Below, in pieces: positions 1-64,000 of a stretch of 64,000 bases of DNA. Source of the DNA: Candidatus Eiseniibacteriota bacterium (GTDB lineage: Bacteria; Eisenbacteria; RBG-16-71-46). The first letter of the stretch is position 1. Each line of letters opens with the position of its first letter. The stretch is taken from NCBI GenBank assembly GCA_963717505.1, contig OY970342.1, forward strand, positions 96,001 to 160,000. The letters are read 5' to 3'. Below the pieces are notes generated by a model that was given only the letters and a program-made list of their open reading frames with translations, was not told the origin of the DNA and made no database searches. Made by a program: the position numbers and the translations under genes.

Positions 1-337
1 CGCCCAGCTCGCGCTGACCCTGCGGGCGGTGGTCTCGCAGGTGCTGTTGCCCCGAGCCGACGGCCGCGGCCGCATTGCCGCGCGCGAGATCATGTTCGTC
101 ACGCCCGCCATCCAGAACCTGATTCGTGAGGACAAGATCCACCAGATCGCGAACGTCATCTCGACCGGGATGCGCGAGGACATGCTCTCGATGAGCGACG
201 CGTTGGCCGAGCTGGTCGAGCGCGGATTGATCAGCTACGAGACCGCGCACCCGTACTTCGAAGACCCCGAGAAGCGCGCGGCGCTGCAGAAGCGTTTCTA
301 CCGGGTCACGCCCATCCGCCACGGAGCCGCAGGATGA
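1..337 (+). CDS. pilT: Type IV pilus retraction ATPase PilT/PilU, C-terminal part (truncated by window edge)
   Basis: Frame is open from base 2: LRAVVSQVLLPRADGRGRIAAREIMFVTPAIQNLIREDK carries the PilT AIRNLIRE-type motif; stop overlaps the pilB start (ATGA). Confidence 0.88.
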   Translation, partial: AQLALTLRAVVSQVLLPRADGRGRIAAREIMFVTPAIQNLIREDKIHQIANVISTGMREDMLSMSDALAELVERGLISYETAHPYFEDPEKRAALQKRFYRVTPIRHGAAG

Positions 338-2055
338 CCATCTCCTTCCGGCTCTCGACGCGCCGTTTCGGCGAGCTGCTGGTCGACCGCGGCAAGCTCA
401 CCGCCGACCAGATCGCGCATGCGCTCAAGTCGCGGCTGGACGCCCGCGAGCGCCTCGGGCAGACCCTGGTGCGCCTCGGGCTCCTGAACGAAGGCGACGT
501 GGTCGAGCTGCTGGCCACCCAGTTCTCGCTGCCGATCGCCGATGCCGAGCTGTTGTCGCACGCCGAACCCGACGCCGTGGCTTTGGTCCCCGAGCACCTG
601 GCGCGCGAAGCGCTGGTCCTCGCCTTGCGCAAGAGCGACGAGACGCTCGAAGTCGCGGTCGGCGACCCGCTCGACGTGGTATCGCTCGACCATCTGCGCG
701 CGCTGACCGGCTGCAATCTCAAGGTCTGGCTGGCCCGCCCGACCGACGTGCGGGAAGCGATCGACGGCTTCTACCAGGAGATCCGGGCGACCGAGAAAGT
801 CGGCGAGATCCTCGACACGCTCGACCTGTCCGGCGTGTCCGAGGAAGACGACGTCGACCTCGCGGTCCTGCGCCAGCAGGTCGAGGACGCCCCGGTCGTG
901 CGTCTGGTCAACCTGATGCTCGCCGAGGCGATCGACGCGCGGGCCAGCGACATCCACGTCGAGCCCATGCGCGAGCGCATGTCGGTGCGTTTCCGCATCG
1001 ACGGTGTGCTGCACGAGATGATGCGTCCGCCCAAGAACCTCCAGATGGCGATCGTCTCGCGGATCAAGGTGCTGTCCGAGCTGGACATCGCCATCCGCCT
1101 GCTGCCGCAGGACGGCCGCCTCAGCGTCCACCTGCCCGACCGCGAGGTCGACATCCGCGTCTCGACCCTGCCGACTTCGTTCGGCGAGAAGGTCGTGATG
1201 CGACTGTTCGACAAGCGGGCGTTCGCCCGCGAAATCGGCAACCTCGGTCTGGTCGGCCAGGGCCTCGAAGCGTTTCGCGAGGCCATCCACCTGCCCTACG
1301 GAATGATCCTGATCTCGGGACCGACCGGAAGCGGCAAGACCACCACGCTCTACTCCGCGCTCAACGAGATCAAGAGCGAGCACCGGAACCTGGTCACGGT
1401 CGAGGACCCGATCGAATACCACATCGAGGGCGTGAACCAGGTACACGCCAACCACAAGGTCGGCATGACCTTCGCGCGGGCTCTACGCTCGATCCTGCGC
1501 CAGGACCCCGACGTCATCATGGTCGGTGAGATCCGCGACGCCGAGACCGCCGACATCGCGGTCAAGAGCGCCTTGACCGGCCACCTGGTGTTCTCCTCGG
1601 TCCACGCCAACGACGCCCCGGGCACGGTGACCCGCCTGGTCGACATGGGGGTTCCCCCCTATCTGGTGGGCTCGGCGGTGACGCTGGTCATGGCCCAACG
1701 CCTGGTTCGAAGAATCTGCGACCGCTGCAAGGAGAGCTTCGTGGCCGAAGCCGAACACGTTTCGGCCTTGGGCGAGGACGGCGAGGCGATCCTGGGCCGG
1801 GAGATCGCGCGCGGCCGGGGCTGCATTGCGTGCAAGCAAACCGGCTACTCGGGGCGGTCGGCGGTTTTCGAGGTCATGGCGGTGAACAAGGCGGTGCGCC
1901 GCATGGTCCTGGACCGGCTCAACGAGGACGAGATCAAGCACCGTGCGGTCGCCGACGGCTTCATGACCCTGCGTAAGAGTGGTATTCGCAAGGTCTTGGA
2001 CCAGGCGACCACCATCGAAGAAATCCGTGCAGCGACCCTTTCCGATCACGTATGA
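334..2055 (+). CDS. pilB: Type IV pilus assembly ATPase PilB/GspE family with N-terminal MshEN-like motif
   Basis: Walker A GPTGSGKTT, ASDIHVEP, TVEDPIEY, LRQDPDVIMVGEIRD, tetracysteine CDRC...CIAC. Confidence 0.95.
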   Translation: MTISFRLSTRRFGELLVDRGKLTADQIAHALKSRLDARERLGQTLVRLGLLNEGDVVELLATQFSLPIADAELLSHAEPDAVALVPEHLAREALVLALRKSDETLEVAVGDPLDVVSLDHLRALTGCNLKVWLARPTDVREAIDGFYQEIRATEKVGEILDTLDLSGVSEEDDVDLAVLRQQVEDAPVVRLVNLMLAEAIDARASDIHVEPMRERMSVRFRIDGVLHEMMRPPKNLQMAIVSRIKVLSELDIAIRLLPQDGRLSVHLPDREVDIRVSTLPTSFGEKVVMRLFDKRAFAREIGNLGLVGQGLEAFREAIHLPYGMILISGPTGSGKTTTLYSALNEIKSEHRNLVTVEDPIEYHIEGVNQVHANHKVGMTFARALRSILRQDPDVIMVGEIRDAETADIAVKSALTGHLVFSSVHANDAPGTVTRLVDMGVPPYLVGSAVTLVMAQRLVRRICDRCKESFVAEAEHVSALGEDGEAILGREIARGRGCIACKQTGYSGRSAVFEVMAVNKAVRRMVLDRLNEDEIKHRAVADGFMTLRKSGIRKVLDQATTIEEIRAATLSDHV

Positions 2056-2103
2056 TGACCCCCTTCAAAGAGAGCAACTCACCTCCGAGGCCGTTCCCGC
2101 ACC

Positions 2104-3354
2104 ATGCCTAGCTACTTCTACCGGGCCCGGGATCCCGACGGGCGCCCGCACGAGGGCGTCGAAGTCGCCTCCTCCGAAGAGGAGGTCCTGCGCACCCTGT
2201 CCAACGCGCGGCTCGTCCCGGTCCTGATCGAGTCGCGAACCGCCGCCGGCCGCAGCGAGCTGGGCGAACGGGTCCGGCAATCGGTCGACAGAGTGCGGAT
2301 GCGCGTCAAGCCGTCCTCTGTCGCCCTGTTCGCGCGCCAGCTTTCGACCATGATCGCCGTCGGTTTGCCGCTGGTTCGTTCGCTGCGCTCGATCTGCCGG
2401 GACCACCACGATCGGCGGCTGTCCAAGGTGCTCGAGCAGGTTGCGGACGACGTCCAGAAGGGCGACTCGCTGTCGGCAGCGCTCGCCCGGCACCCGGCCG
2501 CGTTCGACGAGGTGTTCGTGAGCCTGGTCCAGACCGGCGAAATGAGCGGCACGCTCGACACGATCATGGATCAGACCGCCACCTATCTGGAGAAGGCGGA
2601 AGCCCTGCGCCTGCGGGTCGAAGCGGCGCTGCGCTACCCGGTGTTCATCTTCACCTTCGCGGCCCTGATCCTGGCGGCGATGATCGTCAAGATCGTTCCG
2701 ATGTTCGCGAGCATCTACGAGCGCTTCAAGGTGCCGCTGCCGCTCCCGACCCAGATCATGCTGATGACGAGCAAGGTGGTGACCACTCACCTGGTGTGGT
2801 TCGCGCTCGGTCTTGGCGTGCTGGTTTTCGGCTTCTGGGCATGGAGTCAGTCGGAACGGGGGCGCCTGCTCATCGACCAGGCCAAATTCAATGTGCCGCT
2901 GTTCGGATCGCTGATCCGCATGTACGCGATCACCAAGTTCGCCCGCACGCTGGGCATCCTGACCGCGAGCGGAACCCAGATCCTGCATGCGCTGCGCGTG
3001 ATGCGTCCGGTGCCCGGCAATCGGGTGCTGGTCGCCGGGATCGACTTCGTGCGCGCCAAGGTCGAGCAGGGAACGCCGCTCGCACGATCGATGGGCGAGG
3101 CCGGAGTGTTCCCCGAGATGTTGGTGCAGATGACGTCGACCGGCGAGGAGACCGGCCAGCTCGACACCATGCTCATGCGCACCGCCGACTTCTACGAGCA
3201 GCGGGTGACCGCCGCGGTGGACGGGCTGAGTTCGCTGATCGAGCCGGTGGCGATCGTCGTACTGGGCGGCGTGATCGGCGTCATGCTGCTTGCCCTCTAT
3301 CTGCCGATTTTCAACCTCGGTCAGGCGATGCGCCAGGGACTCGGAGCTCCCTAA
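2104..3354 (+). CDS. pilC: Type IV pilus platform protein PilC/GspF
   Basis: FARQLSTMIAVGLPL, GEMSGTLD, ALRYP, GEETGQLD, LYLPIF; three TM segments. Confidence 0.95.
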   Translation: MPSYFYRARDPDGRPHEGVEVASSEEEVLRTLSNARLVPVLIESRTAAGRSELGERVRQSVDRVRMRVKPSSVALFARQLSTMIAVGLPLVRSLRSICRDHHDRRLSKVLEQVADDVQKGDSLSAALARHPAAFDEVFVSLVQTGEMSGTLDTIMDQTATYLEKAEALRLRVEAALRYPVFIFTFAALILAAMIVKIVPMFASIYERFKVPLPLPTQIMLMTSKVVTTHLVWFALGLGVLVFGFWAWSQSERGRLLIDQAKFNVPLFGSLIRMYAITKFARTLGILTASGTQILHALRVMRPVPGNRVLVAGIDFVRAKVEQGTPLARSMGEAGVFPEMLVQMTSTGEETGQLDTMLMRTADFYEQRVTAAVDGLSSLIEPVAIVVLGGVIGVMLLALYLPIFNLGQAMRQGLGAP

Positions 3355-3594
3355 GACCCGGTTTTCGGGCAAATCGCACGCCGGGTCGAACCGGGCCCGG
3401 CATCGGTCGAGACGTGCAACAGGCTGCGGCCCAGCGCTTTGCGTGGACGGACGTCGATCAGGAGACCCCCAACCCGCGGGCCCCGGCCGGGCCAAGATTG
3501 TGGCGGTTTCTCGCGAACTCGTGAGAGAATCGCCGACCGAGACAGGCCATCCCGCCGATGGCGCCCCTCCCTAGGGGGCCTCTACGAGGAGAAC

Positions 3595-4008
3595 ATGAAG
3601 AAACATCGCAAGCAGCGCGGCTTCACCCTGATGGAGCTCATGGTGGTCATCATCATCGTGGCGATCCTCGCCGCGGTGGCCGTCCCGCTCTACATCAACT
3701 ATGTGAAGGACGCGAAGCGGACCGAGGCGAAAGGTGCGATTGCGGCCATCATCAGTGCAGAACAGATCTACTTCCAGGGCAATGACAGCTATATCGATGC
3801 CGCCGATACCGCGGCCATCGAATCGGCGCTCAGAGTCGACCTCACCGATGTGGGAACCAATTGGGACTTCGCGGTCAGCGGATCCAGCGGCACCGGCTTC
3901 ACGGTCACCGCGACGGGTAAGGCGGCGGCAGCAACCCTGGTCGCCTGTTGCACCTACTCCAAGTCGGCCAACCCCGTCTGGGGCGACGAGGTCAACGGCT
4001 GCCCCTGA
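3595..4008 (+). CDS. pilA: Type IVa pilin, probably the major pilin
   Basis: MKKHRKQRG|FTLMELMVVIIIVAILAAVAVPLY class III signal with E5; RBS GAGGAG at 3586; C-terminal cysteines. Confidence 0.85.
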   Translation: MKKHRKQRGFTLMELMVVIIIVAILAAVAVPLYINYVKDAKRTEAKGAIAAIISAEQIYFQGNDSYIDAADTAAIESALRVDLTDVGTNWDFAVSGSSGTGFTVTATGKAAAATLVACCTYSKSANPVWGDEVNGCP

Positions 4009-4024
4009 GGTCACCGTCGGCCGT

Positions 4025-4426
4025 TTGACCCGCAGCCGGTCCGAGCAGGGCTTTTCGCTGATCGAAGCGATGGTCGCCACGGTGGTCGCCACCGTGGCGG
4101 TCCTCGGGCTCGCCTACACGTTCAGCCTCGGACGAGGCTTCATCAACCGGTTCGAGATCGCTCGTAGCGCCCTGACGGTCGCGGAGTCCCGCCTCGAGCA
4201 GCTCCACGGCGACCCCGACAGTCCGGCTCTTTCCACCGACAGCACCCACGTTCGTCCGTTCAACCTGGGCGGGCGTGAAATCGGCCTCGAGGAATGGATC
4301 GTGGTCTGGTTCAACGATCCCTCGATCCCGGGAACCCAGGACCTCAAGCAGGTCACGGTCATCGTCTCCTGGAGCATGAGCGGGCAGCCGGACAGCGTGC
4401 GGCTGAGCCGTCTCTTCCGTCCCTGA
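4025..4426 (+). CDS. Minor pilin, PilV-like
   Basis: SEQG|FSLIEAMVATVVATVAVLGL prepilin motif; KQVTVIVSW C-terminal strand; TTG start inferred. Confidence 0.78.
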   Translation: MTRSRSEQGFSLIEAMVATVVATVAVLGLAYTFSLGRGFINRFEIARSALTVAESRLEQLHGDPDSPALSTDSTHVRPFNLGGREIGLEEWIVVWFNDPSIPGTQDLKQVTVIVSWSMSGQPDSVRLSRLFRP

Positions 4427-4431
4427 CCCCC

Positions 4432-4917
4432 ATGGACTCCCGCTCCCAGACCGGCCTGACACTCACCGAGCTGGCGATCGTCATGGTGCTCGCGGCGATG
4501 GTCACGGTCGGGCTCGTGACCTTCTACCTCAATTCCCAGGGCATGTGGGTGGACGCCTCGACCCAGTCCATGGTTCAGCGCGATGCCTCGCTGATCGTCG
4601 AACGCATGGCGCAGCGAACGCACCTCGCCTACACTGCGGACGTCCTCAGCGACCCCGACAGCCTTCACCAGACGGTGATCCTGTTCACGCGCGACCTCGA
4701 AGAGACCTCGCGCTTCTGGTGGAAGTCGAGCGACAGCCTGATCCACTACAGCATCGGCTCCTCGGGCGTGGATCGCGGCCCGATCGTCGGCTCCAAGGTG
4801 GAGCTCTTCAAGCTCGATCGGGACACGAGCCACGTCTACCTCCGGGACCTCACGATGGCGACCACCGCCGGCAATCCGGTCCAGATGACCGCCACCATGC
4901 GGCTCTACAACCGATGA
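4432..4917 (+). CDS. Minor pilin, PilW/PulJ-like
   Basis: SQTG|LTLTELAIVMVLAAMVTVGL prepilin motif with E5. Confidence 0.78.
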   Translation: MDSRSQTGLTLTELAIVMVLAAMVTVGLVTFYLNSQGMWVDASTQSMVQRDASLIVERMAQRTHLAYTADVLSDPDSLHQTVILFTRDLEETSRFWWKSSDSLIHYSIGSSGVDRGPIVGSKVELFKLDRDTSHVYLRDLTMATTAGNPVQMTATMRLYNR

Positions 4918-6280
4918 ACGAGTCGACACCAAGCCGGCGCAGCCGGGTCCACGACCGGGCTTCCGAGGAGGGCGGATTCCTCCTGGTCGGCGTCGCCATG
5001 TTCGTGCTCGCGTTGACCATCCTGGGGGTTTCGCTGTTCAGCCTGTCGGGCTTCGAAGCCCAGTTCCTCGGACAGTCGATGCGGCGCTCGCAGGCGTTCT
5101 ACGACGCGCTCGGCGGCATCGACCGGTCGCTCCGGGTGTTGTCGGAGACCAACGATATGAACGCGGTCGCGGCCAATTTGCCGCCGGGAATCATCTATGC
5201 GCGCGCCTGGCAGGGCGATGATTCGACGGCCGTGAACTGGCAGGACACGACCGCGATTCGCGTGCGTGTGGTCGCCGAGCGCGGGGTCGCTCCCGAAATC
5301 GAGCGCCGCATGCTGGAGGGGATCTATCGGCACGCGGCGACGCGGCGTCCCACCTGTACGAGGAGGTGATCGCGACCACCGGCCTGATCTGGCTCCAGCA
5401 ATATCCGCAAAACACAACTCCGGGCGCACGACCGGTCGACGACGATGAGTGCGACAACGTCTTTGCCTACGGGCGGATTCGCCAGAACAGCGCGAACGTC
5501 TCGGGCTGGATCGACGATCTCTGCCGCAGCCGGCCACGTTCGCGGGTGGCGGCGTCGCGGTACCGCTGGTCGGACGAGTTCATCGCCTACTGGTTGTCAG
5601 TCGGGGGCCGCAGCACAGCTGCCCGATTACGACACGGGCGACGACGGGCATGACGACGAGCACCGATGACTTCAGCGGTTTCTCCGGCCGGTCGGCGTCT
5701 TCATCAGGGCCCACCTGCAGGGTCGGCGCCGACCGGAAGAGCGGATACGGGCTGAGCGATGGCAGCACCGACGACATTCGACTGAGATCTGGGTGCAGGC
5801 AAGCCGGTGATCTGGCTACTGCCCAACGGCGTGCATTTCGAGCAGCACGTCTCGGGTTCGAACGACGACCTGCCGGCGACGCGGCTGATCATCGTCGCCG
5901 GGACCAGCACCGACACGACGTTCAAGTTCAAGCTGGGGACCAACCTGGGATCTGGTTCCGTGGCGGCATCGACTGCCCGGTTCCGCTCTACCTGGTCTCG
6001 AGCGGTTCGATTTCGCTCGACCGCGACCAGGACTCGGAAGACTTTTCGGCACTGCGATCACGTCTCGATTTACGCGGGCGGCAGCGTTCACCTGCGCGGC
6101 TCGGAAGTCAAGCATTCCGGACCACGACCGCAGGAACGCTGCGGCACAGTCCGAGCGGCGACGCGATCTGTCGACACCCTCATCCAGAAACACTACCTTC
6201 CGAATACGCTTTCCGGTTCCGGCGGCAACGTTCAATTCACGCTGGTCAGTGGCACGTTCCAAGACCCTCCCACGCCGTGA
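4914..6280 (+). pseudogene. PilX-like minor pilin with large C-terminal domain, multiply frameshifted (pseudogene or assembly error)
   Basis: EEGG|FLLVGVAMFVLALTILG lacks E5, as PilX/GspK do, followed by QAFYDALGGI; protein-like text continues through several frames (5350-5520, 5807-5945, 5940-6055, 6050-6280) to a stop just before pilM. Confidence 0.7.
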
Positions 6281-6305
6281 TCGCGCCTCCGAGGATTGAA
6301 CCTCG

Positions 6306-7358
6306 ATGAAGGCCGGGCTTCGCTCGCGCCCCTGGGTGGGCGTCGATCTCGGCGGCTTCAGCGTCAAGATCCTGGCCACGATGGGCGGGGTCGGAGGCAC
6401 CCGCACCTGGCTCAGCGAAAAGCCGATCCCGGTCTCCGAGAAGGACCGGAACACGGCGGCCGGGCGCGAGACGGTGGCGCGCGTCGTCGCCGACGCCCTG
6501 GCCGAAGCGGGCTTGTCGCTGCGCGGCCTGCACGGCATCACGCTCGGGGTCTCGGGCCCCGATGTGATCCTGAAGCAGATCCAGTTGCCGCTGATGGACG
6601 AATCCGAAGTCGGCTCGGCCCTCCGCTTCGAGGCGCGCAAGCACCTGCCGTTCGACATCCACAACATGGTGATCGACTTCCAGGTGCTCAGCCGTTCGGT
6701 GTCCGAGAAGCGCATGGATCTGCTGCTCGCGGCCGTGCCTCAGGAACGGCTCGATCGCATGGTCGCGCCGTTTCGCATGCTCGGGCTCGAAGCCGACATC
6801 GTGGATGCATCACCGCTGGCGCTGGCCAACGCGTTGTTCACGCTGGTCGACCCCGGCAAGGAATCGCATCTCATGCTCGACCTCGGGCACTCCGCGTCGC
6901 ACCTGCTTCTCTATCAGCGATCGCAGCCGTTTTTCGCCCGGCGGCTGGACTTCGGCGGGCGCACACTGACCGAGGCCGTCGCCCGCGGCACGAAAGTGCC
7001 GTTCGACGAGGCCGAAGAGTGGAAAGTGTCCGCCGGATCGGACCGGCCCGGCTTTCGCGTCGACTGGAACCTGCCGGAGATGGGTTTCATCCTCGACGCG
7101 CTGCGATTCCAGCTACTCGATGAAGTCCGGCGATCGCTCGCGTTCTATCGCACGATCGGCACGCTCCCCGAATCGTTCTCGATGTGGCTCTCGGGCGGAT
7201 CGGCGCGACTGCCCGGCCTCGCCGATCGGCTCCAGGAATTGCTAGAGTGCCCGGTGCGCGTCTTCAACCCCATGGAATTGCTGAGCGGCACCGATGGACA
7301 TCCGGCCGTCGCCCCGCAGTTCGCGCAAGCGTACGGGCTCTCGCTGCGTAGCGCGTGA
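6306..7358 (+). CDS. pilM: Type IV pilus assembly protein PilM (actin-like)
   Basis: VGVDLGGFSVK, EARKHLPF, LDLGHSAS, FGGRTLT, LSGGSARLPGL, AQAYGLSLR. Confidence 0.92.
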   Translation: MKAGLRSRPWVGVDLGGFSVKILATMGGVGGTRTWLSEKPIPVSEKDRNTAAGRETVARVVADALAEAGLSLRGLHGITLGVSGPDVILKQIQLPLMDESEVGSALRFEARKHLPFDIHNMVIDFQVLSRSVSEKRMDLLLAAVPQERLDRMVAPFRMLGLEADIVDASPLALANALFTLVDPGKESHLMLDLGHSASHLLLYQRSQPFFARRLDFGGRTLTEAVARGTKVPFDEAEEWKVSAGSDRPGFRVDWNLPEMGFILDALRFQLLDEVRRSLAFYRTIGTLPESFSMWLSGGSARLPGLADRLQELLECPVRVFNPMELLSGTDGHPAVAPQFAQAYGLSLRSA

Positions 7359-7415
7359 GCCGCGCGCTGGCTTCGGCACCGAAGCCGACCGCGAAACCGG
7401 CTCGAAAAGGACGGC

Positions 7416-7991
7416 ATGAGCGCGATCTTCTTCATCAACTTCCGCCGTGAGGCCTACGAGGCCGCGCTGGCGCGCGCCCGGCGACGCGTCATCATGCTCG
7501 GGGTCTGGGTCGGCTACTTCGGTGTGATCGGTGTCATTCTCGGACTGTACGGCCTGAACTGCGTCGCGCTGCACCGCCGGGTGCACCTGATCGAACGCCA
7601 GGCCGAGAGGATGCGGCGTGAACAGGGCGCCGGCGCCGACTGGGAGCTGCGCTCGACCGAGCTGGCCCTGCTCGAGCAATACGTGGCCAATCCCCGAACC
7701 TGGCGGGACCGCCTGGGTCGCCTGGGAGCCATCCTGCCCGCGAACGTGCGTCTGACTTCGGTGGCGGTGAATCCGCAAAATCTGACCGCGCAGGCCGACC
7801 AGAATCGACTGGTGATCCAGGGGCTGGTGCGTACCGCGGCCGGACAGGATCGTACGCAGGATGTGCTCAAAGTCGTCAGCCTCTTACACGACGATTCGCT
7901 GTTCGCGCGCGGGTACCAGACCATCAAGCTGTCCTCGACCAAGGTCTCCGAGGGCGACAACGTCGCCGAGTTCACGATCGAATGCCGCTGA
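7416..7991 (+). CDS. pilN: PilN-like alignment protein
   Basis: N-terminal INF (INLL-like PilM-binding motif), one TM, coiled coil, LPANVRLTSV; follows pilM. Confidence 0.75.
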   Translation: MSAIFFINFRREAYEAALARARRRVIMLGVWVGYFGVIGVILGLYGLNCVALHRRVHLIERQAERMRREQGAGADWELRSTELALLEQYVANPRTWRDRLGRLGAILPANVRLTSVAVNPQNLTAQADQNRLVIQGLVRTAAGQDRTQDVLKVVSLLHDDSLFARGYQTIKLSSTKVSEGDNVAEFTIECR

Positions 7992-8554
7992 TCTCGAACC
8001 CGATCCTGGCGGCCACGCTTCGTCGCAACTGGCCTCTGGTCGGCGCCGTCGGTTTCTTCGCGCTGTTCATGCTGGTGCACCAGCTCGCGTTCCAGCCGGC
8101 CGCGAAGCGTTATCAGAAGGCGGTTCAGCAGGCTTCGGATCTGGGCTTGCCGCTCGACCTTTCGCGCGCCCCCGCGCTGGTTCCGCCCCGAGTCCTGGCG
8201 ATGGTGGTCGACAACGCACTATCGCCGGCGGAGGCGCAGCGGCAGGGCGCTTCGGGCCAACTGACCGCCCAACTGCTCGAGGGGGTGACCCGAACGGTGG
8301 ATGACCAAGGGCTCGATGTACTCGCGACTCAGCCGGGTGCGGTGATCCAGCAGCCGAAGTACGTCCAGGTTCGCGCCTACGTCAAGGCTCGCGGCCGATA
8401 CTCCCAGGTCGTGGCCCTCATGAACGCGCTGGCGACCGGGCGCCAGCTCATCGGCGTCGACCGGTTCGCGCTGCTCCCCGAAGACGGCGGTCGCGTTCAG
8501 CTCGACCTCTGGGTCAGCCGGCTCATCCTCAAGCAGGAGCGACGCAAGACATGA
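7982..8554 (+). CDS. pilO: PilO/GspM-like alignment protein
   Basis: N-terminal TM, ARGRYSQVVALMNAL ferredoxin-like motif; operon position. Confidence 0.72.
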   Translation: MPLISNPILAATLRRNWPLVGAVGFFALFMLVHQLAFQPAAKRYQKAVQQASDLGLPLDLSRAPALVPPRVLAMVVDNALSPAEAQRQGASGQLTAQLLEGVTRTVDDQGLDVLATQPGAVIQQPKYVQVRAYVKARGRYSQVVALMNALATGRQLIGVDRFALLPEDGGRVQLDLWVSRLILKQERRKT

Positions 8555-9039
8555 AGCTCGATGCTCGTATGGTGGTGGCGCCGCTGGTCGGCGTGACGGT
8601 GCTGGTGCTGGTGGTGCAGCAGACGCTGGGCGCACTGCGCGCCTCCGGCTCGTGGACGCCGTCGAACAACACCCCGGTGATTCGCCCGGAAAGCCCCTAC
8701 GGGCGACTCGACCGCATGCTGGCCCAGCGGCCGGCGCCCGCGGCGACGTCGATGCGCGATCCGTTCGGGTACCCTGTGGTCGCCGTTGTCCCCACGCCCC
8801 GCCCGTCGAAGAACGCCGGGCCGCCCAAGCCGGTCGAGCCTTCGCGCCCGACCCTGACCAGTGTGATTTACGAAACCGGGGATGCGCGCGCCACGATTCA
8901 GTTCGAAGGCCGTGATTTCACGGTTCGGGAGAACAGCCTCTTTGCCGATTTTACGGTCGTGAGCATTCGGCCCGGCGAGGTCGTCGTGCAACGCGACGGC
9001 CAGCAGACGGTCCTCAGGCTCGCGCGGAAAGGAGAATAA
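8551..9039 (+). CDS. PilP/GspC-like protein
   Basis: TM anchor, RDPF motif, Pro-rich linker, beta domain LTSVIY...VVSIRPGEVVV; directly before the secretin. Confidence 0.68.
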   Translation: MKLDARMVVAPLVGVTVLVLVVQQTLGALRASGSWTPSNNTPVIRPESPYGRLDRMLAQRPAPAATSMRDPFGYPVVAVVPTPRPSKNAGPPKPVEPSRPTLTSVIYETGDARATIQFEGRDFTVRENSLFADFTVVSIRPGEVVVQRDGQQTVLRLARKGE

Positions 9040-10326
9040 GTGCAGCAACTCCACGGATGGCGCCGTTGGTTCGCGGCGGCGCTCGCGCTGGCCGCGCTTG
9101 CCTGCATGTTCATCCCGGCCCGGACGTCCCTGGCCGCGGAACGACTGGTCACGCTCGACGCGGAGGACGCCTATCTGCCGAGCGTCCTGCGCATTCTCGC
9201 CGAGAAGGGCGACCTCAACATCATCACCGGCCCGGGGGTCACCGGGACGCGCATCTCGATCCACATGAAGGACGTGCCGATCGACCAGGCGGTCAACATG
9301 GTGGTGCGCGCCGCGGGCCTCGCCTACGAACGCATCGGCAAGTCGATCCTGGTCGGCAGCCCTGAGAGCCTCAAGGAGGAAACCGGACTTTCGGCGCACG
9401 TGGTCGAGCTCAAATACGCCGACGCGAAAGACGTGCAGGCAGCGCTGCAGAACCTCGCGGGCGACATCCAGGTCGACGAGGGCGGCAACCGGTTGATCGT
9501 GGTGACCAGCCCCCGGGTGATCGCCGAGATTCGCGACATCGTCGCCCTGCTCGACCAGCCGGCAAGGCAGGTCATGCTCGAGGCCCGCATCATCGAAGTC
9601 TCGACCGACGACGCGAAGGAGCTGGGCATCGACTGGGCCCAGTTGTCGCGCCAGAGCTTCGTGTTCGTCGAGGGCAACTACGATTCGGTCAGCGGCGTCG
9701 GCGAAGACGGCGTGCTCGACGGTCTCAAGGTATTTCCCAACACACCCGGGACCAGCGACATCTTCAAGCTCAACAACTTCAGCCGCATCGCCGAGGTGTT
9801 CCGCGTCTCGCTCGACCTCCTGATCCAGGACGGCAACGCGCGGGTGCTCGCCAATCCGAAAATCGCCACGCTCAACGGTCGCGAAGCCTCGATCCTGATC
9901 GGGCAGCGCATTCCCTACACCATCAGCAGCACCGTGTTCGCGGGCGGTGCGGCGGCACCCACCGAGCGCATCGAGAAGGAAGAGGTCGGCATCAAGCTGC
10001 GGATCACGCCCCTGATCAACGCCGACGGCTACATCACCACCCTGATCATCCCGGAGGTCAGCACGGTGATCGGCTTCCGCGGCGAGAACAACGACCTGCC
10101 GGTGGTGGCGACCCGGGAGGCCCGCACCACGGTGCGGCTCAAGGACGGCGCTTCGGTGTTGATCGGCGGCCTGCTCAGTGAGGACCGGACCACCGACGTC
10201 ACCCGGGTTCCGATCCTGGGCTCGATCCCGGGAATCGGCTATCTGTTCCAGCACCACGTCAGCGGCGTGCGCAAGACTGATCTGGTGATCGAAGTCACGC
10301 CACGAATCCTGCCCGAACAGCAGTAA
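9040..10326 (+). CDS. pilQ: Secretin, PilQ/GspD family, short form
   Basis: Signal peptide, N-domains, QVMLEARIIEV, LANPKIATLNG, GIKLRITP, VPILGSIPGIGYLF, VTPRI. Confidence 0.9.
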   Translation: MQQLHGWRRWFAAALALAALACMFIPARTSLAAERLVTLDAEDAYLPSVLRILAEKGDLNIITGPGVTGTRISIHMKDVPIDQAVNMVVRAAGLAYERIGKSILVGSPESLKEETGLSAHVVELKYADAKDVQAALQNLAGDIQVDEGGNRLIVVTSPRVIAEIRDIVALLDQPARQVMLEARIIEVSTDDAKELGIDWAQLSRQSFVFVEGNYDSVSGVGEDGVLDGLKVFPNTPGTSDIFKLNNFSRIAEVFRVSLDLLIQDGNARVLANPKIATLNGREASILIGQRIPYTISSTVFAGGAAAPTERIEKEEVGIKLRITPLINADGYITTLIIPEVSTVIGFRGENNDLPVVATREARTTVRLKDGASVLIGGLLSEDRTTDVTRVPILGSIPGIGYLFQHHVSGVRKTDLVIEVTPRILPEQQ

Positions 10327-10348
10327 CCGCCTCGGTCGCTGGAGGCGG
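10327..10348. terminator. Short GC hairpin between convergent genes
   Basis: CCGCCTC-N8-GAGGCGG immediately after the secretin stop; no U-tract. Confidence 0.4.
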
Positions 10349-10672
10349 CTAGAGCTTCAAGACCGTCGCGACGTGCACCACACCCGCGATCCAGCCGAGC
10401 CACTGGCCCACGGCGATCGTCAGGGCGAACAGAACCAGGACCAGGCCGGCGCGCGCGAGCGTCGGCGAACTGTCACGGTAGCGGTACAGTCGCACGATCA
10501 GCAGGGGAACCAGGACGCCCTTGACCAGCACGAAGACCCACCAATGATGGTGCGCGATGCCGGCGAGGAGCGGATTGCCTTCGCGGTTCCCGAACCAGTG
10601 AATGCCGAGCGCGGTCGCCACCAAGTCCATGCTGTTGGCAACGACAGCGAGGAAGAGAAAAAGACGCATCAT
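10349..10672 (-). CDS. DUF5658-like small membrane protein
   Basis: DLVATALG...EGNPLL...LVKG pattern; three TM segments. Confidence 0.7.
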   Translation of the reverse strand: MMRLFLFLAVVANSMDLVATALGIHWFGNREGNPLLAGIAHHHWWVFVLVKGVLVPLLIVRLYRYRDSSPTLARAGLVLVLFALTIAVGQWLGWIAGVVHVATVLKL

Positions 10673-10722
10673 GGGGGACTCCGAAACTCCTCGCGAACTT
10701 CCGGTGCTTTGTTCTTCGGGTG

Positions 10723-10737
10723 TGGCTCCGATTCTGC
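10723..10737 (+). promoter_or_regulatory. Possible sigma54 -24/-12 promoter upstream of pilD
   Basis: TGGCTCCGATTCTGC has GG-N10-GC spacing but is an imperfect match to TGGCAC-N5-TTGC. Confidence 0.3.
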
Positions 10738-10776
10738 CAGAGGAGCTCGGGGCTTTTCAATGATCGGAGATTTCTG

Positions 10777-11550
10777 GTGAGTCCGGCTCCCTGGATGTAC
10801 GCGCTGGCCGGCCTGCTGGGACTGGTGATGGGCAGCGCGGTCACCGCGATCGCCTACCGGGTCCCACGTGGAATCTCGTGGCTTCGGGGCCGATCGGCCT
10901 GTCCGGGATGCCAGACCCAGCTGGGGCTCGCCGACCTGATCCCGCTGTTTTCATGGCTTGCCAGCCGGGGCCGATGCCGCCACTGCGGCGTGCGGGTCGC
11001 GCTCCGCTATCCGCTGACCGAGGTCATCTGCGCCGTTTGGGCCGTTCTCCTCCTGCGTCTGACCGGCGTCACCCCGATCTACCCATTGCTCGCCATCTGG
11101 GGGTTCATGCTGGTGGCCCTCATGTGGATCGACCTCGACTTCCAGCTCCTCCCCGACGTCCTGACCTTTCCCGGCACCCTCCTGGCTCTGGCGGCCGTGC
11201 TCCAAGTCCCGGGAGGCGCCCGCCACGCGATCTTCGGGATCGCCGTGGGCAGCGGTATCCTTTGGCTCCTTGGCTGGGCCTACTTTCGGGTCCGAAAGGT
11301 CGAAGGTATGGGGTTTGGCGACGTCAAATTGGCAGCCATGTTCGGCGCGATCCTGGGCTGGCAGCTGACCCTTCTCACCCTCCTGATCGCCGCCCTGGCG
11401 GGCTCGCTTTGGGGTGGGTGGCTGATCCACCGTGGGCGCGGCGACGGCCAGACCGCACTCCCGTTCGGCACCCTGCTCGCGCCCGCCGCCATGGTCGTCT
11501 TCCTGTGGGGTGAGGGCTGGCTCAACGCCTACGCTGCGCTATGGCAATAG
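10777..11550 (+). CDS. pilD: Prepilin peptidase / N-methyltransferase
   Basis: RSACPGC...GRCRHC Zn motif, WIDLD, GMGFGDVKL, LPFG; GTG start with GGAGA upstream. Confidence 0.95.
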   Translation: MSPAPWMYALAGLLGLVMGSAVTAIAYRVPRGISWLRGRSACPGCQTQLGLADLIPLFSWLASRGRCRHCGVRVALRYPLTEVICAVWAVLLLRLTGVTPIYPLLAIWGFMLVALMWIDLDFQLLPDVLTFPGTLLALAAVLQVPGGARHAIFGIAVGSGILWLLGWAYFRVRKVEGMGFGDVKLAAMFGAILGWQLTLLTLLIAALAGSLWGGWLIHRGRGDGQTALPFGTLLAPAAMVVFLWGEGWLNAYAALWQ

Positions 11551-11915
11551 AGCACGTTCCGGCGGAGGAATATGGGCGGAGGATTCGGGCCCTGATGCGA
11601 CGCGGAGGGCTGGATTCCGGCCTGCCGCGCCGCCAGCGAGACCGGTGGATCCTGCTCCACGCGGTCGCGAGCCGATTTGGTCCCGAGGAACGGCTCGACG
11701 AAATCGACGCCACGGGCCGAATCGGGGATTTCCTGGCCCTGGAAGGGGTCGGCTGGAAGATCGACCGTGCGGCGCTCAGGCGAGCGCTGGTCGACGAGGG
11801 GTTCCTGGAACGAGACCCGGCGGGAACCAACTACCGGCGGTCGGTCCGCCATCGGGTCCGTGTGACTTTCGAGGACGTGCCCGAGGTCGCCGAAATTCTC
11901 GGAAGCGGAGGCTGA
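11541..11915 (+). CDS. DUF2087-like domain protein
   Basis: DRAALRRALVDEGFLERDPAGTNYRR motif. Confidence 0.7.
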   Translation: MAIEHVPAEEYGRRIRALMRRGGLDSGLPRRQRDRWILLHAVASRFGPEERLDEIDATGRIGDFLALEGVGWKIDRAALRRALVDEGFLERDPAGTNYRRSVRHRVRVTFEDVPEVAEILGSGG

Positions 11916-11978
11916 GGCGGGGCGAGCACGATCGTGCACGTTCGATCCGGGTGCGCTGGTGTCGAGATGACCGCAAAC

Positions 11979-12025
11979 AGAGCTTCCCTCCGAGGGCTTG
12001 CGCTCCCGGAGGGAAGTTCTTTTTC
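11979..12025 (+). terminator. Rho-independent terminator
   Basis: AGAGCTTCCCTCCG ... CGGAGGGAAGTTCT stem followed by a T-run, between convergent genes. Confidence 0.75.
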
Positions 12026-12044
12026 TGCGGAATACACGTGAACC

Positions 12045-12785
12045 CTAGTTGGAAGCCGCCTCTTCGACCTTGACCGGACGCAGGAGAATCTCGATGCGCC
12101 GGTTCTGTTCGCGACCCTCCGGGGTGGCGTTGTCCGCGCGCGGGCGCGCGTCACTCGCCGACACCACCAGCATCCGATTGGTCGCGATGCCGTTGTCCTG
12201 GAACAGACGCACGATGGTCGCCGAGCGCGCACCACCCAGTTCCCAGTTGGTGGGGTAACGCTGCGCCAGGGTGGGTCCGATCTTCTGGTTGTCGGCGTGC
12301 CCGATGACCAGGACCTCGTAGGTCGAGGTCTTCATCTCATCGGCAACCTTGGTCAGCAACTCCTTGCCGGCCTTGTCGAGATTCGCCGATCCCGACTTGA
12401 ACAGGATGTCCTGCGCCAGATTCACCCGGATGCCGTCGCGCACCTGCTGGATCTGGACGTGGCCGCTGCTGACCTCGGCCTGCAATTGGCCGACCAGTCC
12501 GTCGTAAGTGGACTGCATCTTCTGCTTTTCCTGTTTCTCGCGTTCGAGATCGGCGTTCAGCTGGTCGACCGAGGACTGCATCGACGCGACCTTCTGCTCG
12601 AGTTCCTGCCCCTTGGCGTTCGAAGCGTCCAGGTTCTTCTGCAGTTCGGCGTTCTTGGCCGCCAGCGACTCGGCGCTCTGCGTCGCTTCGAGGTACTTGG
12701 CTTTCGAAACACCACAGCCGGCCACGAGCGTCGTGGCCGCCAGCAAGATCACGACCGCGCGGGTCGTTCTCCAGCTCACGCTCAT
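12045..12785 (-). CDS. OmpA/MotB-family peptidoglycan-binding lipoprotein with coiled coil
   Basis: Lipobox VAGC, coiled coil, ILFKSGSA, GHADN, NWELGGARS, NRRIEI; RBS GAGGAGG. Confidence 0.88.
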   Translation of the reverse strand: MSVSWRTTRAVVILLAATTLVAGCGVSKAKYLEATQSAESLAAKNAELQKNLDASNAKGQELEQKVASMQSSVDQLNADLEREKQEKQKMQSTYDGLVGQLQAEVSSGHVQIQQVRDGIRVNLAQDILFKSGSANLDKAGKELLTKVADEMKTSTYEVLVIGHADNQKIGPTLAQRYPTNWELGGARSATIVRLFQDNGIATNRMLVVSASDARPRADNATPEGREQNRRIEILLRPVKVEEAASN

Positions 12786-12829
12786 CGCGTCCTCCTCGAT
12801 TGGGGGTGAAGGATCCGTATCCGACCGGG

Positions 12830-12857
12830 ATGATCGGGGTTCCCGCGATTCTGTCAA
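12830..12857 (-). promoter_or_regulatory. Putative sigma70 promoter for the MotB-like gene
   Basis: TTGACA-N16-GATCAT on the minus strand about 45 nt upstream of the ATG. Confidence 0.45.
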
Positions 12858-12867
12858 CCGCAAAAGC

Positions 12868-13524
12868 TCAACTGCCGAGCTTGATCACCAGGCCGAGAGT
12901 GGCATCGCCCTGAGCGATCGCCGTGCCGCTCACGCTCACGCCGCCCCCGCCGGTGCCGAACCACACGCTGCCGCCCCACAGCTGAGTGGGCAGCAGCAGG
13001 CGCGCCTGGGCCCGCAGGGCCACCTTCTCGTTGACCTCGAAGCGAATCCCGCCGCCGACCGCGAGCGAGAACACCGTCGTGCTGTTCACGTTGACCCCGC
13101 TGGCTGCGCCGGTCGGACTGAAGATGGTCATGCCGATTCCGCCGGTCGCGAACGGAGCTGCCTTGCCGCCGGTCGGAAGGTACTTGGTGCCGCCCGCCTG
13201 AATGTAGTGCGTATCCAGGTCCATCAGCCGGAAGTGGGGCAGCCCGCGCGGACGAGCGGTGACTTCCGAGCTCTGAAACCAGTAACTCACGTCCACGAAC
13301 TCGTTCGGCCGCGTCTCGACGCTGAGCATGCCGCCGTAGCTGGGCGCGGCCTCGATGTGGACACTGCCATCCGTGTAGTCGAGCGTGCCGCCCCACATGT
13401 ATCCGGCGAACGGGATCAGTTCGACGCTCCGCTGGGCGTGGGCGACTGGAACGACGAACAGCGCCATCGACATCGCGAACCCGAATCCGGCCGCGACGGC
13501 CATTCTCAATTTTGGTGAATTCAT
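12868..13524 (-). CDS. Outer-membrane beta-barrel protein (8-stranded OmpA-TM-like)
   Basis: Signal peptide ending AHA; alternating aromatic/Gly strands (PFATGGIG, SLAVGGGIRF). Confidence 0.75.
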   Translation of the reverse strand: MNSPKLRMAVAAGFGFAMSMALFVVPVAHAQRSVELIPFAGYMWGGTLDYTDGSVHIEAAPSYGGMLSVETRPNEFVDVSYWFQSSEVTARPRGLPHFRLMDLDTHYIQAGGTKYLPTGGKAAPFATGGIGMTIFSPTGAASGVNVNSTTVFSLAVGGGIRFEVNEKVALRAQARLLLPTQLWGGSVWFGTGGGGVSVSGTAIAQGDATLGLVIKLGS

Positions 13525-13624
13525 GCCAGGGTCCTTTCAGGCGAACGTCGAGTTCTGCTCGACAGCGTCGAGACAGGATACGAGTGCGTGCGATGAACTG
13601 CCAACTCGGCCCAGGTGCGTGCCT

Positions 13625-14467
13625 TCATGTCCGGCGCAGCGGACGCAGCCCCGCGAACAGATCGGTCTCGGACTCGCGTCCGCCGTTCACGGTGCTGAAC
13701 GAGCGATAGAAGCGCTGGACACCCCACAGTTCGGCGCGTTGCTGGGGCGACAGGGCGAGCATGCGTTGATAGCCCGAGACCTGGGACTCGTGGCACATCA
13801 CCGCCTGCCATACCGTGTCTTGGTGAACTCGGGTGTCGAGCGTGGTGGTGATCAGCCAGTCGGGCCACGCCACCGCGGTCCGCTCGACGCCGTCGACGAC
13901 GCTGCGCAGCCGGACCACAGCGGACTGATAGGCGTCGAGGCTTGCCTGGCTCCCGACCATGAAGTAGAGCTTGGCGACCGCGTGCGGGGCGGAACCGCCG
14001 GCGCCGGCGGCATGCGCCGGATCGGCGGCGGCCACGACCGCCGCCGAGGTCAGCTGGGAGATCGCGACGTGATCCGGATGGCCGTAGGCGCCGTCGGGCG
14101 GAAACGTGATCACCACGTGCGGTCGCAGCCGGCGGATGTGGTGCGCGACCCGCCCGATCGCCTCGATCGGATCGACGCGGTCGAGCGAACCGTCCATGTA
14201 GCCGAGCAGCGTGAGGTCGCGCACGCCAAGAATGGCCGCGGCCGCGCGCAGCTCGGCCTCTCGAATGCGCCCGAGTCCCTCGGGTCCCGGATGGTTCGGT
14301 CCGTCCCGTTCGCCGCGGTAGCGCCCCTTCTGCCCGAGCGTGGCGGTGATCAACGCGAGATCGATCCCTTGGGCGGCGTAGTGCGCCAGCGTGCCGCCGA
14401 CACCGAGCGACTCGTCGTCGGGGTGCGCGAGCACGGCGAGCAGACGCAACGAGTGGTTGTTGCTCAC
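13625..14467 (-). CDS. PIG-L/LmbE-family deacetylase (MshB-like)
   Basis: AHPDDE, REAEL, YGHPDH, CHESQ motifs; GTG start inferred. Confidence 0.92.
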   Translation of the reverse strand: MSNNHSLRLLAVLAHPDDESLGVGGTLAHYAAQGIDLALITATLGQKGRYRGERDGPNHPGPEGLGRIREAELRAAAAILGVRDLTLLGYMDGSLDRVDPIEAIGRVAHHIRRLRPHVVITFPPDGAYGHPDHVAISQLTSAAVVAAADPAHAAGAGGSAPHAVAKLYFMVGSQASLDAYQSAVVRLRSVVDGVERTAVAWPDWLITTTLDTRVHQDTVWQAVMCHESQVSGYQRMLALSPQQRAELWGVQRFYRSFSTVNGGRESETDLFAGLRPLRRT

Positions 14468-14507
14468 GAGCGTCTTCCCTCCCGCGTGCGCGGGACAGCG
14501 ACCCGGC

Positions 14508-15611
14508 TCACGAGAACACCCGCTCGTGCATGCGCAGGTCGGGAATCCCACGGGCCGCGTTCACGATGCGCTCGAGGTCGGCCGCGCGCAGCTCCTGGTG
14601 CACCGGCAACAGGATGACACCGGCGCGCCGTCGCGCGGCTCCGGGGAACCGGTCCGCCGGCAGCGCCGGATGCGGCGCCGACCACGCGTCGATCGCATCA
14701 ATGCCATGTGCGGCCAGTTGGGCGATCGCGCGCCCTTTGTCCGCCACGAACAGCGGGAACGCATGGGGACTCGCTCCTTCCGGGTCGCGTCCGAACGGAT
14801 CGGGGGCGCGGCTCGGGAGTGCAGCCTGCAGTCGCCGGTAGTTCTGCCGGCGTCGGTCGGCGACCTCGGTCAGCGCCAGGCGCTGAATGAGCCTTTCGGA
14901 CATCGCGAACGCGGGGCTGTCCGGGTCGCCGAGGGCAATGCGAGACGAGATCGAACGCGGCGACCCGTTCCGCATCGTCCACGACCACCCCACCGGGCCC
15001 AGCCGTCCCGTGAGCCACTCACCATGCCTGGCGAGCATGGCAGACGTGCCCATGGCCCCCGCGCGATCGGCGACCAGGCGCACGCCCCGCAATACGGCGG
15101 CGCCACCATCCGGGATTCCGATCGACTCGTGGAAGCTGAACATCGCCAGGTCACCGAATGTGCCCAGCGGTTGACCACCCGCGGTCCCGAGCCAGCCCTG
15201 GGTCACGTCTTCGACCAGCAGAAGGTCGCGATCGTCGCACCAAGCCCGCCAAGCCGGCGCGTCCTGCGCGAATCCGAGGTAGTGGATCAAGTGCAGCGCG
15301 CGCACGCTGGAGTCCAGGAGCGACTCGAGCTCGGCCGGGTCGGGCGCGAGGCTCGGGCGCGCCTCGTACCATTTGAGTGACAGTCCGGCACGAACGTAGG
15401 CCTCGATCTCCGCACCGTCGTGATACGCCGGCACCAGCACACAATGCCCCGCACCGAGGGCCAGCTGGCCAAGACCGTGAGACAGCCCCTGCCGCGCGCC
15501 GGCGAACAGACGCAACGGTCCCCTCTCGAGTGGAAACGGCAGCGCGTCGAGCGGGCGCCGCAGGTGAACCCACGGCGGCAAGGGTGGCGTGACCGTGAGG
15601 AGTCGGTTCAT
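14508..15611 (-). CDS. DegT/DnrJ/EryC1/StrS aminotransferase-like protein, catalytic Lys apparently replaced
   Basis: HYLGF, VEDVTQ, FSFHESIGIPDGG, RRRQNY, LPVHQ. Confidence 0.8.
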   Translation of the reverse strand: MNRLLTVTPPLPPWVHLRRPLDALPFPLERGPLRLFAGARQGLSHGLGQLALGAGHCVLVPAYHDGAEIEAYVRAGLSLKWYEARPSLAPDPAELESLLDSSVRALHLIHYLGFAQDAPAWRAWCDDRDLLLVEDVTQGWLGTAGGQPLGTFGDLAMFSFHESIGIPDGGAAVLRGVRLVADRAGAMGTSAMLARHGEWLTGRLGPVGWSWTMRNGSPRSISSRIALGDPDSPAFAMSERLIQRLALTEVADRRRQNYRRLQAALPSRAPDPFGRDPEGASPHAFPLFVADKGRAIAQLAAHGIDAIDAWSAPHPALPADRFPGAARRRAGVILLPVHQELRAADLERIVNAARGIPDLRMHERVFS

Positions 15612-15706
15612 GAGACGTCCGTTCTTCGGCTCCTTGCGCCGGCCCACACAATCCGTTGAGAATGAGCTGCAACGGTCACGCACTCTACTATAAGGAATCG
15701 GATCTC

Positions 15707-16090
15707 GTGTTGAACGTCCAGACCTCGCCCGGCGAGTTCCTCGACAAGCTCACGATCCTCGAGATCAAGTCGGCGCGCATGGCCGACTCGGGGAAGCTGG
15801 CCAACGTGCGCCGCGAGCTCGAGCTGTTGCGCTCGACCTGGGCAGCATCGCCGCTCGCGGGGCGCGACGTCGCGGCACTGGTCGCTCAGCTCCGCCAGGT
15901 CAACGAGTCGCTGTGGGAGATCGAAGACCGGATTCGCGCCAAGGAGGCCACTCAGGCGTTCGACGCCGAGTTCATCGAGCTGGCGCGCTCGGTCTATCGC
16001 ACCAACGACCGCCGGGCCGCGATCAAGCGCGAGCTGAACCTGGCGCTGGGGTCCGAGCTGATCGAGGAGAAGAGCTACAAGCCCTATTGA
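15707..16090 (+). CDS. DUF6165-like protein
   Basis: SPGEFLDKLTILEIK, LWEIEDRIR, ARSVYRTNDRRA, EEKSY. Confidence 0.82.
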   Translation: MLNVQTSPGEFLDKLTILEIKSARMADSGKLANVRRELELLRSTWAASPLAGRDVAALVAQLRQVNESLWEIEDRIRAKEATQAFDAEFIELARSVYRTNDRRAAIKRELNLALGSELIEEKSYKPY

Positions 16091-16159
16091 AGCGGTGCAG
16101 GCTCAGGATGCATCCTGCGCCGGCAAGATCCGGGTGAAGCGACCAGGGAGGCGGTCGAA

Positions 16160-17854
16160 ATGGATATGCGGTCGATTCTGAGGTTCTCGCTCTTCGCCGC
16201 GATGGCCGTCGGAATCCTCGCGTGCCCAGCACCGGTGGCCGCGCAAGAGTCAGCGCCCCTTCCCTCCCTCGCAACACCGACGACTGCTGATCGCGACGAC
16301 GAATCGGTTCCGGTCGTCGTGTGGAATCAGGAGATTACCCGCCTGCGCTCGTCGCTTCAGGGTCTCTCCGCCGCCGAGCGCGCGGAGCGCGCCGCGCGCC
16401 GCATCCTGGCCATTCCTGCGGGACTTCCCGAGTACCAGATCGAGGCGCGGCCTGCGGCACTCGGCGACACCTCGAGTGTCGTGATCTTCGTCAACGGCAT
16501 GCTGACCGTATGGCTGCTCGAGCAGGATGCCGACCTCGCAGCCGGGGAGTCGCTCAACGTCGCGTCCGCGCGGGCGGTGGCTAATCTCAGGGCCTGGCTC
16601 GCGAGCCGGAACGAGCAACTGCACTGGCCGGCCTTCTTGCGCGGCCTGGCCTGGGCGATCGGCGCAACGTTGGTCGCCATTCTGGCCATGGTCCTGCTGC
16701 TGCGCGTCGCCCGGCTCCTGTTGGGTCGGATCGCCGGCTCACCGCACGGCGCGAAACGCCCGCTGCGGATCGGCCAGGTCGACGTGCGCCCGTACCTGCA
16801 CGCGATCGAAGCCATCCTGGTGCGAACGCTCACCTGGGCGGGCGGGGCGACCGTGATCTACCTCTGGCTCACGTTCGTGCTCCATCAGTTCCCCTACACC
16901 CGCCCCTGGGGCCATCAGTTGGGCGGTTTCATCACCACGGTGCTGCGAAACCTCGGGCTGAGCTTCATCCAATCGCTTCCCAATCTGTTCGTGGTGTTCG
17001 TGATCTACTTCGTAACGCGAATGCTGAGCCGCTTCATCACCGCGTTCTTCGCCAGCGCGGAATCCCAGTGGATCCAGGTCGAGATCGCGCGCGCCACCCG
17101 GCGGCTGGCGGTCGCGCTCTTGTGGGTGTTCGCGCTGATCGTGGCCTACCCCTATCTGCCCGGTTCGGGAACCGCGGCGTTCCAGGGAGTCAGCGTGTTC
17201 ATCGGACTGATGGTGTCGCTGGGTTCGAGCGGTATCGTCAGTCAGCTGCTGGGTGGCCTGGTAGTGGTCTACACCCGCGCCTTCAGCGTCGGCGAGTACG
17301 TGCGGATCGGCGAGCACGAGGGCACGGTGACCGAGATCGGGGCGCTGGCCGCCAAGGTGCAGACCCGCCGCAAGGAGGAGATCACCATTCCCTATTCGGT
17401 CCTGGTGAGCTCGGCGACGGTCAACTACTCGCGCCAAGCGAAGTCGGTGGGCGGCGCCCGGGTCATGACCCAGGTCGCGATCGGCTACGACGCGCCCTGG
17501 CGTCAGGTCGAAGCCATGCTGCTCGGTGCGGCAAAGAAGACCCGGATGGTGTTGGGCGAGCCGGCGCCGCTGGTTCTCAAGACCAACTTGTCGGATTTCG
17601 CCATCGAGTATCAGCTGATCGTGAGCATCGCGCGCGCCGAGGAGCGCTACCTCATGCTCTCCGAGCTGCACTCGAACATCCTCGACGCGTTCAACGAGCA
17701 CGGCGTCCAGATCATGACCCCGCACTTCGAGGGGCAGCCCGAGGGCGCGGTGGTAGTGCCGCGCACTCGCTGGTTCCAAGCTCCGGCGCCGCAGGACGAC
17801 GCCGCGGCGCGCACCCGCTCCACCGAATCCGAGGGGCGCTCGACCCCAGGCTGA
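16160..17854 (+). CDS. MscS-family mechanosensitive channel with periplasmic N-terminal domain
   Basis: Signal peptide, several TMs, YPYLPGSG...FSVGEYVRIG...IGYDAPWRQV, IMTPHF. Confidence 0.9.
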   Translation: MDMRSILRFSLFAAMAVGILACPAPVAAQESAPLPSLATPTTADRDDESVPVVVWNQEITRLRSSLQGLSAAERAERAARRILAIPAGLPEYQIEARPAALGDTSSVVIFVNGMLTVWLLEQDADLAAGESLNVASARAVANLRAWLASRNEQLHWPAFLRGLAWAIGATLVAILAMVLLLRVARLLLGRIAGSPHGAKRPLRIGQVDVRPYLHAIEAILVRTLTWAGGATVIYLWLTFVLHQFPYTRPWGHQLGGFITTVLRNLGLSFIQSLPNLFVVFVIYFVTRMLSRFITAFFASAESQWIQVEIARATRRLAVALLWVFALIVAYPYLPGSGTAAFQGVSVFIGLMVSLGSSGIVSQLLGGLVVVYTRAFSVGEYVRIGEHEGTVTEIGALAAKVQTRRKEEITIPYSVLVSSATVNYSRQAKSVGGARVMTQVAIGYDAPWRQVEAMLLGAAKKTRMVLGEPAPLVLKTNLSDFAIEYQLIVSIARAEERYLMLSELHSNILDAFNEHGVQIMTPHFEGQPEGAVVVPRTRWFQAPAPQDDAAARTRSTESEGRSTPG

Positions 17855-18024
17855 CCCGGGCTGGCATTCGGCGTGCATTCTCGGCCGCGGCCCAGCCCAT
17901 GCAGCTCCATCCTCGACATCGACGCGCCTCCGCGCCCCCGGCGCCCGAGGCAAACGGCGACCGCCCCCCGGTTCGCACGCCTGGGCATTGCAAGACTCCC
18001 GGCCCGGACACGCAGCCGACCTGG

Positions 18025-18756
18025 ATGCTCGGGATTCTCGCCTGGCGGGCGGCGGCGCACTTGCTGCGCGAGCGCACCTACGCCTCGCCCATCACGGTGC
18101 TGATCGTCACCATCAATCTGCTCGTCCACTTCTGCCTCAGCCTCGGCGGTGAGGAGCTGATCCTATGGGGCTGGCAATGGTTCGCCTTGTCGAGCACGTT
18201 GGTGCTCGAACAAGGTCAAGTATGGCGGGTCGTGACCAGCTCGTGGATTCACGCCGACTACGGTCACGTCTTCAGCAACTGTGTGGCGATCTTCGTCGTC
18301 GGCCTCGCCCTCGAGCCCGTCTTGGCGACTTGGAAGTTCGCACTTCTCTATGCCCTGGCGACCGTGACCGCCTCCGTGGTTTCTCTGGTGTGCGGCTACG
18401 ACTGGTCGGCCGGGGCCTCGGACGGCGCCTATGCCTTGATTGGCGCGATGCTGGTCGTGCCGGTGTGTAGGAAGCTTCGGCCAGCGCTCTTGCTTTGGGG
18501 CTTGATCGCCATCTTCGTGGCTAGCGACATGTCGGGGGAGTACGTGGACGACCAAGTCAACGTCGCCGCACACATCGCGGGGCTGGTGGTCGGCGTGCTG
18601 ATTGGCACCTGGTCCGGCCGCGGGGCCACAGAGCGCGAGTGGACCGAGGATGTGTCGCCGACCGAGCCGATGATCGACGCCGCTATGCGCGCGGGAACCA
18701 TTCGGCCCATGCCACGGCAACCCAGCTCTCGATTCCGCGTGCGCGGCCGAATCTGA
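18025..18756 (+). CDS. Rhomboid-family intramembrane serine protease
   Basis: WRVVTSSWIHADYGHVFSN, catalytic GAS (AGASDG) and AAHIAG; start uncertain. Confidence 0.8.
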   Translation: MLGILAWRAAAHLLRERTYASPITVLIVTINLLVHFCLSLGGEELILWGWQWFALSSTLVLEQGQVWRVVTSSWIHADYGHVFSNCVAIFVVGLALEPVLATWKFALLYALATVTASVVSLVCGYDWSAGASDGAYALIGAMLVVPVCRKLRPALLLWGLIAIFVASDMSGEYVDDQVNVAAHIAGLVVGVLIGTWSGRGATEREWTEDVSPTEPMIDAAMRAGTIRPMPRQPSSRFRVRGRI

Positions 18757-18923
18757 TCGGGTCGCACGTCCGACAACGAATCGGCCGAGCTCGGCCGCCG
18801 GCCGGTAACTTGCCGGCTCCAGACCTCACCGGCGTGCAATCTGCCGGGTGACCAACCGCCACTTCGGGGGTCCACCCCACCGCAAGTCGCGCAGTCACAA
18901 CGTCTCGTCGGAAATGCCATGCG

Positions 18924-18940
18924 AGGCCCGCATCTTGCAT
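18924..18940 (+). promoter_or_regulatory. Putative sigma54 promoter for the coiled-coil gene
   Basis: AGGCCCGCATCTTGCAT matches GGCAC-N5-TTGCA with exact GG-N10-GC spacing; palindromic boxes lie 80-120 nt upstream. Confidence 0.55.
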
Positions 18941-19054
18941 GACCCCTCGGCTCCAAACCCCTTCCCGCTCCTCGCCGATGGCAGGAGCGTTCACCTCATC
19001 GCGCGGCTGAACTCGGTCCCATGGCCCAGGGCGGCGCGTCCGGAGGAGCGTACG

Positions 19055-21733
19055 ATGCTCAAGAATCTGCTCGGGAATGGCTCCAAGGAAGTCGCCGAGG
19101 AGGCGCGCGCAATCCTGCAGGAAATCCGAAAGGAGCGCGATCGCTACGAAGCGCTGGTCGAAAGCGCACGCTCCGCGAGCGAGCGCCTGCAGGAACTCGG
19201 AGAGCCATTGGCTCAGGCGGTGAAAGAAGCCGACGCCGTGAGCGGGCGGATCAGCGAACTGGAGCAGCGCTTCGCCGCGATGGTGCAGGTGTCGCGTCAG
19301 TTCGAGACCCTCGACGAACGCGCCGAGATCCTCAAGCAGGATCAGGAGCGCGCCGAGACGCAGATCCACTCGGTCCTCGAGGACGCCCAGCAGATCAAGA
19401 ACGGGTTCGAAGAGACCCACATCAAGATCGACCAGGCGCTCGACCTCAAGGAGCGTCTCGAGTCCTTCATGGAGATCGAGAAGCCGTTCCAGCTGATCCG
19501 CGGCGAAGCCGAATCGATCCGCAGTCAGGTCGAAGGCACCGGCGAGCATCTGGCCCGGCTGCGCGAGCAGCACGAGCGCCTGATGGACGCGCACAAGCTG
19601 GCGGTCTCCAAGATGGAGGCCCTCGACCGTCGCGGTGAAGACCTCGGCCGTGCGCTCCAGGACAAGGAACGCCGGGTCACCGGCGTCGAGCAATCGGTCC
19701 AGGGAATCGACGGCATCCAGCAGACGGTCAACGACCTGCGTCGCGAGATCGGCACGCTCAAGGCCCTCGGCGACTCGGTCACCCAGAAGAGCGCGGCCCT
19801 CGAGGCGCAGCACGAGGCGATCGAGCGCGCCCTGACCCGCGCGGACAACTTGGACCGGGCGATGCGCCGCATCGACACCGGCCTGCAGCAAGCCCAGGAG
19901 CAGGAGAAACTTCTGGGCCAGATGCACGACCGGGTGCTCGGACTCCAGTCGCTCCACGAGTCGGTGCTCGAACGCTCGCGCGAGATCGATCAGCTCCAGC
20001 GCGAAACGGACGGCCAGGTGGTTTCGACCCGGCAGGATCTCGCCGCGATGCGCAACGAGATGAAGAACACGGTCGGGCACTTCGAGTTCGAGACCAAGGG
20101 CCTGGAATCGGTCAGCCAGCGGGTCGCCGACCTGCGCACCGCGCTCGGCGACTTCGAGGAGCGTTTCCGCAATCTGAACGAGTCGGCACAGACGGTCGCC
20201 ACCCTCACCGGCCAGACACAATCCGTTTCCGTGCGCCTGCAGACGCTGACCGACGAGCTGGCTCATGTCGGCGAGGAGGCTGGCAAGCTCCAGGGTATCC
20301 GCCGCGACGTCGAGGACATGAGCCGCACCGTGCGCGAGGCCGCGGGCCACGTGACGCGTATCGAGGAGTCGCGTCCAGCGGTCGAGTCCGCCCTGCGGGA
20401 CCTCGGCCAGCTCGGCAGCGTGCACGCCATGGTCCAGGACGCGCTCGAGCAAACGCGACTCGCCGACGGCGAGATCGCCCGTGTGCGCGAAGCCCAGAAC
20501 GAGACCCGGAACTGGCTCAACGGGATCGATCAGTCGGTGCGGGACGTGCGCGACCAGGTGCAAGACCTGCGACAGATGGCGCCGACCGTCGAGGCCGTAC
20601 TCAAGCAGGCGCAGCGGGCGAGCGAGGCCATGGCCGTGGTCGAGCAGCGCCGGGGCGTCGTCGAAGACGTTCAGCGCCGCATGTCGGACATCGAGCACCT
20701 GGGCAGCGCGCTCGACGACCGCAGCCAGCAGTTGGGGGCGCGGATGGAGGCGGCCGAGCGCCAGTTCGTGACGCTCGAGTCGCACGCCCAGGAAGCGGAT
20801 CGACTGGCCCAGGCGATCGCCGGCATCTCGAACGGAGTCGAGGAGGCGTTGCGCCGGGCGGAGAAGGCCGGCAAGCAGGTCACGACCGTCGAGTCGCGCT
20901 GCGAGTCGGTCGAAGGGCTCGCCGACCGGACCCGCGCGCTCAAGGAGGAGCTGGATCAGCGCCAGCGTGCGCTCGAGTCGGCGGCCGAAGACCTCAAGCG
21001 CTCCTCGAAACTGCGCCAGGAGGCCGCCGCCGCGGCCCAGGAACTGGACGAGTTGTCGAAGGGGCTGACCTCCTCACTCGCCTCATCCGACGAGCGCGCC
21101 GAGCGGTTGGAGTCCCTGACCGCCCAGCTCGAGGATCGAGGCGCCAACCTGACGCACGTCGAGAAGCGGCTGGATGCGTTCGAAGAGCGTCTGGTCAAAT
21201 GGGAGTTGGTGGATCAGGAGGTCACCCGGTCGCTCGAGCAGATCTCGGCGCGGCAGGGCACGGTCGAGTCGCTTTCGGCCGACCTCGAACGGATGTTCGC
21301 CACGGCCGAGAAGACCGCCTCGGACGTCCGCATGATCACGTCGTCGCAGCGCGAAATCGGCGAAACCCACCGCCAGCTGGAAGACGTCATGACCCGGCTG
21401 CGCGAGGTCCGCGAGACCGCGACCGCGCTCGACGAACGCAAGCGTCAGATGACCCGGGCCGAGGAGCGGCTCGCCCGCGCCGACGCCCTGTTGGTCGAGG
21501 TTCGCTCCAGCCTCGAGTCGCTGCAAGGTCAGAAGGCGGTGGTCGATCAGGCGATCGAGAAGGCCGGCTCGCTCAAGGTCCTGCTCAAGCAGGCCGAGGC
21601 GGTGATCGAGAGCCTGCGTGATGAGCGCAAGATGACCGCTGACATCCGAGCCGCTGTGGCACTCGTCCGCGAGGAAGACGACTACGGGGACGACGACTAC
21701 GAGGACAACGAGAAGCTGGCGAAAGCGGCCTGA
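19055..21733 (+). CDS. Large cytoplasmic coiled-coil protein (892 aa), function unknown
   Basis: RBS GGAGGAG before MLKNLLG; continuous E/R/L/A/Q-rich heptads; no TM or Walker motif; acidic tail ending AKAA. Confidence 0.85.
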   Translation: MLKNLLGNGSKEVAEEARAILQEIRKERDRYEALVESARSASERLQELGEPLAQAVKEADAVSGRISELEQRFAAMVQVSRQFETLDERAEILKQDQERAETQIHSVLEDAQQIKNGFEETHIKIDQALDLKERLESFMEIEKPFQLIRGEAESIRSQVEGTGEHLARLREQHERLMDAHKLAVSKMEALDRRGEDLGRALQDKERRVTGVEQSVQGIDGIQQTVNDLRREIGTLKALGDSVTQKSAALEAQHEAIERALTRADNLDRAMRRIDTGLQQAQEQEKLLGQMHDRVLGLQSLHESVLERSREIDQLQRETDGQVVSTRQDLAAMRNEMKNTVGHFEFETKGLESVSQRVADLRTALGDFEERFRNLNESAQTVATLTGQTQSVSVRLQTLTDELAHVGEEAGKLQGIRRDVEDMSRTVREAAGHVTRIEESRPAVESALRDLGQLGSVHAMVQDALEQTRLADGEIARVREAQNETRNWLNGIDQSVRDVRDQVQDLRQMAPTVEAVLKQAQRASEAMAVVEQRRGVVEDVQRRMSDIEHLGSALDDRSQQLGARMEAAERQFVTLESHAQEADRLAQAIAGISNGVEEALRRAEKAGKQVTTVESRCESVEGLADRTRALKEELDQRQRALESAAEDLKRSSKLRQEAAAAAQELDELSKGLTSSLASSDERAERLESLTAQLEDRGANLTHVEKRLDAFEERLVKWELVDQEVTRSLEQISARQGTVESLSADLERMFATAEKTASDVRMITSSQREIGETHRQLEDVMTRLREVRETATALDERKRQMTRAEERLARADALLVEVRSSLESLQGQKAVVDQAIEKAGSLKVLLKQAEAVIESLRDERKMTADIRAAVALVREEDDYGDDDYEDNEKLAKAA

Positions 21734-21756
21734 GCCCGAAACCGAAGAGAGAAGGA

Positions 21757-21786
21757 CGAAGGCGGCCTGATTCTAGGCCGCCTTCG
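21757..21786. terminator. Perfect 12-bp hairpin between convergent genes
   Basis: CGAAGGCGGCCT-GATTCT-AGGCCGCCTTCG; pyrimidine-rich tract follows on the minus strand. Confidence 0.65.
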
Positions 21787-22291
21787 CGTCGTCCGGGCGA
21801 TCGAGGAGCCAGTCGGCGGCGCTCAGGGACCAGACCAGCAGATCGTCCACGTCGAGCGGCAGCCGGATGTCCTCACCGATGATTCGCTCCTCGGAGCCAA
21901 AGCGGAACATCCCGCGCTTCCAGCGCATAGCCGCCAGGATGACGTGGCGCTGAACCAGGAGCATCGCCTCGCGCATCTGGGCTTCGGTCAGCACATCATT
22001 GTCGACCAGCATTCGGCCGATTCGGGCTCCCGGGCTGTCCTGCTGGATCGCGAGCACGAACTCGATGGCCTCGGGCGGGAGTTCCCCGCGCCGCACCAGG
22101 ATTTCTCCGATCCGAAGCGCGCTGACGTTGGTCCGGGCGAACATGGACCGGCCGTCCTCGACGTAGATCTCGGTGCGCTGGTCGCCCCGCTCGAGCTGCA
22201 GACAACCCGTGGCCCGGCTGGATTGCAGGAACCGGAGGACCTGAGCCAAACCGAAGTAGGCGAGCGATCCGGACAGGACTTGCGTAGCCAT
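21773..22291 (-). CDS. DUF4388 (PATAN-like) domain protein with internal MshEN-like motif
   Basis: LSGSLAYFGLAQVLRFLQSSRATGCL...W..G.F.F; RIGEILVRRG...RIGRMLV. Confidence 0.85.
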   Translation of the reverse strand: MATQVLSGSLAYFGLAQVLRFLQSSRATGCLQLERGDQRTEIYVEDGRSMFARTNVSALRIGEILVRRGELPPEAIEFVLAIQQDSPGARIGRMLVDNDVLTEAQMREAMLLVQRHVILAAMRWKRGMFRFGSEERIIGEDIRLPLDVDDLLVWSLSAADWLLDRPDDAKAA

Positions 22292-22470
22292 CGAGAGTTC
22301 CTCGAGCGCGGTGGGGAATGCGACTGTCTTCCCGGGAGGAATCGGCAGATTGCCCCATGGTCTGGAGAGGTTTCCCCCTCGGGCGCGAGCTTCCACAAGG
22401 TGTGGCACAGTGTGCGGGCCCCGGCGATCTTCCGGGGCGTAGCACCGCGGATCCGGCTTCTGGAGGCCCC

Positions 22471-23286
22471 ATGACCACCGAGAAGGACTATGTCCTCGGC
22501 ACCCACGACGCCGAGCTCTGGCGCTTGGGCCTGCAACACCGAATTTGGCGTCCACGCGCCACCGACGCGTGGAGACGCGCAGGGTTCACGCTCGGCCAGA
22601 CGCTGCTCGACGTCGGCTGTGGTCCAGGGTACGCCACGCTCGATCTGGCGGAGTGGGTCGGTACCTCGGGGCGCGTGATCGCCCTCGATCGGTCGCGGCG
22701 TTTTCTCGACGCGCTCGCCGACCGCGCCCGCGCTCGTGGGTTCGACAACTTCACGGTCCACGAGCTGGACTTCGACGAGCAGCCCTTCCCCGACGTTCGA
22801 GCCGACGGCGCCTGGTCGCGATGGATCTATGCGTTCGTGCGCCATCCGCGCCGGCTCCTGGAACGGGTGGCCGCGACCCTGCGGCCGGGCGGAACGATGG
22901 TGTTCCACGAATATGTCGACTACCGCGCGTGGCGGCTGTCGCCCCGCAGCCCGCTATTCGAGGCGTTCGTCGAGGAAGTCATCGCGTCGTGGCGCGCGAG
23001 CGGCGGCGAGCCCGACATCGGTCTCGACCTGCCGCGCTGGCTCGAGGAGTTGGGCTTCGAGTTGCGCGAGCTGAGGCCGATCACCGAAGTCGCCCGTCCG
23101 GGCGACGATTTATGGCACTGGCCGAGGATCTTCGTCGAGATCGGCCTCCAGCGCCTGGTCGACCTCGGCCGCATCGACGCGGCCCGAGCGCGCGACATGC
23201 ACCATGCGTTCATCGACACCGGGACGACCCTCGGCGGCTTCTGCCTGACTCCCACCGTACTCGAGATTATCGCGCGCAAGCGCTGA
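22471..23286 (+). CDS. Class I SAM-dependent methyltransferase
   Basis: YVLG N-terminus, LLDVGCGPG, LRPGG; RBS GGAGG. Confidence 0.9.
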   Translation: MTTEKDYVLGTHDAELWRLGLQHRIWRPRATDAWRRAGFTLGQTLLDVGCGPGYATLDLAEWVGTSGRVIALDRSRRFLDALADRARARGFDNFTVHELDFDEQPFPDVRADGAWSRWIYAFVRHPRRLLERVAATLRPGGTMVFHEYVDYRAWRLSPRSPLFEAFVEEVIASWRASGGEPDIGLDLPRWLEELGFELRELRPITEVARPGDDLWHWPRIFVEIGLQRLVDLGRIDAARARDMHHAFIDTGTTLGGFCLTPTVLEIIARKR

Positions 23287-23293
23287 TCGCGTT

Positions 23294-24298
23294 TCAGCGC
23301 AGCACGGGCGCCAGCCACTCCTCGAACGCGGACTCGGTCAGACGGGTGGGCGTATAGCCGCGCACCAATCCGTTGCGGTCGATGAACACGAAGGTCGGAG
23401 TGCTCGAGCCGCCGTAGCGCTCCATCGAGACCGTGCTGAAGAGGCGGGGAATCGGCCCGAGGTCGGAATAGACCGCGGTCCACACGCTGTCGACGCGCGC
23501 CTTCTCGCGCGGTCGGTCGGGGACTTCGTCGTAGAAGCGCGTCAGGGCGATCACCTGCAAACTATCCCTTTCGTGCTGCTTGCGGACGCGTGCGAGTGTC
23601 GCCGCCTGAGCCTTGCAATCGCCGCACCATTCCGCCCACAGGAAGAGCACGACCGGCTTGCCGCGGAGCGAGGCCAGGGATGGCGGCGGCTCGCCGAGGT
23701 GGTCCTCGACCACCAGCTCGGGCGCCAGCACGCCCGTGAGCGTCAACAAGTTGAGTCGCTTTTGGAGCCGCGAGCGCAGTGCGGCCGGGCCGCGAATGCC
23801 GGCGATCTCGCGGCGCACGAACTCGGCCGCGGCGCCGGCATCCTTGCTGCGCTGCAGGATCTGCGCCTCGACCTCGATCGCCGCCCCCAATGCCGTCTCG
23901 ACGTCATGATCCTTCTCGAGATCGACCCCGGCGGCGAGTCGGGCATCGCAGCGCGCGCGCACATCGCCGACGTAACGCCTGGCCTTCGGCAGATCGCCGA
24001 GCAGCAACGCACCGCGAGCCAGCCAGGAAAGCCCGGCGAGGTAGGGGCCGTCCTCGCCGTACTGGGCTCGATGGACCTCGAGGACCGATTCGGCGCTCAA
24101 CAGGTCGCCGGCCGAGATCTTGTTCCGGATCCCGCTGTTCGGGGACGGCGGTCGCGCCGGAGCCTTGGCCGTGTCGGGCGGGGCGGCCGTCAATGAGCGA
24201 GTCGTGTCGGGCGCGGTGACCGGCGGAACCGGAACCTGCGCCAGCGCCAGGGACGAAACCGCAAGGGCGCACCAAAGCGTCGCCCAGCACCATCGCAT
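23294..24298 (-). CDS. Exported TlpA-like thioredoxin-fold protein with helical N-terminal domain
   Basis: Signal peptide, LRGKPVVLFLWAEWCGDC, TPTFVFIDRNG. Confidence 0.85.
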   Translation of the reverse strand: MRWCWATLWCALAVSSLALAQVPVPPVTAPDTTRSLTAAPPDTAKAPARPPSPNSGIRNKISAGDLLSAESVLEVHRAQYGEDGPYLAGLSWLARGALLLGDLPKARRYVGDVRARCDARLAAGVDLEKDHDVETALGAAIEVEAQILQRSKDAGAAAEFVRREIAGIRGPAALRSRLQKRLNLLTLTGVLAPELVVEDHLGEPPPSLASLRGKPVVLFLWAEWCGDCKAQAATLARVRKQHERDSLQVIALTRFYDEVPDRPREKARVDSVWTAVYSDLGPIPRLFSTVSMERYGGSSTPTFVFIDRNGLVRGYTPTRLTESAFEEWLAPVLR

Positions 24299-24396
24299 CG
24301 AGTGCAGCCTCCAAAGGAGAACGGGACGGCAGCGACGTGCCGCCATCCCGTTCACACTCTACACCACCGCCCCGAACAGCGCGGCGGCTTCGGATG

Positions 24397-24957
24397 CTAG
24401 GAAACCGTTGCCCGGCGACGGCGGGTGTATGGCACACCGATGCCGGCGAGCCCCACCGCCAGGAAGCTCAGGGCAACGGGTGACACGCCCGGCAGCGGCA
24501 CGCCCAAGTTCTCGACTTGGTCTCGCACCTGGCCGGACGGATTGTTCGCAGTGCGTACGTTGACGTAGGTCAGACCCGAGTTGAGCAGGTTCCTCTCCGC
24601 CGAATCGGGGTACGCGGCGACGCCGGTGAAGATCCCGGAGCCGGGCGGCGTCTGCGTGAAGGTGATCTTGACCGGAGCCGCGAAGCCCACATTGTTGTAC
24701 GCGTGAATGTGCGCCGCCGTGACGGTTCCGCTCATTCCGGTCGCGGCGATGTTGTAAGTGACTGTGTTGGCGACGGTGTCGTAGGTCAGGGTGCCGGTGG
24801 CGGTGCCGCCCGAGGGGCTGGGTGGCGCCGGGACTTCCTGCGCTTCGGTGGCGACGACGTTGTAGGTGACCTGGATCGCGTGCGCGGTCCCAACCGACGC
24901 GAGCACTGCGATCGGGACCAGCAAGGCGAGGGCATGGCGGGATTGGCGTAGCTCCAT
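24397..24957 (-). CDS. CHRD-domain protein with C-terminal sorting-signal-like tail
   Basis: Signal peptide, QEVP, TAAHIH, YVNVRT...P.GQVR; tail VPLPGVSP + TM + RRRR. Confidence 0.8.
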   Translation of the reverse strand: MELRQSRHALALLVPIAVLASVGTAHAIQVTYNVVATEAQEVPAPPSPSGGTATGTLTYDTVANTVTYNIAATGMSGTVTAAHIHAYNNVGFAAPVKITFTQTPPGSGIFTGVAAYPDSAERNLLNSGLTYVNVRTANNPSGQVRDQVENLGVPLPGVSPVALSFLAVGLAGIGVPYTRRRRATVS

Positions 24958-25022
24958 AGGAACCTCCTTATCAACCCAGTGCTGCAGCCCATCGTGGGAA
25001 ACCAGCGATCATTGGCGTAATT

Positions 25023-25916
25023 CTACCGTGGATTCACGGGCCGCACCACGGTGATCCCGATGTTCGACTGCGGCCCGCGCGCCAAATAGTCGCTGATCCG
25101 GCCATCGACCATCACGCGCCGGTTCTTGGACGAGGCGTGTACGAAACGGGCCACTCCGGCCTCGTCCAGCACCACGAGTCCGGTGTGCGAGTAGTCGAGG
25201 CCGCGGATCGAGGTCGCGATCGCCACCAGATCGCCGGTATGGAGCTTCGACTCGATGCCCGCGACCCGCGACCGAGGCACGTACAGGCGCGGAACGCGGC
25301 TCACGCGCTTCTCGATCTCGCGTATGGCGGGAACCATCGCCGGATCCGTTTGCAGCGCGGGATAGCTCTGCGGATGCGTCGACATGAAGTCGAGCGAAAG
25401 CGGCAACGTGACGCCTCCGAGCCCCAGGGTGACATCCTCGACCACCCCCTTGGCGATGTTGTCCGCGATCCATTCCGAGGTGTAGTGGAGCCGCGACGCA
25501 TAGCCTTCGATACGCCCCCGGCGATAGCGCGTCTTGGTGATCGCGGCCTCGAGGTCCGCGGCACCGGGCCTCGAGCCACCCGGGCGAACGATCCGCCCGA
25601 GGTTCAGGCACAGCTCCATGAACGTGACGCAGTCGTACCCGCGCGTCGTGATGCGGCAGACTTCGGGGCCCGGACCCTCGAGCGTGCCTTCGAGGTACGG
25701 CGCGCCGGCGAGCGCGCGCGCGAAACGACCGACTCGTTCGCCGATCGCGAGCGACTCCCACCGGTTCGCGAAGCCGACCTCGATCAGGCTGTCGAGATCG
25801 GCCCGCGTCTGGGGCGTCACGGCCTGCGCGGCCGTCGGATCGGGCGCAGTCGGCTCGGATTGAGCGTGAGCGCCGCCCACCGCGATCGCGACCGCGAGCC
25901 AGACGAAGCGTTTCAT
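25023..25916 (-). CDS. DUF1460 N-acetylmuramoyl-L-alanine amidase-like protein (NlpC/P60 superfamily)
   Basis: Signal peptide, PY...DCVTF, RY..G...Y.SRLHY.SEW, SHTG, HASS. Confidence 0.88.
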   Translation of the reverse strand: MKRFVWLAVAIAVGGAHAQSEPTAPDPTAAQAVTPQTRADLDSLIEVGFANRWESLAIGERVGRFARALAGAPYLEGTLEGPGPEVCRITTRGYDCVTFMELCLNLGRIVRPGGSRPGAADLEAAITKTRYRRGRIEGYASRLHYTSEWIADNIAKGVVEDVTLGLGGVTLPLSLDFMSTHPQSYPALQTDPAMVPAIREIEKRVSRVPRLYVPRSRVAGIESKLHTGDLVAIATSIRGLDYSHTGLVVLDEAGVARFVHASSKNRRVMVDGRISDYLARGPQSNIGITVVRPVNPR

Positions 25917-27175
25917 GGCGTGGGCGGCGCGGGGGTCCGCGCGGCCGGCACGACGTCGGCGACTGCGATCGCCGGCGGAACCGCCGCCGCGAACTCGGTA
26001 ACCGGCGCGCCACTGGCCGCCGGAGCAAAACGCAGGTGGCGTGTGTCGGGCAGCGTGAACGCCAGCGCCAAACCGACCACCAGTGCGCTCGCGAGCGCAC
26101 CCATCGCGACCGTGACGCTGGTGGCGTCGGCCAGAGCCCCGATCGGCGTCATCAGCAGCATCGACACGCCCCATGCCGCGCCCATGATCAAGCTCGACAC
26201 CGTCGAGACGTGACGCGGGGCCAGCTCCTGGCCCATGACCACCATGACCGGCAGCGACATCTGGAGCAGGAAACCGCCGACCACCACTGAAGCCAGGCCG
26301 AGCATGTCGGGCAGGAACAGGAATGCGAAGTAGAACGGGATCGCCCCCGCGAGCGAGACGATCACGACATTGCGCCGCCCGATTCGGTCCGAGAGCCAGC
26401 CACCGAAGAACGTACCGATGGCGCCCGCGGTCAGATAGGCGCTCACCGCCAGTCCGCCGAACTCGAACGCGTGGCCGCGGCGGCTCAAGTAGATGGGCAG
26501 GAACGTCATGAAGCCGTAGCTCGCGGCATATCGGCACACGGTCGTGAAGTAGAGCGTCGCGATGTGGCCCGCGACCGGCGCCAGCTCGCGCAAAGGCGCG
26601 CGCGGCATGGCGTGGTGCTCGAGGGGTGGCATGCGCGAGAACCAGAGTGCGAGCGGAATCGTGACCGCGATGCCGCTGATCCCCCAGATCCAGGTGCGCT
26701 CGAGACCGAGCACGCTCGCGAACATCACCGCGATCAAGGGACCGACCGAGAACCCGACCGTGCCCCCTCCGACGAAAATCGACATCGCGAGTCCGCGACG
26801 CGGCAGCAAGGTGCTCGCCGCCACCGCAGCCTGCGGGTGGAACGCGGCGACCCCGACTCCCCCGAGGATCAGCAGTGCCACCAGCGTCCAGTAGTTGGGA
26901 GCAAGACCGACGCCACACAGGAACACGGCGGCAACCAGCGGCCCGAAAGCCACGAACCACGGGCGGCGGAGGCGATCGGCCCACAACCCGAACAACGGCT
27001 GGGCGAGCGAGGAGGACAGCGACGAGAAGGCGACCACTGAGCCCACCAGCGTCAAGTTCAGCCCGAGCTTCTCGATCAACAGCGGATAGAGCGGGGCGAT
27101 GAAACTGGAGCAGCTGTCGATGACGAAGTGCGCAAGCGCGATCAGCGCCAGGCGCGGAGTCAGGAAGCGACGCAC
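25913..27175 (-). CDS. MFS transporter, Fsr-like
   Basis: About 12 TMs, AHFVID, QPLFGLWADR, AAFHP, GGWLSDRIGRR. Confidence 0.9.
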   Translation of the reverse strand: MRRFLTPRLALIALAHFVIDSCSSFIAPLYPLLIEKLGLNLTLVGSVVAFSSLSSSLAQPLFGLWADRLRRPWFVAFGPLVAAVFLCGVGLAPNYWTLVALLILGGVGVAAFHPQAAVAASTLLPRRGLAMSIFVGGGTVGFSVGPLIAVMFASVLGLERTWIWGISGIAVTIPLALWFSRMPPLEHHAMPRAPLRELAPVAGHIATLYFTTVCRYAASYGFMTFLPIYLSRRGHAFEFGGLAVSAYLTAGAIGTFFGGWLSDRIGRRNVVIVSLAGAIPFYFAFLFLPDMLGLASVVVGGFLLQMSLPVMVVMGQELAPRHVSTVSSLIMGAAWGVSMLLMTPIGALADATSVTVAMGALASALVVGLALAFTLPDTRHLRFAPAASGAPVTEFAAAVPPAIAVADVVPAARTPAPPTP

Positions 27176-27271
27176 CGGCGCAGAGTAGCACGCCGCGCAG
27201 CGTGCCGCGGGCCCGCGGCCGATTTCGGACCCGCCCAGGAGCGTCGGGTTTATTACGCGAGGCCGGAGACG

Positions 27272-28465
27272 CTAGAGCTTGGCGAACTCCACGCGCCGGT
27301 TCATCGCGCGTCCCTCGGGCTTGGCGTTGCTGGCGACGGTCTGCGTGTCGCCCATGCCGTCGGTTTCGAAGCGATCGCCGGCGACTGAGAACTGCTCGGT
27401 CAGCACCTTGGCCACCGATGCCGAGCGGCGCTTCGACAGGTCGAGATTGCTGGCGGCCGATCCGACGTTGTCGGTATGGCCGGTGATCTTGAGCTTTACG
27501 GCGGCGTTCGATTCCATGTAGGAGGCGATCTGACGCAGGACGGGCGCAGATTCCGGCAGCACGACGTCGGAGCCGCTGTCGAAATAGATGCCGTAGGTGA
27601 CCAACTTGCCCTCCGCGAGCAGGTCTTTGGGCGGCCGGCAGCCCTCGGCGAAGCGCACGTTGGCGATCATGGGTTCCGCCGGCGAGAACATGCGCATCTC
27701 GAGGTCGGTCGGCATCCCATTCGTTGTCGAGATCTCGGGGACGTTCGCCATGCGCTGGCGGTCGACGTAGGCCTTCACTCCGGTTCCGCGGACCATGATC
27801 TTGATGTGATGATGGCCGGCGACCCCCTCGGGGTCCTCGAGTGGGGTCGACGAGTAGACATCGCCCGACCGAAACACCATGTCGTTTCCCTGGGGGAACA
27901 ACACTTCCCAACACAGTGCATCACTGGCGTTCAGCGCTCGAACGTTGACCATGGTGCCCAGGCTCGGGCCGTTGGCGTACACGTCGAAATCGAGCGTCCA
28001 GAACTCGGGGAGCGGCCCCGCCCCCGTGGCCTTCATACGCACACGACCGTCGGGACTCGTGCAGCGCAGCCAGCGCATGCCCTCGGCGTCGACGATCTCG
28101 TAGTTGCCCTGCTTGAGCTTCCAGCGCGTAGGGAATTCACCCAGCTCGTCCAGCGTGAAGTCCTCCATCAACAGGACCTTGTCTCCCGGCACGTAGTCGA
28201 ACTTGGTCGAGATCGACGAGAACTTACCCTTGCCCTTTTCGGCGGGAGCCTTCTCTGCTTCGGCCTCCGCGGCATCGGCCTTCTTGTCGCCCGTGGACTT
28301 GCCGGTCTGGTCCACGGTCTTGTCGATCGTGTCCTCGGCCTTCTTGGTCGACTTGTCGGTGACCTTCTTCTTGACGGCATCGAGGATGCCGGCGCGGCTT
28401 CCGGATGCGATCAGCACGAATGCGATCACGATGCCCGCCAGCGCGGTCCATCGAGCGTGCTTCAT
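27272..28465 (-). CDS. Exported OmpA-family protein with central beta domain
   Basis: Signal peptide, FDYVPGDK...GEFP..W, C-terminal GIYFDSGS, GHTD, NLDLSKRR, NRRVEF; RBS GGGAGG. Confidence 0.9.
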   Translation of the reverse strand: MKHARWTALAGIVIAFVLIASGSRAGILDAVKKKVTDKSTKKAEDTIDKTVDQTGKSTGDKKADAAEAEAEKAPAEKGKGKFSSISTKFDYVPGDKVLLMEDFTLDELGEFPTRWKLKQGNYEIVDAEGMRWLRCTSPDGRVRMKATGAGPLPEFWTLDFDVYANGPSLGTMVNVRALNASDALCWEVLFPQGNDMVFRSGDVYSSTPLEDPEGVAGHHHIKIMVRGTGVKAYVDRQRMANVPEISTTNGMPTDLEMRMFSPAEPMIANVRFAEGCRPPKDLLAEGKLVTYGIYFDSGSDVVLPESAPVLRQIASYMESNAAVKLKITGHTDNVGSAASNLDLSKRRSASVAKVLTEQFSVAGDRFETDGMGDTQTVASNAKPEGRAMNRRVEFAKL

Positions 28466-28529
28466 GGCTGCCTCCCGTGCGTGACGGCCAGACGACCGCC
28501 GTTGTTGAACATACTGTCCGGTGCCGCCG

Positions 28530-28554
28530 GACCCCACATCAGGGTCGTGGTTCC
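28530..28554 (-). promoter_or_regulatory. Putative ECF sigma promoter upstream of the OmpA gene
   Basis: GGAAC-N17-GTC on the minus strand, the sigmaE-type spacing, about 65 nt before the ATG. Confidence 0.45.
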
Positions 28555-28699
28555 GTCGGTGACCGGGAGGGGGCCCAGAGTGTCGGCCAGAATAGCTCGC
28601 CCGGCAACTCCTGAGACGATCGAGAAGCCGGTTCGTCAGCCGTGTTAGGCTGGCCGTCCCCTGCGCCTGCTCCCGCGCTACTCGAGGACTCGTCGCGTC

Positions 28700-31456
28700 T
28701 TGAGCCGCCAAACCTTTCGCCACCCGAGCTTCCAGCGAAACATCGTGTTGCTCGCCGCCGCGCTCGTCGTTTCTGCCGGCGCCGTGGAGGCGCAGAATCG
28801 GTCACTGGCGACCCGCCGACCCGATGGCTCCCGCGAATGGCCGGTCGATCGCTGGCTGGACCGCTTCTCGCCCGCTGGCGATGCGGCCTGGCGCCGATCC
28901 CAGGCCGTGGGCTCGGCGTTCGTCGACTCGCTGCTGCGCATCGCGCGCGCCACCGGCGACCGTACGCTGGCCACGGCTGCCCACGCCTGGCGCGGACGCA
29001 AGTACGCGAACGACTACGAGCTGCCGAGGGGCGAAGCGGATCTCGACACCGCGTGGACGCTGGCAGCCGCGTTGCGCGACAGCGCAGGGCTCTGCCGAAC
29101 TCTGGCCGCCCGCGCGCATGGCGCCAACGTGCGTGGCCAGTACGACGTCGCCAGGACCCAGTTCGAACGGCTGCTTCCCATGGCCACCGCCGCCGGCCTG
29201 CCCGACGTCGTGGGTTTCACCCATCGCGCTCTCGGGTTCCTCGACAAGGAAGACGGTCGCTATGATGACGCTCGTCGCCACCTGCGCGCCGCCATCCGGT
29301 TGATCCCCCCGGACCGATTCGAGAACCGGCACTCGCGCTTCCTGCTCGCCGAAGTCGAGAACCGCACCGGGAACCACGACGCGGCGCGAGACACGTTCCT
29401 GGTGATCCTCGACGAAGCCCGGCGCCGAAAGGATCGCTGGCTCGAATCCGCGGTGCTCAACGACCTCGGCATCCTCGAGTACGAAGGCGGCGACATGGCG
29501 ACCGCCGACCGCTACTGGGAATACGCGGCCAGCGTCTTCGACAGCACCCGGAACGCTTCGAGCGCGCTCTCGTCGCGCACCAATCGGGCGCAGGCCTTGC
29601 GCGAGCTGGGTCGGGTCGATGAAGCGCGTGCGCTGCTCGACCGTTTGCTCCGCGACTCCGATGCGATCGACTTTGCGCCGGCCCGGGTTTCGGTCTACGG
29701 CGAGCTGGCCAGCCTCAATCGGGGCATTGGTCGCTACGGCGAGGCGGAGCGGCTGTATCGCGCGGTGCGCGCGTCGGCGGTCGACGATGCGATGGAAGAA
29801 GAGTCGGCCTCGATCGAGCTGGCCGGCCTGCTCACGGCTACCGGTCGCCCTGCCGAGGCCGAAGCGCTGATGGACTCGCTGCTGGTGCCCGAGCGTCGCG
29901 CGCGGATGACCCGCGCCAATCTGTGCGCCGCGTGGAGCGCTCGCTCGGCCGCCCGTCGCGCGCAGGGCCGGGCCCAGGACGCGATCGCCGAAGCGCGGGC
30001 CGCCGAGTGGAACGCCCGCGCCGACCGCGAGGTCAACATCTACTACTTCGAGACCGCCCTCGAGCTGGCGCGCTGCCACCGGGCGCTGGGCTCGCCCGAC
30101 AGCGCGGTCGCCGTGCTGCGTCGGGCGACGGGCACGTGGGAGAAGTGGCGGGCGTCGATCTCGGACCTCGAATGGCGCGAGCGACAAGGGTCCGGACTCG
30201 CCGGCTTGTTCGCTGAGTACGGACTGTCGCTGCTCGACTCGCGGCGTCGCGCCCCGGAGTCGCGCCGGGTCTCGGAGGCGTTCGACGCGCTCCAGACCTT
30301 CCAGGCGCGAACCCTCGAGGAACGCATGCAGGGCCGCGGTCTCGCCGGCGCCGGCATGCGCCGGCGCGTCACCGCGGATTCGCTGCGCCGCGGCGTGCTC
30401 GCCGACGGCGAGCTGCTGGTCGACCTGGTGGCGACTCCCGACACCACGTTCGCGTTCCTGGTTTCGCGCGCCGGCTTGAGCGTACGCATGCTCCCGGGAA
30501 CCGTGCGCCTCGAGCGCCTGCACGCCGCGTGGCGCGAGGCGACGCTGTCAGGCGCCGACGACCCAGTGGTCCGATCCGGACTGCGGCGGTTGTCGGACGA
30601 GATGCTGGGGCCACTGGCGCCGTCGGTGGGGTCGAGTCAACGTGTGATCGTCAGCGGCGGCGGGCCTTTGTCGCTGTGGCCGCTCGCCGCGCTCAACCTG
30701 CCGGGCGAGAGCGCACCCTGGGCCGACACGCGCGACATCTCGACTGTGCCGTCCGCGACGCTGCTCGCGGCGCTTCACGGACGCGCGGGTGCGTCCGCGA
30801 CCCCCGGGCTGTTGGCGCTCGGGCGCACCACCGACGCCCAGGGCCGCAACCTGCCGGGCGCCGAGCGCGAGCTCAAGACACTGGGAGCCGAATACACCCC
30901 CGTCGAAGTCCGCGCGAACCGCGGTGAGCGACCGGTGCCCGAGCTGGTCGCCGATCTGCCGAACTGGGATTTGTTGCACTTCGCCGCTCATGCCGAAGCG
31001 GTCGCCGGCAGCCCGTGGCGTTCCGGTTTCCTGCTCGGCCGTGGCGCCGGCGACGACGCCTACCTACGCGCTTCGACGGTGGCGGGAATGAGCCTGCGCG
31101 CCCGACTCGCCGTGCTCTCGGGATGCCAGTCGGCGGGCGCAACCACGCTGGCGGGCGAAGGCGCGTTGGGGCTAGCCAGCGCGTTCCTGTGCTCGGGAGC
31201 GTCGAGCGTGGTCGCCACCCTGTGGCCGATCGAGGATCGCGTGGCCGAGCGCTTCATGGACGAGTTCTACTCCGCCCTCTCCCGCGGCCGCACGGTGGCC
31301 GGCGCGGTCGGCGACGCGCAGCGACGACTGCGCGAGACGGGCGATACCGCGCAGGTGCGCGACTGGGCGGCATTTGTGGCCTCCGGATCGGGCGGAACCC
31401 GGGTGCAGCTCACTCCGCGCCTGACGCCGGGGGCCAAGGATCGTCCAACCCGATGA
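28700..31456 (+). CDS. Secreted TPR-repeat plus CHAT (caspase-like) protease
   Basis: Hydrophobic signal ending AVEA|Q; TPR helices; LPGAERE, LHFAAH (His about 30989), VLSGCQS (Cys about 31124), GEGALGLASAF, VVATLWPIED, WAAF. Confidence 0.92.
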   Translation: MSRQTFRHPSFQRNIVLLAAALVVSAGAVEAQNRSLATRRPDGSREWPVDRWLDRFSPAGDAAWRRSQAVGSAFVDSLLRIARATGDRTLATAAHAWRGRKYANDYELPRGEADLDTAWTLAAALRDSAGLCRTLAARAHGANVRGQYDVARTQFERLLPMATAAGLPDVVGFTHRALGFLDKEDGRYDDARRHLRAAIRLIPPDRFENRHSRFLLAEVENRTGNHDAARDTFLVILDEARRRKDRWLESAVLNDLGILEYEGGDMATADRYWEYAASVFDSTRNASSALSSRTNRAQALRELGRVDEARALLDRLLRDSDAIDFAPARVSVYGELASLNRGIGRYGEAERLYRAVRASAVDDAMEEESASIELAGLLTATGRPAEAEALMDSLLVPERRARMTRANLCAAWSARSAARRAQGRAQDAIAEARAAEWNARADREVNIYYFETALELARCHRALGSPDSAVAVLRRATGTWEKWRASISDLEWRERQGSGLAGLFAEYGLSLLDSRRRAPESRRVSEAFDALQTFQARTLEERMQGRGLAGAGMRRRVTADSLRRGVLADGELLVDLVATPDTTFAFLVSRAGLSVRMLPGTVRLERLHAAWREATLSGADDPVVRSGLRRLSDEMLGPLAPSVGSSQRVIVSGGGPLSLWPLAALNLPGESAPWADTRDISTVPSATLLAALHGRAGASATPGLLALGRTTDAQGRNLPGAERELKTLGAEYTPVEVRANRGERPVPELVADLPNWDLLHFAAHAEAVAGSPWRSGFLLGRGAGDDAYLRASTVAGMSLRARLAVLSGCQSAGATTLAGEGALGLASAFLCSGASSVVATLWPIEDRVAERFMDEFYSALSRGRTVAGAVGDAQRRLRETGDTAQVRDWAAFVASGSGGTRVQLTPRLTPGAKDRPTR

Positions 31457-32040
31457 CCACGCATGCGCGGGAGGAGATTCCCGATGACGAACTGCTGCGC
31501 CAATACCGCCAGGCTCCGGACGACCCTGCCGGACGCCGCGCCGCGGGTGAGCTGCTCGGTCGGTATCGAGGACGGGTCTACACCTGGTGCTATCGTGTGG
31601 TCGGGAATCAAGAGTGGGCGCTCGATCTGGCGCAGGATGCACTGCTCAAGGCGTGGCGCGCACTGCCCGGCTTCGGCGGCCGCAGCCGATTCTCCTCGTG
31701 GCTGTTCGCGATCGCGCGCAACGAATGCCTCACCGCCATCCGGCCCAAGAGCTTGACCCGTGACCCGAGCGTGGATCCGGTCGAAGTGCTGATCGAGCAC
31801 GAAGACCCACCGGCGGTGCTTGCGACTCGTGAGGAAGAGGAAGCGATGGAGAGCTTGTTCCGCGAGTGTCTGAATCCGGTCGAGCAGGAGGCGATCTGGC
31901 TGCGCTGTTTCGAGCGCCTGCCGGTCGCCGACGTCACGCGTTTGCTCGGACTCACGCACGCCTCGGGAGCGCGGAGCGTGTTGCAGAGCGCGCGGGAAAA
32001 GCTGCGCGCCGCGTGGGCGCGAAGGAGGGCCGAGTCGTGA
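31453..32040 (+). CDS. ECF-type RNA polymerase sigma factor
   Basis: Region 2 DLAQDALLKAW...FSSWLFAIARN; region 4 LNPVEQEAIWLR...; ATGA overlap with the CHAT gene. Confidence 0.92.
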   Translation: MTTHAREEIPDDELLRQYRQAPDDPAGRRAAGELLGRYRGRVYTWCYRVVGNQEWALDLAQDALLKAWRALPGFGGRSRFSSWLFAIARNECLTAIRPKSLTRDPSVDPVEVLIEHEDPPAVLATREEEEAMESLFRECLNPVEQEAIWLRCFERLPVADVTRLLGLTHASGARSVLQSAREKLRAAWARRRAES

Positions 32041-32756
32041 CCGACCGGCGGTTCGAACCCGACGATCTCGCCGAGCTGGCCGGACTCGCACCCGGCGATC
32101 CGCGTCGTCAGGCGCTCGAGTCCGATGCGCGTCTGCGCGCCCGCGTGCGAGCGCTCGAAGACTTCGAGAATCCCGGTGCCATCCCCGAGGGCGCGCGCGT
32201 CGCCGACGCCGAAGCTCGTCTGGCGGAAACCCTCGAACGGGAGCTGGGTGTGCCAGTGGCAAGGGCCGAGAGACCGGCATCGGAGCGCGTTCCAGTGTCG
32301 GAAATGGAATGGCGTCGTCGTGCGCCGGCCGGGCGGCGTCGGGGATTTCTGGGACCGCTGTGGGTTCCCTCCCTCGCCGCCGCCGCCGTGCTGCTGGTGG
32401 TCGCCGGCGCGTGGTTCATGGTTTCGACGAGGCAGCCCCAGTCGCCGATCATGCGCGGAACGACCCCTGGTCCGACGGGAGCACTCGTCGGCTCGACGAC
32501 GCCGATTGCGCGCGGCGTGCGCCTGGAGTGGACTGCGCACCCCGAAGCACAGACCTACGTGATCACGATCCTGGCACCCGATCTCACCGAAATCCTTGCG
32601 CTGGGTCCGGTGACCGAAACCCACGTCGACCTCGCGTTCGGCGCTCTGAACGAAACCCAGGCGCCCGAGGGACAAGTGCTGTGGCGCGTTCGGGCGATTC
32701 GCGGCGATGACGAAGTCGGGCGCTCGGAGACGATGACCCTCGAGCTTCCGCGCTGA
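32037..32756 (+). CDS. Putative single-TM anti-sigma factor with periplasmic FN3/Ig-like domain
   Basis: GTGA overlap with the sigma gene; cytoplasmic helical N-terminus, TM LWVPSLAAAAVLLVVAGAWF, IMRG linker, beta domain LEW...YVITI...WRVRA. Confidence 0.72.
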   Translation: MTDRRFEPDDLAELAGLAPGDPRRQALESDARLRARVRALEDFENPGAIPEGARVADAEARLAETLERELGVPVARAERPASERVPVSEMEWRRRAPAGRRRGFLGPLWVPSLAAAAVLLVVAGAWFMVSTRQPQSPIMRGTTPGPTGALVGSTTPIARGVRLEWTAHPEAQTYVITILAPDLTEILALGPVTETHVDLAFGALNETQAPEGQVLWRVRAIRGDDEVGRSETMTLELPR

Positions 32757-32793
32757 GAAGAGTGTTGAGCAGCCCGGCGGTGCCGCTCCTGGG

Positions 32794-33639
32794 CTAGAGC
32801 CGGGCCGAGTTGAAGGTGTCGCCCTGCGACAGGTCGCCGGTTTCGAAGCCGCGCCGGAACCAGCGAATCCGCTGCTCCGACGTTCCATGGGTGAAGGCGT
32901 CGGGAACCACCGTCCCCTGCGTGCGCCTCTGCAGGTTGTCGTCCCCGATCGCGCTCGCCGCGTTGAGGGCCTCCTCGACGTCGCCCGATTCGAGGATCGG
33001 CCGCATCTTCTCGGTGTGGTGCGCCCACATCCCGGCGAGGAAGTCAGCCTGAAGCTCGAGGCGCACTGAGAGCTGGTTGTACTCGACCTCGCTCAACCGG
33101 CCGCGCATCTCGGCCATCTGTTGCGTGATGCCGAGCAGGTTCTGCACGTGATGGCCGACTTCGTGCGCGATCACGTACGCCTGCGCGAAGTCTCCCGGTG
33201 CGCCGAGCTGGTCGCGCATGACGCCGAAGAAAGACAGGTCGATGTAGACCTTGGAGTCCGACGGGCAATAGAAGGGCCCGACCGCCGCGCCGGCCATGCC
33301 GCACGCCGATTCCACGCGATCGGAGAACAGCACCAGGCTGGGCTCGACGTACTGGCGGCCCTGTCGCGCGAACTCGGCGTTCCAGACATCCTCGGTTTCG
33401 GCCAGAATGGTCGACGTGAACGCCGCCAGCTCGTCCTGAGCCGGGTCGGGCGCGGTCTGGGACGGCGCCGACGTGTCGAGTTGCTGCATTTGCTGGAGGA
33501 GCGCGCGCGGGTCGGCGCCGAACAGCAGTGCCACCAGCAGGATGATCAGGCCGGCGCCGCCGCCGAGAATCACGCCGCCGGCCGGGCGCCCCCGGCGGTC
33601 TTCGACGTTTTCGCTCTGACGTCTGCCTTGCCAGCGCAT
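32794..33639 (-). CDS. ypfJ: Neutral zinc metallopeptidase, YpfJ family
   Basis: MRW.GRR.S.NVEDRR, GPFYCP, AHEVGHHVQ, ELQAD, FTHGTSEQR. Confidence 0.92.
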   Translation of the reverse strand: MRWQGRRQSENVEDRRGRPAGGVILGGGAGLIILLVALLFGADPRALLQQMQQLDTSAPSQTAPDPAQDELAAFTSTILAETEDVWNAEFARQGRQYVEPSLVLFSDRVESACGMAGAAVGPFYCPSDSKVYIDLSFFGVMRDQLGAPGDFAQAYVIAHEVGHHVQNLLGITQQMAEMRGRLSEVEYNQLSVRLELQADFLAGMWAHHTEKMRPILESGDVEEALNAASAIGDDNLQRRTQGTVVPDAFTHGTSEQRIRWFRRGFETGDLSQGDTFNSARL

Positions 33640-33708
33640 GGACGCTCCATTGAGAACCGGGATTGTCGGAGTCCACGGGGAAAACACCCGACCGCGACTC
33701 GATCGCGC

Positions 33709-34617
33709 CTATTGGCTCATGGCCACCGAGAAGCGCGCCGTCGTGTGCTCGGTCTGCTCGCCATAGAGGTTCTGGTAGAACGGCACCTGCACCAGGCCCT
33801 CGAGCGTCAGGCCGAGGGCGGTTCGCCACCTCAACCCCGGAGCCGCGTAGAGCACGGTCCCGCCGGTGTGCTCCCCGATCGAGCCGTCCTCGAAGTCGTC
33901 CTGCTCCGACGATCGTCCGTTGACCTGCGCGAGAAGCCGCAGGTTCTTCCACGGATTGGACAGGAAGCCGGCGTTGTAGAGCAACGCGTTGCCGTAGTGG
34001 TAGCCGTGGGAGTTCGTTCCGCTCACTCGCCCGATGAAGCTCGCATCCCACACTCCGGAATTCCCACCCAAGGCAAGGTTGAGCCCCGCAGTACCCGACC
34101 ACGCTCCGGTGCCCGGCTGCAGGTGCGCTTCGAGTCGCTCGCCGGCAGCGTTCTCGACGTTGTTTGATCCGGTCGGCGCGGTGACGCTGGCGACCACACC
34201 CAACGTCGCCGCCAGTGCACCAGAACCAGTCCAGAGGCCCGCGAGTGCGTGCAACTCCGCGTCCCCGAGTCCCTGAGAGTCTTCGACGAGGGTCCCCTCG
34301 CCTTCGGGTCGCTCGGTGATCTCCTTGAAGTTGTAAGGCAGTCGGCCGAGGAACGCGACTCGGTTCCACGGACGCCAGATGGCAAGACCCGCCACGCGAT
34401 GCTCGGTCTCGGTTTCGTCACCGGGCTCGTCATCGAGCGCGTTCTCCTTCGACAAGTAGCGCTCCTCGAGTCCGTAGCTGAACTGCATCGGCACGACGCC
34501 ACCCAGCACATCGGCGGGGAACGGCGCTCCGCACATGCACTGGCTGCATGCATTCGCGCCGGGCGCGAAGAACATCGTCAGCGCGAGAACCACGGCTGCC
34601 ATCAGAGTCTTAAGCAT
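33709..34617 (-). CDS. Outer-membrane transporter-like beta-barrel with N-terminal CxxCxC motif
   Basis: Signal ANA|CSQCMCG, GLGD, PTG, LQPGTGAW, HTGG; beta-strand pattern. Confidence 0.72.
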   Translation of the reverse strand: MLKTLMAAVVLALTMFFAPGANACSQCMCGAPFPADVLGGVVPMQFSYGLEERYLSKENALDDEPGDETETEHRVAGLAIWRPWNRVAFLGRLPYNFKEITERPEGEGTLVEDSQGLGDAELHALAGLWTGSGALAATLGVVASVTAPTGSNNVENAAGERLEAHLQPGTGAWSGTAGLNLALGGNSGVWDASFIGRVSGTNSHGYHYGNALLYNAGFLSNPWKNLRLLAQVNGRSSEQDDFEDGSIGEHTGGTVLYAAPGLRWRTALGLTLEGLVQVPFYQNLYGEQTEHTTARFSVAMSQ

Positions 34618-34678
34618 GATGCCCTCCGGGGGAGCGGCCGCCTGACATGGATCCACGGGACGGGGAGGGCGGGAGTTT

Positions 34679-34693
34679 ACGCAACAATTGCAT
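34679..34693. promoter_or_regulatory. Fur-family-like 7-1-7 inverted repeat in the transporter promoter
   Basis: ACGCAAC-A-ATTGCAT (2 mismatches) next to a minus-strand -10 TAAACT. Confidence 0.35.
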
Positions 34694-34761
34694 TCGCGGC
34701 ATCACGTATTTTTCGCGTCTCCGAGTAGCGCGCCAGCCCGGCCCCGCGGTAGCATTGGGCC

Positions 34762-35130
34762 ATGCGAAAGTCCCTCATCACCTCGACCCTTCTGCTGTTC
34801 CTGTGCCTGCCCGCCGCCGCGCACGCCGGGCGTGTCTTTGGCGATATCAGGCTCGCCGGGAAGCCGTTGCCCGCGGGAGTGCCCGTGACCATCACCCGAG
34901 TGCTGACCGTCGACGGCAAACCGAAACCCGCGCCGGCTGCGTCCGACACCACCAAGACCGACCAGTACGGCTCGTACAAGCTCATGGTGAAGGAAACCGG
35001 CAAGTGCATTCTCTCGGTCGCCTACGAGAAGCAGACCGCGTCGTTCGAGGTCTTCTCGAACAAAGAGGCGACGCGCTACGACCTGATTCTAGAGAAGAAG
35101 GACGGGAAACTGAAGCTGCGCAGGAAGTAG
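34762..35130 (+). CDS. Small secreted beta-sandwich protein (carboxypeptidase-regulatory-like fold)
   Basis: Signal AHA|GRVFG, TKTDQYGSYKL motif, basic C-terminus. Confidence 0.7.
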   Translation: MRKSLITSTLLLFLCLPAAAHAGRVFGDIRLAGKPLPAGVPVTITRVLTVDGKPKPAPAASDTTKTDQYGSYKLMVKETGKCILSVAYEKQTASFEVFSNKEATRYDLILEKKDGKLKLRRK

Positions 35131-35131
35131 C

Positions 35132-36025
35132 ATGGCCGCTCCTGGACAGCGGGATTTCTGGGACAAACTCGCGATCATCCTTCAGCCGCTCGGTGGCTTG
35201 CTGACCGCGCTCGCCATCGCTCTGTTCGGCTACTTCTCCTCGGACTTCCTGAATCGCCGCCAGGCGATCGAGACCAATACCCGGCTCTATTCCGAGTTGA
35301 TGAGCCGGCGCGAGGAGTCCGAGAGCTCACTGCGCAAGGACATGTTCGTCTCGATCATCACGTCGTTCCTGCGCCCGACCGGCGGCGACATCGCGTCCGA
35401 CGTCTTGAACCTCGAACTCCTGGTCTACAATTTTCACGAGTCGCTGAACTTGAAGCCACTGTTCTTGGACCTCAAGCGGCGGATCACAAAGGAGCGGGCA
35501 GCGGCGGGCAGCGTGGCCGCCCGACAGGAGTACGACAGCTACGGCGACCGTCTCGAGCGCGTCGCCCGAGAGACCGCGCGCAAACAGATGATCGTGCTCG
35601 AAGGCGTCGGCAAGAAAGTCGATCGAACCATCGACCTGACGATCGACCCCGAAGGCACAACGCTGGAGCCGGCGTCCCTCGTGCTCGACGGGATCGAGAC
35701 CAACCTCTCGGTCGACATCTTGCGTGTCGATTGGCAGAACCGGGAGTTCGAGGTCAGCCTCACGGTCGAGACGCCGGATCCCGAATTGGGCCGCCAGACC
35801 AAGACCGCGCGGTTCTCGGTCAGCTATTTCGACTTCCCGATGATCGACAACACGCGTCTCGATCGCGGCCAGCGTTGCGCGGTGGTCCTCAACAGCTTCT
35901 CCGAGCAATCGGCGGACCTGACCCTGGTGATGTTCCCGGGCGCCTACGCCAGCCTCAAGGAGAAGCCGTACTACAACGAAGTTCTCGAGAGCGTCCTGAG
36001 CGCGAGCAAGAAGCTCGAACGGTAG
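35132..36025 (+). CDS. Membrane-anchored hypothetical protein
   Basis: N-terminal TM, good codon usage, starts 1 nt after the upstream stop; no family recognised. Confidence 0.75.
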   Translation: MAAPGQRDFWDKLAIILQPLGGLLTALAIALFGYFSSDFLNRRQAIETNTRLYSELMSRREESESSLRKDMFVSIITSFLRPTGGDIASDVLNLELLVYNFHESLNLKPLFLDLKRRITKERAAAGSVAARQEYDSYGDRLERVARETARKQMIVLEGVGKKVDRTIDLTIDPEGTTLEPASLVLDGIETNLSVDILRVDWQNREFEVSLTVETPDPELGRQTKTARFSVSYFDFPMIDNTRLDRGQRCAVVLNSFSEQSADLTLVMFPGAYASLKEKPYYNEVLESVLSASKKLER

Positions 36026-36083
36026 AGTTACGAACGCCAGAGGCCAAGTGGACTGGCCCCTGGCGCGCTCTTCCCACCCTCGC

Positions 36084-37181
36084 CTATTTGCTTGCCGTCA
36101 ACTGGACCACGCGAGGGTCCGAGGCGATCGAGGCCAAAGCCGGCTCGCTCGCGAGATCGCGGTTCGAGTAACCAGCCGCGAACGCCTTCTCGAGTGTCGT
36201 GATCGCGTCCTCCTTCTTCCCGGCCTTCGCGTATTCGACCGCCGCGGTATACAACGTGTGGCCCGCCCTCGGACTCTTCGAGTCGGCAGCCCCTCGCACC
36301 AGGGCCTCCGCCGCAGGCGCGTGCTTCTCCTGGGCGCGCAGGGAATAGCCGAGGCTCGCCCAGGCGTCGGCGTCCTTGGGATCCTGATCCACCAGCGCGC
36401 GGTAGATCTTCTCGGCCTCGACGTAGTTCTTGCTCTCGTAGTGCATCTCGCCGATCTGCGCCCGCCGACCGCGATCGTCGGTGCTCGGGTTCAGGTAGGA
36501 GTACTCCATCGCCAGCGACGCTTCCGGCACCCAGGCGTACTCCATGTACATCGCCACGCCGTCGGCGACGCTGCGGCCGAGCAGGCGCGCCACCACGTGC
36601 AGCGACCCATCGATGCCGGCCGAGATGCCCGCGGTCGTGACCACGTGGCCGTTGTCGACGAAGCGCCGGCCGCGCTTCACCGACGCCTTCGGATAACTCC
36701 GCTGCAGGCCGTCGATCGCCCCGTGGAACGTGGTGACTTCGAGCCCGTCGAGCATGCCCGCCTTGCCCAGCACGAACGCGCCCGTGCATACCGACTGCGC
36801 GATCTCGGCCTCGAGAGCCACCTTCTTCGCCCACGCGAAGAACTCCGGATCGTCGGTGATCCGGTTGGACGGACCTCCGGGAAAGAGCACGATGTCCGGT
36901 TTCGGGGCGTCCTGAATCGAGTACGAGGGCACGACCCAAAGCCCCTGGGCGTTCACCGGCTCCTTGGTCTTCGACACGATGTAGACGTTGAACGCATTCT
37001 CGCCGTGGGCGGCGCCGAAGTGCGCTGCGTCGTTGTAGACCTCGAACGGCCCGCTCCAGTCGAGCGGCTCCGCGTGGTCGTAGACGACGATCGCGACGTT
37101 ACGCGTGTAGGGCTTCGCCTCGGCGCACGCCGTGGCGAGTGTGAGTGCTCCGGCCAGTGCGCCGGTAACGATGAGTCTCAT
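36084..37181 (-). CDS. Exported DJ-1/PfpI-family protein with C-terminal TPR repeats
   Basis: Signal peptide, EPLDWSGPFEV, PGG, SVCTGAF, TTAGISAGID; TPR tail; RBS AGGAGG. Confidence 0.9.
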   Translation of the reverse strand: MRLIVTGALAGALTLATACAEAKPYTRNVAIVVYDHAEPLDWSGPFEVYNDAAHFGAAHGENAFNVYIVSKTKEPVNAQGLWVVPSYSIQDAPKPDIVLFPGGPSNRITDDPEFFAWAKKVALEAEIAQSVCTGAFVLGKAGMLDGLEVTTFHGAIDGLQRSYPKASVKRGRRFVDNGHVVTTAGISAGIDGSLHVVARLLGRSVADGVAMYMEYAWVPEASLAMEYSYLNPSTDDRGRRAQIGEMHYESKNYVEAEKIYRALVDQDPKDADAWASLGYSLRAQEKHAPAAEALVRGAADSKSPRAGHTLYTAAVEYAKAGKKEDAITTLEKAFAAGYSNRDLASEPALASIASDPRVVQLTASK

Positions 37182-37259
37182 GACCTCCTCCTTGGATGGG
37201 GTCCTCGCGGCCTGCCTTCGGCCACCCTGGGCCCCCCGGACGGTCGCGGGAACCAGGAA

Positions 37260-37291
37260 GCGGCGAACGGCTCCGGAGCTGCAGCGAACCG
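37260..37291 (-). promoter_or_regulatory. LytTR-type operator: two direct repeats with 21-bp period
   Basis: Minus strand CGGTTCGCTGC and CCGTTCGCCGC start 21 nt apart, upstream of the DJ-1 gene. Confidence 0.7.
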
Positions 37292-37292
37292 G

Positions 37293-38069
37293 TCAGGACC
37301 CGGGGCGAACCGCCGTCGCGAGCTGGGTCTCGAACGCGGCACGGCGGGTGCGCGACAGACGCACCCGGCTGCCGTCCGCCAGCACCAGCTCGCGATCGCC
37401 GCGGAACAGCGGGTGGATCTCGCGCACGCGATCGAGTCGGATGATCGTCGAGCGGTGCACCCGGAAGAACTGCACCGGGTCGAGGCGCTGCTCGAGCTCG
37501 TTCATGGTTTCGCGCAGCAGGTGCGATTCCCCGCCGACGTGGATCACCGCGTAGTAGTCCGCCGCCTCGATCCAGTCGATGGTGTCCACGTCGATCACGC
37601 GGGTGCGGTCGCGCTCGCGCACCAGAATCCGTCGCGTCCGCCGCGAGTGCTCGCGCAGGAGCGCGGCCAGATTCGGATCGGCCGGTTCGCCGCCGCGGCG
37701 CAGGCGCACCAGCTCCTTGCCACGAGCGAGCGCCCGAGCGAATCGCTCGTCGGCGATCGGCTTCAGCACGTAGTCGACGGCGTGGACTTCGAAGGCTCGC
37801 AGCGCGTGCTCGGAGTATGCGGTGACGAAGATGACGACCGGGGCCCGGTCGATTCCCAGTTCCTCGAGCAGGTCGAAGCCGTCGACCTCGGGCATCTGGA
37901 CGTCGAGGAACATGAGGTCGGGGCGGGTGCGCTCGACCACGGCGGCGCCGTCCACTCCGCTGCACTCGCCGACCACCTCGACCTCGGGATCGCCCTCGAG
38001 CAGCAGGCGGATGGCCTGCCGGGCGAGCGGCTCGTCGTCGACGATCATCACGCGCAGCCGTTCGCTCAT
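37293..38069 (-). CDS. LytTR-family response regulator
   Basis: IVDDEPLAR, FLDVQMP, FVTAY, YVLKP; C-terminal FFRVHRS...LSR. Confidence 0.95.
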   Translation of the reverse strand: MSERLRVMIVDDEPLARQAIRLLLEGDPEVEVVGECSGVDGAAVVERTRPDLMFLDVQMPEVDGFDLLEELGIDRAPVVIFVTAYSEHALRAFEVHAVDYVLKPIADERFARALARGKELVRLRRGGEPADPNLAALLREHSRRTRRILVRERDRTRVIDVDTIDWIEAADYYAVIHVGGESHLLRETMNELEQRLDPVQFFRVHRSTIIRLDRVREIHPLFRGDRELVLADGSRVRLSRTRRAAFETQLATAVRPGS

Positions 38070-39128
38070 GACACCTCACGAAAGGGCAGCGAGACTCGGG
38101 CCAAAACTCCGCCATTGGATTCCGAAAGCTCGAGTCGTCCCCGGTCCCCGTAGAGCTCGGCCAGACGCGCCACCGTGGTCGAGAGCCCGATGCCGTTTCG
38201 GCGGATGGCGTCGAGTCGTCCGGTGTTGAAGATCTCGATCACCAGATTCTCCCCCTCCCGCGCCGAACGAATCGTGATCTTGCCCGGCGCCTCCGCTGCG
38301 CGCGATCCCGTGACGCACGGCGTTCTCGGCCAGCGGTTGGAGCAGCAGCACCGGCATGGCGCCGTGCAGCGTCTCCGGGGCCATCGCCATGTCCACGGTC
38401 ATCCGGTCGGCGAAGCGAATGCGCTGGATCTCGAGGTAGAGCCCGACCGTGCGGGCCTCCTCTTCGAGCGCAACAGTCGCGCCGCCGCGCTCGAGGGCGT
38501 AGCGCAGCAGGTCCGAGAGCCCGGCGATCATCGAGAGCGCCTGCGGATTCTGGCCCGCGCGGACCAAGGCGCCGATCCCGTTCAGCGTGTTGAACAGGAA
38601 GTGCGGCTGGGTCTGAAGCTCGAGCGCCGTCAGGCGCGCCTGCGCCAGCGACGCCTCGAGTTGCGCCGCCCTGCGATCGCGCTCACGCTCGAGCTGCGCC
38701 GCCCGATCGGCGTAATGCGCCAGCACAACCAGACCATAGAGGACCAGTTCGAGCGGCATCTGATAGATCGTGATCGACCTGAAGCGATGCGCGAAGTCGG
38801 TGGGGTTCATCGAATCGTAGGGCACGAGCAGGAACTCGGCCGAAACCCACAGCGTGGTGTGAATGAACGCGAACCCGACGGCCATTGCGAGGTGGAGCAG
38901 GAGCGCTCCGACCCGGGGTGGAGCCAGCGGCACGCGGTGAACGAGCCACACGATCGCGAGCGTGAATGGAATCCATACGCCCCAGACCAGCACCTGACAG
39001 GTGATGACGCGCGCCCACGAGTGGTGGTGCGAGAGCATGCTGATCTGAATTTGAAACGCGGAGATGACCCCGAACAGCATCCAGAAACCGACGATGACCA
39101 GGCGCCGCGCGGTCGCGTGGGAGATCAT
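38066..39128 (-). CDS. LytS/YehU-family sensor histidine kinase, frameshifted near 38293
   Basis: TMs, QPHFLFNTLN, LQPLAENAVRHG; removing one base restores KITIR...NGIGL...LYG, ending at a stop that overlaps the LytTR ATG. Confidence 0.85.
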
Positions 39129-39252
39129 CCGCCGATGATGCCGCTCGAGGGCAACCCACCGCCAGGCGTTGCGGTCAACGGTGTCCTGGGTGCAGCGAAT
39201 CGGACCGGAGTCGGCGGGCAACCCCATGGGCGCGGCGACGAGGCCGCGCCGC

Positions 39253-40083
39253 TCATTCGATCTTCACGACACCCGGGCGGATCGTGCGGAAGCGCCGGAA
39301 CACACTCGGATCGTGCCCCGGCACGATGAGTCGCGGCGCGGCTGCCAGGCGTTTCATGCGGTCCTGTGCCGCCAAGTTCGACGTGGCGTCGAGCGTTTGG
39401 GCGATCGGGACGTGACGATCCAGGTTCTCGTAGAGGTAGACGTTGTCCGAAGCGAGGACGACCGTGCCCTTCGCGGTGCGAACCCCGACGTACTGCGAGG
39501 CGTATGTGTGCTTTCCGCCGGTGTACACGGTGATGCCGGGCAGGATTTCCTGGGCATCCCCGTCCGCGAGCTTCACCCGCCCGGCCGCCTCGAGCCTAGC
39601 AAACATCGCCGCGTCCAGGCTGTCGATCGCGTCGTGTAACGGGCTGCCATCGGCGCCCACGTAGTACTCGTACTCCTCTCGCTGCAGCCAGACTCGGGCG
39701 TTGGGAAACAATTCGGCCCCGCCCGCGTGGTCCCAGTGGACATGGGTGACGATCACGTCGGCGATCGAGTCCGGATCGACTCCAGATCGTCGAACCGCCT
39801 CGGAAGGGCGCACGAAGTCGGCGGGCTTCCACGCGTCGAGAAACTTCTGCTGGAAGAACCCCGCATCCACCAACACGCAACGTTCTCCCGGCCGCTTGAG
39901 GAGCCAGAACATCATCGCGATGTCGGCTGTCCGCGTTGTGTCGGCGCCTGCGACCAGGTAGCGGATCGGAAACGCGGGGACCGTGGCGTAGCGGATCGCG
40001 AAGACTTCCCAGTTTGGGCCTCGGGGAGCGGCGACGGCCCCGGACATCACGCCCAGCAGGAGTGCCGCGCAGGACAGCACCAC
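39253..40083 (-). CDS. Exported metallo-beta-lactamase-fold hydrolase, AHL-lactonase-like
   Basis: LVDAG, THVHWDHAGG, GKHT, ASD, PGHD. Confidence 0.88.
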   Translation of the reverse strand: MVLSCAALLLGVMSGAVAAPRGPNWEVFAIRYATVPAFPIRYLVAGADTTRTADIAMMFWLLKRPGERCVLVDAGFFQQKFLDAWKPADFVRPSEAVRRSGVDPDSIADVIVTHVHWDHAGGAELFPNARVWLQREEYEYYVGADGSPLHDAIDSLDAAMFARLEAAGRVKLADGDAQEILPGITVYTGGKHTYASQYVGVRTAKGTVVLASDNVYLYENLDRHVPIAQTLDATSNLAAQDRMKRLAAAPRLIVPGHDPSVFRRFRTIRPGVVKIE

Positions 40084-40086
40084 GCC

Positions 40087-41619
40087 TTACCTCCCCAGCG
40101 CCCCGCGAATGAACTCCGACACGTCGCGTTTGAGCCGCGCCAGCTCGCCTTCGTGGATGTACATCATGTGTCCGGCCTCGTATTCGCGGGTCGTGACCCG
40201 GGCACGCTCGGCGGGCTCGAGGCCCAGGTGCGCGAGCGTGTACTCGGTGGCGAAGTAAGGGGTGGCCAAGTCGTAGTGTCCCGAGGCGACGAACAGTTTC
40301 ATGTCGGGGTTCTTCGAGAACGCCTGGCGCAGGGGGCCGCTCACGTCGGGGAAGCCGCTGCGGCCGGTGCCACCCCAGTCCCATGTGCCGATGCCGCCGC
40401 CGAGGATGTGGTAGACGCGGTCGGACTTGTAGCCCAGCTCGCCGCGCACGTATTGGTTCAGCATCGCGGTGTAAGGCGGGCGGATCGCGGCGAGGCTCGG
40501 ATCGAAGTCGGGAGTCTCGCCGATCGCGCCGTCGTCGATGCCCTTGAAGCGGCTGTCGAGTCGACCGACCGTGCGGCGCTCGCTTCTCAGCAGCTCCTTG
40601 CAGAAGTGCTGGATGTCCACGCGTAGGTCCGACAGGTCCAGATAGCGGCGGTCGAGTCCGGTGTAGCGGGCGAGCCGATCGAGCGCGGCGGCCCGTGCCG
40701 TGGTGTCGAGCGGGTAGCCCAATGCGAGCGTGCGCGCGTAGTCCCCGGTCGCCCACTCTTCGACCTCGCGCAGCACGAGATTCAGGTCGCGGCTCTGGAG
40801 GTCGGCGGGGAGCTTCTTGTGGTACCACGCGGTCGCGGTGTAGGTCGGCAGGTACAAGACGTAGGGCAGCTCGTTCCCGCGAGTGAATCCGGTGGTCTCG
40901 AAGTTGAGAATCGATGAGACCAGCAGGATGCCGTTGAAGGCGATGCCGCGTTCAACCAGGTAGCCCGAGAGCCCGGCGGCGCGCGTCGTGCCGTAGCTCT
41001 CGCCGACCAGGAAGAGCGGCGAGGCCCAGCGCTGGTTGCGAGTGAGGTAGAGGCGGATGAATTCCCCGACCGACTCGATATCGCCCTGCAGGCCCCAGAA
41101 CTTCTTCCCTAGTTCGGGCTTGGTGGCCCGACTGTAGCCGGTCCCGACCGGGTCGATGAACACGAGATCGGTTTCACCGAGCCAGGTGTCGGGATTGTCG
41201 ACCAGCACGTAGGGCGGGGACGGCATGGCGCCATCGGGTTGCATCTTGACGCGCTTGGGCCCGAGGGCACCCAGGTGGAGCCACACCGACGAGGAGCCCG
41301 GCCCGCCGTTGAAGGAGAACATCAGCGGGCGCTTCGCCGGATCCTGCGATCCGTCCAGCGTGTAGGCGATGAAGAAGATGTCGGCCTCGGTCTCTCCCTC
41401 GTCGTTCTTGAACGGCAGCATTCCAGTCGTGACCGTGTAGGCCAGGGTCTTTCCGCCCGCGCTCAGGCGATGACGGGTGACGACCGGGGCGGTGGTGTCC
41501 GCCTTCGCCTTCTCCTTGTCTTCGGTCTTGGGCTTATCTGCCGAATGCCCGGGCGGCGCCGCCAGGGCGACGAGGAGAATCGTGACGAGAGGTGACGGAC
41601 TCCAGTGTGGATTCCACAT
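40087..41619 (-). CDS. Serine carboxypeptidase, S10 family, exported
   Basis: FNGGPGSSS, IDPVGTGYS, GESYG, DLATP, GHMMY. Confidence 0.93.
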   Translation of the reverse strand: MWNPHWSPSPLVTILLVALAAPPGHSADKPKTEDKEKAKADTTAPVVTRHRLSAGGKTLAYTVTTGMLPFKNDEGETEADIFFIAYTLDGSQDPAKRPLMFSFNGGPGSSSVWLHLGALGPKRVKMQPDGAMPSPPYVLVDNPDTWLGETDLVFIDPVGTGYSRATKPELGKKFWGLQGDIESVGEFIRLYLTRNQRWASPLFLVGESYGTTRAAGLSGYLVERGIAFNGILLVSSILNFETTGFTRGNELPYVLYLPTYTATAWYHKKLPADLQSRDLNLVLREVEEWATGDYARTLALGYPLDTTARAAALDRLARYTGLDRRYLDLSDLRVDIQHFCKELLRSERRTVGRLDSRFKGIDDGAIGETPDFDPSLAAIRPPYTAMLNQYVRGELGYKSDRVYHILGGGIGTWDWGGTGRSGFPDVSGPLRQAFSKNPDMKLFVASGHYDLATPYFATEYTLAHLGLEPAERARVTTREYEAGHMMYIHEGELARLKRDVSEFIRGALGR

Positions 41620-41638
41620 GGGCTGGCTCCTGGAGGAT

Positions 41639-43138
41639 CTACTTCGCCAGCTCGTACAGGTACTGCGCGAAGGACAACACCGCGCCGTCGAAGCCCTGCA
41701 CGTTCGGGTTCGCGGACTCGATCACGTAGTACTCGTCCGGGGCATGCGCGCCGCCGCCGTGGCCGAGACCGAAGTGGCCCGAGGCGAGCTTCAGCGGCTC
41801 GCCCGTGAACACGTAGCCCGGGTACGAGCCCGCATTGCGCGGCCACAGCACCGGCTCGATACCCGCGCGCTTCAACAGCGCGACCTGCGCCTGGATGAGT
41901 CGCGCCGACGCCGGCGTGGCGGTCGGGTCGTAGCCGCCGGTCACGTTCACCTCGATGTCGCCGAAGCCGTGCGCCGCGAGATGAGCCACGAGCGCCGCGA
42001 CGGCGGCGTCCTTCTTCATGTCGGGCACCAGCCGCAGATCCAGCTTTGCGGCTGCGCGGTGCGGCAGGATCGTCTTGCCGCCGGGGCCGGTGTAGCCGCC
42101 CACCAGTCCCTCGATGTTCACCGTCGGCTGCGACTCGAGCCGCTCGTTCGCCTGCACCCACGGCAGGTCGTCGATCCAGTGCGAGACCGAGAGCGACTTC
42201 TTCGACCTCTCCTCGCTCCGCCGCTTGGCGGCCTCGGCGATCATCGCGCGCTCCTCGTCCGAGAGCGGGCGCGGCTTGGGATAGTTGTCGATGGTGATGG
42301 TGTTGCCGTCCTCGGAGACCAGCGTGTCGAGCGCCTTGATGAGATGCCACGCCGGGCTGTCCACCATCGCCTTCAGCGACGAATGGATGTCCTTCGCCGG
42401 CCCCCGGCCCCACTTCTCGCCGCTCGAGACCAGCTCCAGCTCGACCACGCCCTTGGCGCCGAGGCTCACCGTGACGATGCCGTCGGGATCCTGCGACGCC
42501 GACGGCATGAACACGCCGACGCAGCGGCGGAGCGCCGCCTCGACCTCGGGCCGGTGCACGATCTGCCCGATGTGGGGCGAGCCGATCTCTTCCTCGCCTT
42601 CGGCGACGAGCACGAGGTTGACCGGCAGCTTCTTGCCGGCGCCGCGAATGGCGTGCAGCGCCGCGAGGAGCGCCGCCTCGGGCCCCTTCTGGTTCACCGC
42701 GCCCCGGCCCATGATCACCTTGCCGAAGCCGGGCTTGTCCACGATGCGCGCCTCGAGCGGCGGCGACGACCACTCGGCGGGGTCGTACTGCTTCACGTCG
42801 TACATGAAGTAGAGGCCCACCGTCTTCTTCGCGCCCGCATCGAGCGTGGCGAACACGCCCGGCTTCCCGTCGGTGGCCACGATCGTCACCTGCTGGAAGC
42901 CGGCGTCTCGCGCCAGCTGCGCCATGCGCTCGGCACCCTCCGCGGAGTTCAGGCTCTCGGCCGCGATGGACGGCAGCGCGATCCAATCTTGAAGCCGCTT
43001 CACCGCCTCATCGTGCCGCTTGGCGATTTCTCGTTTGAGGTCGGCGAAATCGTCCGCCGCACGGGCGATGCCGGGTGCGGCGAGGGCAAGGGCGAGTAGT
43101 GTCACGACGGTTGTCGCGCGAACATCGAATCGAGCCAT
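41639..43138 (-). CDS. M20/M25/M40-family metallopeptidase, exported
   Basis: Signal peptide, MYDV, GRGAVNQKGP, EGEEEIGS, AHAPDEY. Confidence 0.92.
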   Translation of the reverse strand: MARFDVRATTVVTLLALALAAPGIARAADDFADLKREIAKRHDEAVKRLQDWIALPSIAAESLNSAEGAERMAQLARDAGFQQVTIVATDGKPGVFATLDAGAKKTVGLYFMYDVKQYDPAEWSSPPLEARIVDKPGFGKVIMGRGAVNQKGPEAALLAALHAIRGAGKKLPVNLVLVAEGEEEIGSPHIGQIVHRPEVEAALRRCVGVFMPSASQDPDGIVTVSLGAKGVVELELVSSGEKWGRGPAKDIHSSLKAMVDSPAWHLIKALDTLVSEDGNTITIDNYPKPRPLSDEERAMIAEAAKRRSEERSKKSLSVSHWIDDLPWVQANERLESQPTVNIEGLVGGYTGPGGKTILPHRAAAKLDLRLVPDMKKDAAVAALVAHLAAHGFGDIEVNVTGGYDPTATPASARLIQAQVALLKRAGIEPVLWPRNAGSYPGYVFTGEPLKLASGHFGLGHGGGAHAPDEYYVIESANPNVQGFDGAVLSFAQYLYELAK

Positions 43139-43264
43139 GGGGCACTCCCAGGGGTCAGTGTTGCGGCACGCTCCGGCGCCGTCGCCTCGAAGAAATATCC
43201 ATCGCGGCGATGTGAGGCGCGGAGTCTACGTCCGCGAGGTGGCGGGCTCCAATGGCCTGAGAAT

Positions 43265-43300
43265 CGAACTATTGTTCGTAGGGTCGATTTCGCTCATAAT
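43265..43300 (+). promoter_or_regulatory. Sigma70 promoter overlapped by a CGAAC-N4-GTTCG palindrome
   Basis: TTGTTC-N17-CATAAT; CGAACTATTGTTCG at 43265-43278 covers the -35. Confidence 0.55.
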
Positions 43301-43345
43301 TGCACAGCCAGCCCGACCCGACATCCGTAGCAAAAGGAGATCCTC

Positions 43346-44635
43346 ATGCAACGCTGGCTTGCTCTTCTCGCCCTCGTCACAACTGCATCGGTCGCCGGCT
43401 GCGGTCGCCAGTTACCGCTGGCGCCGGTCGGCAACAGCGCGCCCGAAGGGGCCTCGCCCTTCGTTCTCGTGTCCGCCCTGGATCCCCGCCTGCCTGGGCC
43501 GCTCCTCGAGTCCGACGACGCGCCGCTTGACGAGCGCACATTGCTCGAGGGGACCCTTCGAGGCCGCGGAGAGAGCAGATCCTCATCCAACAACCCCGCT
43601 GTCTTCTGGAGCGAGCGCTGCACGCAATACGGCCTCGCCGGCCGATTGCCGCCTCCGCTGATGGCGCGCGCATACGCGCTCACCCACATCGCGATCTACG
43701 ACGCGCTGATCGCCAGTGGACATCCGCGGCGCGGCAGTCTACCCGAACCAGCGGCTGCAGCCGGTGCGGCATCCAAGGTGCTGATCTACCTGTTCCCGGG
43801 GAACTCGGCTGAAATCATGTCCGCCGCGATCGCCGAAGCCGACATGGGTGGGCGACGTTCGGAATCGGCCCGTCGCGCCTGGCTTCTCGGACGCGCCGTC
43901 GGGCAGCTGCTGGTGATCTACGGACGTCACGACCGCAGCAACACCGGCTGGGACGGCTCGATGCCCAGCGGAGAAGGCATTTGGTCCGGAACCAACCCGG
44001 CGCTTCCGATGTGCGGCACCTGGAAGACCTGGTTCACGTCGTCGGGCGCCGAGTTCCAGCCCGAGCCGCCCTACACCTTTGGCTCGCCCGAGGATCTCGC
44101 AGACGTTGAGGCGGTCTATCAGGCCTCGCTCCATCCGACCCCCGAGCAAGTCGCGATCGTTCACAAGTGGGCGGATATGCCGCCCCCTACGATCTGGTGC
44201 GGACTGCTCAACGAGCAGATTCTACGCAATCGGCTCGGGACTCTCGCCTCCGCCCGCGCCCACGCGTTCCTCAACGCGACGATGTTCGACGCATTCGTCT
44301 CCTGCTGGCGGACCAAGTACCACTACTGGACAGCGCGCCCGTTCCAGCGAGTCCCAGGCCTGGTGACCGTGATTCCAACGCCGAACTTCCCGACGTACAC
44401 CTCGGGCCACTCGACCATTTCGGGGGCGGCGGCACAGGTCATGGCTGCGCTGTTCCCGGCCGACGCAGCGGACTTCCAGGCCCAGGCCGACGAAGCCGCG
44501 ATGTCGCGTCTCTGGGGCGGTATCCACTTCCCGCACGACAACGACGCCGGTCTCGCCGTCGGCCGGCAGATCGGAGCCAAGGCAGTGCGAGCGATGGCCG
44601 GCCGTCGCGATATTGGGCCGATCGCAGCCCGCTAG
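43346..44635 (+). CDS. Vanadium-dependent haloperoxidase / PAP2-superfamily lipoprotein
   Basis: Lipobox VAGC; K-x6-RP (KYHYWTARP), PTYTSGH, SRLWGGIHF..D; RBS AAGGAG. Confidence 0.88.
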   Translation: MQRWLALLALVTTASVAGCGRQLPLAPVGNSAPEGASPFVLVSALDPRLPGPLLESDDAPLDERTLLEGTLRGRGESRSSSNNPAVFWSERCTQYGLAGRLPPPLMARAYALTHIAIYDALIASGHPRRGSLPEPAAAAGAASKVLIYLFPGNSAEIMSAAIAEADMGGRRSESARRAWLLGRAVGQLLVIYGRHDRSNTGWDGSMPSGEGIWSGTNPALPMCGTWKTWFTSSGAEFQPEPPYTFGSPEDLADVEAVYQASLHPTPEQVAIVHKWADMPPPTIWCGLLNEQILRNRLGTLASARAHAFLNATMFDAFVSCWRTKYHYWTARPFQRVPGLVTVIPTPNFPTYTSGHSTISGAAAQVMAALFPADAADFQAQADEAAMSRLWGGIHFPHDNDAGLAVGRQIGAKAVRAMAGRRDIGPIAAR

Positions 44636-44717
44636 ATCCGGGAATGCCGGGTCGGGCTTCACCGATCGCGACGCACAGTTCCGACAAAGTCGAACAGAGC
44701 GCTCAATGACTGTGGAC

Positions 44718-44758
44718 GCGAGTCGAGCCGGGGAGCACATGCTCCCCGGCTCGCTCGC
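44718..44758. repeat. Long near-perfect inverted repeat
   Basis: CGAGCCGGGGAGCA-CA-TGCTCCCCGGCTCG, extended by GCGAG/CTCGC. Confidence 0.75.
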
Positions 44759-44778
44759 TCGCTCGCCGGTGGGCGGAC

Positions 44779-44919
44779 GTGAATGCCGGCGCCGTGGCCG
44801 ACGTTCAAACCGGCGGCGTTGCCTACCTCGCGCACGTTGGTGGGTCCGTCTTCGGGGCGGCGACGGCGCGGCTGTTCGAATTGCCGCGCCAGGTCGCCGC
44901 CCGCAGGCTGATCATCTAA
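44779..44919 (+). pseudogene. C-terminal relic of a rhomboid protease gene
   Basis: Reads GAVADVQTGGVAYLAHVGGSVFGAATARLFE; GGVAYxAHxGG is the rhomboid TM6 motif; no upstream part of the gene. Confidence 0.7.
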
Positions 44920-44941
44920 CTCGAGTGGTCTCGCACTCCTG

Positions 44942-45514
44942 CTATGCCGGCTTCGGAGTCATCTGGTGGACGATGCCGCGCAGGCGGAAGCCGAGCATGA
45001 TGAGCAGCACGCCGAACAGCGTCGCGTACCAGCCGATGATCCACATGACCGCGAGCGCACCGGCGCCGGGCCGCGCGAGCATGAGAACTCCGAATGCGAT
45101 CGACAGCAGGCCGCCGAGACCCAGCATCCACTCGTTGTCGATGACCTTGCGCAACCGGATCGCGGCGGCGATCTGGAAGATGCCGATGGCAAGCGCCCAG
45201 CCCGCGATGAAGACGAGCAGCACCAGTGCCGTCATGCCGGGCCAGACGAACGTGAGAATGCCCGCCGCGATCCCGAGCAGCCCAATCACGACGAGCGACC
45301 ACATCGGCTTGCCGCCGTCGCGAATCCGGAACCCCGCGACGAGTGCGAACACACCATCGGCGATGGCGTAGGCGCCCCAGACGATGACCAGCACCGCCAG
45401 CGTGATCCCCGGCATCAGGAACGCGGCCAGCCCGAACAGAATGGCGACGAAGCCACGCAACACGATCCAGCCCCAGCTCGCGCGGAGGTGACCCATCATC
45501 GCATTCATTGCCAT
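44942..45514 (-). CDS. HdeD/DUF308-family membrane protein
   Basis: W...LRG..AILFG...PG.T repeat, six TMs; RBS GAGGAGG. Confidence 0.88.
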   Translation of the reverse strand: MAMNAMMGHLRASWGWIVLRGFVAILFGLAAFLMPGITLAVLVIVWGAYAIADGVFALVAGFRIRDGGKPMWSLVVIGLLGIAAGILTFVWPGMTALVLLVFIAGWALAIGIFQIAAAIRLRKVIDNEWMLGLGGLLSIAFGVLMLARPGAGALAVMWIIGWYATLFGVLLIMLGFRLRGIVHQMTPKPA

Positions 45515-45848
45515 AGCGTCCTCCTCGATCGCCGCACCGAACGCGCTCCGGCGGCCGCGGCACGCTTCCGGAGGGTTCTGCAAATGAGCGCGAGGGATAC
45601 TACGCCCAATATGCGAGGCTGTCTCCCGTCACTTCAGGACGATCGGCACCACGGGCCCAGAGTGCGCTCATTCACTTGGTCAGCCACGATGGATCGGACG
45701 ATCCGACATTGTTGGCGCGGAGCGGCCGATGGTTCTCGCACAATTCTGACACGGTCCAGATGTGCGTCCTCTGCCGTTGCGCCCGGCCGAGGTCCTTCCT
45801 TGACGATCAAGTAAGATGGCCGGTCAACTGCATCGCAACGCTCCAGCT

Positions 45849-46526
45849 TCAGAAGCCCACTTCCGCCGAGATCACGACGGTGGGTTCTTCCCATCCCATA
45901 TTGAAAACGTGGGCCGTGAAGTCCATATCCTTGTAAGAGACGCCGGTCAGGAGACCGCGCTGGACGTCCAGTCCGGTTTCATAGGCGCGGGTTCGCTGTG
46001 CGACGAGGCCGACTCGCCACCATTCCGCCGGAGAGATGGTGAGCTCGGTCCAAACATAAAAGAAGTCTCCGGAGCCGCCCTCGAAATCGAAGACGTACTC
46101 GCCCTGGGAGTAGAACGCGAGCTTCGACCAGCCCAGTGTCAGTCCGTAGCCGGGAGCGATGCCCCTGAGATCGCCAAACATGCCGCCCAGCATTGGGGTG
46201 AAGTCCAAATGCAGCTGCGTGCCGGACTCAAAAGGATATCCGAGCCACACCGAGCCGGTCTCCAGCGCTTCGTAGTTGTACCGGGCCTCGAGATGCAGCC
46301 GACTGTGATCCGCAGTGAAGGTCGGCTGGGCATAGTCGCGGTCCTCGGGCACGAAATAACCGTAGACCGAGGCAGAGTAGGACCAAGCGCGACCGTCGGC
46401 GTCCCCGGTCACGACGTTGAGTGCTTGGGCCGCCGGCGCAGGCTCGGTCCTCCCCCCTGCGGCTGCGTGGCCCGCCGCAAGGATGAGCGCGGCGACCGTC
46501 ATTCCGAGTCTGTGTCTTGCGATCAT
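45849..46526 (-). CDS. Putative outer-membrane beta-barrel protein
   Basis: Signal peptide, LEARYNYE motif, aromatic strands, C-terminal F. Confidence 0.7.
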   Translation of the reverse strand: MIARHRLGMTVAALILAAGHAAAGGRTEPAPAAQALNVVTGDADGRAWSYSASVYGYFVPEDRDYAQPTFTADHSRLHLEARYNYEALETGSVWLGYPFESGTQLHLDFTPMLGGMFGDLRGIAPGYGLTLGWSKLAFYSQGEYVFDFEGGSGDFFYVWTELTISPAEWWRVGLVAQRTRAYETGLDVQRGLLTGVSYKDMDFTAHVFNMGWEEPTVVISAEVGF

Positions 46527-47182
46527 CCGCCAAGCGCGATCGTGAGCCAGACCAGTCCGCCCCCCAGCAGCACCATGGCGATGCCCATTCGCCATGCCCC
46601 ATGCCCGAGACAACGACCGTGCGCGTAGCCGACGAGGAACATCATCGAAACGGCGATGCCGTGGGAGGTGCGAAGCGCGCGCGCACCGTCGTGTACGAAT
46701 ATGAATGGGATCACGACAGGAAGCGTAGAAAGAACCAGGAGGAGCGCGATGCTGACGGCGCCGAACCAGTCGTCCTTGTCGAGCCGCGCGTGCGCGGGCG
46801 GTTCAGGAAGTCGCACCAGCCGTTCACGGATGGCCTCGAGCTCCGCGGGCCCGATTATGGACGCGACGACCTGCGGTAGGGCGCTGGCGATGGCTCGCTG
46901 CCCCGCCGTGGGATCGGCGGCTGCGCGCACCGCGCGCAAGGTGAGCAAGCCGCGGCCCTTTTCTGCCAGGCGATCCATGAGATAGAAGGCGCCATCGACG
47001 ATTCCCCAGGCCAGGCTGCACCCGAGTGCGCCGACTAGCATCCAACGAACTTCCGTACGCCCGAATGACGCGACGCTGAGCGACCCGGTGAAGGTGAGAA
47101 CCATGATCAGACCAAAGAGCACTTCGGAGAGGCGCTCAATCGGATCGAGGACGTGCTTTAGAGACTTTTTCGCGGAGTCCAT
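46523..47182 (-). CDS. VIT1/CCC1-like membrane protein
   Basis: LDPIERLSEVLFGLIMVLTFT, AWGIVDG, PVVIPF; about five TMs. Confidence 0.75.
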   Translation of the reverse strand: MDSAKKSLKHVLDPIERLSEVLFGLIMVLTFTGSLSVASFGRTEVRWMLVGALGCSLAWGIVDGAFYLMDRLAEKGRGLLTLRAVRAAADPTAGQRAIASALPQVVASIIGPAELEAIRERLVRLPEPPAHARLDKDDWFGAVSIALLLVLSTLPVVIPFIFVHDGARALRTSHGIAVSMMFLVGYAHGRCLGHGAWRMGIAMVLLGGGLVWLTIALGG

Positions 47183-47360
47183 TGGCGCACCGCTTCGAGG
47201 TGGTTGGTTTCTTCCCAGGATCGCGGCCCGTGTCAGCGCGGCGCGGCCGAGGCAGGGGTTCGGCGACAGCAGCGCATCCTATCGTCGTCCCGACGAGGAG
47301 GGAAGAAGGACCGCGACAGTCACGGCGTTGTCTACGAGTTCACCGCCCGCGCGCCGCGTC

Positions 47361-48269
47361 GTGCGGCTCCGGACGGCTCTGCTCGCGGCCACCATCGCGT
47401 GCGGCCTGGCCACCCGGGCGAGCGCCCAGGACCTCGAGCCTCGGTCGTACTCGCCGTCACCGGTCGGCCTCAACTTCGCGGTGGTCTCGTACAGCTACTC
47501 GAGCGGTGCGGTGATTGTCGACCCATCACTCCCGCTTTCCGACGTCAAGGCCTCTATGAACGGCGTCGTGCTGGGATGGGGCCGCACGTTTGGCGTGGTC
47601 GGCCGACAGGCGCAGGTGGCCGCGTCCATCCCGTTTGCATTCGGCGAGGTGAGCGGCAATGTCCTCGAGCAGCGACAGAGCATCACGCGGTCTGGGCTCG
47701 CCGATGTCAGGGCCAGGTTCTCCGTCAACCTCTACGGCAATCCGGCCCAGACGCCGCGCGAGTTCGCCGCGCGGACGCATCGCTCACCCTACGCCGGCAC
47801 CAGCCTGACGGTCTCGGCACCGACCGGCCAATATCATGGGGACAAGCTCATCAACCTCGGGACCAACCGGTGGGCCTTCAGACCCGACCTCGGTGTCGGA
47901 GTTCCCTGGAAGCGGTTCGACTTGGAGGCGCAGGCCGGCGCCTGGCTCTACACCGAGAACCCGGACTTCTATCCGGGAGGCGCCGCCCGCCAGCAGGATG
48001 CGTTGTGGACGCTGCGCGCGCACGTCAGCTACACGTTCCGGCCGTCCTTGTGGCTGGCGGTCGACGGCACTTGGTATGGCGGTGGCGCGGCCTCGGTCGA
48101 AGGCGGCCCCAAGAGCGCGAAGCTCGACAACAGTCGCTACGGTGCGACGCTGTCGTACCCGCTGAACGCGAGCCAGTCGCTCAAGATCGCCTATAGCAGG
48201 GGCGCCATCGTGCGCGTGAGCTCGAACTTCAGCACGGTCTCGGCGTCCTGGCAGCTGCGCTGGTTTTGA
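47361..48269 (+). CDS. Outer-membrane transporter (MetA-pathway-like beta-barrel)
   Basis: Signal ASA|QDLEPRSYS, APTGQY...INLGTNRW, C-terminal WF; start uncertain. Confidence 0.8.
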   Translation: MRLRTALLAATIACGLATRASAQDLEPRSYSPSPVGLNFAVVSYSYSSGAVIVDPSLPLSDVKASMNGVVLGWGRTFGVVGRQAQVAASIPFAFGEVSGNVLEQRQSITRSGLADVRARFSVNLYGNPAQTPREFAARTHRSPYAGTSLTVSAPTGQYHGDKLINLGTNRWAFRPDLGVGVPWKRFDLEAQAGAWLYTENPDFYPGGAARQQDALWTLRAHVSYTFRPSLWLAVDGTWYGGGAASVEGGPKSAKLDNSRYGATLSYPLNASQSLKIAYSRGAIVRVSSNFSTVSASWQLRWF

Positions 48270-48327
48270 CCACAGCGCGACCCCTACCAACGACTACCCC
48301 TCTCAGAAGAGAAATGAAAGCGTCGCC

Positions 48328-48353
48328 GGGTCGTACTGCTTCACCTCGTACAT
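48328..48353. repeat. 26-nt direct repeat of an internal segment of the M20 peptidase gene (42780-42805)
   Basis: GGGTCGTACTGCTTCAC[C/G]TCGTACAT, 25 of 26 identical. Confidence 0.85.
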
Positions 48354-48356
48354 CGC

Positions 48357-49121
48357 CTACCGGATTCGTACGATGCTCGTCGTGCGAGAGCCATCCTCCG
48401 CATCCAGGCGGGCAAAGTACATCCCATCTGCCACTTTCCTGCCACGATCATCCCGCCCGTCCCACGAGAGCCGGTGCCGACCCGCCTCGACGGTCCCGTG
48501 CTGCAGGGTGCGAATGCGTCGCCCCTCGACGCTGAACACGCCGAGGACCACCGCCTGAGGTCTCGCGAGATCGAAGCTCAACTCGACCTCTCTCGTCGAG
48601 GGATTCGGGGCGGCGTTCATTGCCAGTTGCGACGATTCCGCCGATGGAATGACCGAACTGGTCGCGTTCGTGACGAGGTAGCCGGACCAGCACACCGTCG
48701 AGGCCGGATAGGTTAGTCCCGAGATACCGAATCGCAATGCCTCGCTTTCCGGGAAGACGATCCCGGTCGACCAGTTCATCCGCACCGGCCAATTGTGATT
48801 GCCGTTGGCGTCCCAGAGCCCTCCGGAGACCCAGCGAACGTCGGAGTTGAAGTTGAAATTGCGGACCCAGAACGAAACGGACCACGGCCCGGCCGCGGGC
48901 GGAGCCGGATAGCCCGTAGGTGAAAAGCTCAGGTCCGTGAGCACAAAGTTGTATCCCGTTGGAACCAGGTACAGCGACGTTTCCAAGAGCCCGATCCCAG
49001 CAACAATGCTGGTGCATCCGCTCTTCATGTCCGCGGGGTTGACCTGGGCTTTGGCATTCGCCGCGAAGCTGACGGCAATCAGAATTGCGACCACAAACCA
49101 ACTTCTCGGGCTGCGACTCAT
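48357..49121 (-). CDS. Secreted protein with C-terminal FlgD-Ig-like domain
   Basis: Signal peptide; PNP...VFSVEGRRIRTL...WDGRDDRG...GMYFARL; RBS GAGGAGG. Confidence 0.85.
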   Translation of the reverse strand: MSRSPRSWFVVAILIAVSFAANAKAQVNPADMKSGCTSIVAGIGLLETSLYLVPTGYNFVLTDLSFSPTGYPAPPAAGPWSVSFWVRNFNFNSDVRWVSGGLWDANGNHNWPVRMNWSTGIVFPESEALRFGISGLTYPASTVCWSGYLVTNATSSVIPSAESSQLAMNAAPNPSTREVELSFDLARPQAVVLGVFSVEGRRIRTLQHGTVEAGRHRLSWDGRDDRGRKVADGMYFARLDAEDGSRTTSIVRIR

Positions 49122-49339
49122 GGCGACCTCCTCTTCTGAGTTGTGCGCTGGAGCTTCACTTGCCCCCAGGAGCCTAGCACCGTGGGCAGCCGCGTAGGGA
49201 CCATGGTGGGTGGACCGCCGACGGCGGCTGGGAGTCGCTGCGGCAAAGCCCGAGGCGCGCGACCGAGCGAGATCCTGATGAAAGGTCCGCCGCCGGCTGT
49301 TGCCCGAGTTGGGGAGTGACTCCCCTCCAGACGCGGAGC

Positions 49340-50917
49340 TTAGTCATCCCCCCGCAGCGCTTCGAGAAAAGCCTCGCCGTATCGCTCGAGCTTGACCGGG
49401 CCCACGCCGGAGAGCAGCAGCATCTCGACCTTTGTCTGCGGGACACTCTGGACCATCTGCCGGAGCACGGCATCGCTGAACACGATGTAGGCGGGCACGC
49501 CCTCGGCGTCCGCAAGGCGCTTGCGCACGGCCCGCAGCCTCGCGAACAGATCGGGGTCCATGTCGCGCTCAATGGACGTGGCCGGCCCGCCGACCGCGGC
49601 GCGCGAGCGTCTGCCCGCGGCGAGCTTGCCCAGGCCGCGCGTGTTCGGCACCAGCGCTTCGATGGATTCCCCCCGGCAGACGTCGCAGGAGGTGCTGCAC
49701 GCAGTCATCTCCTCGTCGAAATAGCGCACCAGCGCCTGGTGGCGGCAGCTGCCACGATCGGCCAGCCGGAACATCTCGACCGTCTTGCGCCGGGTCTCCG
49801 CGCGAACCTCCGCGTCTTCCATCTCGTCCAGGAACGCCTCGTAGCCGATCACGTCGGCCCACGAGTAGAACAGCACGCAGTCGCTGTCGAGCCCGTCGCG
49901 GCCCGCGCGCCCGATCTCCTGGTACCAGGCCTCAACGCTCCTCGGCATGTCTCGGTGCACCACGAACCGCACGTTGCTTTTGTCGATGCCCATGCCGAAG
50001 GCGACGGTCGCGACGATCACGTCCGTCTCGTCGCGGGCGAAGGCATCCTGGTGGCACGCGCGGGTCGCGTCGTCGAGCCCGGCGTGGTATGCGAGCGCCC
50101 GTACGCCGCGCGACCGGAGCCACTCCGTCATCGAGTCCACCGAGCGCCGGCTCAGGCAGTAGACGATGCCGCTGTCCCCTCGATGGCGTTCGACGATGCC
50201 CAGAATGTCCTTGCGCGTGTCACGCCGGGCGGAGACCTCGCCACCCTTGCGGTGTGCCGTGATGCGGAGGTTCGGCCTGAAGAAGGACCCCTTGAAGCCA
50301 TCAGGCTTCTGCATCGCAAGCTGACGGATGATGTCGCCCACCACGCGCCGCGTGGCCGTCGCGGTGAGCGCCAGTACGGGGATGTCCCCCAGCTCGCGCT
50401 TGAGGCCGCTGAGCCGGCGGTACGCGGGCCGAAAGTCGTGCCCCCAGTGGCTGATGCAGTGCGCCTCGTCCACCACGACCAGACTCACCGGACAGCCGGC
50501 GATCAGCGAGCGCAACGAGCCGCCGAGCGCCTCGGGGGCGAGGTAGACCAGCTCGACCTCGCCGCGCCGCAGCGCTGCCAGGCGCTGGCGGCGCTCGTCG
50601 AAGCTCAGCGTGGAGTTGAGCGCGGTGGCGCGGAACCCGAGCCGGGTCACGGCATCCACCTGGTCCTTCATGAGCGAGATGAGCGGCGAGATCACGAGCA
50701 CGGGCCCCGGCAGCATCTTCGCGGCCAGCTGGAAGGTGAGCGATTTACCCGCCCCCGTCGGCATCACCCCGATACAGTCACGGCCCGCGAGCACGGCGTC
50801 GATGATGCGGCGCTGCCCCGGCCGAAATTCCCGGAATCCGAACACGGACTCGAGGACCACCTGAGGGTCGGTGGGACGTGGGAGTGGGAGCGCGAGCGTT
50901 GCGGCTGTGCCATCCAT
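49340..50917 (-). CDS. recQ: RecQ-family DNA helicase with HRDC domain
   Basis: FRPGQ, PTGAGKS, DEAHCISHWGHDFRP, ATVAFGMGIDK, QEIGRAGRDG, Zn cysteines, VPAYIVFSD. Confidence 0.95.
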   Translation of the reverse strand: MDGTAATLALPLPRPTDPQVVLESVFGFREFRPGQRRIIDAVLAGRDCIGVMPTGAGKSLTFQLAAKMLPGPVLVISPLISLMKDQVDAVTRLGFRATALNSTLSFDERRQRLAALRRGEVELVYLAPEALGGSLRSLIAGCPVSLVVVDEAHCISHWGHDFRPAYRRLSGLKRELGDIPVLALTATATRRVVGDIIRQLAMQKPDGFKGSFFRPNLRITAHRKGGEVSARRDTRKDILGIVERHRGDSGIVYCLSRRSVDSMTEWLRSRGVRALAYHAGLDDATRACHQDAFARDETDVIVATVAFGMGIDKSNVRFVVHRDMPRSVEAWYQEIGRAGRDGLDSDCVLFYSWADVIGYEAFLDEMEDAEVRAETRRKTVEMFRLADRGSCRHQALVRYFDEEMTACSTSCDVCRGESIEALVPNTRGLGKLAAGRRSRAAVGGPATSIERDMDPDLFARLRAVRKRLADAEGVPAYIVFSDAVLRQMVQSVPQTKVEMLLLSGVGPVKLERYGEAFLEALRGDD

Positions 50918-51037
50918 GGCGGTGAGACTCCACGAGGGGGACGAGCGCGAGGGGCGAGGTATGGAATGTAAGGCATGACGGCGGCCCGATCCACGGCGGT
51001 CATCGGATCTGGCGGTCTGGCCATTTGAAAATAGTTC

Positions 51038-51066
51038 TTGTCCATTCACCGGAATGTCGCTACATT
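51038..51066 (+). promoter_or_regulatory. Sigma70 promoter giving a probable leaderless transcript
   Basis: TTGTCC-N17-TACATT, ATG 6 nt later, no Shine-Dalgarno. Confidence 0.55.
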
Positions 51067-51072
51067 CCTCCT

Positions 51073-51666
51073 ATGTCCACGGTCCGCGTCGTCGACAACC
51101 CACGCCACGCCGCATTGCTCGCCGCACCCCTCCGCCGGCAGATCCTGGATTCGCTGGTGAAGCCCGGCTCGGCGTCGTCGGTGGCCCGGTCGCTCGGTGT
51201 CGCGCGGCAGCTCATCGCCTACCATATTCGCCAACTCGAGTCGGCCGGCTACGTCGAGCTCGAGCGCGAAGAACCGAAGCGTGGCTGCGTGGAACGCATT
51301 GTGCGCCGGACGTCGCAGTACCTCGTCGCTTCGCAGGGCGTCCTCGGAACGCAGGGCGCCGACCCGCGCAAGATGAAGGACAAGTTCTCGAGCGGCTACC
51401 TGATCGCGCTCGCGAGCCGCATGGCCACGGAAGTCGGCGAGGCGCAAACCGCGGCCGAAAGAGCGGGCCGGCCGATGGCGACGCTGTCGGCGACGACGGA
51501 AGTGCGTTTGCGTTCGCCCCGGGATCGGCAGGCGTTCGCCGACGAGCTGCTCGACGCCATCACGAAGCTGGTCGACAAGTACCACGACACCAACGCGCCG
51601 GACGGTCGAAGCTACCGCCTCGTCGTCGGCGCCCACCCCATACGCGCATCGCGGAGGAAGTCATGA
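51073..51666 (+). CDS. ArsR-like winged-helix transcriptional regulator
   Basis: PLRRQIL...SASSVARSLGVARQLIAYHIRQLESAG; C-terminal YRLVVGAHP. Confidence 0.88.
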   Translation: MSTVRVVDNPRHAALLAAPLRRQILDSLVKPGSASSVARSLGVARQLIAYHIRQLESAGYVELEREEPKRGCVERIVRRTSQYLVASQGVLGTQGADPRKMKDKFSSGYLIALASRMATEVGEAQTAAERAGRPMATLSATTEVRLRSPRDRQAFADELLDAITKLVDKYHDTNAPDGRSYRLVVGAHPIRASRRKS

Positions 51667-52478
51667 CCAAGGAAGTGCAATCGAAGCGCACGCTCGAGAT
51701 GCACGTCGACGTGGAGGCGCCGATCGAGGCGGCGTGGAAGGCGCTGACCGAAGCGGAGGGCCTCGCGAACTGGTTCTCCCCCATCGCGAAGGTCTCGCGT
51801 CCCGGACTGAACAGTGAGGTCACTGTCGCCTGGAGCGAGGAAATGTCTTCGACGGCGCGTGTCGGCGCGTGGGAGCCCAACCGCCGCGTGCAATGGATCA
51901 ACGAGGGCATGATGGGGCCGGGCACGACGCTCGCCATGGATTTCCACCTCGAGGCTGCCGGCGGCAAGACCCGCATCCGGCTCGTCCAGTCGGGCTTCGG
52001 CGAGTTCGAGGGCTGGGACGACTTCTTCGAGGGGACCGAGACCGGCTGGGTGTACTTCCTCTACAACCTGCGCCTCTACCTCGAAACCCATCTGGGCCGG
52101 ACGCGGCGCATGATTTCGGAGCGGTTCCCGGTGAAGGCGTCCCGTGACGTCGCCTGGAAGCACATCGCATCGGCCGTGACGGGCATGGCGCCCCCGGACG
52201 TGAACCGGCTCGCGGCAGGAGATCGCGTCCGAGTCGCCTTGGACGGCGGCCCCACGGCAAATGGCGTGGTCGAAGTGGCCGTAGCGGGCAAGGCGCTCGC
52301 GATCCGGTTGCCCGACCTCACGGATTCCCTGCTCTTCATCGAGCTGGAGGGCGGTCCTCCGGAGTCGTTCCACACCGGCTTGTGGCTGTCGGTCTACGAC
52401 GCCGTTCGCGCGAAGGAACTCAAAGCGCCCGCGAAACGGACGTTCATTCGCATCCACGAGTCGATGCCGGCGAAATAG
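51663..52478 (+). CDS. SRPBCC/AHSA1-domain protein
   Basis: VEAPIEAAWKALTEAEGLANWF, TRIRLVQSGF, GW..FL.NL; ATGA overlap. Confidence 0.88.
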   Translation: MTKEVQSKRTLEMHVDVEAPIEAAWKALTEAEGLANWFSPIAKVSRPGLNSEVTVAWSEEMSSTARVGAWEPNRRVQWINEGMMGPGTTLAMDFHLEAAGGKTRIRLVQSGFGEFEGWDDFFEGTETGWVYFLYNLRLYLETHLGRTRRMISERFPVKASRDVAWKHIASAVTGMAPPDVNRLAAGDRVRVALDGGPTANGVVEVAVAGKALAIRLPDLTDSLLFIELEGGPPESFHTGLWLSVYDAVRAKELKAPAKRTFIRIHESMPAK

Positions 52479-52502
52479 CGGCGCCTGCTGGATCAGATGT
52501 GC

Positions 52503-53468
52503 TCACGGGCCAATGAGACGCGTCAGCACCGGATAGGTGATGGATGGGTTCCCGCCCACCTGTTCGGGATCGACGACATCGTGGTTGAGTCCAAGCTCGG
52601 CCGGGAACTCGTAGGTCACCAAGTCACGGATTCCGTGGCGGCGCCAAGCGCTTACTGCTTCTGCGCACAGCCCATTGTCTACCGCCAGATCACCGCCGAC
52701 GGTCACCATCGCGAGAGAGCGGCAGCCCGGAGCGGCTCTCAACGCGCCCTCGCGGGTCCACCAGCCAAGTCTCAGAGTGGCCGCCACCGAGCGCGTCGAG
52801 AACCGAGGATAGACGTGCGTGGGTCCGGGCAACTCCTGCTTGCGGCGCGAATCCCACCAGATGAACCGATTGGGGAGAGCCCCGGTCAGCCGTGCCACCA
52901 CCGGGGTCCAGTGACCAGGCGCCCGCGCAACACCCAGCATCGGAGCGATCATCACCGCGCGATCGACGTCGGGGCGTTCCTGCGCGGCCCATGCCGCAAG
53001 GGTGCCGCCCACCGAGAGTCCCGTCACGGTTACGCTGTCGCCGAGTCCCTGCGCCGCGTCCACCACGCGATCCACGAAGGCCCGCAACTCCACGGCATCA
53101 GCGCGACCGAGTTCCTCGGTCATGCGGTCGGCGAAGCCATGACGGGGGAGGCGCGGAATCAACACGTTGGCGCCACGCGTGAACGACATTCGCCCCAGCG
53201 AATCGAATTGAGCGGGACAGTTGGTGAGGCCGTGCAGGAGGACGACGACATGCCGCGTCGGCCCCCCGTGTGTCAGCAGCCGTGTGCCACACTCGCGTGC
53301 GATGGCCGGTGAGTCCTGGGCACGCAGTGAATCCACCAGTCGCAGCGCTTCGGCATAGTTGGTGGTTGGATGCGGATCGGACTCGAGCCCACCGCGCGGC
53401 AGCGGGCTGACGAGCCATGCAACGATGAGGACCAGCATAACGAGTGCGGTTCCAAGGATTCGTCGCAT
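52503..53468 (-). CDS. Alpha/beta hydrolase, carboxylesterase-like
   Basis: N-terminal TM, LLHGLTNCP, RLPRHG, GLSVGG nucleophile elbow, D and H downstream. Confidence 0.88.
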   Translation of the reverse strand: MRRILGTALVMLVLIVAWLVSPLPRGGLESDPHPTTNYAEALRLVDSLRAQDSPAIARECGTRLLTHGGPTRHVVVLLHGLTNCPAQFDSLGRMSFTRGANVLIPRLPRHGFADRMTEELGRADAVELRAFVDRVVDAAQGLGDSVTVTGLSVGGTLAAWAAQERPDVDRAVMIAPMLGVARAPGHWTPVVARLTGALPNRFIWWDSRRKQELPGPTHVYPRFSTRSVAATLRLGWWTREGALRAAPGCRSLAMVTVGGDLAVDNGLCAEAVSAWRRHGIRDLVTYEFPAELGLNHDVVDPEQVGGNPSITYPVLTRLIGP

Positions 53469-53556
53469 GGGTCACGACTATAGTCGAGGCTTCTGGATAC
53501 GTTTCGGCGCTTCCACCCGGTCAGCCGCGGCCCGGCACCGATGGCAGCGGACGGGA

Positions 53557-54102
53557 TCAGACCCGTCCGTGCGTGGCCCTTCCGATCGCCCCCGCCACTA
53601 TCTTCCCGCTCATCGTCATGTACATCACGTCCTCCGTCACCGACAACTCGAACGCCGTCCGCCGCTCCAGTTGCGCGTACAGGGTCGCCAGCGGAGCGCC
53701 GGCGATCCCCAAGAGCTCTAGCGACTCCGCGCGGTGGATGCGCGCGCCGGCGAGCGACGCCCAGTAGCGTTCGACGTCGCGATGCGTGTAGACGGCGACT
53801 CGCGGTGCCAGCTTGCCGGCCCGATGGAGCCGCGCCGCGTCCGGCGCTCCGACCTCGATCCACGCCTTGAGCGTGCCCGTCAGGTCTCGCACCTCGAGGG
53901 CAGGCTGGTCGGCATCGGCGAGCCCCTTGGAGAACGCCAGCCCCTCCTGCAACTCCAGGCAGTACGCGAGCACACGCGCGCACATGAACTCCTCGCTCTC
54001 GGACGGGTGCCGCGCGACGCGCAGATCGAGCGTCTCGTAGACGCCGCGGTCCACGTGCGAGAGCTGCACGGTGAACTGGTGAACCGTGGAGCTGAGCGCC
54101 AA
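53557..54102 (-). CDS. yaeQ: YaeQ-family protein
   Basis: (M)ALSSTV...DRGVYETLDLRVARHPSE, FSKGL, WIEVG; TTG start inferred. Confidence 0.9.
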   Translation of the reverse strand: MALSSTVHQFTVQLSHVDRGVYETLDLRVARHPSESEEFMCARVLAYCLELQEGLAFSKGLADADQPALEVRDLTGTLKAWIEVGAPDAARLHRAGKLAPRVAVYTHRDVERYWASLAGARIHRAESLELLGIAGAPLATLYAQLERRTAFELSVTEDVMYMTMSGKIVAGAIGRATHGRV

Positions 54103-54251
54103 TTTGGCCTCGGAATCAATTCGGGTGAGCGCTTGAGTCAGCCGGCCTGCCGCATCGTCAGACGCGCGCAGACCACACGCGCTTCGATGCAAGGTCAGTG
54201 ATTCTGCCATAGTCGCCAGTCCGATCTCCCAAAGAGGCCCTTCGCTCGCCC

Positions 54252-56052
54252 ATGACATTGTTGAGCCTCAACGACATCAGCCTCACCTTCACCGGGCCGG
54301 CGCTTCTGGACTCGGTGAGTCTCCAGATCGACGACGGCGAGCGGCTCGGGCTCGTCGGTCGCAACGGGGCGGGCAAGTCGACGTTGCTGAAGATCCTCGA
54401 GGGCACTCTGGCGCCGGACTCGGGCAACGTGGCGCGACAACCGCGGCTGCGCATCGCGAGCCTCCGGCAGGACGTTCCTCCCGATCTCGCGGGTTCGGTG
54501 CGGGCCTACCTGCACGTGGCCTGCGGAGCAGCGACCAGTGACCAATCCTGGGCCATCGAGACGCGCATCGATCAAGCGGCACACGACCTGACGCTGGACC
54601 TGGACGCGGCGATCGAGTCGCTTTCCGCCGGATCGAAGCGTCGCGTCCTGCTGGCGGCGGCGCTGGTGCGTGATCCGGACCTGCTGATCCTGGACGAGCC
54701 GACCAACCATCTCGACATCGACGCCATCCGACACCTCGAGGACGCGCTGCAGCGCCGGCGCGGCGCGCTGGTGTTCGTCACCCACGACCGCAGCTTCCTC
54801 CGCACCCTCGCCACCCGCATCCTCGATCTCGACCGCGGCGCGATCCGCAGCTACCGCTGCTCCTACGATGCCTATGTCGAGCAGCGCGAGGAAACGCTGC
54901 GCGTCGAGGCCGAACAGGCCAAGCTGTTCGACAAGAAACTGGCGCAGGAAGAGGCGTGGGTGCGACGCGGGATCAAGGCGCGTCGCACGCGGAACGAGGG
55001 CCGCGTCCGCGCACTCGAGGCGTTGCGTCTGGAACGCGGCGCCCGCCGGGACGAGACGGCGCGCGTCAAGGCGCAGCTGGTGGAGGCGGACCGCTCCGGG
55101 CGCATCGTGCTGCGCTGCCAGAACGTCACCTACGGGTACGCGGACGCGCCGATCGTGCGCGACCTCACGACGACGATCCTGCGCGGCGATCGCATCGGCA
55201 TCATGGGCCCGAACGGCTGCGGCAAGACGACGCTGATCGGGTTGCTCCTCGGCGAGATCGTCCCGCAGCAGGGCACGGTGACTGCGGGCACCAAGCTCGA
55301 GGTCGCGCACTTCGAGCAACTTCACGACATGCTCGACGACACGAAGTCCGTGATCGAGAACGTCGCCGAGGGTCGCGACATGATCGCGGTCGGCAGCGGC
55401 GAGCGCCACGTGGTCGGCTACCTGCGTGACTTCCTGTTCACGCCGGAGCAGATGCAGGGCGCGGTGACGCGACTCTCCGGGGGCGAGCGCCGGCGGCTCC
55501 AGCTCGCCAAGATCCTCTCCCGCCCCTGCAACATGCTGGTGCTGGACGAACCGACCAACGACCTGGATCTCGAGACACTCGAGCTGATCGAGGAGATGCT
55601 GCTCGAGTTCCAGGGCACGTTGCTCTTGGTGTCACACGACCGTGCGTTCATCGACAACGTGGTCACCTCGACGATCGTATGCGAGGGCCCGGGCGAGTGG
55701 AACGAGTACGTCGGCGGCTACGAGGACTGGCTGAGACAGCGTAAGCCGGAGGTGGCCTTGACTCCGGTGACGAAACCGACCCGGCCGGGCGCCGAGCGCG
55801 AGAGAACACGACCGCGGCGGATTGGCTTCAAGGAGAAGCGCGAGCTAGGGCGAGCTACCGGGGCGAATCGAGGCGTTGGAGGCCGAGAAGCAGCGCCTTT
55901 ACACGCTGATGTCTTCTTCGAGCTTCTATGCCTTGCGTGGAGATGAGATCGCGCAAGGGAAACAGCAGCTCGCGGCACTGGAAGCCGCGCTGCAGACGGC
56001 CTACGCGCGCTGGGTGGAGCTGGAGACATTGGCGACAAGCGGCGAAGGATGA
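54252..56052 (+). CDS. uup: ABC-F ATPase Uup-like, frameshifted near 55849
   Basis: Two NBDs (GRNGAGKS, GPNGCGKT), QEEAWVRRGIKARRTRNEGRVRAL linker; removing one G restores ELGELPGRIEALE...YARWVELE to the stop at 56052. Confidence 0.9.
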
Positions 56053-56167
56053 GGCCGCGGTCCCCGATCCCAGCTAAACTGACAACACATCTCGATCGGG
56101 GCCGACATTCGCCGCCTGGCGCTGCGGTGACGGGCCACCTGGCCGGCGTGTCGACTTGCTGGCTGGC

Positions 56168-56782
56168 TCATCGACGGCGCATGACCCATGTCGTCATGCA
56201 ACGCTGATCCTGGACGACGGTCGTCTTCAGTGGATCGAGCAGCTCGCCGCCCAGCGCCTCGGTCCTGGCGAGCAGGAACGCTTCGTCCACGAGATACCGC
56301 TCGCTGCCGTCCGGCAGCCGGTGGCGCCGTCCCGCGACCGGTCGCACGCGGTTCTCCATGCCGATCGAGGAGGCGAGCCGCGAGAAGAAAACCCCGCCCG
56401 GCCGTAGCATGCGCCACGATCCGCTCAACATGGCCATGAAGTGGGCGTCATCGCGCGCGAAGTGAAGTACCGCGCTGCTGAGGACGGCATCCATCGACGC
56501 GGGCGCGAAGGACATCGCCTCGACCGGCTCCACGCGAAAGTTGTCGGCCGGCAGCCGCGGTGCGAGCTCGGCCCCCATCCCACGCACGTGCTCGATGGCC
56601 GCCGGATCGTCGTCCGCGCCGAACACCTCGAAGCCCGAGCGCATCAGGTGCACCAGGTTGCGCCCCTGTCCACAACCGGCGTCGAGCACGCGCATCGGCG
56701 GCGCGATGCGTCCGCGCAGCAGCTGGTCGAACAGGTAGATGTCGATCGGCCCGAACTGCCGGACGAGGTCGAGCAAAGTCAC
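56168..56782 (-). CDS. Class I SAM-dependent methyltransferase
   Basis: IDIYLFDQLLRGR, VLDAGCGQGRN, SSAVLHFA, LRPGG. Confidence 0.9.
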   Translation of the reverse strand: MTLLDLVRQFGPIDIYLFDQLLRGRIAPPMRVLDAGCGQGRNLVHLMRSGFEVFGADDDPAAIEHVRGMGAELAPRLPADNFRVEPVEAMSFAPASMDAVLSSAVLHFARDDAHFMAMLSGSWRMLRPGGVFFSRLASSIGMENRVRPVAGRRHRLPDGSERYLVDEAFLLARTEALGGELLDPLKTTVVQDQRCMTTWVMRRR

Positions 56783-56885
56783 ACGCGAGAGATTGCGTCG
56801 GTCGCGAGCACGACGTCCGAGTCGGTGCGGAGCAGCCGCTCACCCAGCCGCTGCGGTGCTTCGCCATGATTGCCGCGCCCCAAGG

Positions 56886-58448
56886 CTACTTCCCTCCCGC
56901 ATGCGACTCCGACATCGTTCGCATCACTTCATCGAGGTTGAAGCTCGCGGGCTTCTGGCGCGGGGGAAACTCCTTGAAGCTTGCCAGCCACTGGGCGGCG
57001 AACGCCTGCATCGGGACCTGGATGAATACGCGGCGGACCTGCCAGTCGGCGTAGTAAATGCTCGTCGGGCCCCGCTCGAAGGGGTCGGCCTTCAGGTTGT
57101 ACAGGTTCGGCACGCGCAGTTTCGTGAACTGGCCCTGCCAGACGCCGACGGGCATCTCGGCCGAAATCTCGGTGTGCTGCTCGAGGAACGTGGCCTTCCA
57201 CTGGTTGTAGCGGATGGCCATCAGGTCACCGTCGTCGCTCCAGTAGATGAACTCCTTTCGCGGCGACTCCTTCACTTCGCCTCTCAGGAATGGCATCAAG
57301 TTGTATCCGTCGAGGTGGACCTTGAAAGTCTTGCCGCTGGCACGGTAGCCCTTCTTGACCTTGGCGACGAGGTCGGGCTCGCCGGCGGCGGCGGCAAAGG
57401 TGGGGATCAAGTCCTCGTGGGCGCAGATGTCGTTGATCACCTGCCCGGGCTTGATGACGCCGGGCCAGCGGATGCACGTCGGCACTCGGAAGCCGCCTTC
57501 CCAGTTGGTCGCCTTCTCGCCGCGGAACGGAGTGGCCCCGCCATCTGGGAAGGTGAAGACTTCCGCCCCGTTGTCGGTGGTGTAAATGACGATGGTGTTG
57601 TCGGCAATGCCGAGGTCGTCGAGCTTCTTGAGCAATTGGCCGACCATGTCGTCGTGCTCGACCATGCCGTCGGGGTAGAGGCCCACGCCGGTCTTGCCAT
57701 CGCTCGCCGGCTTGAGATGCGTGAAGACGTGCATGCGCGTCGAGTTGAAGTAGCAGAGAAACGGCTTCTTGGCCCGGTGCTGGCGGTCCATGAAGTCCAG
57801 CGCGGCGGCGAGGAACTCTTCATCCACGGTCTCCATGCGCTTCTTGGTCAGCGGGCCGGTGTCTTCGATGGTCTGTCCGCCCTTGCCGTCGCTCTTGCAC
57901 TTGAGCACACCGCGCGGGCCGAAGCGCTTCTTGAAGTTCGGGTCCTTCGGGTAGTCGGGGTTCTCGGGTTCTTCCTCGGCGTTGAGGTGATAGAGGTTGC
58001 CGAAGAACTCGTCGAAACCGTGAGCGGTGGGAAGGAACGCGTCCTTGTCGCCCAGGTGGTTCTTGCCGAACTGCCCGGTGGCGTAGCCCAGTTGCTTCAT
58101 GAAGTCGGCGACGCTCGGATCCTCGGCGCGCAGCCCCACATCGGCGCCCGGCAGTCCGACCTTGGTCAGGCCGGTGCGGATCGGCGATTGCCCCGTGACG
58201 AACGCGGCGCGCCCGGCGGTGCAAGACTGCTGCCCATACCAGTCGGTGAACCTCGCGCCCTCGGCTGCGATGCGATCGATGTTCGGTGTGCGGTAGCCCA
58301 TGATCCCGCTGTTGTAGCAGCTCGGGTTGAACCACCCGATATCGTCACCCATGATCACGAGGATGTTGGGCTTGGCCTGCTGCGCGAAGGCCGAAGTGCT
58401 GGAGAACAGCACCACAGTTAGAAACACGAACGACATGAGCCGTTTCAT
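56886..58448 (-). CDS. Exported arylsulfatase-family protein
   Basis: KPNILVIMGDDIG, TPNIDRIA, SCTAGRAA, GKNHLG, TDNG, EGGFRVP, YNLKADPFE; RBS AAGGAG. Confidence 0.93.
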   Translation of the reverse strand: MKRLMSFVFLTVVLFSSTSAFAQQAKPNILVIMGDDIGWFNPSCYNSGIMGYRTPNIDRIAAEGARFTDWYGQQSCTAGRAAFVTGQSPIRTGLTKVGLPGADVGLRAEDPSVADFMKQLGYATGQFGKNHLGDKDAFLPTAHGFDEFFGNLYHLNAEEEPENPDYPKDPNFKKRFGPRGVLKCKSDGKGGQTIEDTGPLTKKRMETVDEEFLAAALDFMDRQHRAKKPFLCYFNSTRMHVFTHLKPASDGKTGVGLYPDGMVEHDDMVGQLLKKLDDLGIADNTIVIYTTDNGAEVFTFPDGGATPFRGEKATNWEGGFRVPTCIRWPGVIKPGQVINDICAHEDLIPTFAAAAGEPDLVAKVKKGYRASGKTFKVHLDGYNLMPFLRGEVKESPRKEFIYWSDDGDLMAIRYNQWKATFLEQHTEISAEMPVGVWQGQFTKLRVPNLYNLKADPFERGPTSIYYADWQVRRVFIQVPMQAFAAQWLASFKEFPPRQKPASFNLDEVMRTMSESHAGGK

Positions 58449-58688
58449 GGGTCTCCTTTCAAGATCCTCGACGCTTGGCCGAGCGGGGTCTGAGGATTGG
58501 GCAGCGGAGTCCGTGAAGAAAAGCACCGCCCGGCTGGCATCGCAAGATCTACTCAGATCTGACCGGACGCCCTCCCCGCTACCGTCTCGCTCGACCAGCT
58601 GCGAGTTCGCGCGCTCTCGGCCGACGCACCAGCGCCCGTCAGAAGCTAACGCCCGCCGCCCCCTTGCATGCTGTCGGTCCGTATGCAA

Positions 58689-58710
58689 TACTGAACTACA
58701 TGGTTCAGTA
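58689..58710. promoter_or_regulatory. Perfect palindromic operator over the ArsR start codon
   Basis: TACTGAAC-TACATG-GTTCAGTA; upstream TTGCAT-N17-AATACT with an extended -10 TG. Confidence 0.75.
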
Positions 58711-59065
58711 TGCGCGGGCCCGCCTCGATGCCTCGTTCGCCGCGCTCTCGGATGCCACTCGACGCGGCGTTCTGGAGCAGCTCGGGCGTTCCGACGCTTC
58801 GATCACGGACCTTGCCGAGAAGTTCCACATGACCCTCACGGGCATGAAGAAGCACGTCGGACTCTTGGAGCGGGCCGGGCTCGTCACTACGGAGAAGGTC
58901 GGTCGCGTGCGGACCTGCAAGCTCGGCACGCGCCGATTCGAGAAAGAGGCGGCATGGCTCGAGAGGTACCACCAAGTCTGGGACTCAAGGTTCGACGAAT
59001 TGGACAAGGTTGTCGAAGAACTGAAACGGAAGGAGAACATCGATGGACACAAGAAGAGAGAGTGA
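58700..59065 (+). CDS. ArsR/SmtB-family transcriptional regulator
   Basis: FAALSDATRRGVL, ITDLA...KKHVGLLERAGLV..EKVGRVR. Confidence 0.92.
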   Translation: MVQYARARLDASFAALSDATRRGVLEQLGRSDASITDLAEKFHMTLTGMKKHVGLLERAGLVTTEKVGRVRTCKLGTRRFEKEAAWLERYHQVWDSRFDELDKVVEELKRKENIDGHKKRE

Positions 59066-59555
59066 GCCCACCATGAAGAACCGTACGACGGTGGAACGGA
59101 AGTCCGAGCGTGAGCTGGTCGTCACGCGAACTTTCAACGGCCCGGCGCGCCTCGTGTTCGAGGCGTGGACCAAGCCCGAGCTGTTCAGGCAGTGGTGGGT
59201 GCCGAAGTCGATGGGAATGTCCCTGCTTTCCTGCGAAATGGATGTTCGTCGGGGGGGCAGGTACCGTTTGGAGTTCGCACACGGGGACTCACCATTGGCG
59301 TTCTTCGGCACGTACAAGGAAGTAACACCGCACTCGCGCCTCGTCTGGACCAATGAGGAAAGTGACGAGGGTTCCGTCACAACGGTGACCTTCGCGGAAA
59401 AAGGCGGCAAGACGTTGCTGGTCATGCACGAGCTTTATCCCTCGAAGGAAGCTCTCGACGCCGCCGGCACCGGGGCGGCGGATGCGATGGGAGAGACGTT
59501 CGAGCAACTGGACGAGCTTCTCGTCACCCTGGGCGCGAGCGTGGGACGGTCATGA
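59043..59555 (+). CDS. SRPBCC/AHSA1-domain protein
   Basis: ELVVTRTFNGPARLVFEAWTKPEL...WW.P, DVRRGG.YR, QLDELL; alternative start at 59073. Confidence 0.9.
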   Translation: MDTRRESEPTMKNRTTVERKSERELVVTRTFNGPARLVFEAWTKPELFRQWWVPKSMGMSLLSCEMDVRRGGRYRLEFAHGDSPLAFFGTYKEVTPHSRLVWTNEESDEGSVTTVTFAEKGGKTLLVMHELYPSKEALDAAGTGAADAMGETFEQLDELLVTLGASVGRS

Positions 59556-59688
59556 AGTTGTCGCTTTCGCGGGCGGCACGGCTCATTCGTCCCGACCTCT
59601 ATCCGGCGGGAAACGGCGCTCGCGAACCGCCGCAATGCTGCGATGGAGGTGTTGGCGCTATCCAGGGGTATCGGGACGAGGCTGGTTC

Positions 59689-61032
59689 CTAGTGAGCAAC
59701 TGCCCTACCCGCGACGGTCCCCGACGACCAGGAGAACTGGAAGTTGAATCCCCCCAACCGGCCCTCGACGTCGAGAATCTCCCCGCACAGGAACAACCCC
59801 GGCACGATCCGCGACTCGAGCGTCGACGGATTGACCTGGTCCAGCGCCACGCCTCCCGCGGTGACCTCCGCCTTCTCGTAGCCCAGCGTCCCAGTCACCG
59901 GAAGTTCGCGACCGACCACGCGTGCGATTAGCGCTGCGCGCGATTCGCGTGACACCTGTGAAACGAGCGCGGAGGCGTTTACGCTCGCCTCCGCGCACAG
60001 GGCGACGACCAATCGATCCGGCAGCCGCTCGCCCAGCCAGCGGCGCACGATCGCGCGCGGTCGCGTCTGCGCCACCGACACCCACTCGGCCGTCAAGGCT
60101 TCGACCGTGACGCCTGGCAGGAACGACGCGGTCACGCGCCGCGGCGCATCGTCCGTCAACGACGCCCGCAGCCAATGTCGCGACAGATCCAGCGCCGCGG
60201 GGCCCGAGTAGCCGAAGTGAGCGAACAGAAACGATCCGCGCACGGTCTCGCCCTTGCGCCCTCCTACCCACAGCGATAGCTCGATATCGAGCGTCAGTCC
60301 CTGAAGCAACGTGCACCACGGGTCGCTCGCGGCCAGCGGCGTCAACGCCGGAATGGTCGGGACGATCGTGTGTCCCAGCGACTGCACGAGCGAATACCCA
60401 GCGCCGTCACTCCCGGTCCGCGGGAACGACAACCCGCCGGTCGCGAGCACGACGGCATCGGCCTCGAGCCACTCTTCGGGCTCCGCATCGATCAAGGGCC
60501 ACTCCGCACGTCCGACCGCGGCCACGGGAGCAAATGCCGTGCTGTCGGCCACGCGCTGGAGCCCCAAACGAAACCCGCGCTCGATCCGCACGACGCGCGC
60601 CCCTTGGCGCAACTCCACTCCCATCCGAGCAGCCTCGCCCAGCAAGGCATCCAGCACGGTCTGTGCGTCGTCGCTCACCGGGAAGTACTTCCCCGTATCT
60701 TCGAGCTTGAGCGCCACGCCCATCGACTCGAGCCACGCACGCGACTGCTCGGGGGTGAACGCACGCAGGACGCGTACCACGAATGGCCGCGAGCCGGCGT
60801 GGTAGTCGCGCTCGCCGACCTCGCGATGGGTCACGTTGCAGCGTGTGCCCCCCGACATCAGGATCTTCAGGCCGACTCTTGGGTGGGCGTTCAGGAGCAC
60901 GACGCGCGCGCCACCCTCGGCGGCCCGAATGGCCGCGGTGAGCCCGGCGGCGCCGGCGCCGACCACGGCGACCGTCTTGCGAACAGATGTGGGTTTGATT
61001 GGCTCCGGTTCCGGTAGTTCGGTCCGTGTCAC
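59689..61032 (-). CDS. HI0933/BaiN-family NAD(P)/FAD flavoprotein
   Basis: VGAGAAG, KILMSGGTRCNVT, ATGG.SFP.TGSDG.GY, VTAGGV, GEILDVEG.LGGFNFQ. Confidence 0.93.
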   Translation of the reverse strand: MTRTELPEPEPIKPTSVRKTVAVVGAGAAGLTAAIRAAEGGARVVLLNAHPRVGLKILMSGGTRCNVTHREVGERDYHAGSRPFVVRVLRAFTPEQSRAWLESMGVALKLEDTGKYFPVSDDAQTVLDALLGEAARMGVELRQGARVVRIERGFRLGLQRVADSTAFAPVAAVGRAEWPLIDAEPEEWLEADAVVLATGGLSFPRTGSDGAGYSLVQSLGHTIVPTIPALTPLAASDPWCTLLQGLTLDIELSLWVGGRKGETVRGSFLFAHFGYSGPAALDLSRHWLRASLTDDAPRRVTASFLPGVTVEALTAEWVSVAQTRPRAIVRRWLGERLPDRLVVALCAEASVNASALVSQVSRESRAALIARVVGRELPVTGTLGYEKAEVTAGGVALDQVNPSTLESRIVPGLFLCGEILDVEGRLGGFNFQFSWSSGTVAGRAVAH

Positions 61033-61095
61033 GAATGCCCGGCCACCCAAAGATTCAGGTGGCCGGGCCCGGTCTCCACGTCTTCGGAACCGAAT

Positions 61096-61213
61096 CTACT
61101 CCAACAGGGCGAGCTTGTGGACGCCGAGCACTCTTCCGTCCACCTCGAACTGCACGAAGTAGACTCCGGCCGGCAACTTGGCCCGATCGGGCGAAGAGGT
61201 CTCGAGTCTTCAT
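61096..61213 (-). pseudogene. Collapsed relic of a secreted FlgD-Ig-tailed protein gene
   Basis: RBS AAAGGA plus ATG AAG ACT, then out of frame KLPAGVYFVQFEVDGRVLGVHKLALLE-stop, resembling the neighbour's tail AGFYVVQLRVGDRVL. Confidence 0.6.
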
Positions 61214-61242
61214 GGTCCGTTCCTTTCGTTGATCGCCGTGCG

Positions 61243-63219
61243 TCAGCGAACGCGAACGCCGGATTGTTTGAGGACGCGATCCCCGACGCGGAGCTGGACG
61301 ACGTAGAAGCCGGCTCCGAATTCGCGGCCGTTCGCGTCGCGGAAGTTCCAGGTCGCGTGGTGTTCGCCCGCCGGACGTCGCCCCTGGGCGAGCTGCGCCA
61401 GCTTCCGGCCGGCGAGATCGAAGACCGCGAGCGAAACGTCCTCGTCCTTGGCGAGCGTGAAGCGCAGGAGCACCTCGTCGCGCGCGGGGTTGGGAGCGGG
61501 AGCCGCCAGGAAGAATCGTTCGGTGCGTGCCGGGTCTTCGGCGCCGACGTTCTGCGGACGAATCACCGCCAGGTAGTCCTCGGTTTCTCCGCCGCGGAAG
61601 AACAGGTCCCCAGTCGGCCCGGCCGAGCCGTCCCACGGGAAGTCGTCTGACACCGGGGTCGCGGTCAGCGTGATCCGCACCCAGCCCTGGCCCACGTGCG
61701 GGCCCACGAGGAACGCGGGTGACGTGTGTTTCTCGCATCCGGGCGCCAGCGGGATGAGTCGGTTCTTGACCGCCCATTCGTAGGCGCATCCGGCCCCGGC
61801 GCAGGCGAAGTTGTCGTTCCAATCGCCGTCCGCGTTCATGTCGACCAGCACGTTGAGGAAGACTTCGCGGGGCAGGGTTTTGCAGTTGAAGGTCGAGAAG
61901 TCGACGGTGCCCGGGCGACAGGCGTTGAACGAGATCCAGGGCAGATCGACTCCGGCGTCGACGCCGTCGCCATAGCACTCGTCCTGCCCCCAGACCAGGC
62001 CCGAAAGCTCGGTGCAGTCGACCAGCAGGTTCGTGCTGCACATGCTGGCGAGCGCTCCCGTGTCGTTGGTCTTGCCGTCGGTCTCGCTGTCTACGGCAAG
62101 CGTCCCGGCGGTCGAGCAGCCGAGCCAGAATCCGAACTCGTCGTTCGCGGAGGCCAGGTGCTTCACGAATCCGGTCGGCCCCGGCGGCGTGCTGAGCGCC
62201 GGTACGCACGCCAACTCCTGCGTTCCGGGAATACCCGGGCCACTGCACGTCGGAAAACGTCCGGGCACGCCGGGATACGCGCGCGCTTCCTCGGGGGCAT
62301 CGCCCCAATCTTCATAGTCCAGGCACTCGCCGATCATCGACGGCAGGATGACCACCGGATAGTCCTCGGTCTCGCCATTGTGGAGGCTTTGGGTCGGCGT
62401 CCCGACCGAACCGTTCCACGGGAAGTCGTCCGGTGCCTGTTCGTCGCTGAGCGTAATGCGCATCCAGCCGTCGCCGGGGTTCGGTCCGACGCGGAAGGTC
62501 GGAACGAAGATCGTGTTGCACCCGGGCGCGAGCGTGACCAGGAAGTTCTTGACCGGCCACTCGAATGCACATCCGCTGGCGCAGTTGAAGTTGTCGTTCC
62601 AGTCGCCGTCCCGGTTCCAGTCCGCCAGGATGTTCAAGTACGCCGTGCGACTGACCGCGGCACAACTGAAGGCAGCGATCGTCCAGCCCACGTTGCCGGG
62701 GCCGCAGGCGGTGAGCGTGATCGGGGCCGCGAGCGCGGCGTCGCTGCTGCCATAGCCTTCGTCCTGGCCGAAGTTGAGGATCCCCGCGGTCTCGATGCAG
62801 TCGACGCCGACCGCGCCATTGCACGCGCTGATCGCTGAGCCGTTGTCGTTGACCTTGGCGTCGCTCTCGCCGTCGATCCCCATCGGGGGATTGCCCACCG
62901 GCGGACAACCGAGCCAGTAGCGGTCCGTGCCCGGATGCACGTGGCGAACGTAGCCAGTCGGCCCGGGGGCGGTACTGATCGGCGGACAAACGAACGTCCG
63001 CGTGCCGAGCAGCGCGCTGGTCGCGATGCAGCTCGGGAACTGTCCGGTCACGCCGGGATAGGCAAGCACCCCTTCGGGAGCGTCGCCGAAATCCACCGGC
63101 GCGGCGGGTCGCGTGCAATCGTCAGGACCATCCACGTCGGTGGCACGCGCGGGGTGGGGCGAATACCCGGCGCAGACCAGGCACAAAGTCACCAGGAATC
63201 GAACAATCGTTGGCCTCAT
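61243..63219 (-). CDS. Secreted Cys-rich protein with two tandem DxGDAP...GEVED-like repeats and a C-terminal FlgD-Ig-like domain
   Basis: Signal peptide; DFGDAPE/DWGDAPE, DWNRDGDWND/DMNADGDWND, GETEDY twice; PNP...VFDLAGRKL...GFYVVQL; RBS GGAGG. Confidence 0.88.
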   Translation of the reverse strand: MRPTIVRFLVTLCLVCAGYSPHPARATDVDGPDDCTRPAAPVDFGDAPEGVLAYPGVTGQFPSCIATSALLGTRTFVCPPISTAPGPTGYVRHVHPGTDRYWLGCPPVGNPPMGIDGESDAKVNDNGSAISACNGAVGVDCIETAGILNFGQDEGYGSSDAALAAPITLTACGPGNVGWTIAAFSCAAVSRTAYLNILADWNRDGDWNDNFNCASGCAFEWPVKNFLVTLAPGCNTIFVPTFRVGPNPGDGWMRITLSDEQAPDDFPWNGSVGTPTQSLHNGETEDYPVVILPSMIGECLDYEDWGDAPEEARAYPGVPGRFPTCSGPGIPGTQELACVPALSTPPGPTGFVKHLASANDEFGFWLGCSTAGTLAVDSETDGKTNDTGALASMCSTNLLVDCTELSGLVWGQDECYGDGVDAGVDLPWISFNACRPGTVDFSTFNCKTLPREVFLNVLVDMNADGDWNDNFACAGAGCAYEWAVKNRLIPLAPGCEKHTSPAFLVGPHVGQGWVRITLTATPVSDDFPWDGSAGPTGDLFFRGGETEDYLAVIRPQNVGAEDPARTERFFLAAPAPNPARDEVLLRFTLAKDEDVSLAVFDLAGRKLAQLAQGRRPAGEHHATWNFRDANGREFGAGFYVVQLRVGDRVLKQSGVRVR

Positions 63220-63487
63220 GGCTCACCTCCAGCGCAGCCCACCGGGGGCAGACGTCGACTTGGACCTTCCAGGCCAAACTCTTCAACGCAATCCGGGCCT
63301 GGCGGCGGACATCCCCTGTCCAGCGCGTCCGCCATAGCCGTGCGCTTCCGTTCTTGAGGTGGAGCCCGGCGGGAAGCCGCCGGGCAGGGGGCATCGCGTG
63401 GGCATCGGCTGCCGCCGAGAGGCCTGCCATGCCATCATGCGAACCGCCCGGGGCGGCTCTGCCCGGGCCATGGGGGCGTTCCGCGAC

Positions 63488-64000
63488 GTGCAGGTCGATC
63501 GACTCAAGACGCTCTGGCCCGAGATCGATGCGCTGCTCGACCAGCTGCTCGAGCTGGACGAGCCCGAACGGTCGCGCCTGATCGACCGGGCGTTCGCCGA
63601 CTCGCCCGAGAAACGTCGCGCGGTCGAAGCCCTGCTGCGCGCGGATCACGAGTCGGGCGGCTTGATCGAGACGCCGCTGCCCCTGCCCGATCTCGCGGGC
63701 GATGTAGCCCCGAGTGAGTCGTCGGATGTCGTCAATGCTCGAATCGGACCCTACGTCGTGCGCCGCGAGATCGCGCGCGGTGGCATGGGCACCGTCTTGC
63801 TTGCCGAGCGCGACGACGGTCAGTTCGCGCAGCAGGTGGCGATCAAGCTGATCCGTTCCGACGTGCTGACCCCGGGAGCGCGGGAGCGCTTCCTGCTCGA
63901 GCGTCGCATCCTGGCCGGGCTCCAGAACTCGCATGTCGCACGCCTGCTCGACGGCGGCGTGCGCGAAGACGGTTCGCCGTACCTGGTCATGGAGTACGTC
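63488..64000 (+). CDS. Hanks-type Ser/Thr protein kinase, N-terminal part (truncated by window edge)
   Basis: IGPYVVRREIARGGMGTV, VAIK, RFLLERRILA.L, RLLDGG...PYLVMEYV; start may instead be 63437 or 63470. Confidence 0.92.
   Translation, partial: MQVDRLKTLWPEIDALLDQLLELDEPERSRLIDRAFADSPEKRRAVEALLRADHESGGLIETPLPLPDLAGDVAPSESSDVVNARIGPYVVRREIARGGMGTVLLAERDDGQFAQQVAIKLIRSDVLTPGARERFLLERRILAGLQNSHVARLLDGGVREDGSPYLVMEYV

Follow-up and report, generated by a model that had tools for sequence, protein, structure and literature searches.

Organization of the locus

The window analysed here (a stretch of 64,000 nucleotides of contig OY970342.1 from a Candidatus Eiseniibacteriota bacterium) carries three genes on the forward strand that are chained by stop/start overlaps and encode a TPR-CHAT protein, an ECF sigma factor and a single-pass anti-sigma factor. 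The ATG of the sigma factor gene at 31453 overlaps the CHAT stop codon as ATGA, and the GTG of the anti-sigma factor gene at 32037 overlaps the sigma factor stop codon as GTGA. Both overlaps had been claimed in the first-pass annotation and were found at these junctions, and the HFAAH, LSGCQS and PQSPIMRG motifs named in it were all present at the coordinates checked. GC3 is 0.75-0.85 across the three reading frames, which fits the expectation for real genes in a window with a GC content of 67 %. The features of the locus are as follows.

27272..28465, minus strand: OmpA-family protein, 397 aa (Pfam OmpA 2e-20, residues 294-390)
28466..28699, no strand: divergent intergenic region between the CHAT and OmpA-like start codons
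28700..31456, plus strand: TPR-CHAT protein, 918 aa, TTG start (Pfam CHAT plus TPR families)
28700..28792, plus strand: predicted Sec signal peptide, residues 1-31, AVEA/Q (read by eye from the sequence)
28841..30325, plus strand: TPR/helical-repeat solenoid, residues 48-542 (AlphaFold2 helix pairs; Pfam TPR families)
30581..31390, plus strand: CHAT (caspase-like) domain, residues 628-897 (Pfam PF12770, 1.8e-48, profile positions 4-289 of 289)
30977..30991, plus strand: HFAAH motif, candidate catalytic His760/His764 (orthologue conservation; predicted interface)
31124..31126, plus strand: Cys809 in LSGCQS, candidate nucleophile (orthologue conservation; predicted interface)
31453..32040, plus strand: ECF sigma factor, 195 aa (Sigma70_r2; TIGR02937; orthologues after the CHAT gene in loci L001-L004)
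32037..32756, plus strand: single-pass anti-sigma factor, 239 aa (profile relatives; structure model)
32037..32246, plus strand: cytoplasmic helical N-domain of the anti-sigma factor, residues 1-70 (four modelled helices)
32364..32426, plus strand: transmembrane helix, residues 110-130 (model helix; flanking Arg bias)
32436..32459, plus strand: PQSPIMRG linker (read from the sequence)
32445..32459, plus strand: PIMRG motif, residues 137-141, with the proposed cut R140/G141 at 32454-32459 (conservation; predicted interface)
32490..32744, plus strand: FN3-like beta-sandwich, residues 152-236, predicted periplasmic (AlphaFold2 model; Foldseek)

The sigma factor was recognized by Pfam Sigma70_r2 (8.5e-19) and by the NCBIfam sigma70-ECF model TIGR02937 (76.1 bits, against a cut-off of 42.9). 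The divergent region at 28466..28699 is presumed to hold the promoters of both the CHAT operon and the OmpA-like gene, and a search for an ECF-type promoter common to all lineages found none.

The TPR-CHAT protein and the anti-sigma factor

The repeat part of the TPR-CHAT protein matches the Pfam families TPR_12, TPR_19, TPR_14, TPR_16 and TPR_2, and the solenoid presumably serves as a sensor or scaffold. The AlphaFold2 model (mean pLDDT 85.7, pTM 0.79) retrieved separase (1.5e-13), Csx29 (9.5e-13) and DdvA (4.8e-12) in a Foldseek search, and the highest whole-length TM-scores were those to DdvA (0.47-0.49). At the sequence level separase gave a weak match (3e-3), no match to DdvA was found, and the NCBIfam Csx29 model scored 16.6 bits against a cut-off of 300. 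The N-terminus, assessed by eye, combines three Arg with a hydrophobic core of 15 residues and AVEA/Q. An uncharged hydrophobic 11-mer lies within the first 50 residues of 38 of 41 full-length CHAT orthologues (47-100 % identity); the other three appear truncated, with starts inside the conserved region or close to it. The signal peptide claimed for this protein is thus borne out by a conserved signal sequence, from which export to the periplasm is predicted. Cys809 and His760 are conserved in all 41 orthologues, and His764 is present in 35 and replaced by Glu in the remaining 6; the spacing of 45 residues between His764 and Cys809 is the same as that of the DdvA dyad, H862-C907. The TPR-CHAT protein is predicted to be an exported caspase-like (clan CD) cysteine protease.

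The anti-sigma factor had no match in Pfam or NCBIfam, and a profile search returned 289 family clusters at E<=1e-30. Its AlphaFold2 model (mean pLDDT 80.8) has an N-domain of four helices (residues 8-15, 22-28, 31-44 and 55-70; pLDDT about 90), followed by a helix (110-130), a linker of low confidence (131-150) and a beta-sandwich (152-236) with pLDDT above 90, for which Foldseek gave 37 FN3 matches in the PDB at E<=1e-3 (e.g. 4wtw, E 3.6e-4, TMt 0.61). The model and the Foldseek result agree with the layout proposed beforehand, namely a cytoplasmic N-domain, one transmembrane helix, an exposed linker and an FN3/Ig-like domain. Seven Arg occur in the 19 residues before the transmembrane helix and two in the 20 after it, a bias that suggests that the N-terminus is inside and the C-terminus outside. 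An Hx3Cx2C motif occupies the aligned N-terminal place in 82 of 151 anti-sigma relatives. At the positions that are C, H, C and C in most relatives, the window protein reads R5, A26, D30 and L33; its N-domain is a putative anti-sigma domain whose zinc ligands have been lost.

Conservation of the juxtamembrane Arg-Gly pair, a check put forward in the first-pass annotation, proved to be strong: all 151 aligned relatives have Arg140, and 132 of them have Gly141. Position 139 is Leu, Met or Val in 145 of the 151, the positions around the pair vary, and the model gives the PIMRG segment a low pLDDT and no secondary structure. The anti-sigma family comprises 289 clusters compared with 41 CHAT orthologues, the latter count coming from a less sensitive search, and the invariant Arg140 could serve another protease or another role.

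Predicted complex and gene neighbourhood

Structure prediction of the CHAT:anti-sigma complex, another of the checks first suggested, gave a score of 0.78 (0.78, 0.79 and 0.78 in three runs), compared with 0.01 for the best of 3 controls; as a rough guide only, since own alignments were used, 116 of 157 solved complexes attained this mark, as did 2 of 215 mismatched pairs. The runs share at least 96 % of contacts, and partner pLDDT is at least 78. On the anti-sigma side the interface list holds residues 137-143 (PIMRGTT), and on the CHAT side residues 762-767, 807-810 (S-G-C-Q), 712-721 and 843-847, so that the lists include the Arg-Gly segment, Cys809 and neighbours within the His motif. The interface is given as residue lists, from which contact of 137-143 with the Cys/His region was deduced by elimination. 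Each of the 25 pairs with the lowest error links the FN3 domain with CHAT residues 607-630. The prediction supports binding of the CHAT protein to the anti-sigma factor, short of showing it, and solved separase-substrate and Csx29-Csx30 structures may have aided its active-site part through model memory.

Acidic residues of the CHAT interface are conserved among the orthologues (D712 in 39/41, E766 in 40/41, E or D at position 845 in 41/41, and D846 in 41/41), a pattern compatible with Arg at P1. Several clan CD enzymes (separase, metacaspases, gingipain R and clostripain) cut after Arg or Lys. Mean conservation of the anti-sigma interface was 0.51, compared with 0.43 for the rest of the protein (equalled by 913 of 10000 random sets), and that of CHAT residues 607-630 was 0.68, compared with 0.67 overall (equalled by 4834 of 10000); the docking surface gets no independent support from conservation.

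A peptide predicted to lie in the active site suits a pseudosubstrate as well as a substrate, and the same complex is equally compatible with a linker that is bound and not cut, as securin is in separase. The anti-sigma factor would then block the protease, which would turn to other envelope substrates once released by a signal, or the CHAT protein would shield the anti-sigma factor from a general site-1/site-2 protease, with its release starting the cascade. Such roles have precedents, in that securin binds separase as a pseudosubstrate and RseB shields RseA, and separase-securin structures are among the CHAT fold matches. The replacement of His764 by Glu in 6 of the 41 orthologues means that the base is His760 or that cleavage does not occur in that subclade, and the retention of the rest of the site there suggests that what is conserved may be binding. 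However, the invariance of Cys809 and His760 points to catalysis, and an invariant Arg followed by a small residue resembles a clan CD cleavage site. Binding without cleavage is considered unlikely.

CHAT-only peptide patterns retrieved 9 loci in a scan. Conserved synteny of the three genes was confirmed in all four orthologous loci with usable context (L001-L004), where the order CHAT, sigma, anti-sigma is the same, CHAT identity is 53-67 %, and E-values range from 7.7e-56 to 2.2e-74 for the anti-sigma profile and from 1.4e-71 to 2.1e-95 for the sigma factor. The genes flanking the module vary by lineage, and on these four of four loci the association of the three genes exceeds chance. In four distant acidobacterial loci (Solibacteraceae, Bryobacter), where the CHAT protein is 28-34 % identical, a single-pass Hx3Cx2C protein and a conserved unknown gene lie directly upstream of CHAT in 4/4, and an ECF-like sigma factor is also present in 2/4.

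In L002, L003 and L004 the gene immediately downstream of the anti-sigma factor gene, on the same strand, is an OmpA-like orthologue (E about 1e-132), and none was found at L001; with the window counted, 4 of 5 loci have an OmpA-like gene next to the module. The protein has an anchor at its N-terminus and an OmpA peptidoglycan-binding domain at its C-terminus, and the domain between them has a weak concanavalin/LamG-like Atlas match (score 0.92, a lead only); its gene is a candidate fourth member or output of the module. Neither this conserved gene nor the related modules in Acidobacteriota had appeared in the first-pass annotation.

ECF operons are commonly autoregulated, often together with output genes. 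The CHAT and OmpA-like proteins could both be output of the sigma regulon, with the anti-sigma factor sensing an unrelated signal through its FN3 domain and being processed by general proteases. The position of the OmpA-like gene in L002-L004 agrees with this, and the authors of the ECF classification state that context alone cannot separate regulators from targets (PMC7826278). Against it, the complex prediction lies far above its controls, CHAT genes stand beside anti-sigma-like genes in a second phylum in a different gene order, and the invariant Arg-Gly falls within a disordered linker. This explanation is quite unlikely.

Comparison with known systems and proposed mechanism

Several characterized systems share parts of this arrangement. 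Craspase, from type III-E CRISPR, is made up of Cas7-11 (gRAMP), the TPR-CHAT protein Csx29, Csx30 and an ECF-like sigma factor. It resembles the present module in that a TPR-CHAT protease acts on a sigma-holding protein, and the CHAT model matches the Csx29 fold; however, Craspase works in the cytoplasm, guided by RNA and attached to a Cas effector, whereas here there is no CRISPR, the protease is predicted to be exported and its proposed target is a membrane protein. Separase, which acts on securin and cohesin SCC1, also has a helical-repeat solenoid followed by a caspase-like domain, cuts after Arg and is the best fold match of the CHAT model, but it is eukaryotic, nuclear or cytoplasmic, much larger and unrelated in function. 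In classical regulated intramembrane proteolysis of anti-sigma factors (RseA with DegS and RseP; RsiW with PrsW and RasP), a dedicated site-1 protease likewise removes the outer domain of a single-pass anti-sigma factor before a site-2 intramembrane cut. The classical site-1 enzyme is a serine protease or metalloprotease encoded elsewhere, whereas here it would be a clan CD cysteine protease from the same operon.

The DdvA-DdvS pair of Myxococcus xanthus (PDB 8ROT/8RW5) likewise combines an ECF sigma factor and a single-pass anti-sigma factor with a periplasmic TPR-CHAT region bearing a His/Cys dyad and a flexible juxtamembrane linker, at which a CHAT cut is proposed as the site-1 step before RseP acts. 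In DdvA the TPR-CHAT region is fused to the anti-sigma factor, whereas here it is a separate, predicted exported protein, the anti-sigma factor carries a small FN3-like domain and is without the zinc motif, and no defence island is nearby. The CHAT site of DdvA is proposed to cut the linker in trans, and DdvA without TPR-CHAT is degraded in an RseP-dependent manner (PMC11506125). In the experiments described in that paper dyad mutants behaved like wild type and phage infection gave no autocleavage; on that account the cleavage precedent is itself unproven. The search reported there was for fused forms only, which were found in Myxococcota and one Comamonas (PMC11506125). ECF54 of Actinobacteria has a conserved neighbouring TPR-CHAT gene, and proteolytic control has been proposed (PMC8999054; PMC7826278). 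As described in these sources, ECF54 is without an anti-sigma factor and has a subtilase and a carboxypeptidase-regulatory-like protein in its context, whereas here an anti-sigma factor is present, neither of the other two genes is adjacent, and the lineage differs.

The earlier interpretation of a protease-gated sigma factor is supported. Its best reading, by analogy, would be a split, in-trans form of the self-cleavage proposed for DdvA, with the CHAT protein as site-1 protease, and we lean towards the view, without holding it firmly, that the CHAT protein cuts the anti-sigma factor at a conserved extracytoplasmic site and so switches on sigma-driven expression. What the analysis establishes is the gene content with its overlaps, the conserved gene order, the conserved Arg-Gly and Cys/His residues, the folds and a predicted complex that stands clear of its controls; export of the CHAT protein, sigma binding by the N-domain, the cleavage and its site, the signal, the site-2 step and the regulon are inferred, as follows. 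The TPR-CHAT protein would be exported to the periplasm, and the anti-sigma factor would keep the ECF sigma factor at the inner membrane face through its N-terminal helical domain and display the short disordered linker and FN3-like domain on the outer face. Docking of the FN3 domain on the CHAT protein, just ahead of the catalytic domain, would place the P-x-[LM]-R-G motif of the linker in the caspase-like active site. Once a signal is sensed, presumably via the TPR solenoid, Cys809 would cut the linker, most likely after Arg140, and the FN3 domain would be removed (site-1 cleavage). A membrane site-2 protease could then cut the leftover stub, freeing the sigma factor to redirect RNA polymerase, and the OmpA-like gene is one candidate output in its regulon.

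The output might also be defence, with the module acting like DdvA-DdvS as a switch that senses a periplasmic phage component and turns on defence genes elsewhere in the genome. DdvA-DdvS controls a CBASS-CRISPR island, and just a subset of the DdvA-like pairs described adjoin known defence genes (PMC11506125). PADLOC, run on 27 proteins of 13.6-48.3 kb, gave partial-length matches only, on 4 proteins, and the CHAT domain partially matches the model BovA (2.6e-9). The window contained no spaced direct repeats or Rfam families and two short tandem repeats only, and these checks agree with the first reading of the locus, in which no CRISPR or defence genes were nearby. Against a defence role, no CRISPR array or complete defence system was found in the window or in the examined genes of L001, L002 and L004, and the gene conserved beside the module encodes an OmpA-like protein of the envelope, which points to an envelope response. 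A phage-defence switch is very unlikely; as a statement about the output, it could hold together with the proposed cleavage mechanism.

Organization and conservation of the three-gene module

The GC content of the window is 63 to 71 % (2-kb windows), and the module consists of three plus-strand open reading frames (ORFs) arranged head to tail, all with high third-position GC, between a divergent OmpA-family gene and a convergent zinc-peptidase gene. The first-pass annotation had described the three genes as coupled by ATGA and GTGA overlaps; both overlaps were found in the window sequence, and the HFAAH, LSGCQS and PQSPIMRG motifs it had named stand where it placed them.

Genes of the module and its boundaries (window coordinates)
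27272-28465, minus strand: OmpA-family gene, divergent, one boundary of the cluster
28700-31456, plus strand: CHAT ORF, 918 aa, TTG start
31453-32040, plus strand: sigma factor ORF, 195 aa, its own ATG on the CHAT stop (ATGA)
32037-32756, plus strand: putative anti-sigma ORF, 239 aa, its own GTG on the sigma stop (GTGA)
32794-33687, minus strand: zinc-peptidase gene, convergent, other boundary of the cluster

A synteny scan of 185,579 species genomes, using two peptide patterns taken from the CHAT protein only, yielded 111 candidate stretches and 9 confirmed loci. Four of these are orthologous loci (L001 to L004; CHAT proteins 53-67 % identical), found in one uncultured bacterium and three Candidatus Eisenbacteria metagenome-assembled genomes (MAGs), two of which are nearly identical to each other; four are distant loci of Acidobacteriota, and one is a 1.7-kb contig without context. 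The order CHAT gene, sigma gene and anti-sigma gene of the same family recurs in 4/4 orthologous loci, with the Arg-Gly of the anti-sigma linker kept, so that the expected three-gene synteny was borne out. The closest relatives of the CHAT protein (86 %) and of the anti-sigma protein (76 %) each lie on a 41,444-base metagenome contig, which, judged by the equal length only, appears to be one and the same.

The genes flanking the module vary from lineage to lineage, with the sole exception of an OmpA-like gene, whose orthologue (E ~1e-132) is present in four of the five loci, the window included, and absent from L001. It is divergent and upstream in the window, and follows the anti-sigma gene on the same strand in L002 to L004. 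The protein has an anchor, a possible concanavalin/LamG-like domain and a peptidoglycan-binding domain, and its gene may belong to the module as a fourth member or as an output.

OmpA-like gene in the orthologous loci
L002: 8999-10207
L003: within 7554-8915
L004: 7838-9040

Predicted properties of the three proteins

The CHAT protein matched Pfam CHAT (PF12770) over nearly the full profile (1.8e-48, residues 628-897), together with many TPR families. The N-terminal sequence, which contains three Arg residues, a hydrophobic core of 15 residues and AVEA|Q, looks like a Sec signal peptide; a signal peptide had also been noted at first pass. A word-based search returned 41 full-length orthologues, 47-100 % identical, below which identity drops abruptly to 34 %. 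A hydrophobic N-terminus is present in 38 of the 41, and the other three, whose sequences start within or close to the conserved region, seem truncated. Both residues of the proposed His/Cys dyad were traced through this set. Cys809 and His760 are kept in 41/41 orthologues, and His764 in 35/41, with Glu in the remaining six. The spacing between His764 and Cys809 is 45 residues, equal to that of the dyad H862-C907 in DdvA, a Myxococcus anti-sigma factor with a fused TPR-CHAT domain. The six orthologues with Glu (P0179, P0183, P0184, P0185, P0187 and P0188) read HFAAETE for HFAAHAE (window 30989-30991) and retain Cys809; either His760 would be the catalytic base or this subclade would be a non-cutting form.

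In the AlphaFold2 model of the CHAT protein (mean pLDDT 85.7, pTM 0.79), residues 48-542 form a helical solenoid, and an alpha/beta domain comes after it. Among PDB folds, Foldseek matched the model best to human separase (1.5e-13), the craspase protein Csx29 (9.5e-13) and DdvA (4.8e-12), with the highest whole-length TM-scores, 0.47-0.49, given by DdvA. When the CHAT profile was searched against PDB sequences, it matched separase weakly (3e-3) and otherwise TPR proteins only, leaving DdvA unmatched. The protein thus combines a CHAT domain, a His/Cys dyad, a TPR solenoid and a separase/craspase-like fold, the features of TPR-CHAT proteases, and proteolytic activity is predicted.

The sigma factor contains region 2 (Pfam Sigma70_r2, 8.5e-19, 67.6 bits against a cut-off of 24); Sigma70_r4_2 taken alone is weak (E 0.061, under its cut-off), and the sigma70-ECF model TIGR02937 spans residues 30-186 with 76.1 bits against a cut-off of 42.9. 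Region 2 and the whole-length ECF profile identify the protein as an ECF (group IV) sigma factor; all NCBIfam equivalog models scored under their cut-offs. An ECF-type promoter common to the lineages was searched for upstream of the CHAT gene in the window and L001 to L004 and upstream of the window OmpA-like gene, and no -35/-10 pair occurred in more than three of five lineage groups; the pairs that did turn up were GC-rich words at inconsistent positions. The word GTGCTAYYCTC (GCGCTACTCG at window 28672-28685) recurs 5' of the CHAT start in 5/5 loci at varying distances, ~50-75 bases ahead of it in L001, L002, L003 and L004, and may be a -10-like element.

The third protein matched no family in Pfam or NCBIfam. 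A word-based search found 11 relatives, and a profile search of 1.84 billion representatives gave 4453 matches at E<=1e-3, 1204 clusters at E<=1e-10 and 289 at E<=1e-30, mostly of 220-245 aa and aligned end to end, the nearest being labelled Acidobacteriota and Myxococcota. The alignment used for residue counts comprised 151 of 156 proteins; left out were three repeat proteins (1932-2625 aa) and two fragments (102 and 173 aa). Arg140, the first residue of the juxtamembrane RG motif singled out earlier, is kept in 151/151 relatives and Gly141 in 132/151; 145/151 have Leu, Met or Val at position 139, and the flanking linker positions are variable.

The AlphaFold2 model of this protein (mean pLDDT 80.8) has four helices within residues 8-70, a disordered segment, a further helix (110-130), a linker of low confidence (131-150) in which the Arg-Gly lies, and a beta-sandwich (152-236) resembling FN3 domains (37 PDB matches at E<=1e-3), in agreement with the N-domain, single membrane helix, linker and FN3/Ig-like domain originally read from the sequence. 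A PDB sequence search with the profile gave FN3 hints at E 0.16-0.8 only and no anti-sigma domain. With seven Arg residues ahead of the membrane helix and two behind it, the N-domain is expected on the cytoplasmic side. At the aligned N-terminal place, 82/151 relatives carry Hx3Cx2C, the class I anti-sigma zinc motif; because Pfam zf-HC2 matched 0/62 family members at E<=0.01, the zinc motif of the family is called from the pattern count only. The window protein has A26, D30 and L33 at these places, with all four ligands lost, and so does not carry the class I (ZAS) zinc motif; its class I-type layout (helical N-domain, one membrane helix, adjoining sigma gene) is one of architecture only. Because of its position, its architecture and the zinc motif in its relatives, it is considered a putative anti-sigma factor.

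Three further searches were made with this family. A tblastn search of a plasmid collection with a member carrying the zinc motif gave zero matches. Genome contigs scanned with one pattern from the 11-member alignment gave 220 stretches, none of them a relative. A search of longer proteins for fusions with CHAT gave 11 matches, all of Ig/FN3 type, which is weak evidence.

Predicted complex, acidobacterial loci and related systems

The first-pass annotation had interpreted the CHAT protein as a site-1 protease, and this is the most likely reading of the sequences and models. The exported TPR-CHAT protease would bind the outer part of the anti-sigma factor and, upon a signal, would cut its linker after Arg140, and a site-2 protease would then complete the breakdown and set the sigma factor free. 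As far as computation goes the interpretation is supported, and regulated intramembrane proteolysis of the anti-sigma factor is a candidate mechanism on the basis of a conserved candidate site and a predicted complex.

Mature CHAT (residues 33-918, 41-row alignment) and the periplasmic portion of the anti-sigma factor (residues 130-239, 62-row alignment) were folded together and gave a score of 0.78 (0.78, 0.79 and 0.78 in three runs), the best of three controls reaching 0.01. The score mark is met by 116/157 solved complexes and 2/215 mismatched pairs, a calibration that is rough here, own alignments having been used. The runs share >=96 % of contacts and the partner pLDDT is >=78. On the anti-sigma side the confident interface comprises residues 137-143 (PIMRGTT), with the RG of the proposed cleavage site, plus four patches of the FN3 domain; CHAT contributes 340-348, 607-630, 712-721, 762-767 (beside the His motif), 778, 807-810 (S-G-C-Q) and 840-849. 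All 25 of the 25 lowest-error pairs link the FN3 domain with CHAT 607-630, and we infer by elimination that the linker motif would touch the catalytic region. The conserved acidic residues D712, E766, E845 and D846 sit in the catalytic part of the interface, where they would be a good match for an Arg side chain. The placement of the peptide in the site may owe something to solved complexes of separase with substrate and of Csx29 with Csx30.

Conservation of the interface was compared with that of the remaining residues. The differences were not significant for the anti-sigma interface (0.51 vs 0.43; 913/10000 random sets equal) or the CHAT 607-630 patch (0.68 vs 0.67; 4834/10000 equal); the value for the whole CHAT interface was significant (1/10000) and driven by active-site residues. 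Conservation does not independently support the docking surface, and the complex prediction supports, without showing it, binding of the anti-sigma factor by CHAT. The main rival to cleavage accepts this binding and holds that CHAT does not cut, the linker being a pseudosubstrate or CHAT a shield, with which the Glu-764 orthologues are compatible.

The four distant CHAT loci (28-34 % identical) belong to Solibacteraceae and Bryobacter. In these, a single-pass Hx3Cx2C protein is followed by a conserved protein of 229-274 aa and then by a TPR-CHAT protein with a hydrophobic N-terminus, and an ECF-like sigma gene heads the module in 2/4 loci. The 229-274-aa protein had no family match and no counterpart in the window.

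Acidobacterial modules
L005: 4184-8110
L006: identical coordinates to L005
L007: 4413-8935
L008: 4252-8989

Pfam zf-HC2 matched the Hx3Cx2C protein of L008 (2.3e-7) and, under the cut-off, those of L005 (1.8e-3) and L006 (1.6e-3); the motif in L007 was read by eye. These proteins were the next-best matches to the window anti-sigma profile, at E 0.003-0.08 only, with alignments covering little besides the membrane helix. An anti-sigma-like gene adjoins the CHAT gene in 8/8 loci with usable context, all found via CHAT alone. The CHAT gene might instead be a mere output of the sigma factor that shares its operon; this is less likely because both the complex prediction and the link in a second phylum count against it.

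Literature joining CHAT with an anti-sigma or ECF factor comprised two papers on DdvA, one on Csx29, a preprint on a type III-B CHAT protein and a review covering ECF54, an actinobacterial sigma group. DdvA carries anti-sigma domain, TM helix and TPR-CHAT domain in one polypeptide, whereas the window anti-sigma and CHAT proteins are encoded by separate genes, and membership of the DdvA type was rejected on this ground; the window module resembles a split, in-trans form of the self-cleavage proposed for DdvA. In the DdvA study (PMC11506125), each juxtamembrane linker lies opposite the CHAT site of the partner protomer, and removal of the TPR-CHAT domain leaves a DdvA that is degraded in dependence on RseP; CHAT cleavage was not observed, and the authors searched for fused forms only. 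Membership of the Csx29 family was rejected (NF041237, 16.6 bits against a cut-off of 300), with no CRISPR repeats and no Cas match among the 27 proteins checked with PADLOC. The ECF54 passage of the review (PMC8999054) lists nearby CHAT, subtilase and carboxypeptidase-like genes and no anti-sigma factor; this assignment was rejected as well, since the window module has an anti-sigma gene and its nearest relatives are Ca. Eisenbacteria MAGs, and subtilase and carboxypeptidase-regulatory-like families had no match in the 18 neighbours scanned. The group descriptions of the 2021 ECF classification (PMC7826278) mention CHAT three times, at least two of them under ECF54. Within the literature searched, a periplasmic TPR-CHAT domain was described in the DdvA structure paper only and a separate exported TPR-CHAT protein with an FN3 anti-sigma factor was not found; subscription journals or the ECF classification spreadsheets could hold such a description.

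How a signal passes the membrane to free an ECF sigma factor is understood for only a small number of systems, with the site-1 protease usually being the gap. As the window partners are separate proteins with a candidate site at Arg140/Gly141 and a predicted docking mode, the proposal lends itself to tests on the two proteins in purified form and on point mutants. Should the mechanism hold, a caspase-like cysteine protease would join the short list of site-1 proteases, and periplasmic signalling would be tied to the separase/craspase protease family outside CRISPR and defence. A broader proposal, that exported CHAT proteases gate the whole family of FN3 anti-sigma factors by cutting after its invariant juxtamembrane Arg, is considered rather improbable; if true, caspase-type site-1 proteases of the periplasm would form a widespread pathway of transmembrane signalling, of which the fused DdvA and the acidobacterial sigma/anti-sigma/unknown/CHAT operons would be variants.

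Other genes near the module

A CRISPR array or defence island within the window was considered and rejected after repeat, Rfam and PADLOC checks, in keeping with the initial statement that no CRISPR or defence genes lie nearby. A 961-aa coiled-coil protein (18848-21733, plus strand) gave weak partial matches to the SMC-like defence components LmuB, JetC and DruC (best 1.9e-15), which probably reflect the coiled coil only, and is adjoined by a gene for a DUF4388 protein (21773-22555, minus strand). At 4.5 kb downstream of the module (37293-39227, minus strand) lies a two-component pair, a His_kinase (PF06580) sensor with a LytTR response regulator, which is not conserved in the vicinity of the module in other loci. 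In the Eisenbacteria MAGs L002 and L004, the two scanned for this gene, a sigma-54-dependent activator with TPR is encoded directly 5' of CHAT (212-2716 and 1274-3694, respectively); it does not occur in the window. A SNF2-family helicase gene lies just past the module in L001 (10965-14468, minus strand) and L004 (9252-12839, plus strand) and is residual synteny between these two genomes. A 963-aa ORF (25023-27914, minus strand) overlaps an MFS transporter gene (25913-27175, minus strand) in a different frame and is probably a spurious long ORF of a type common in high-GC DNA.
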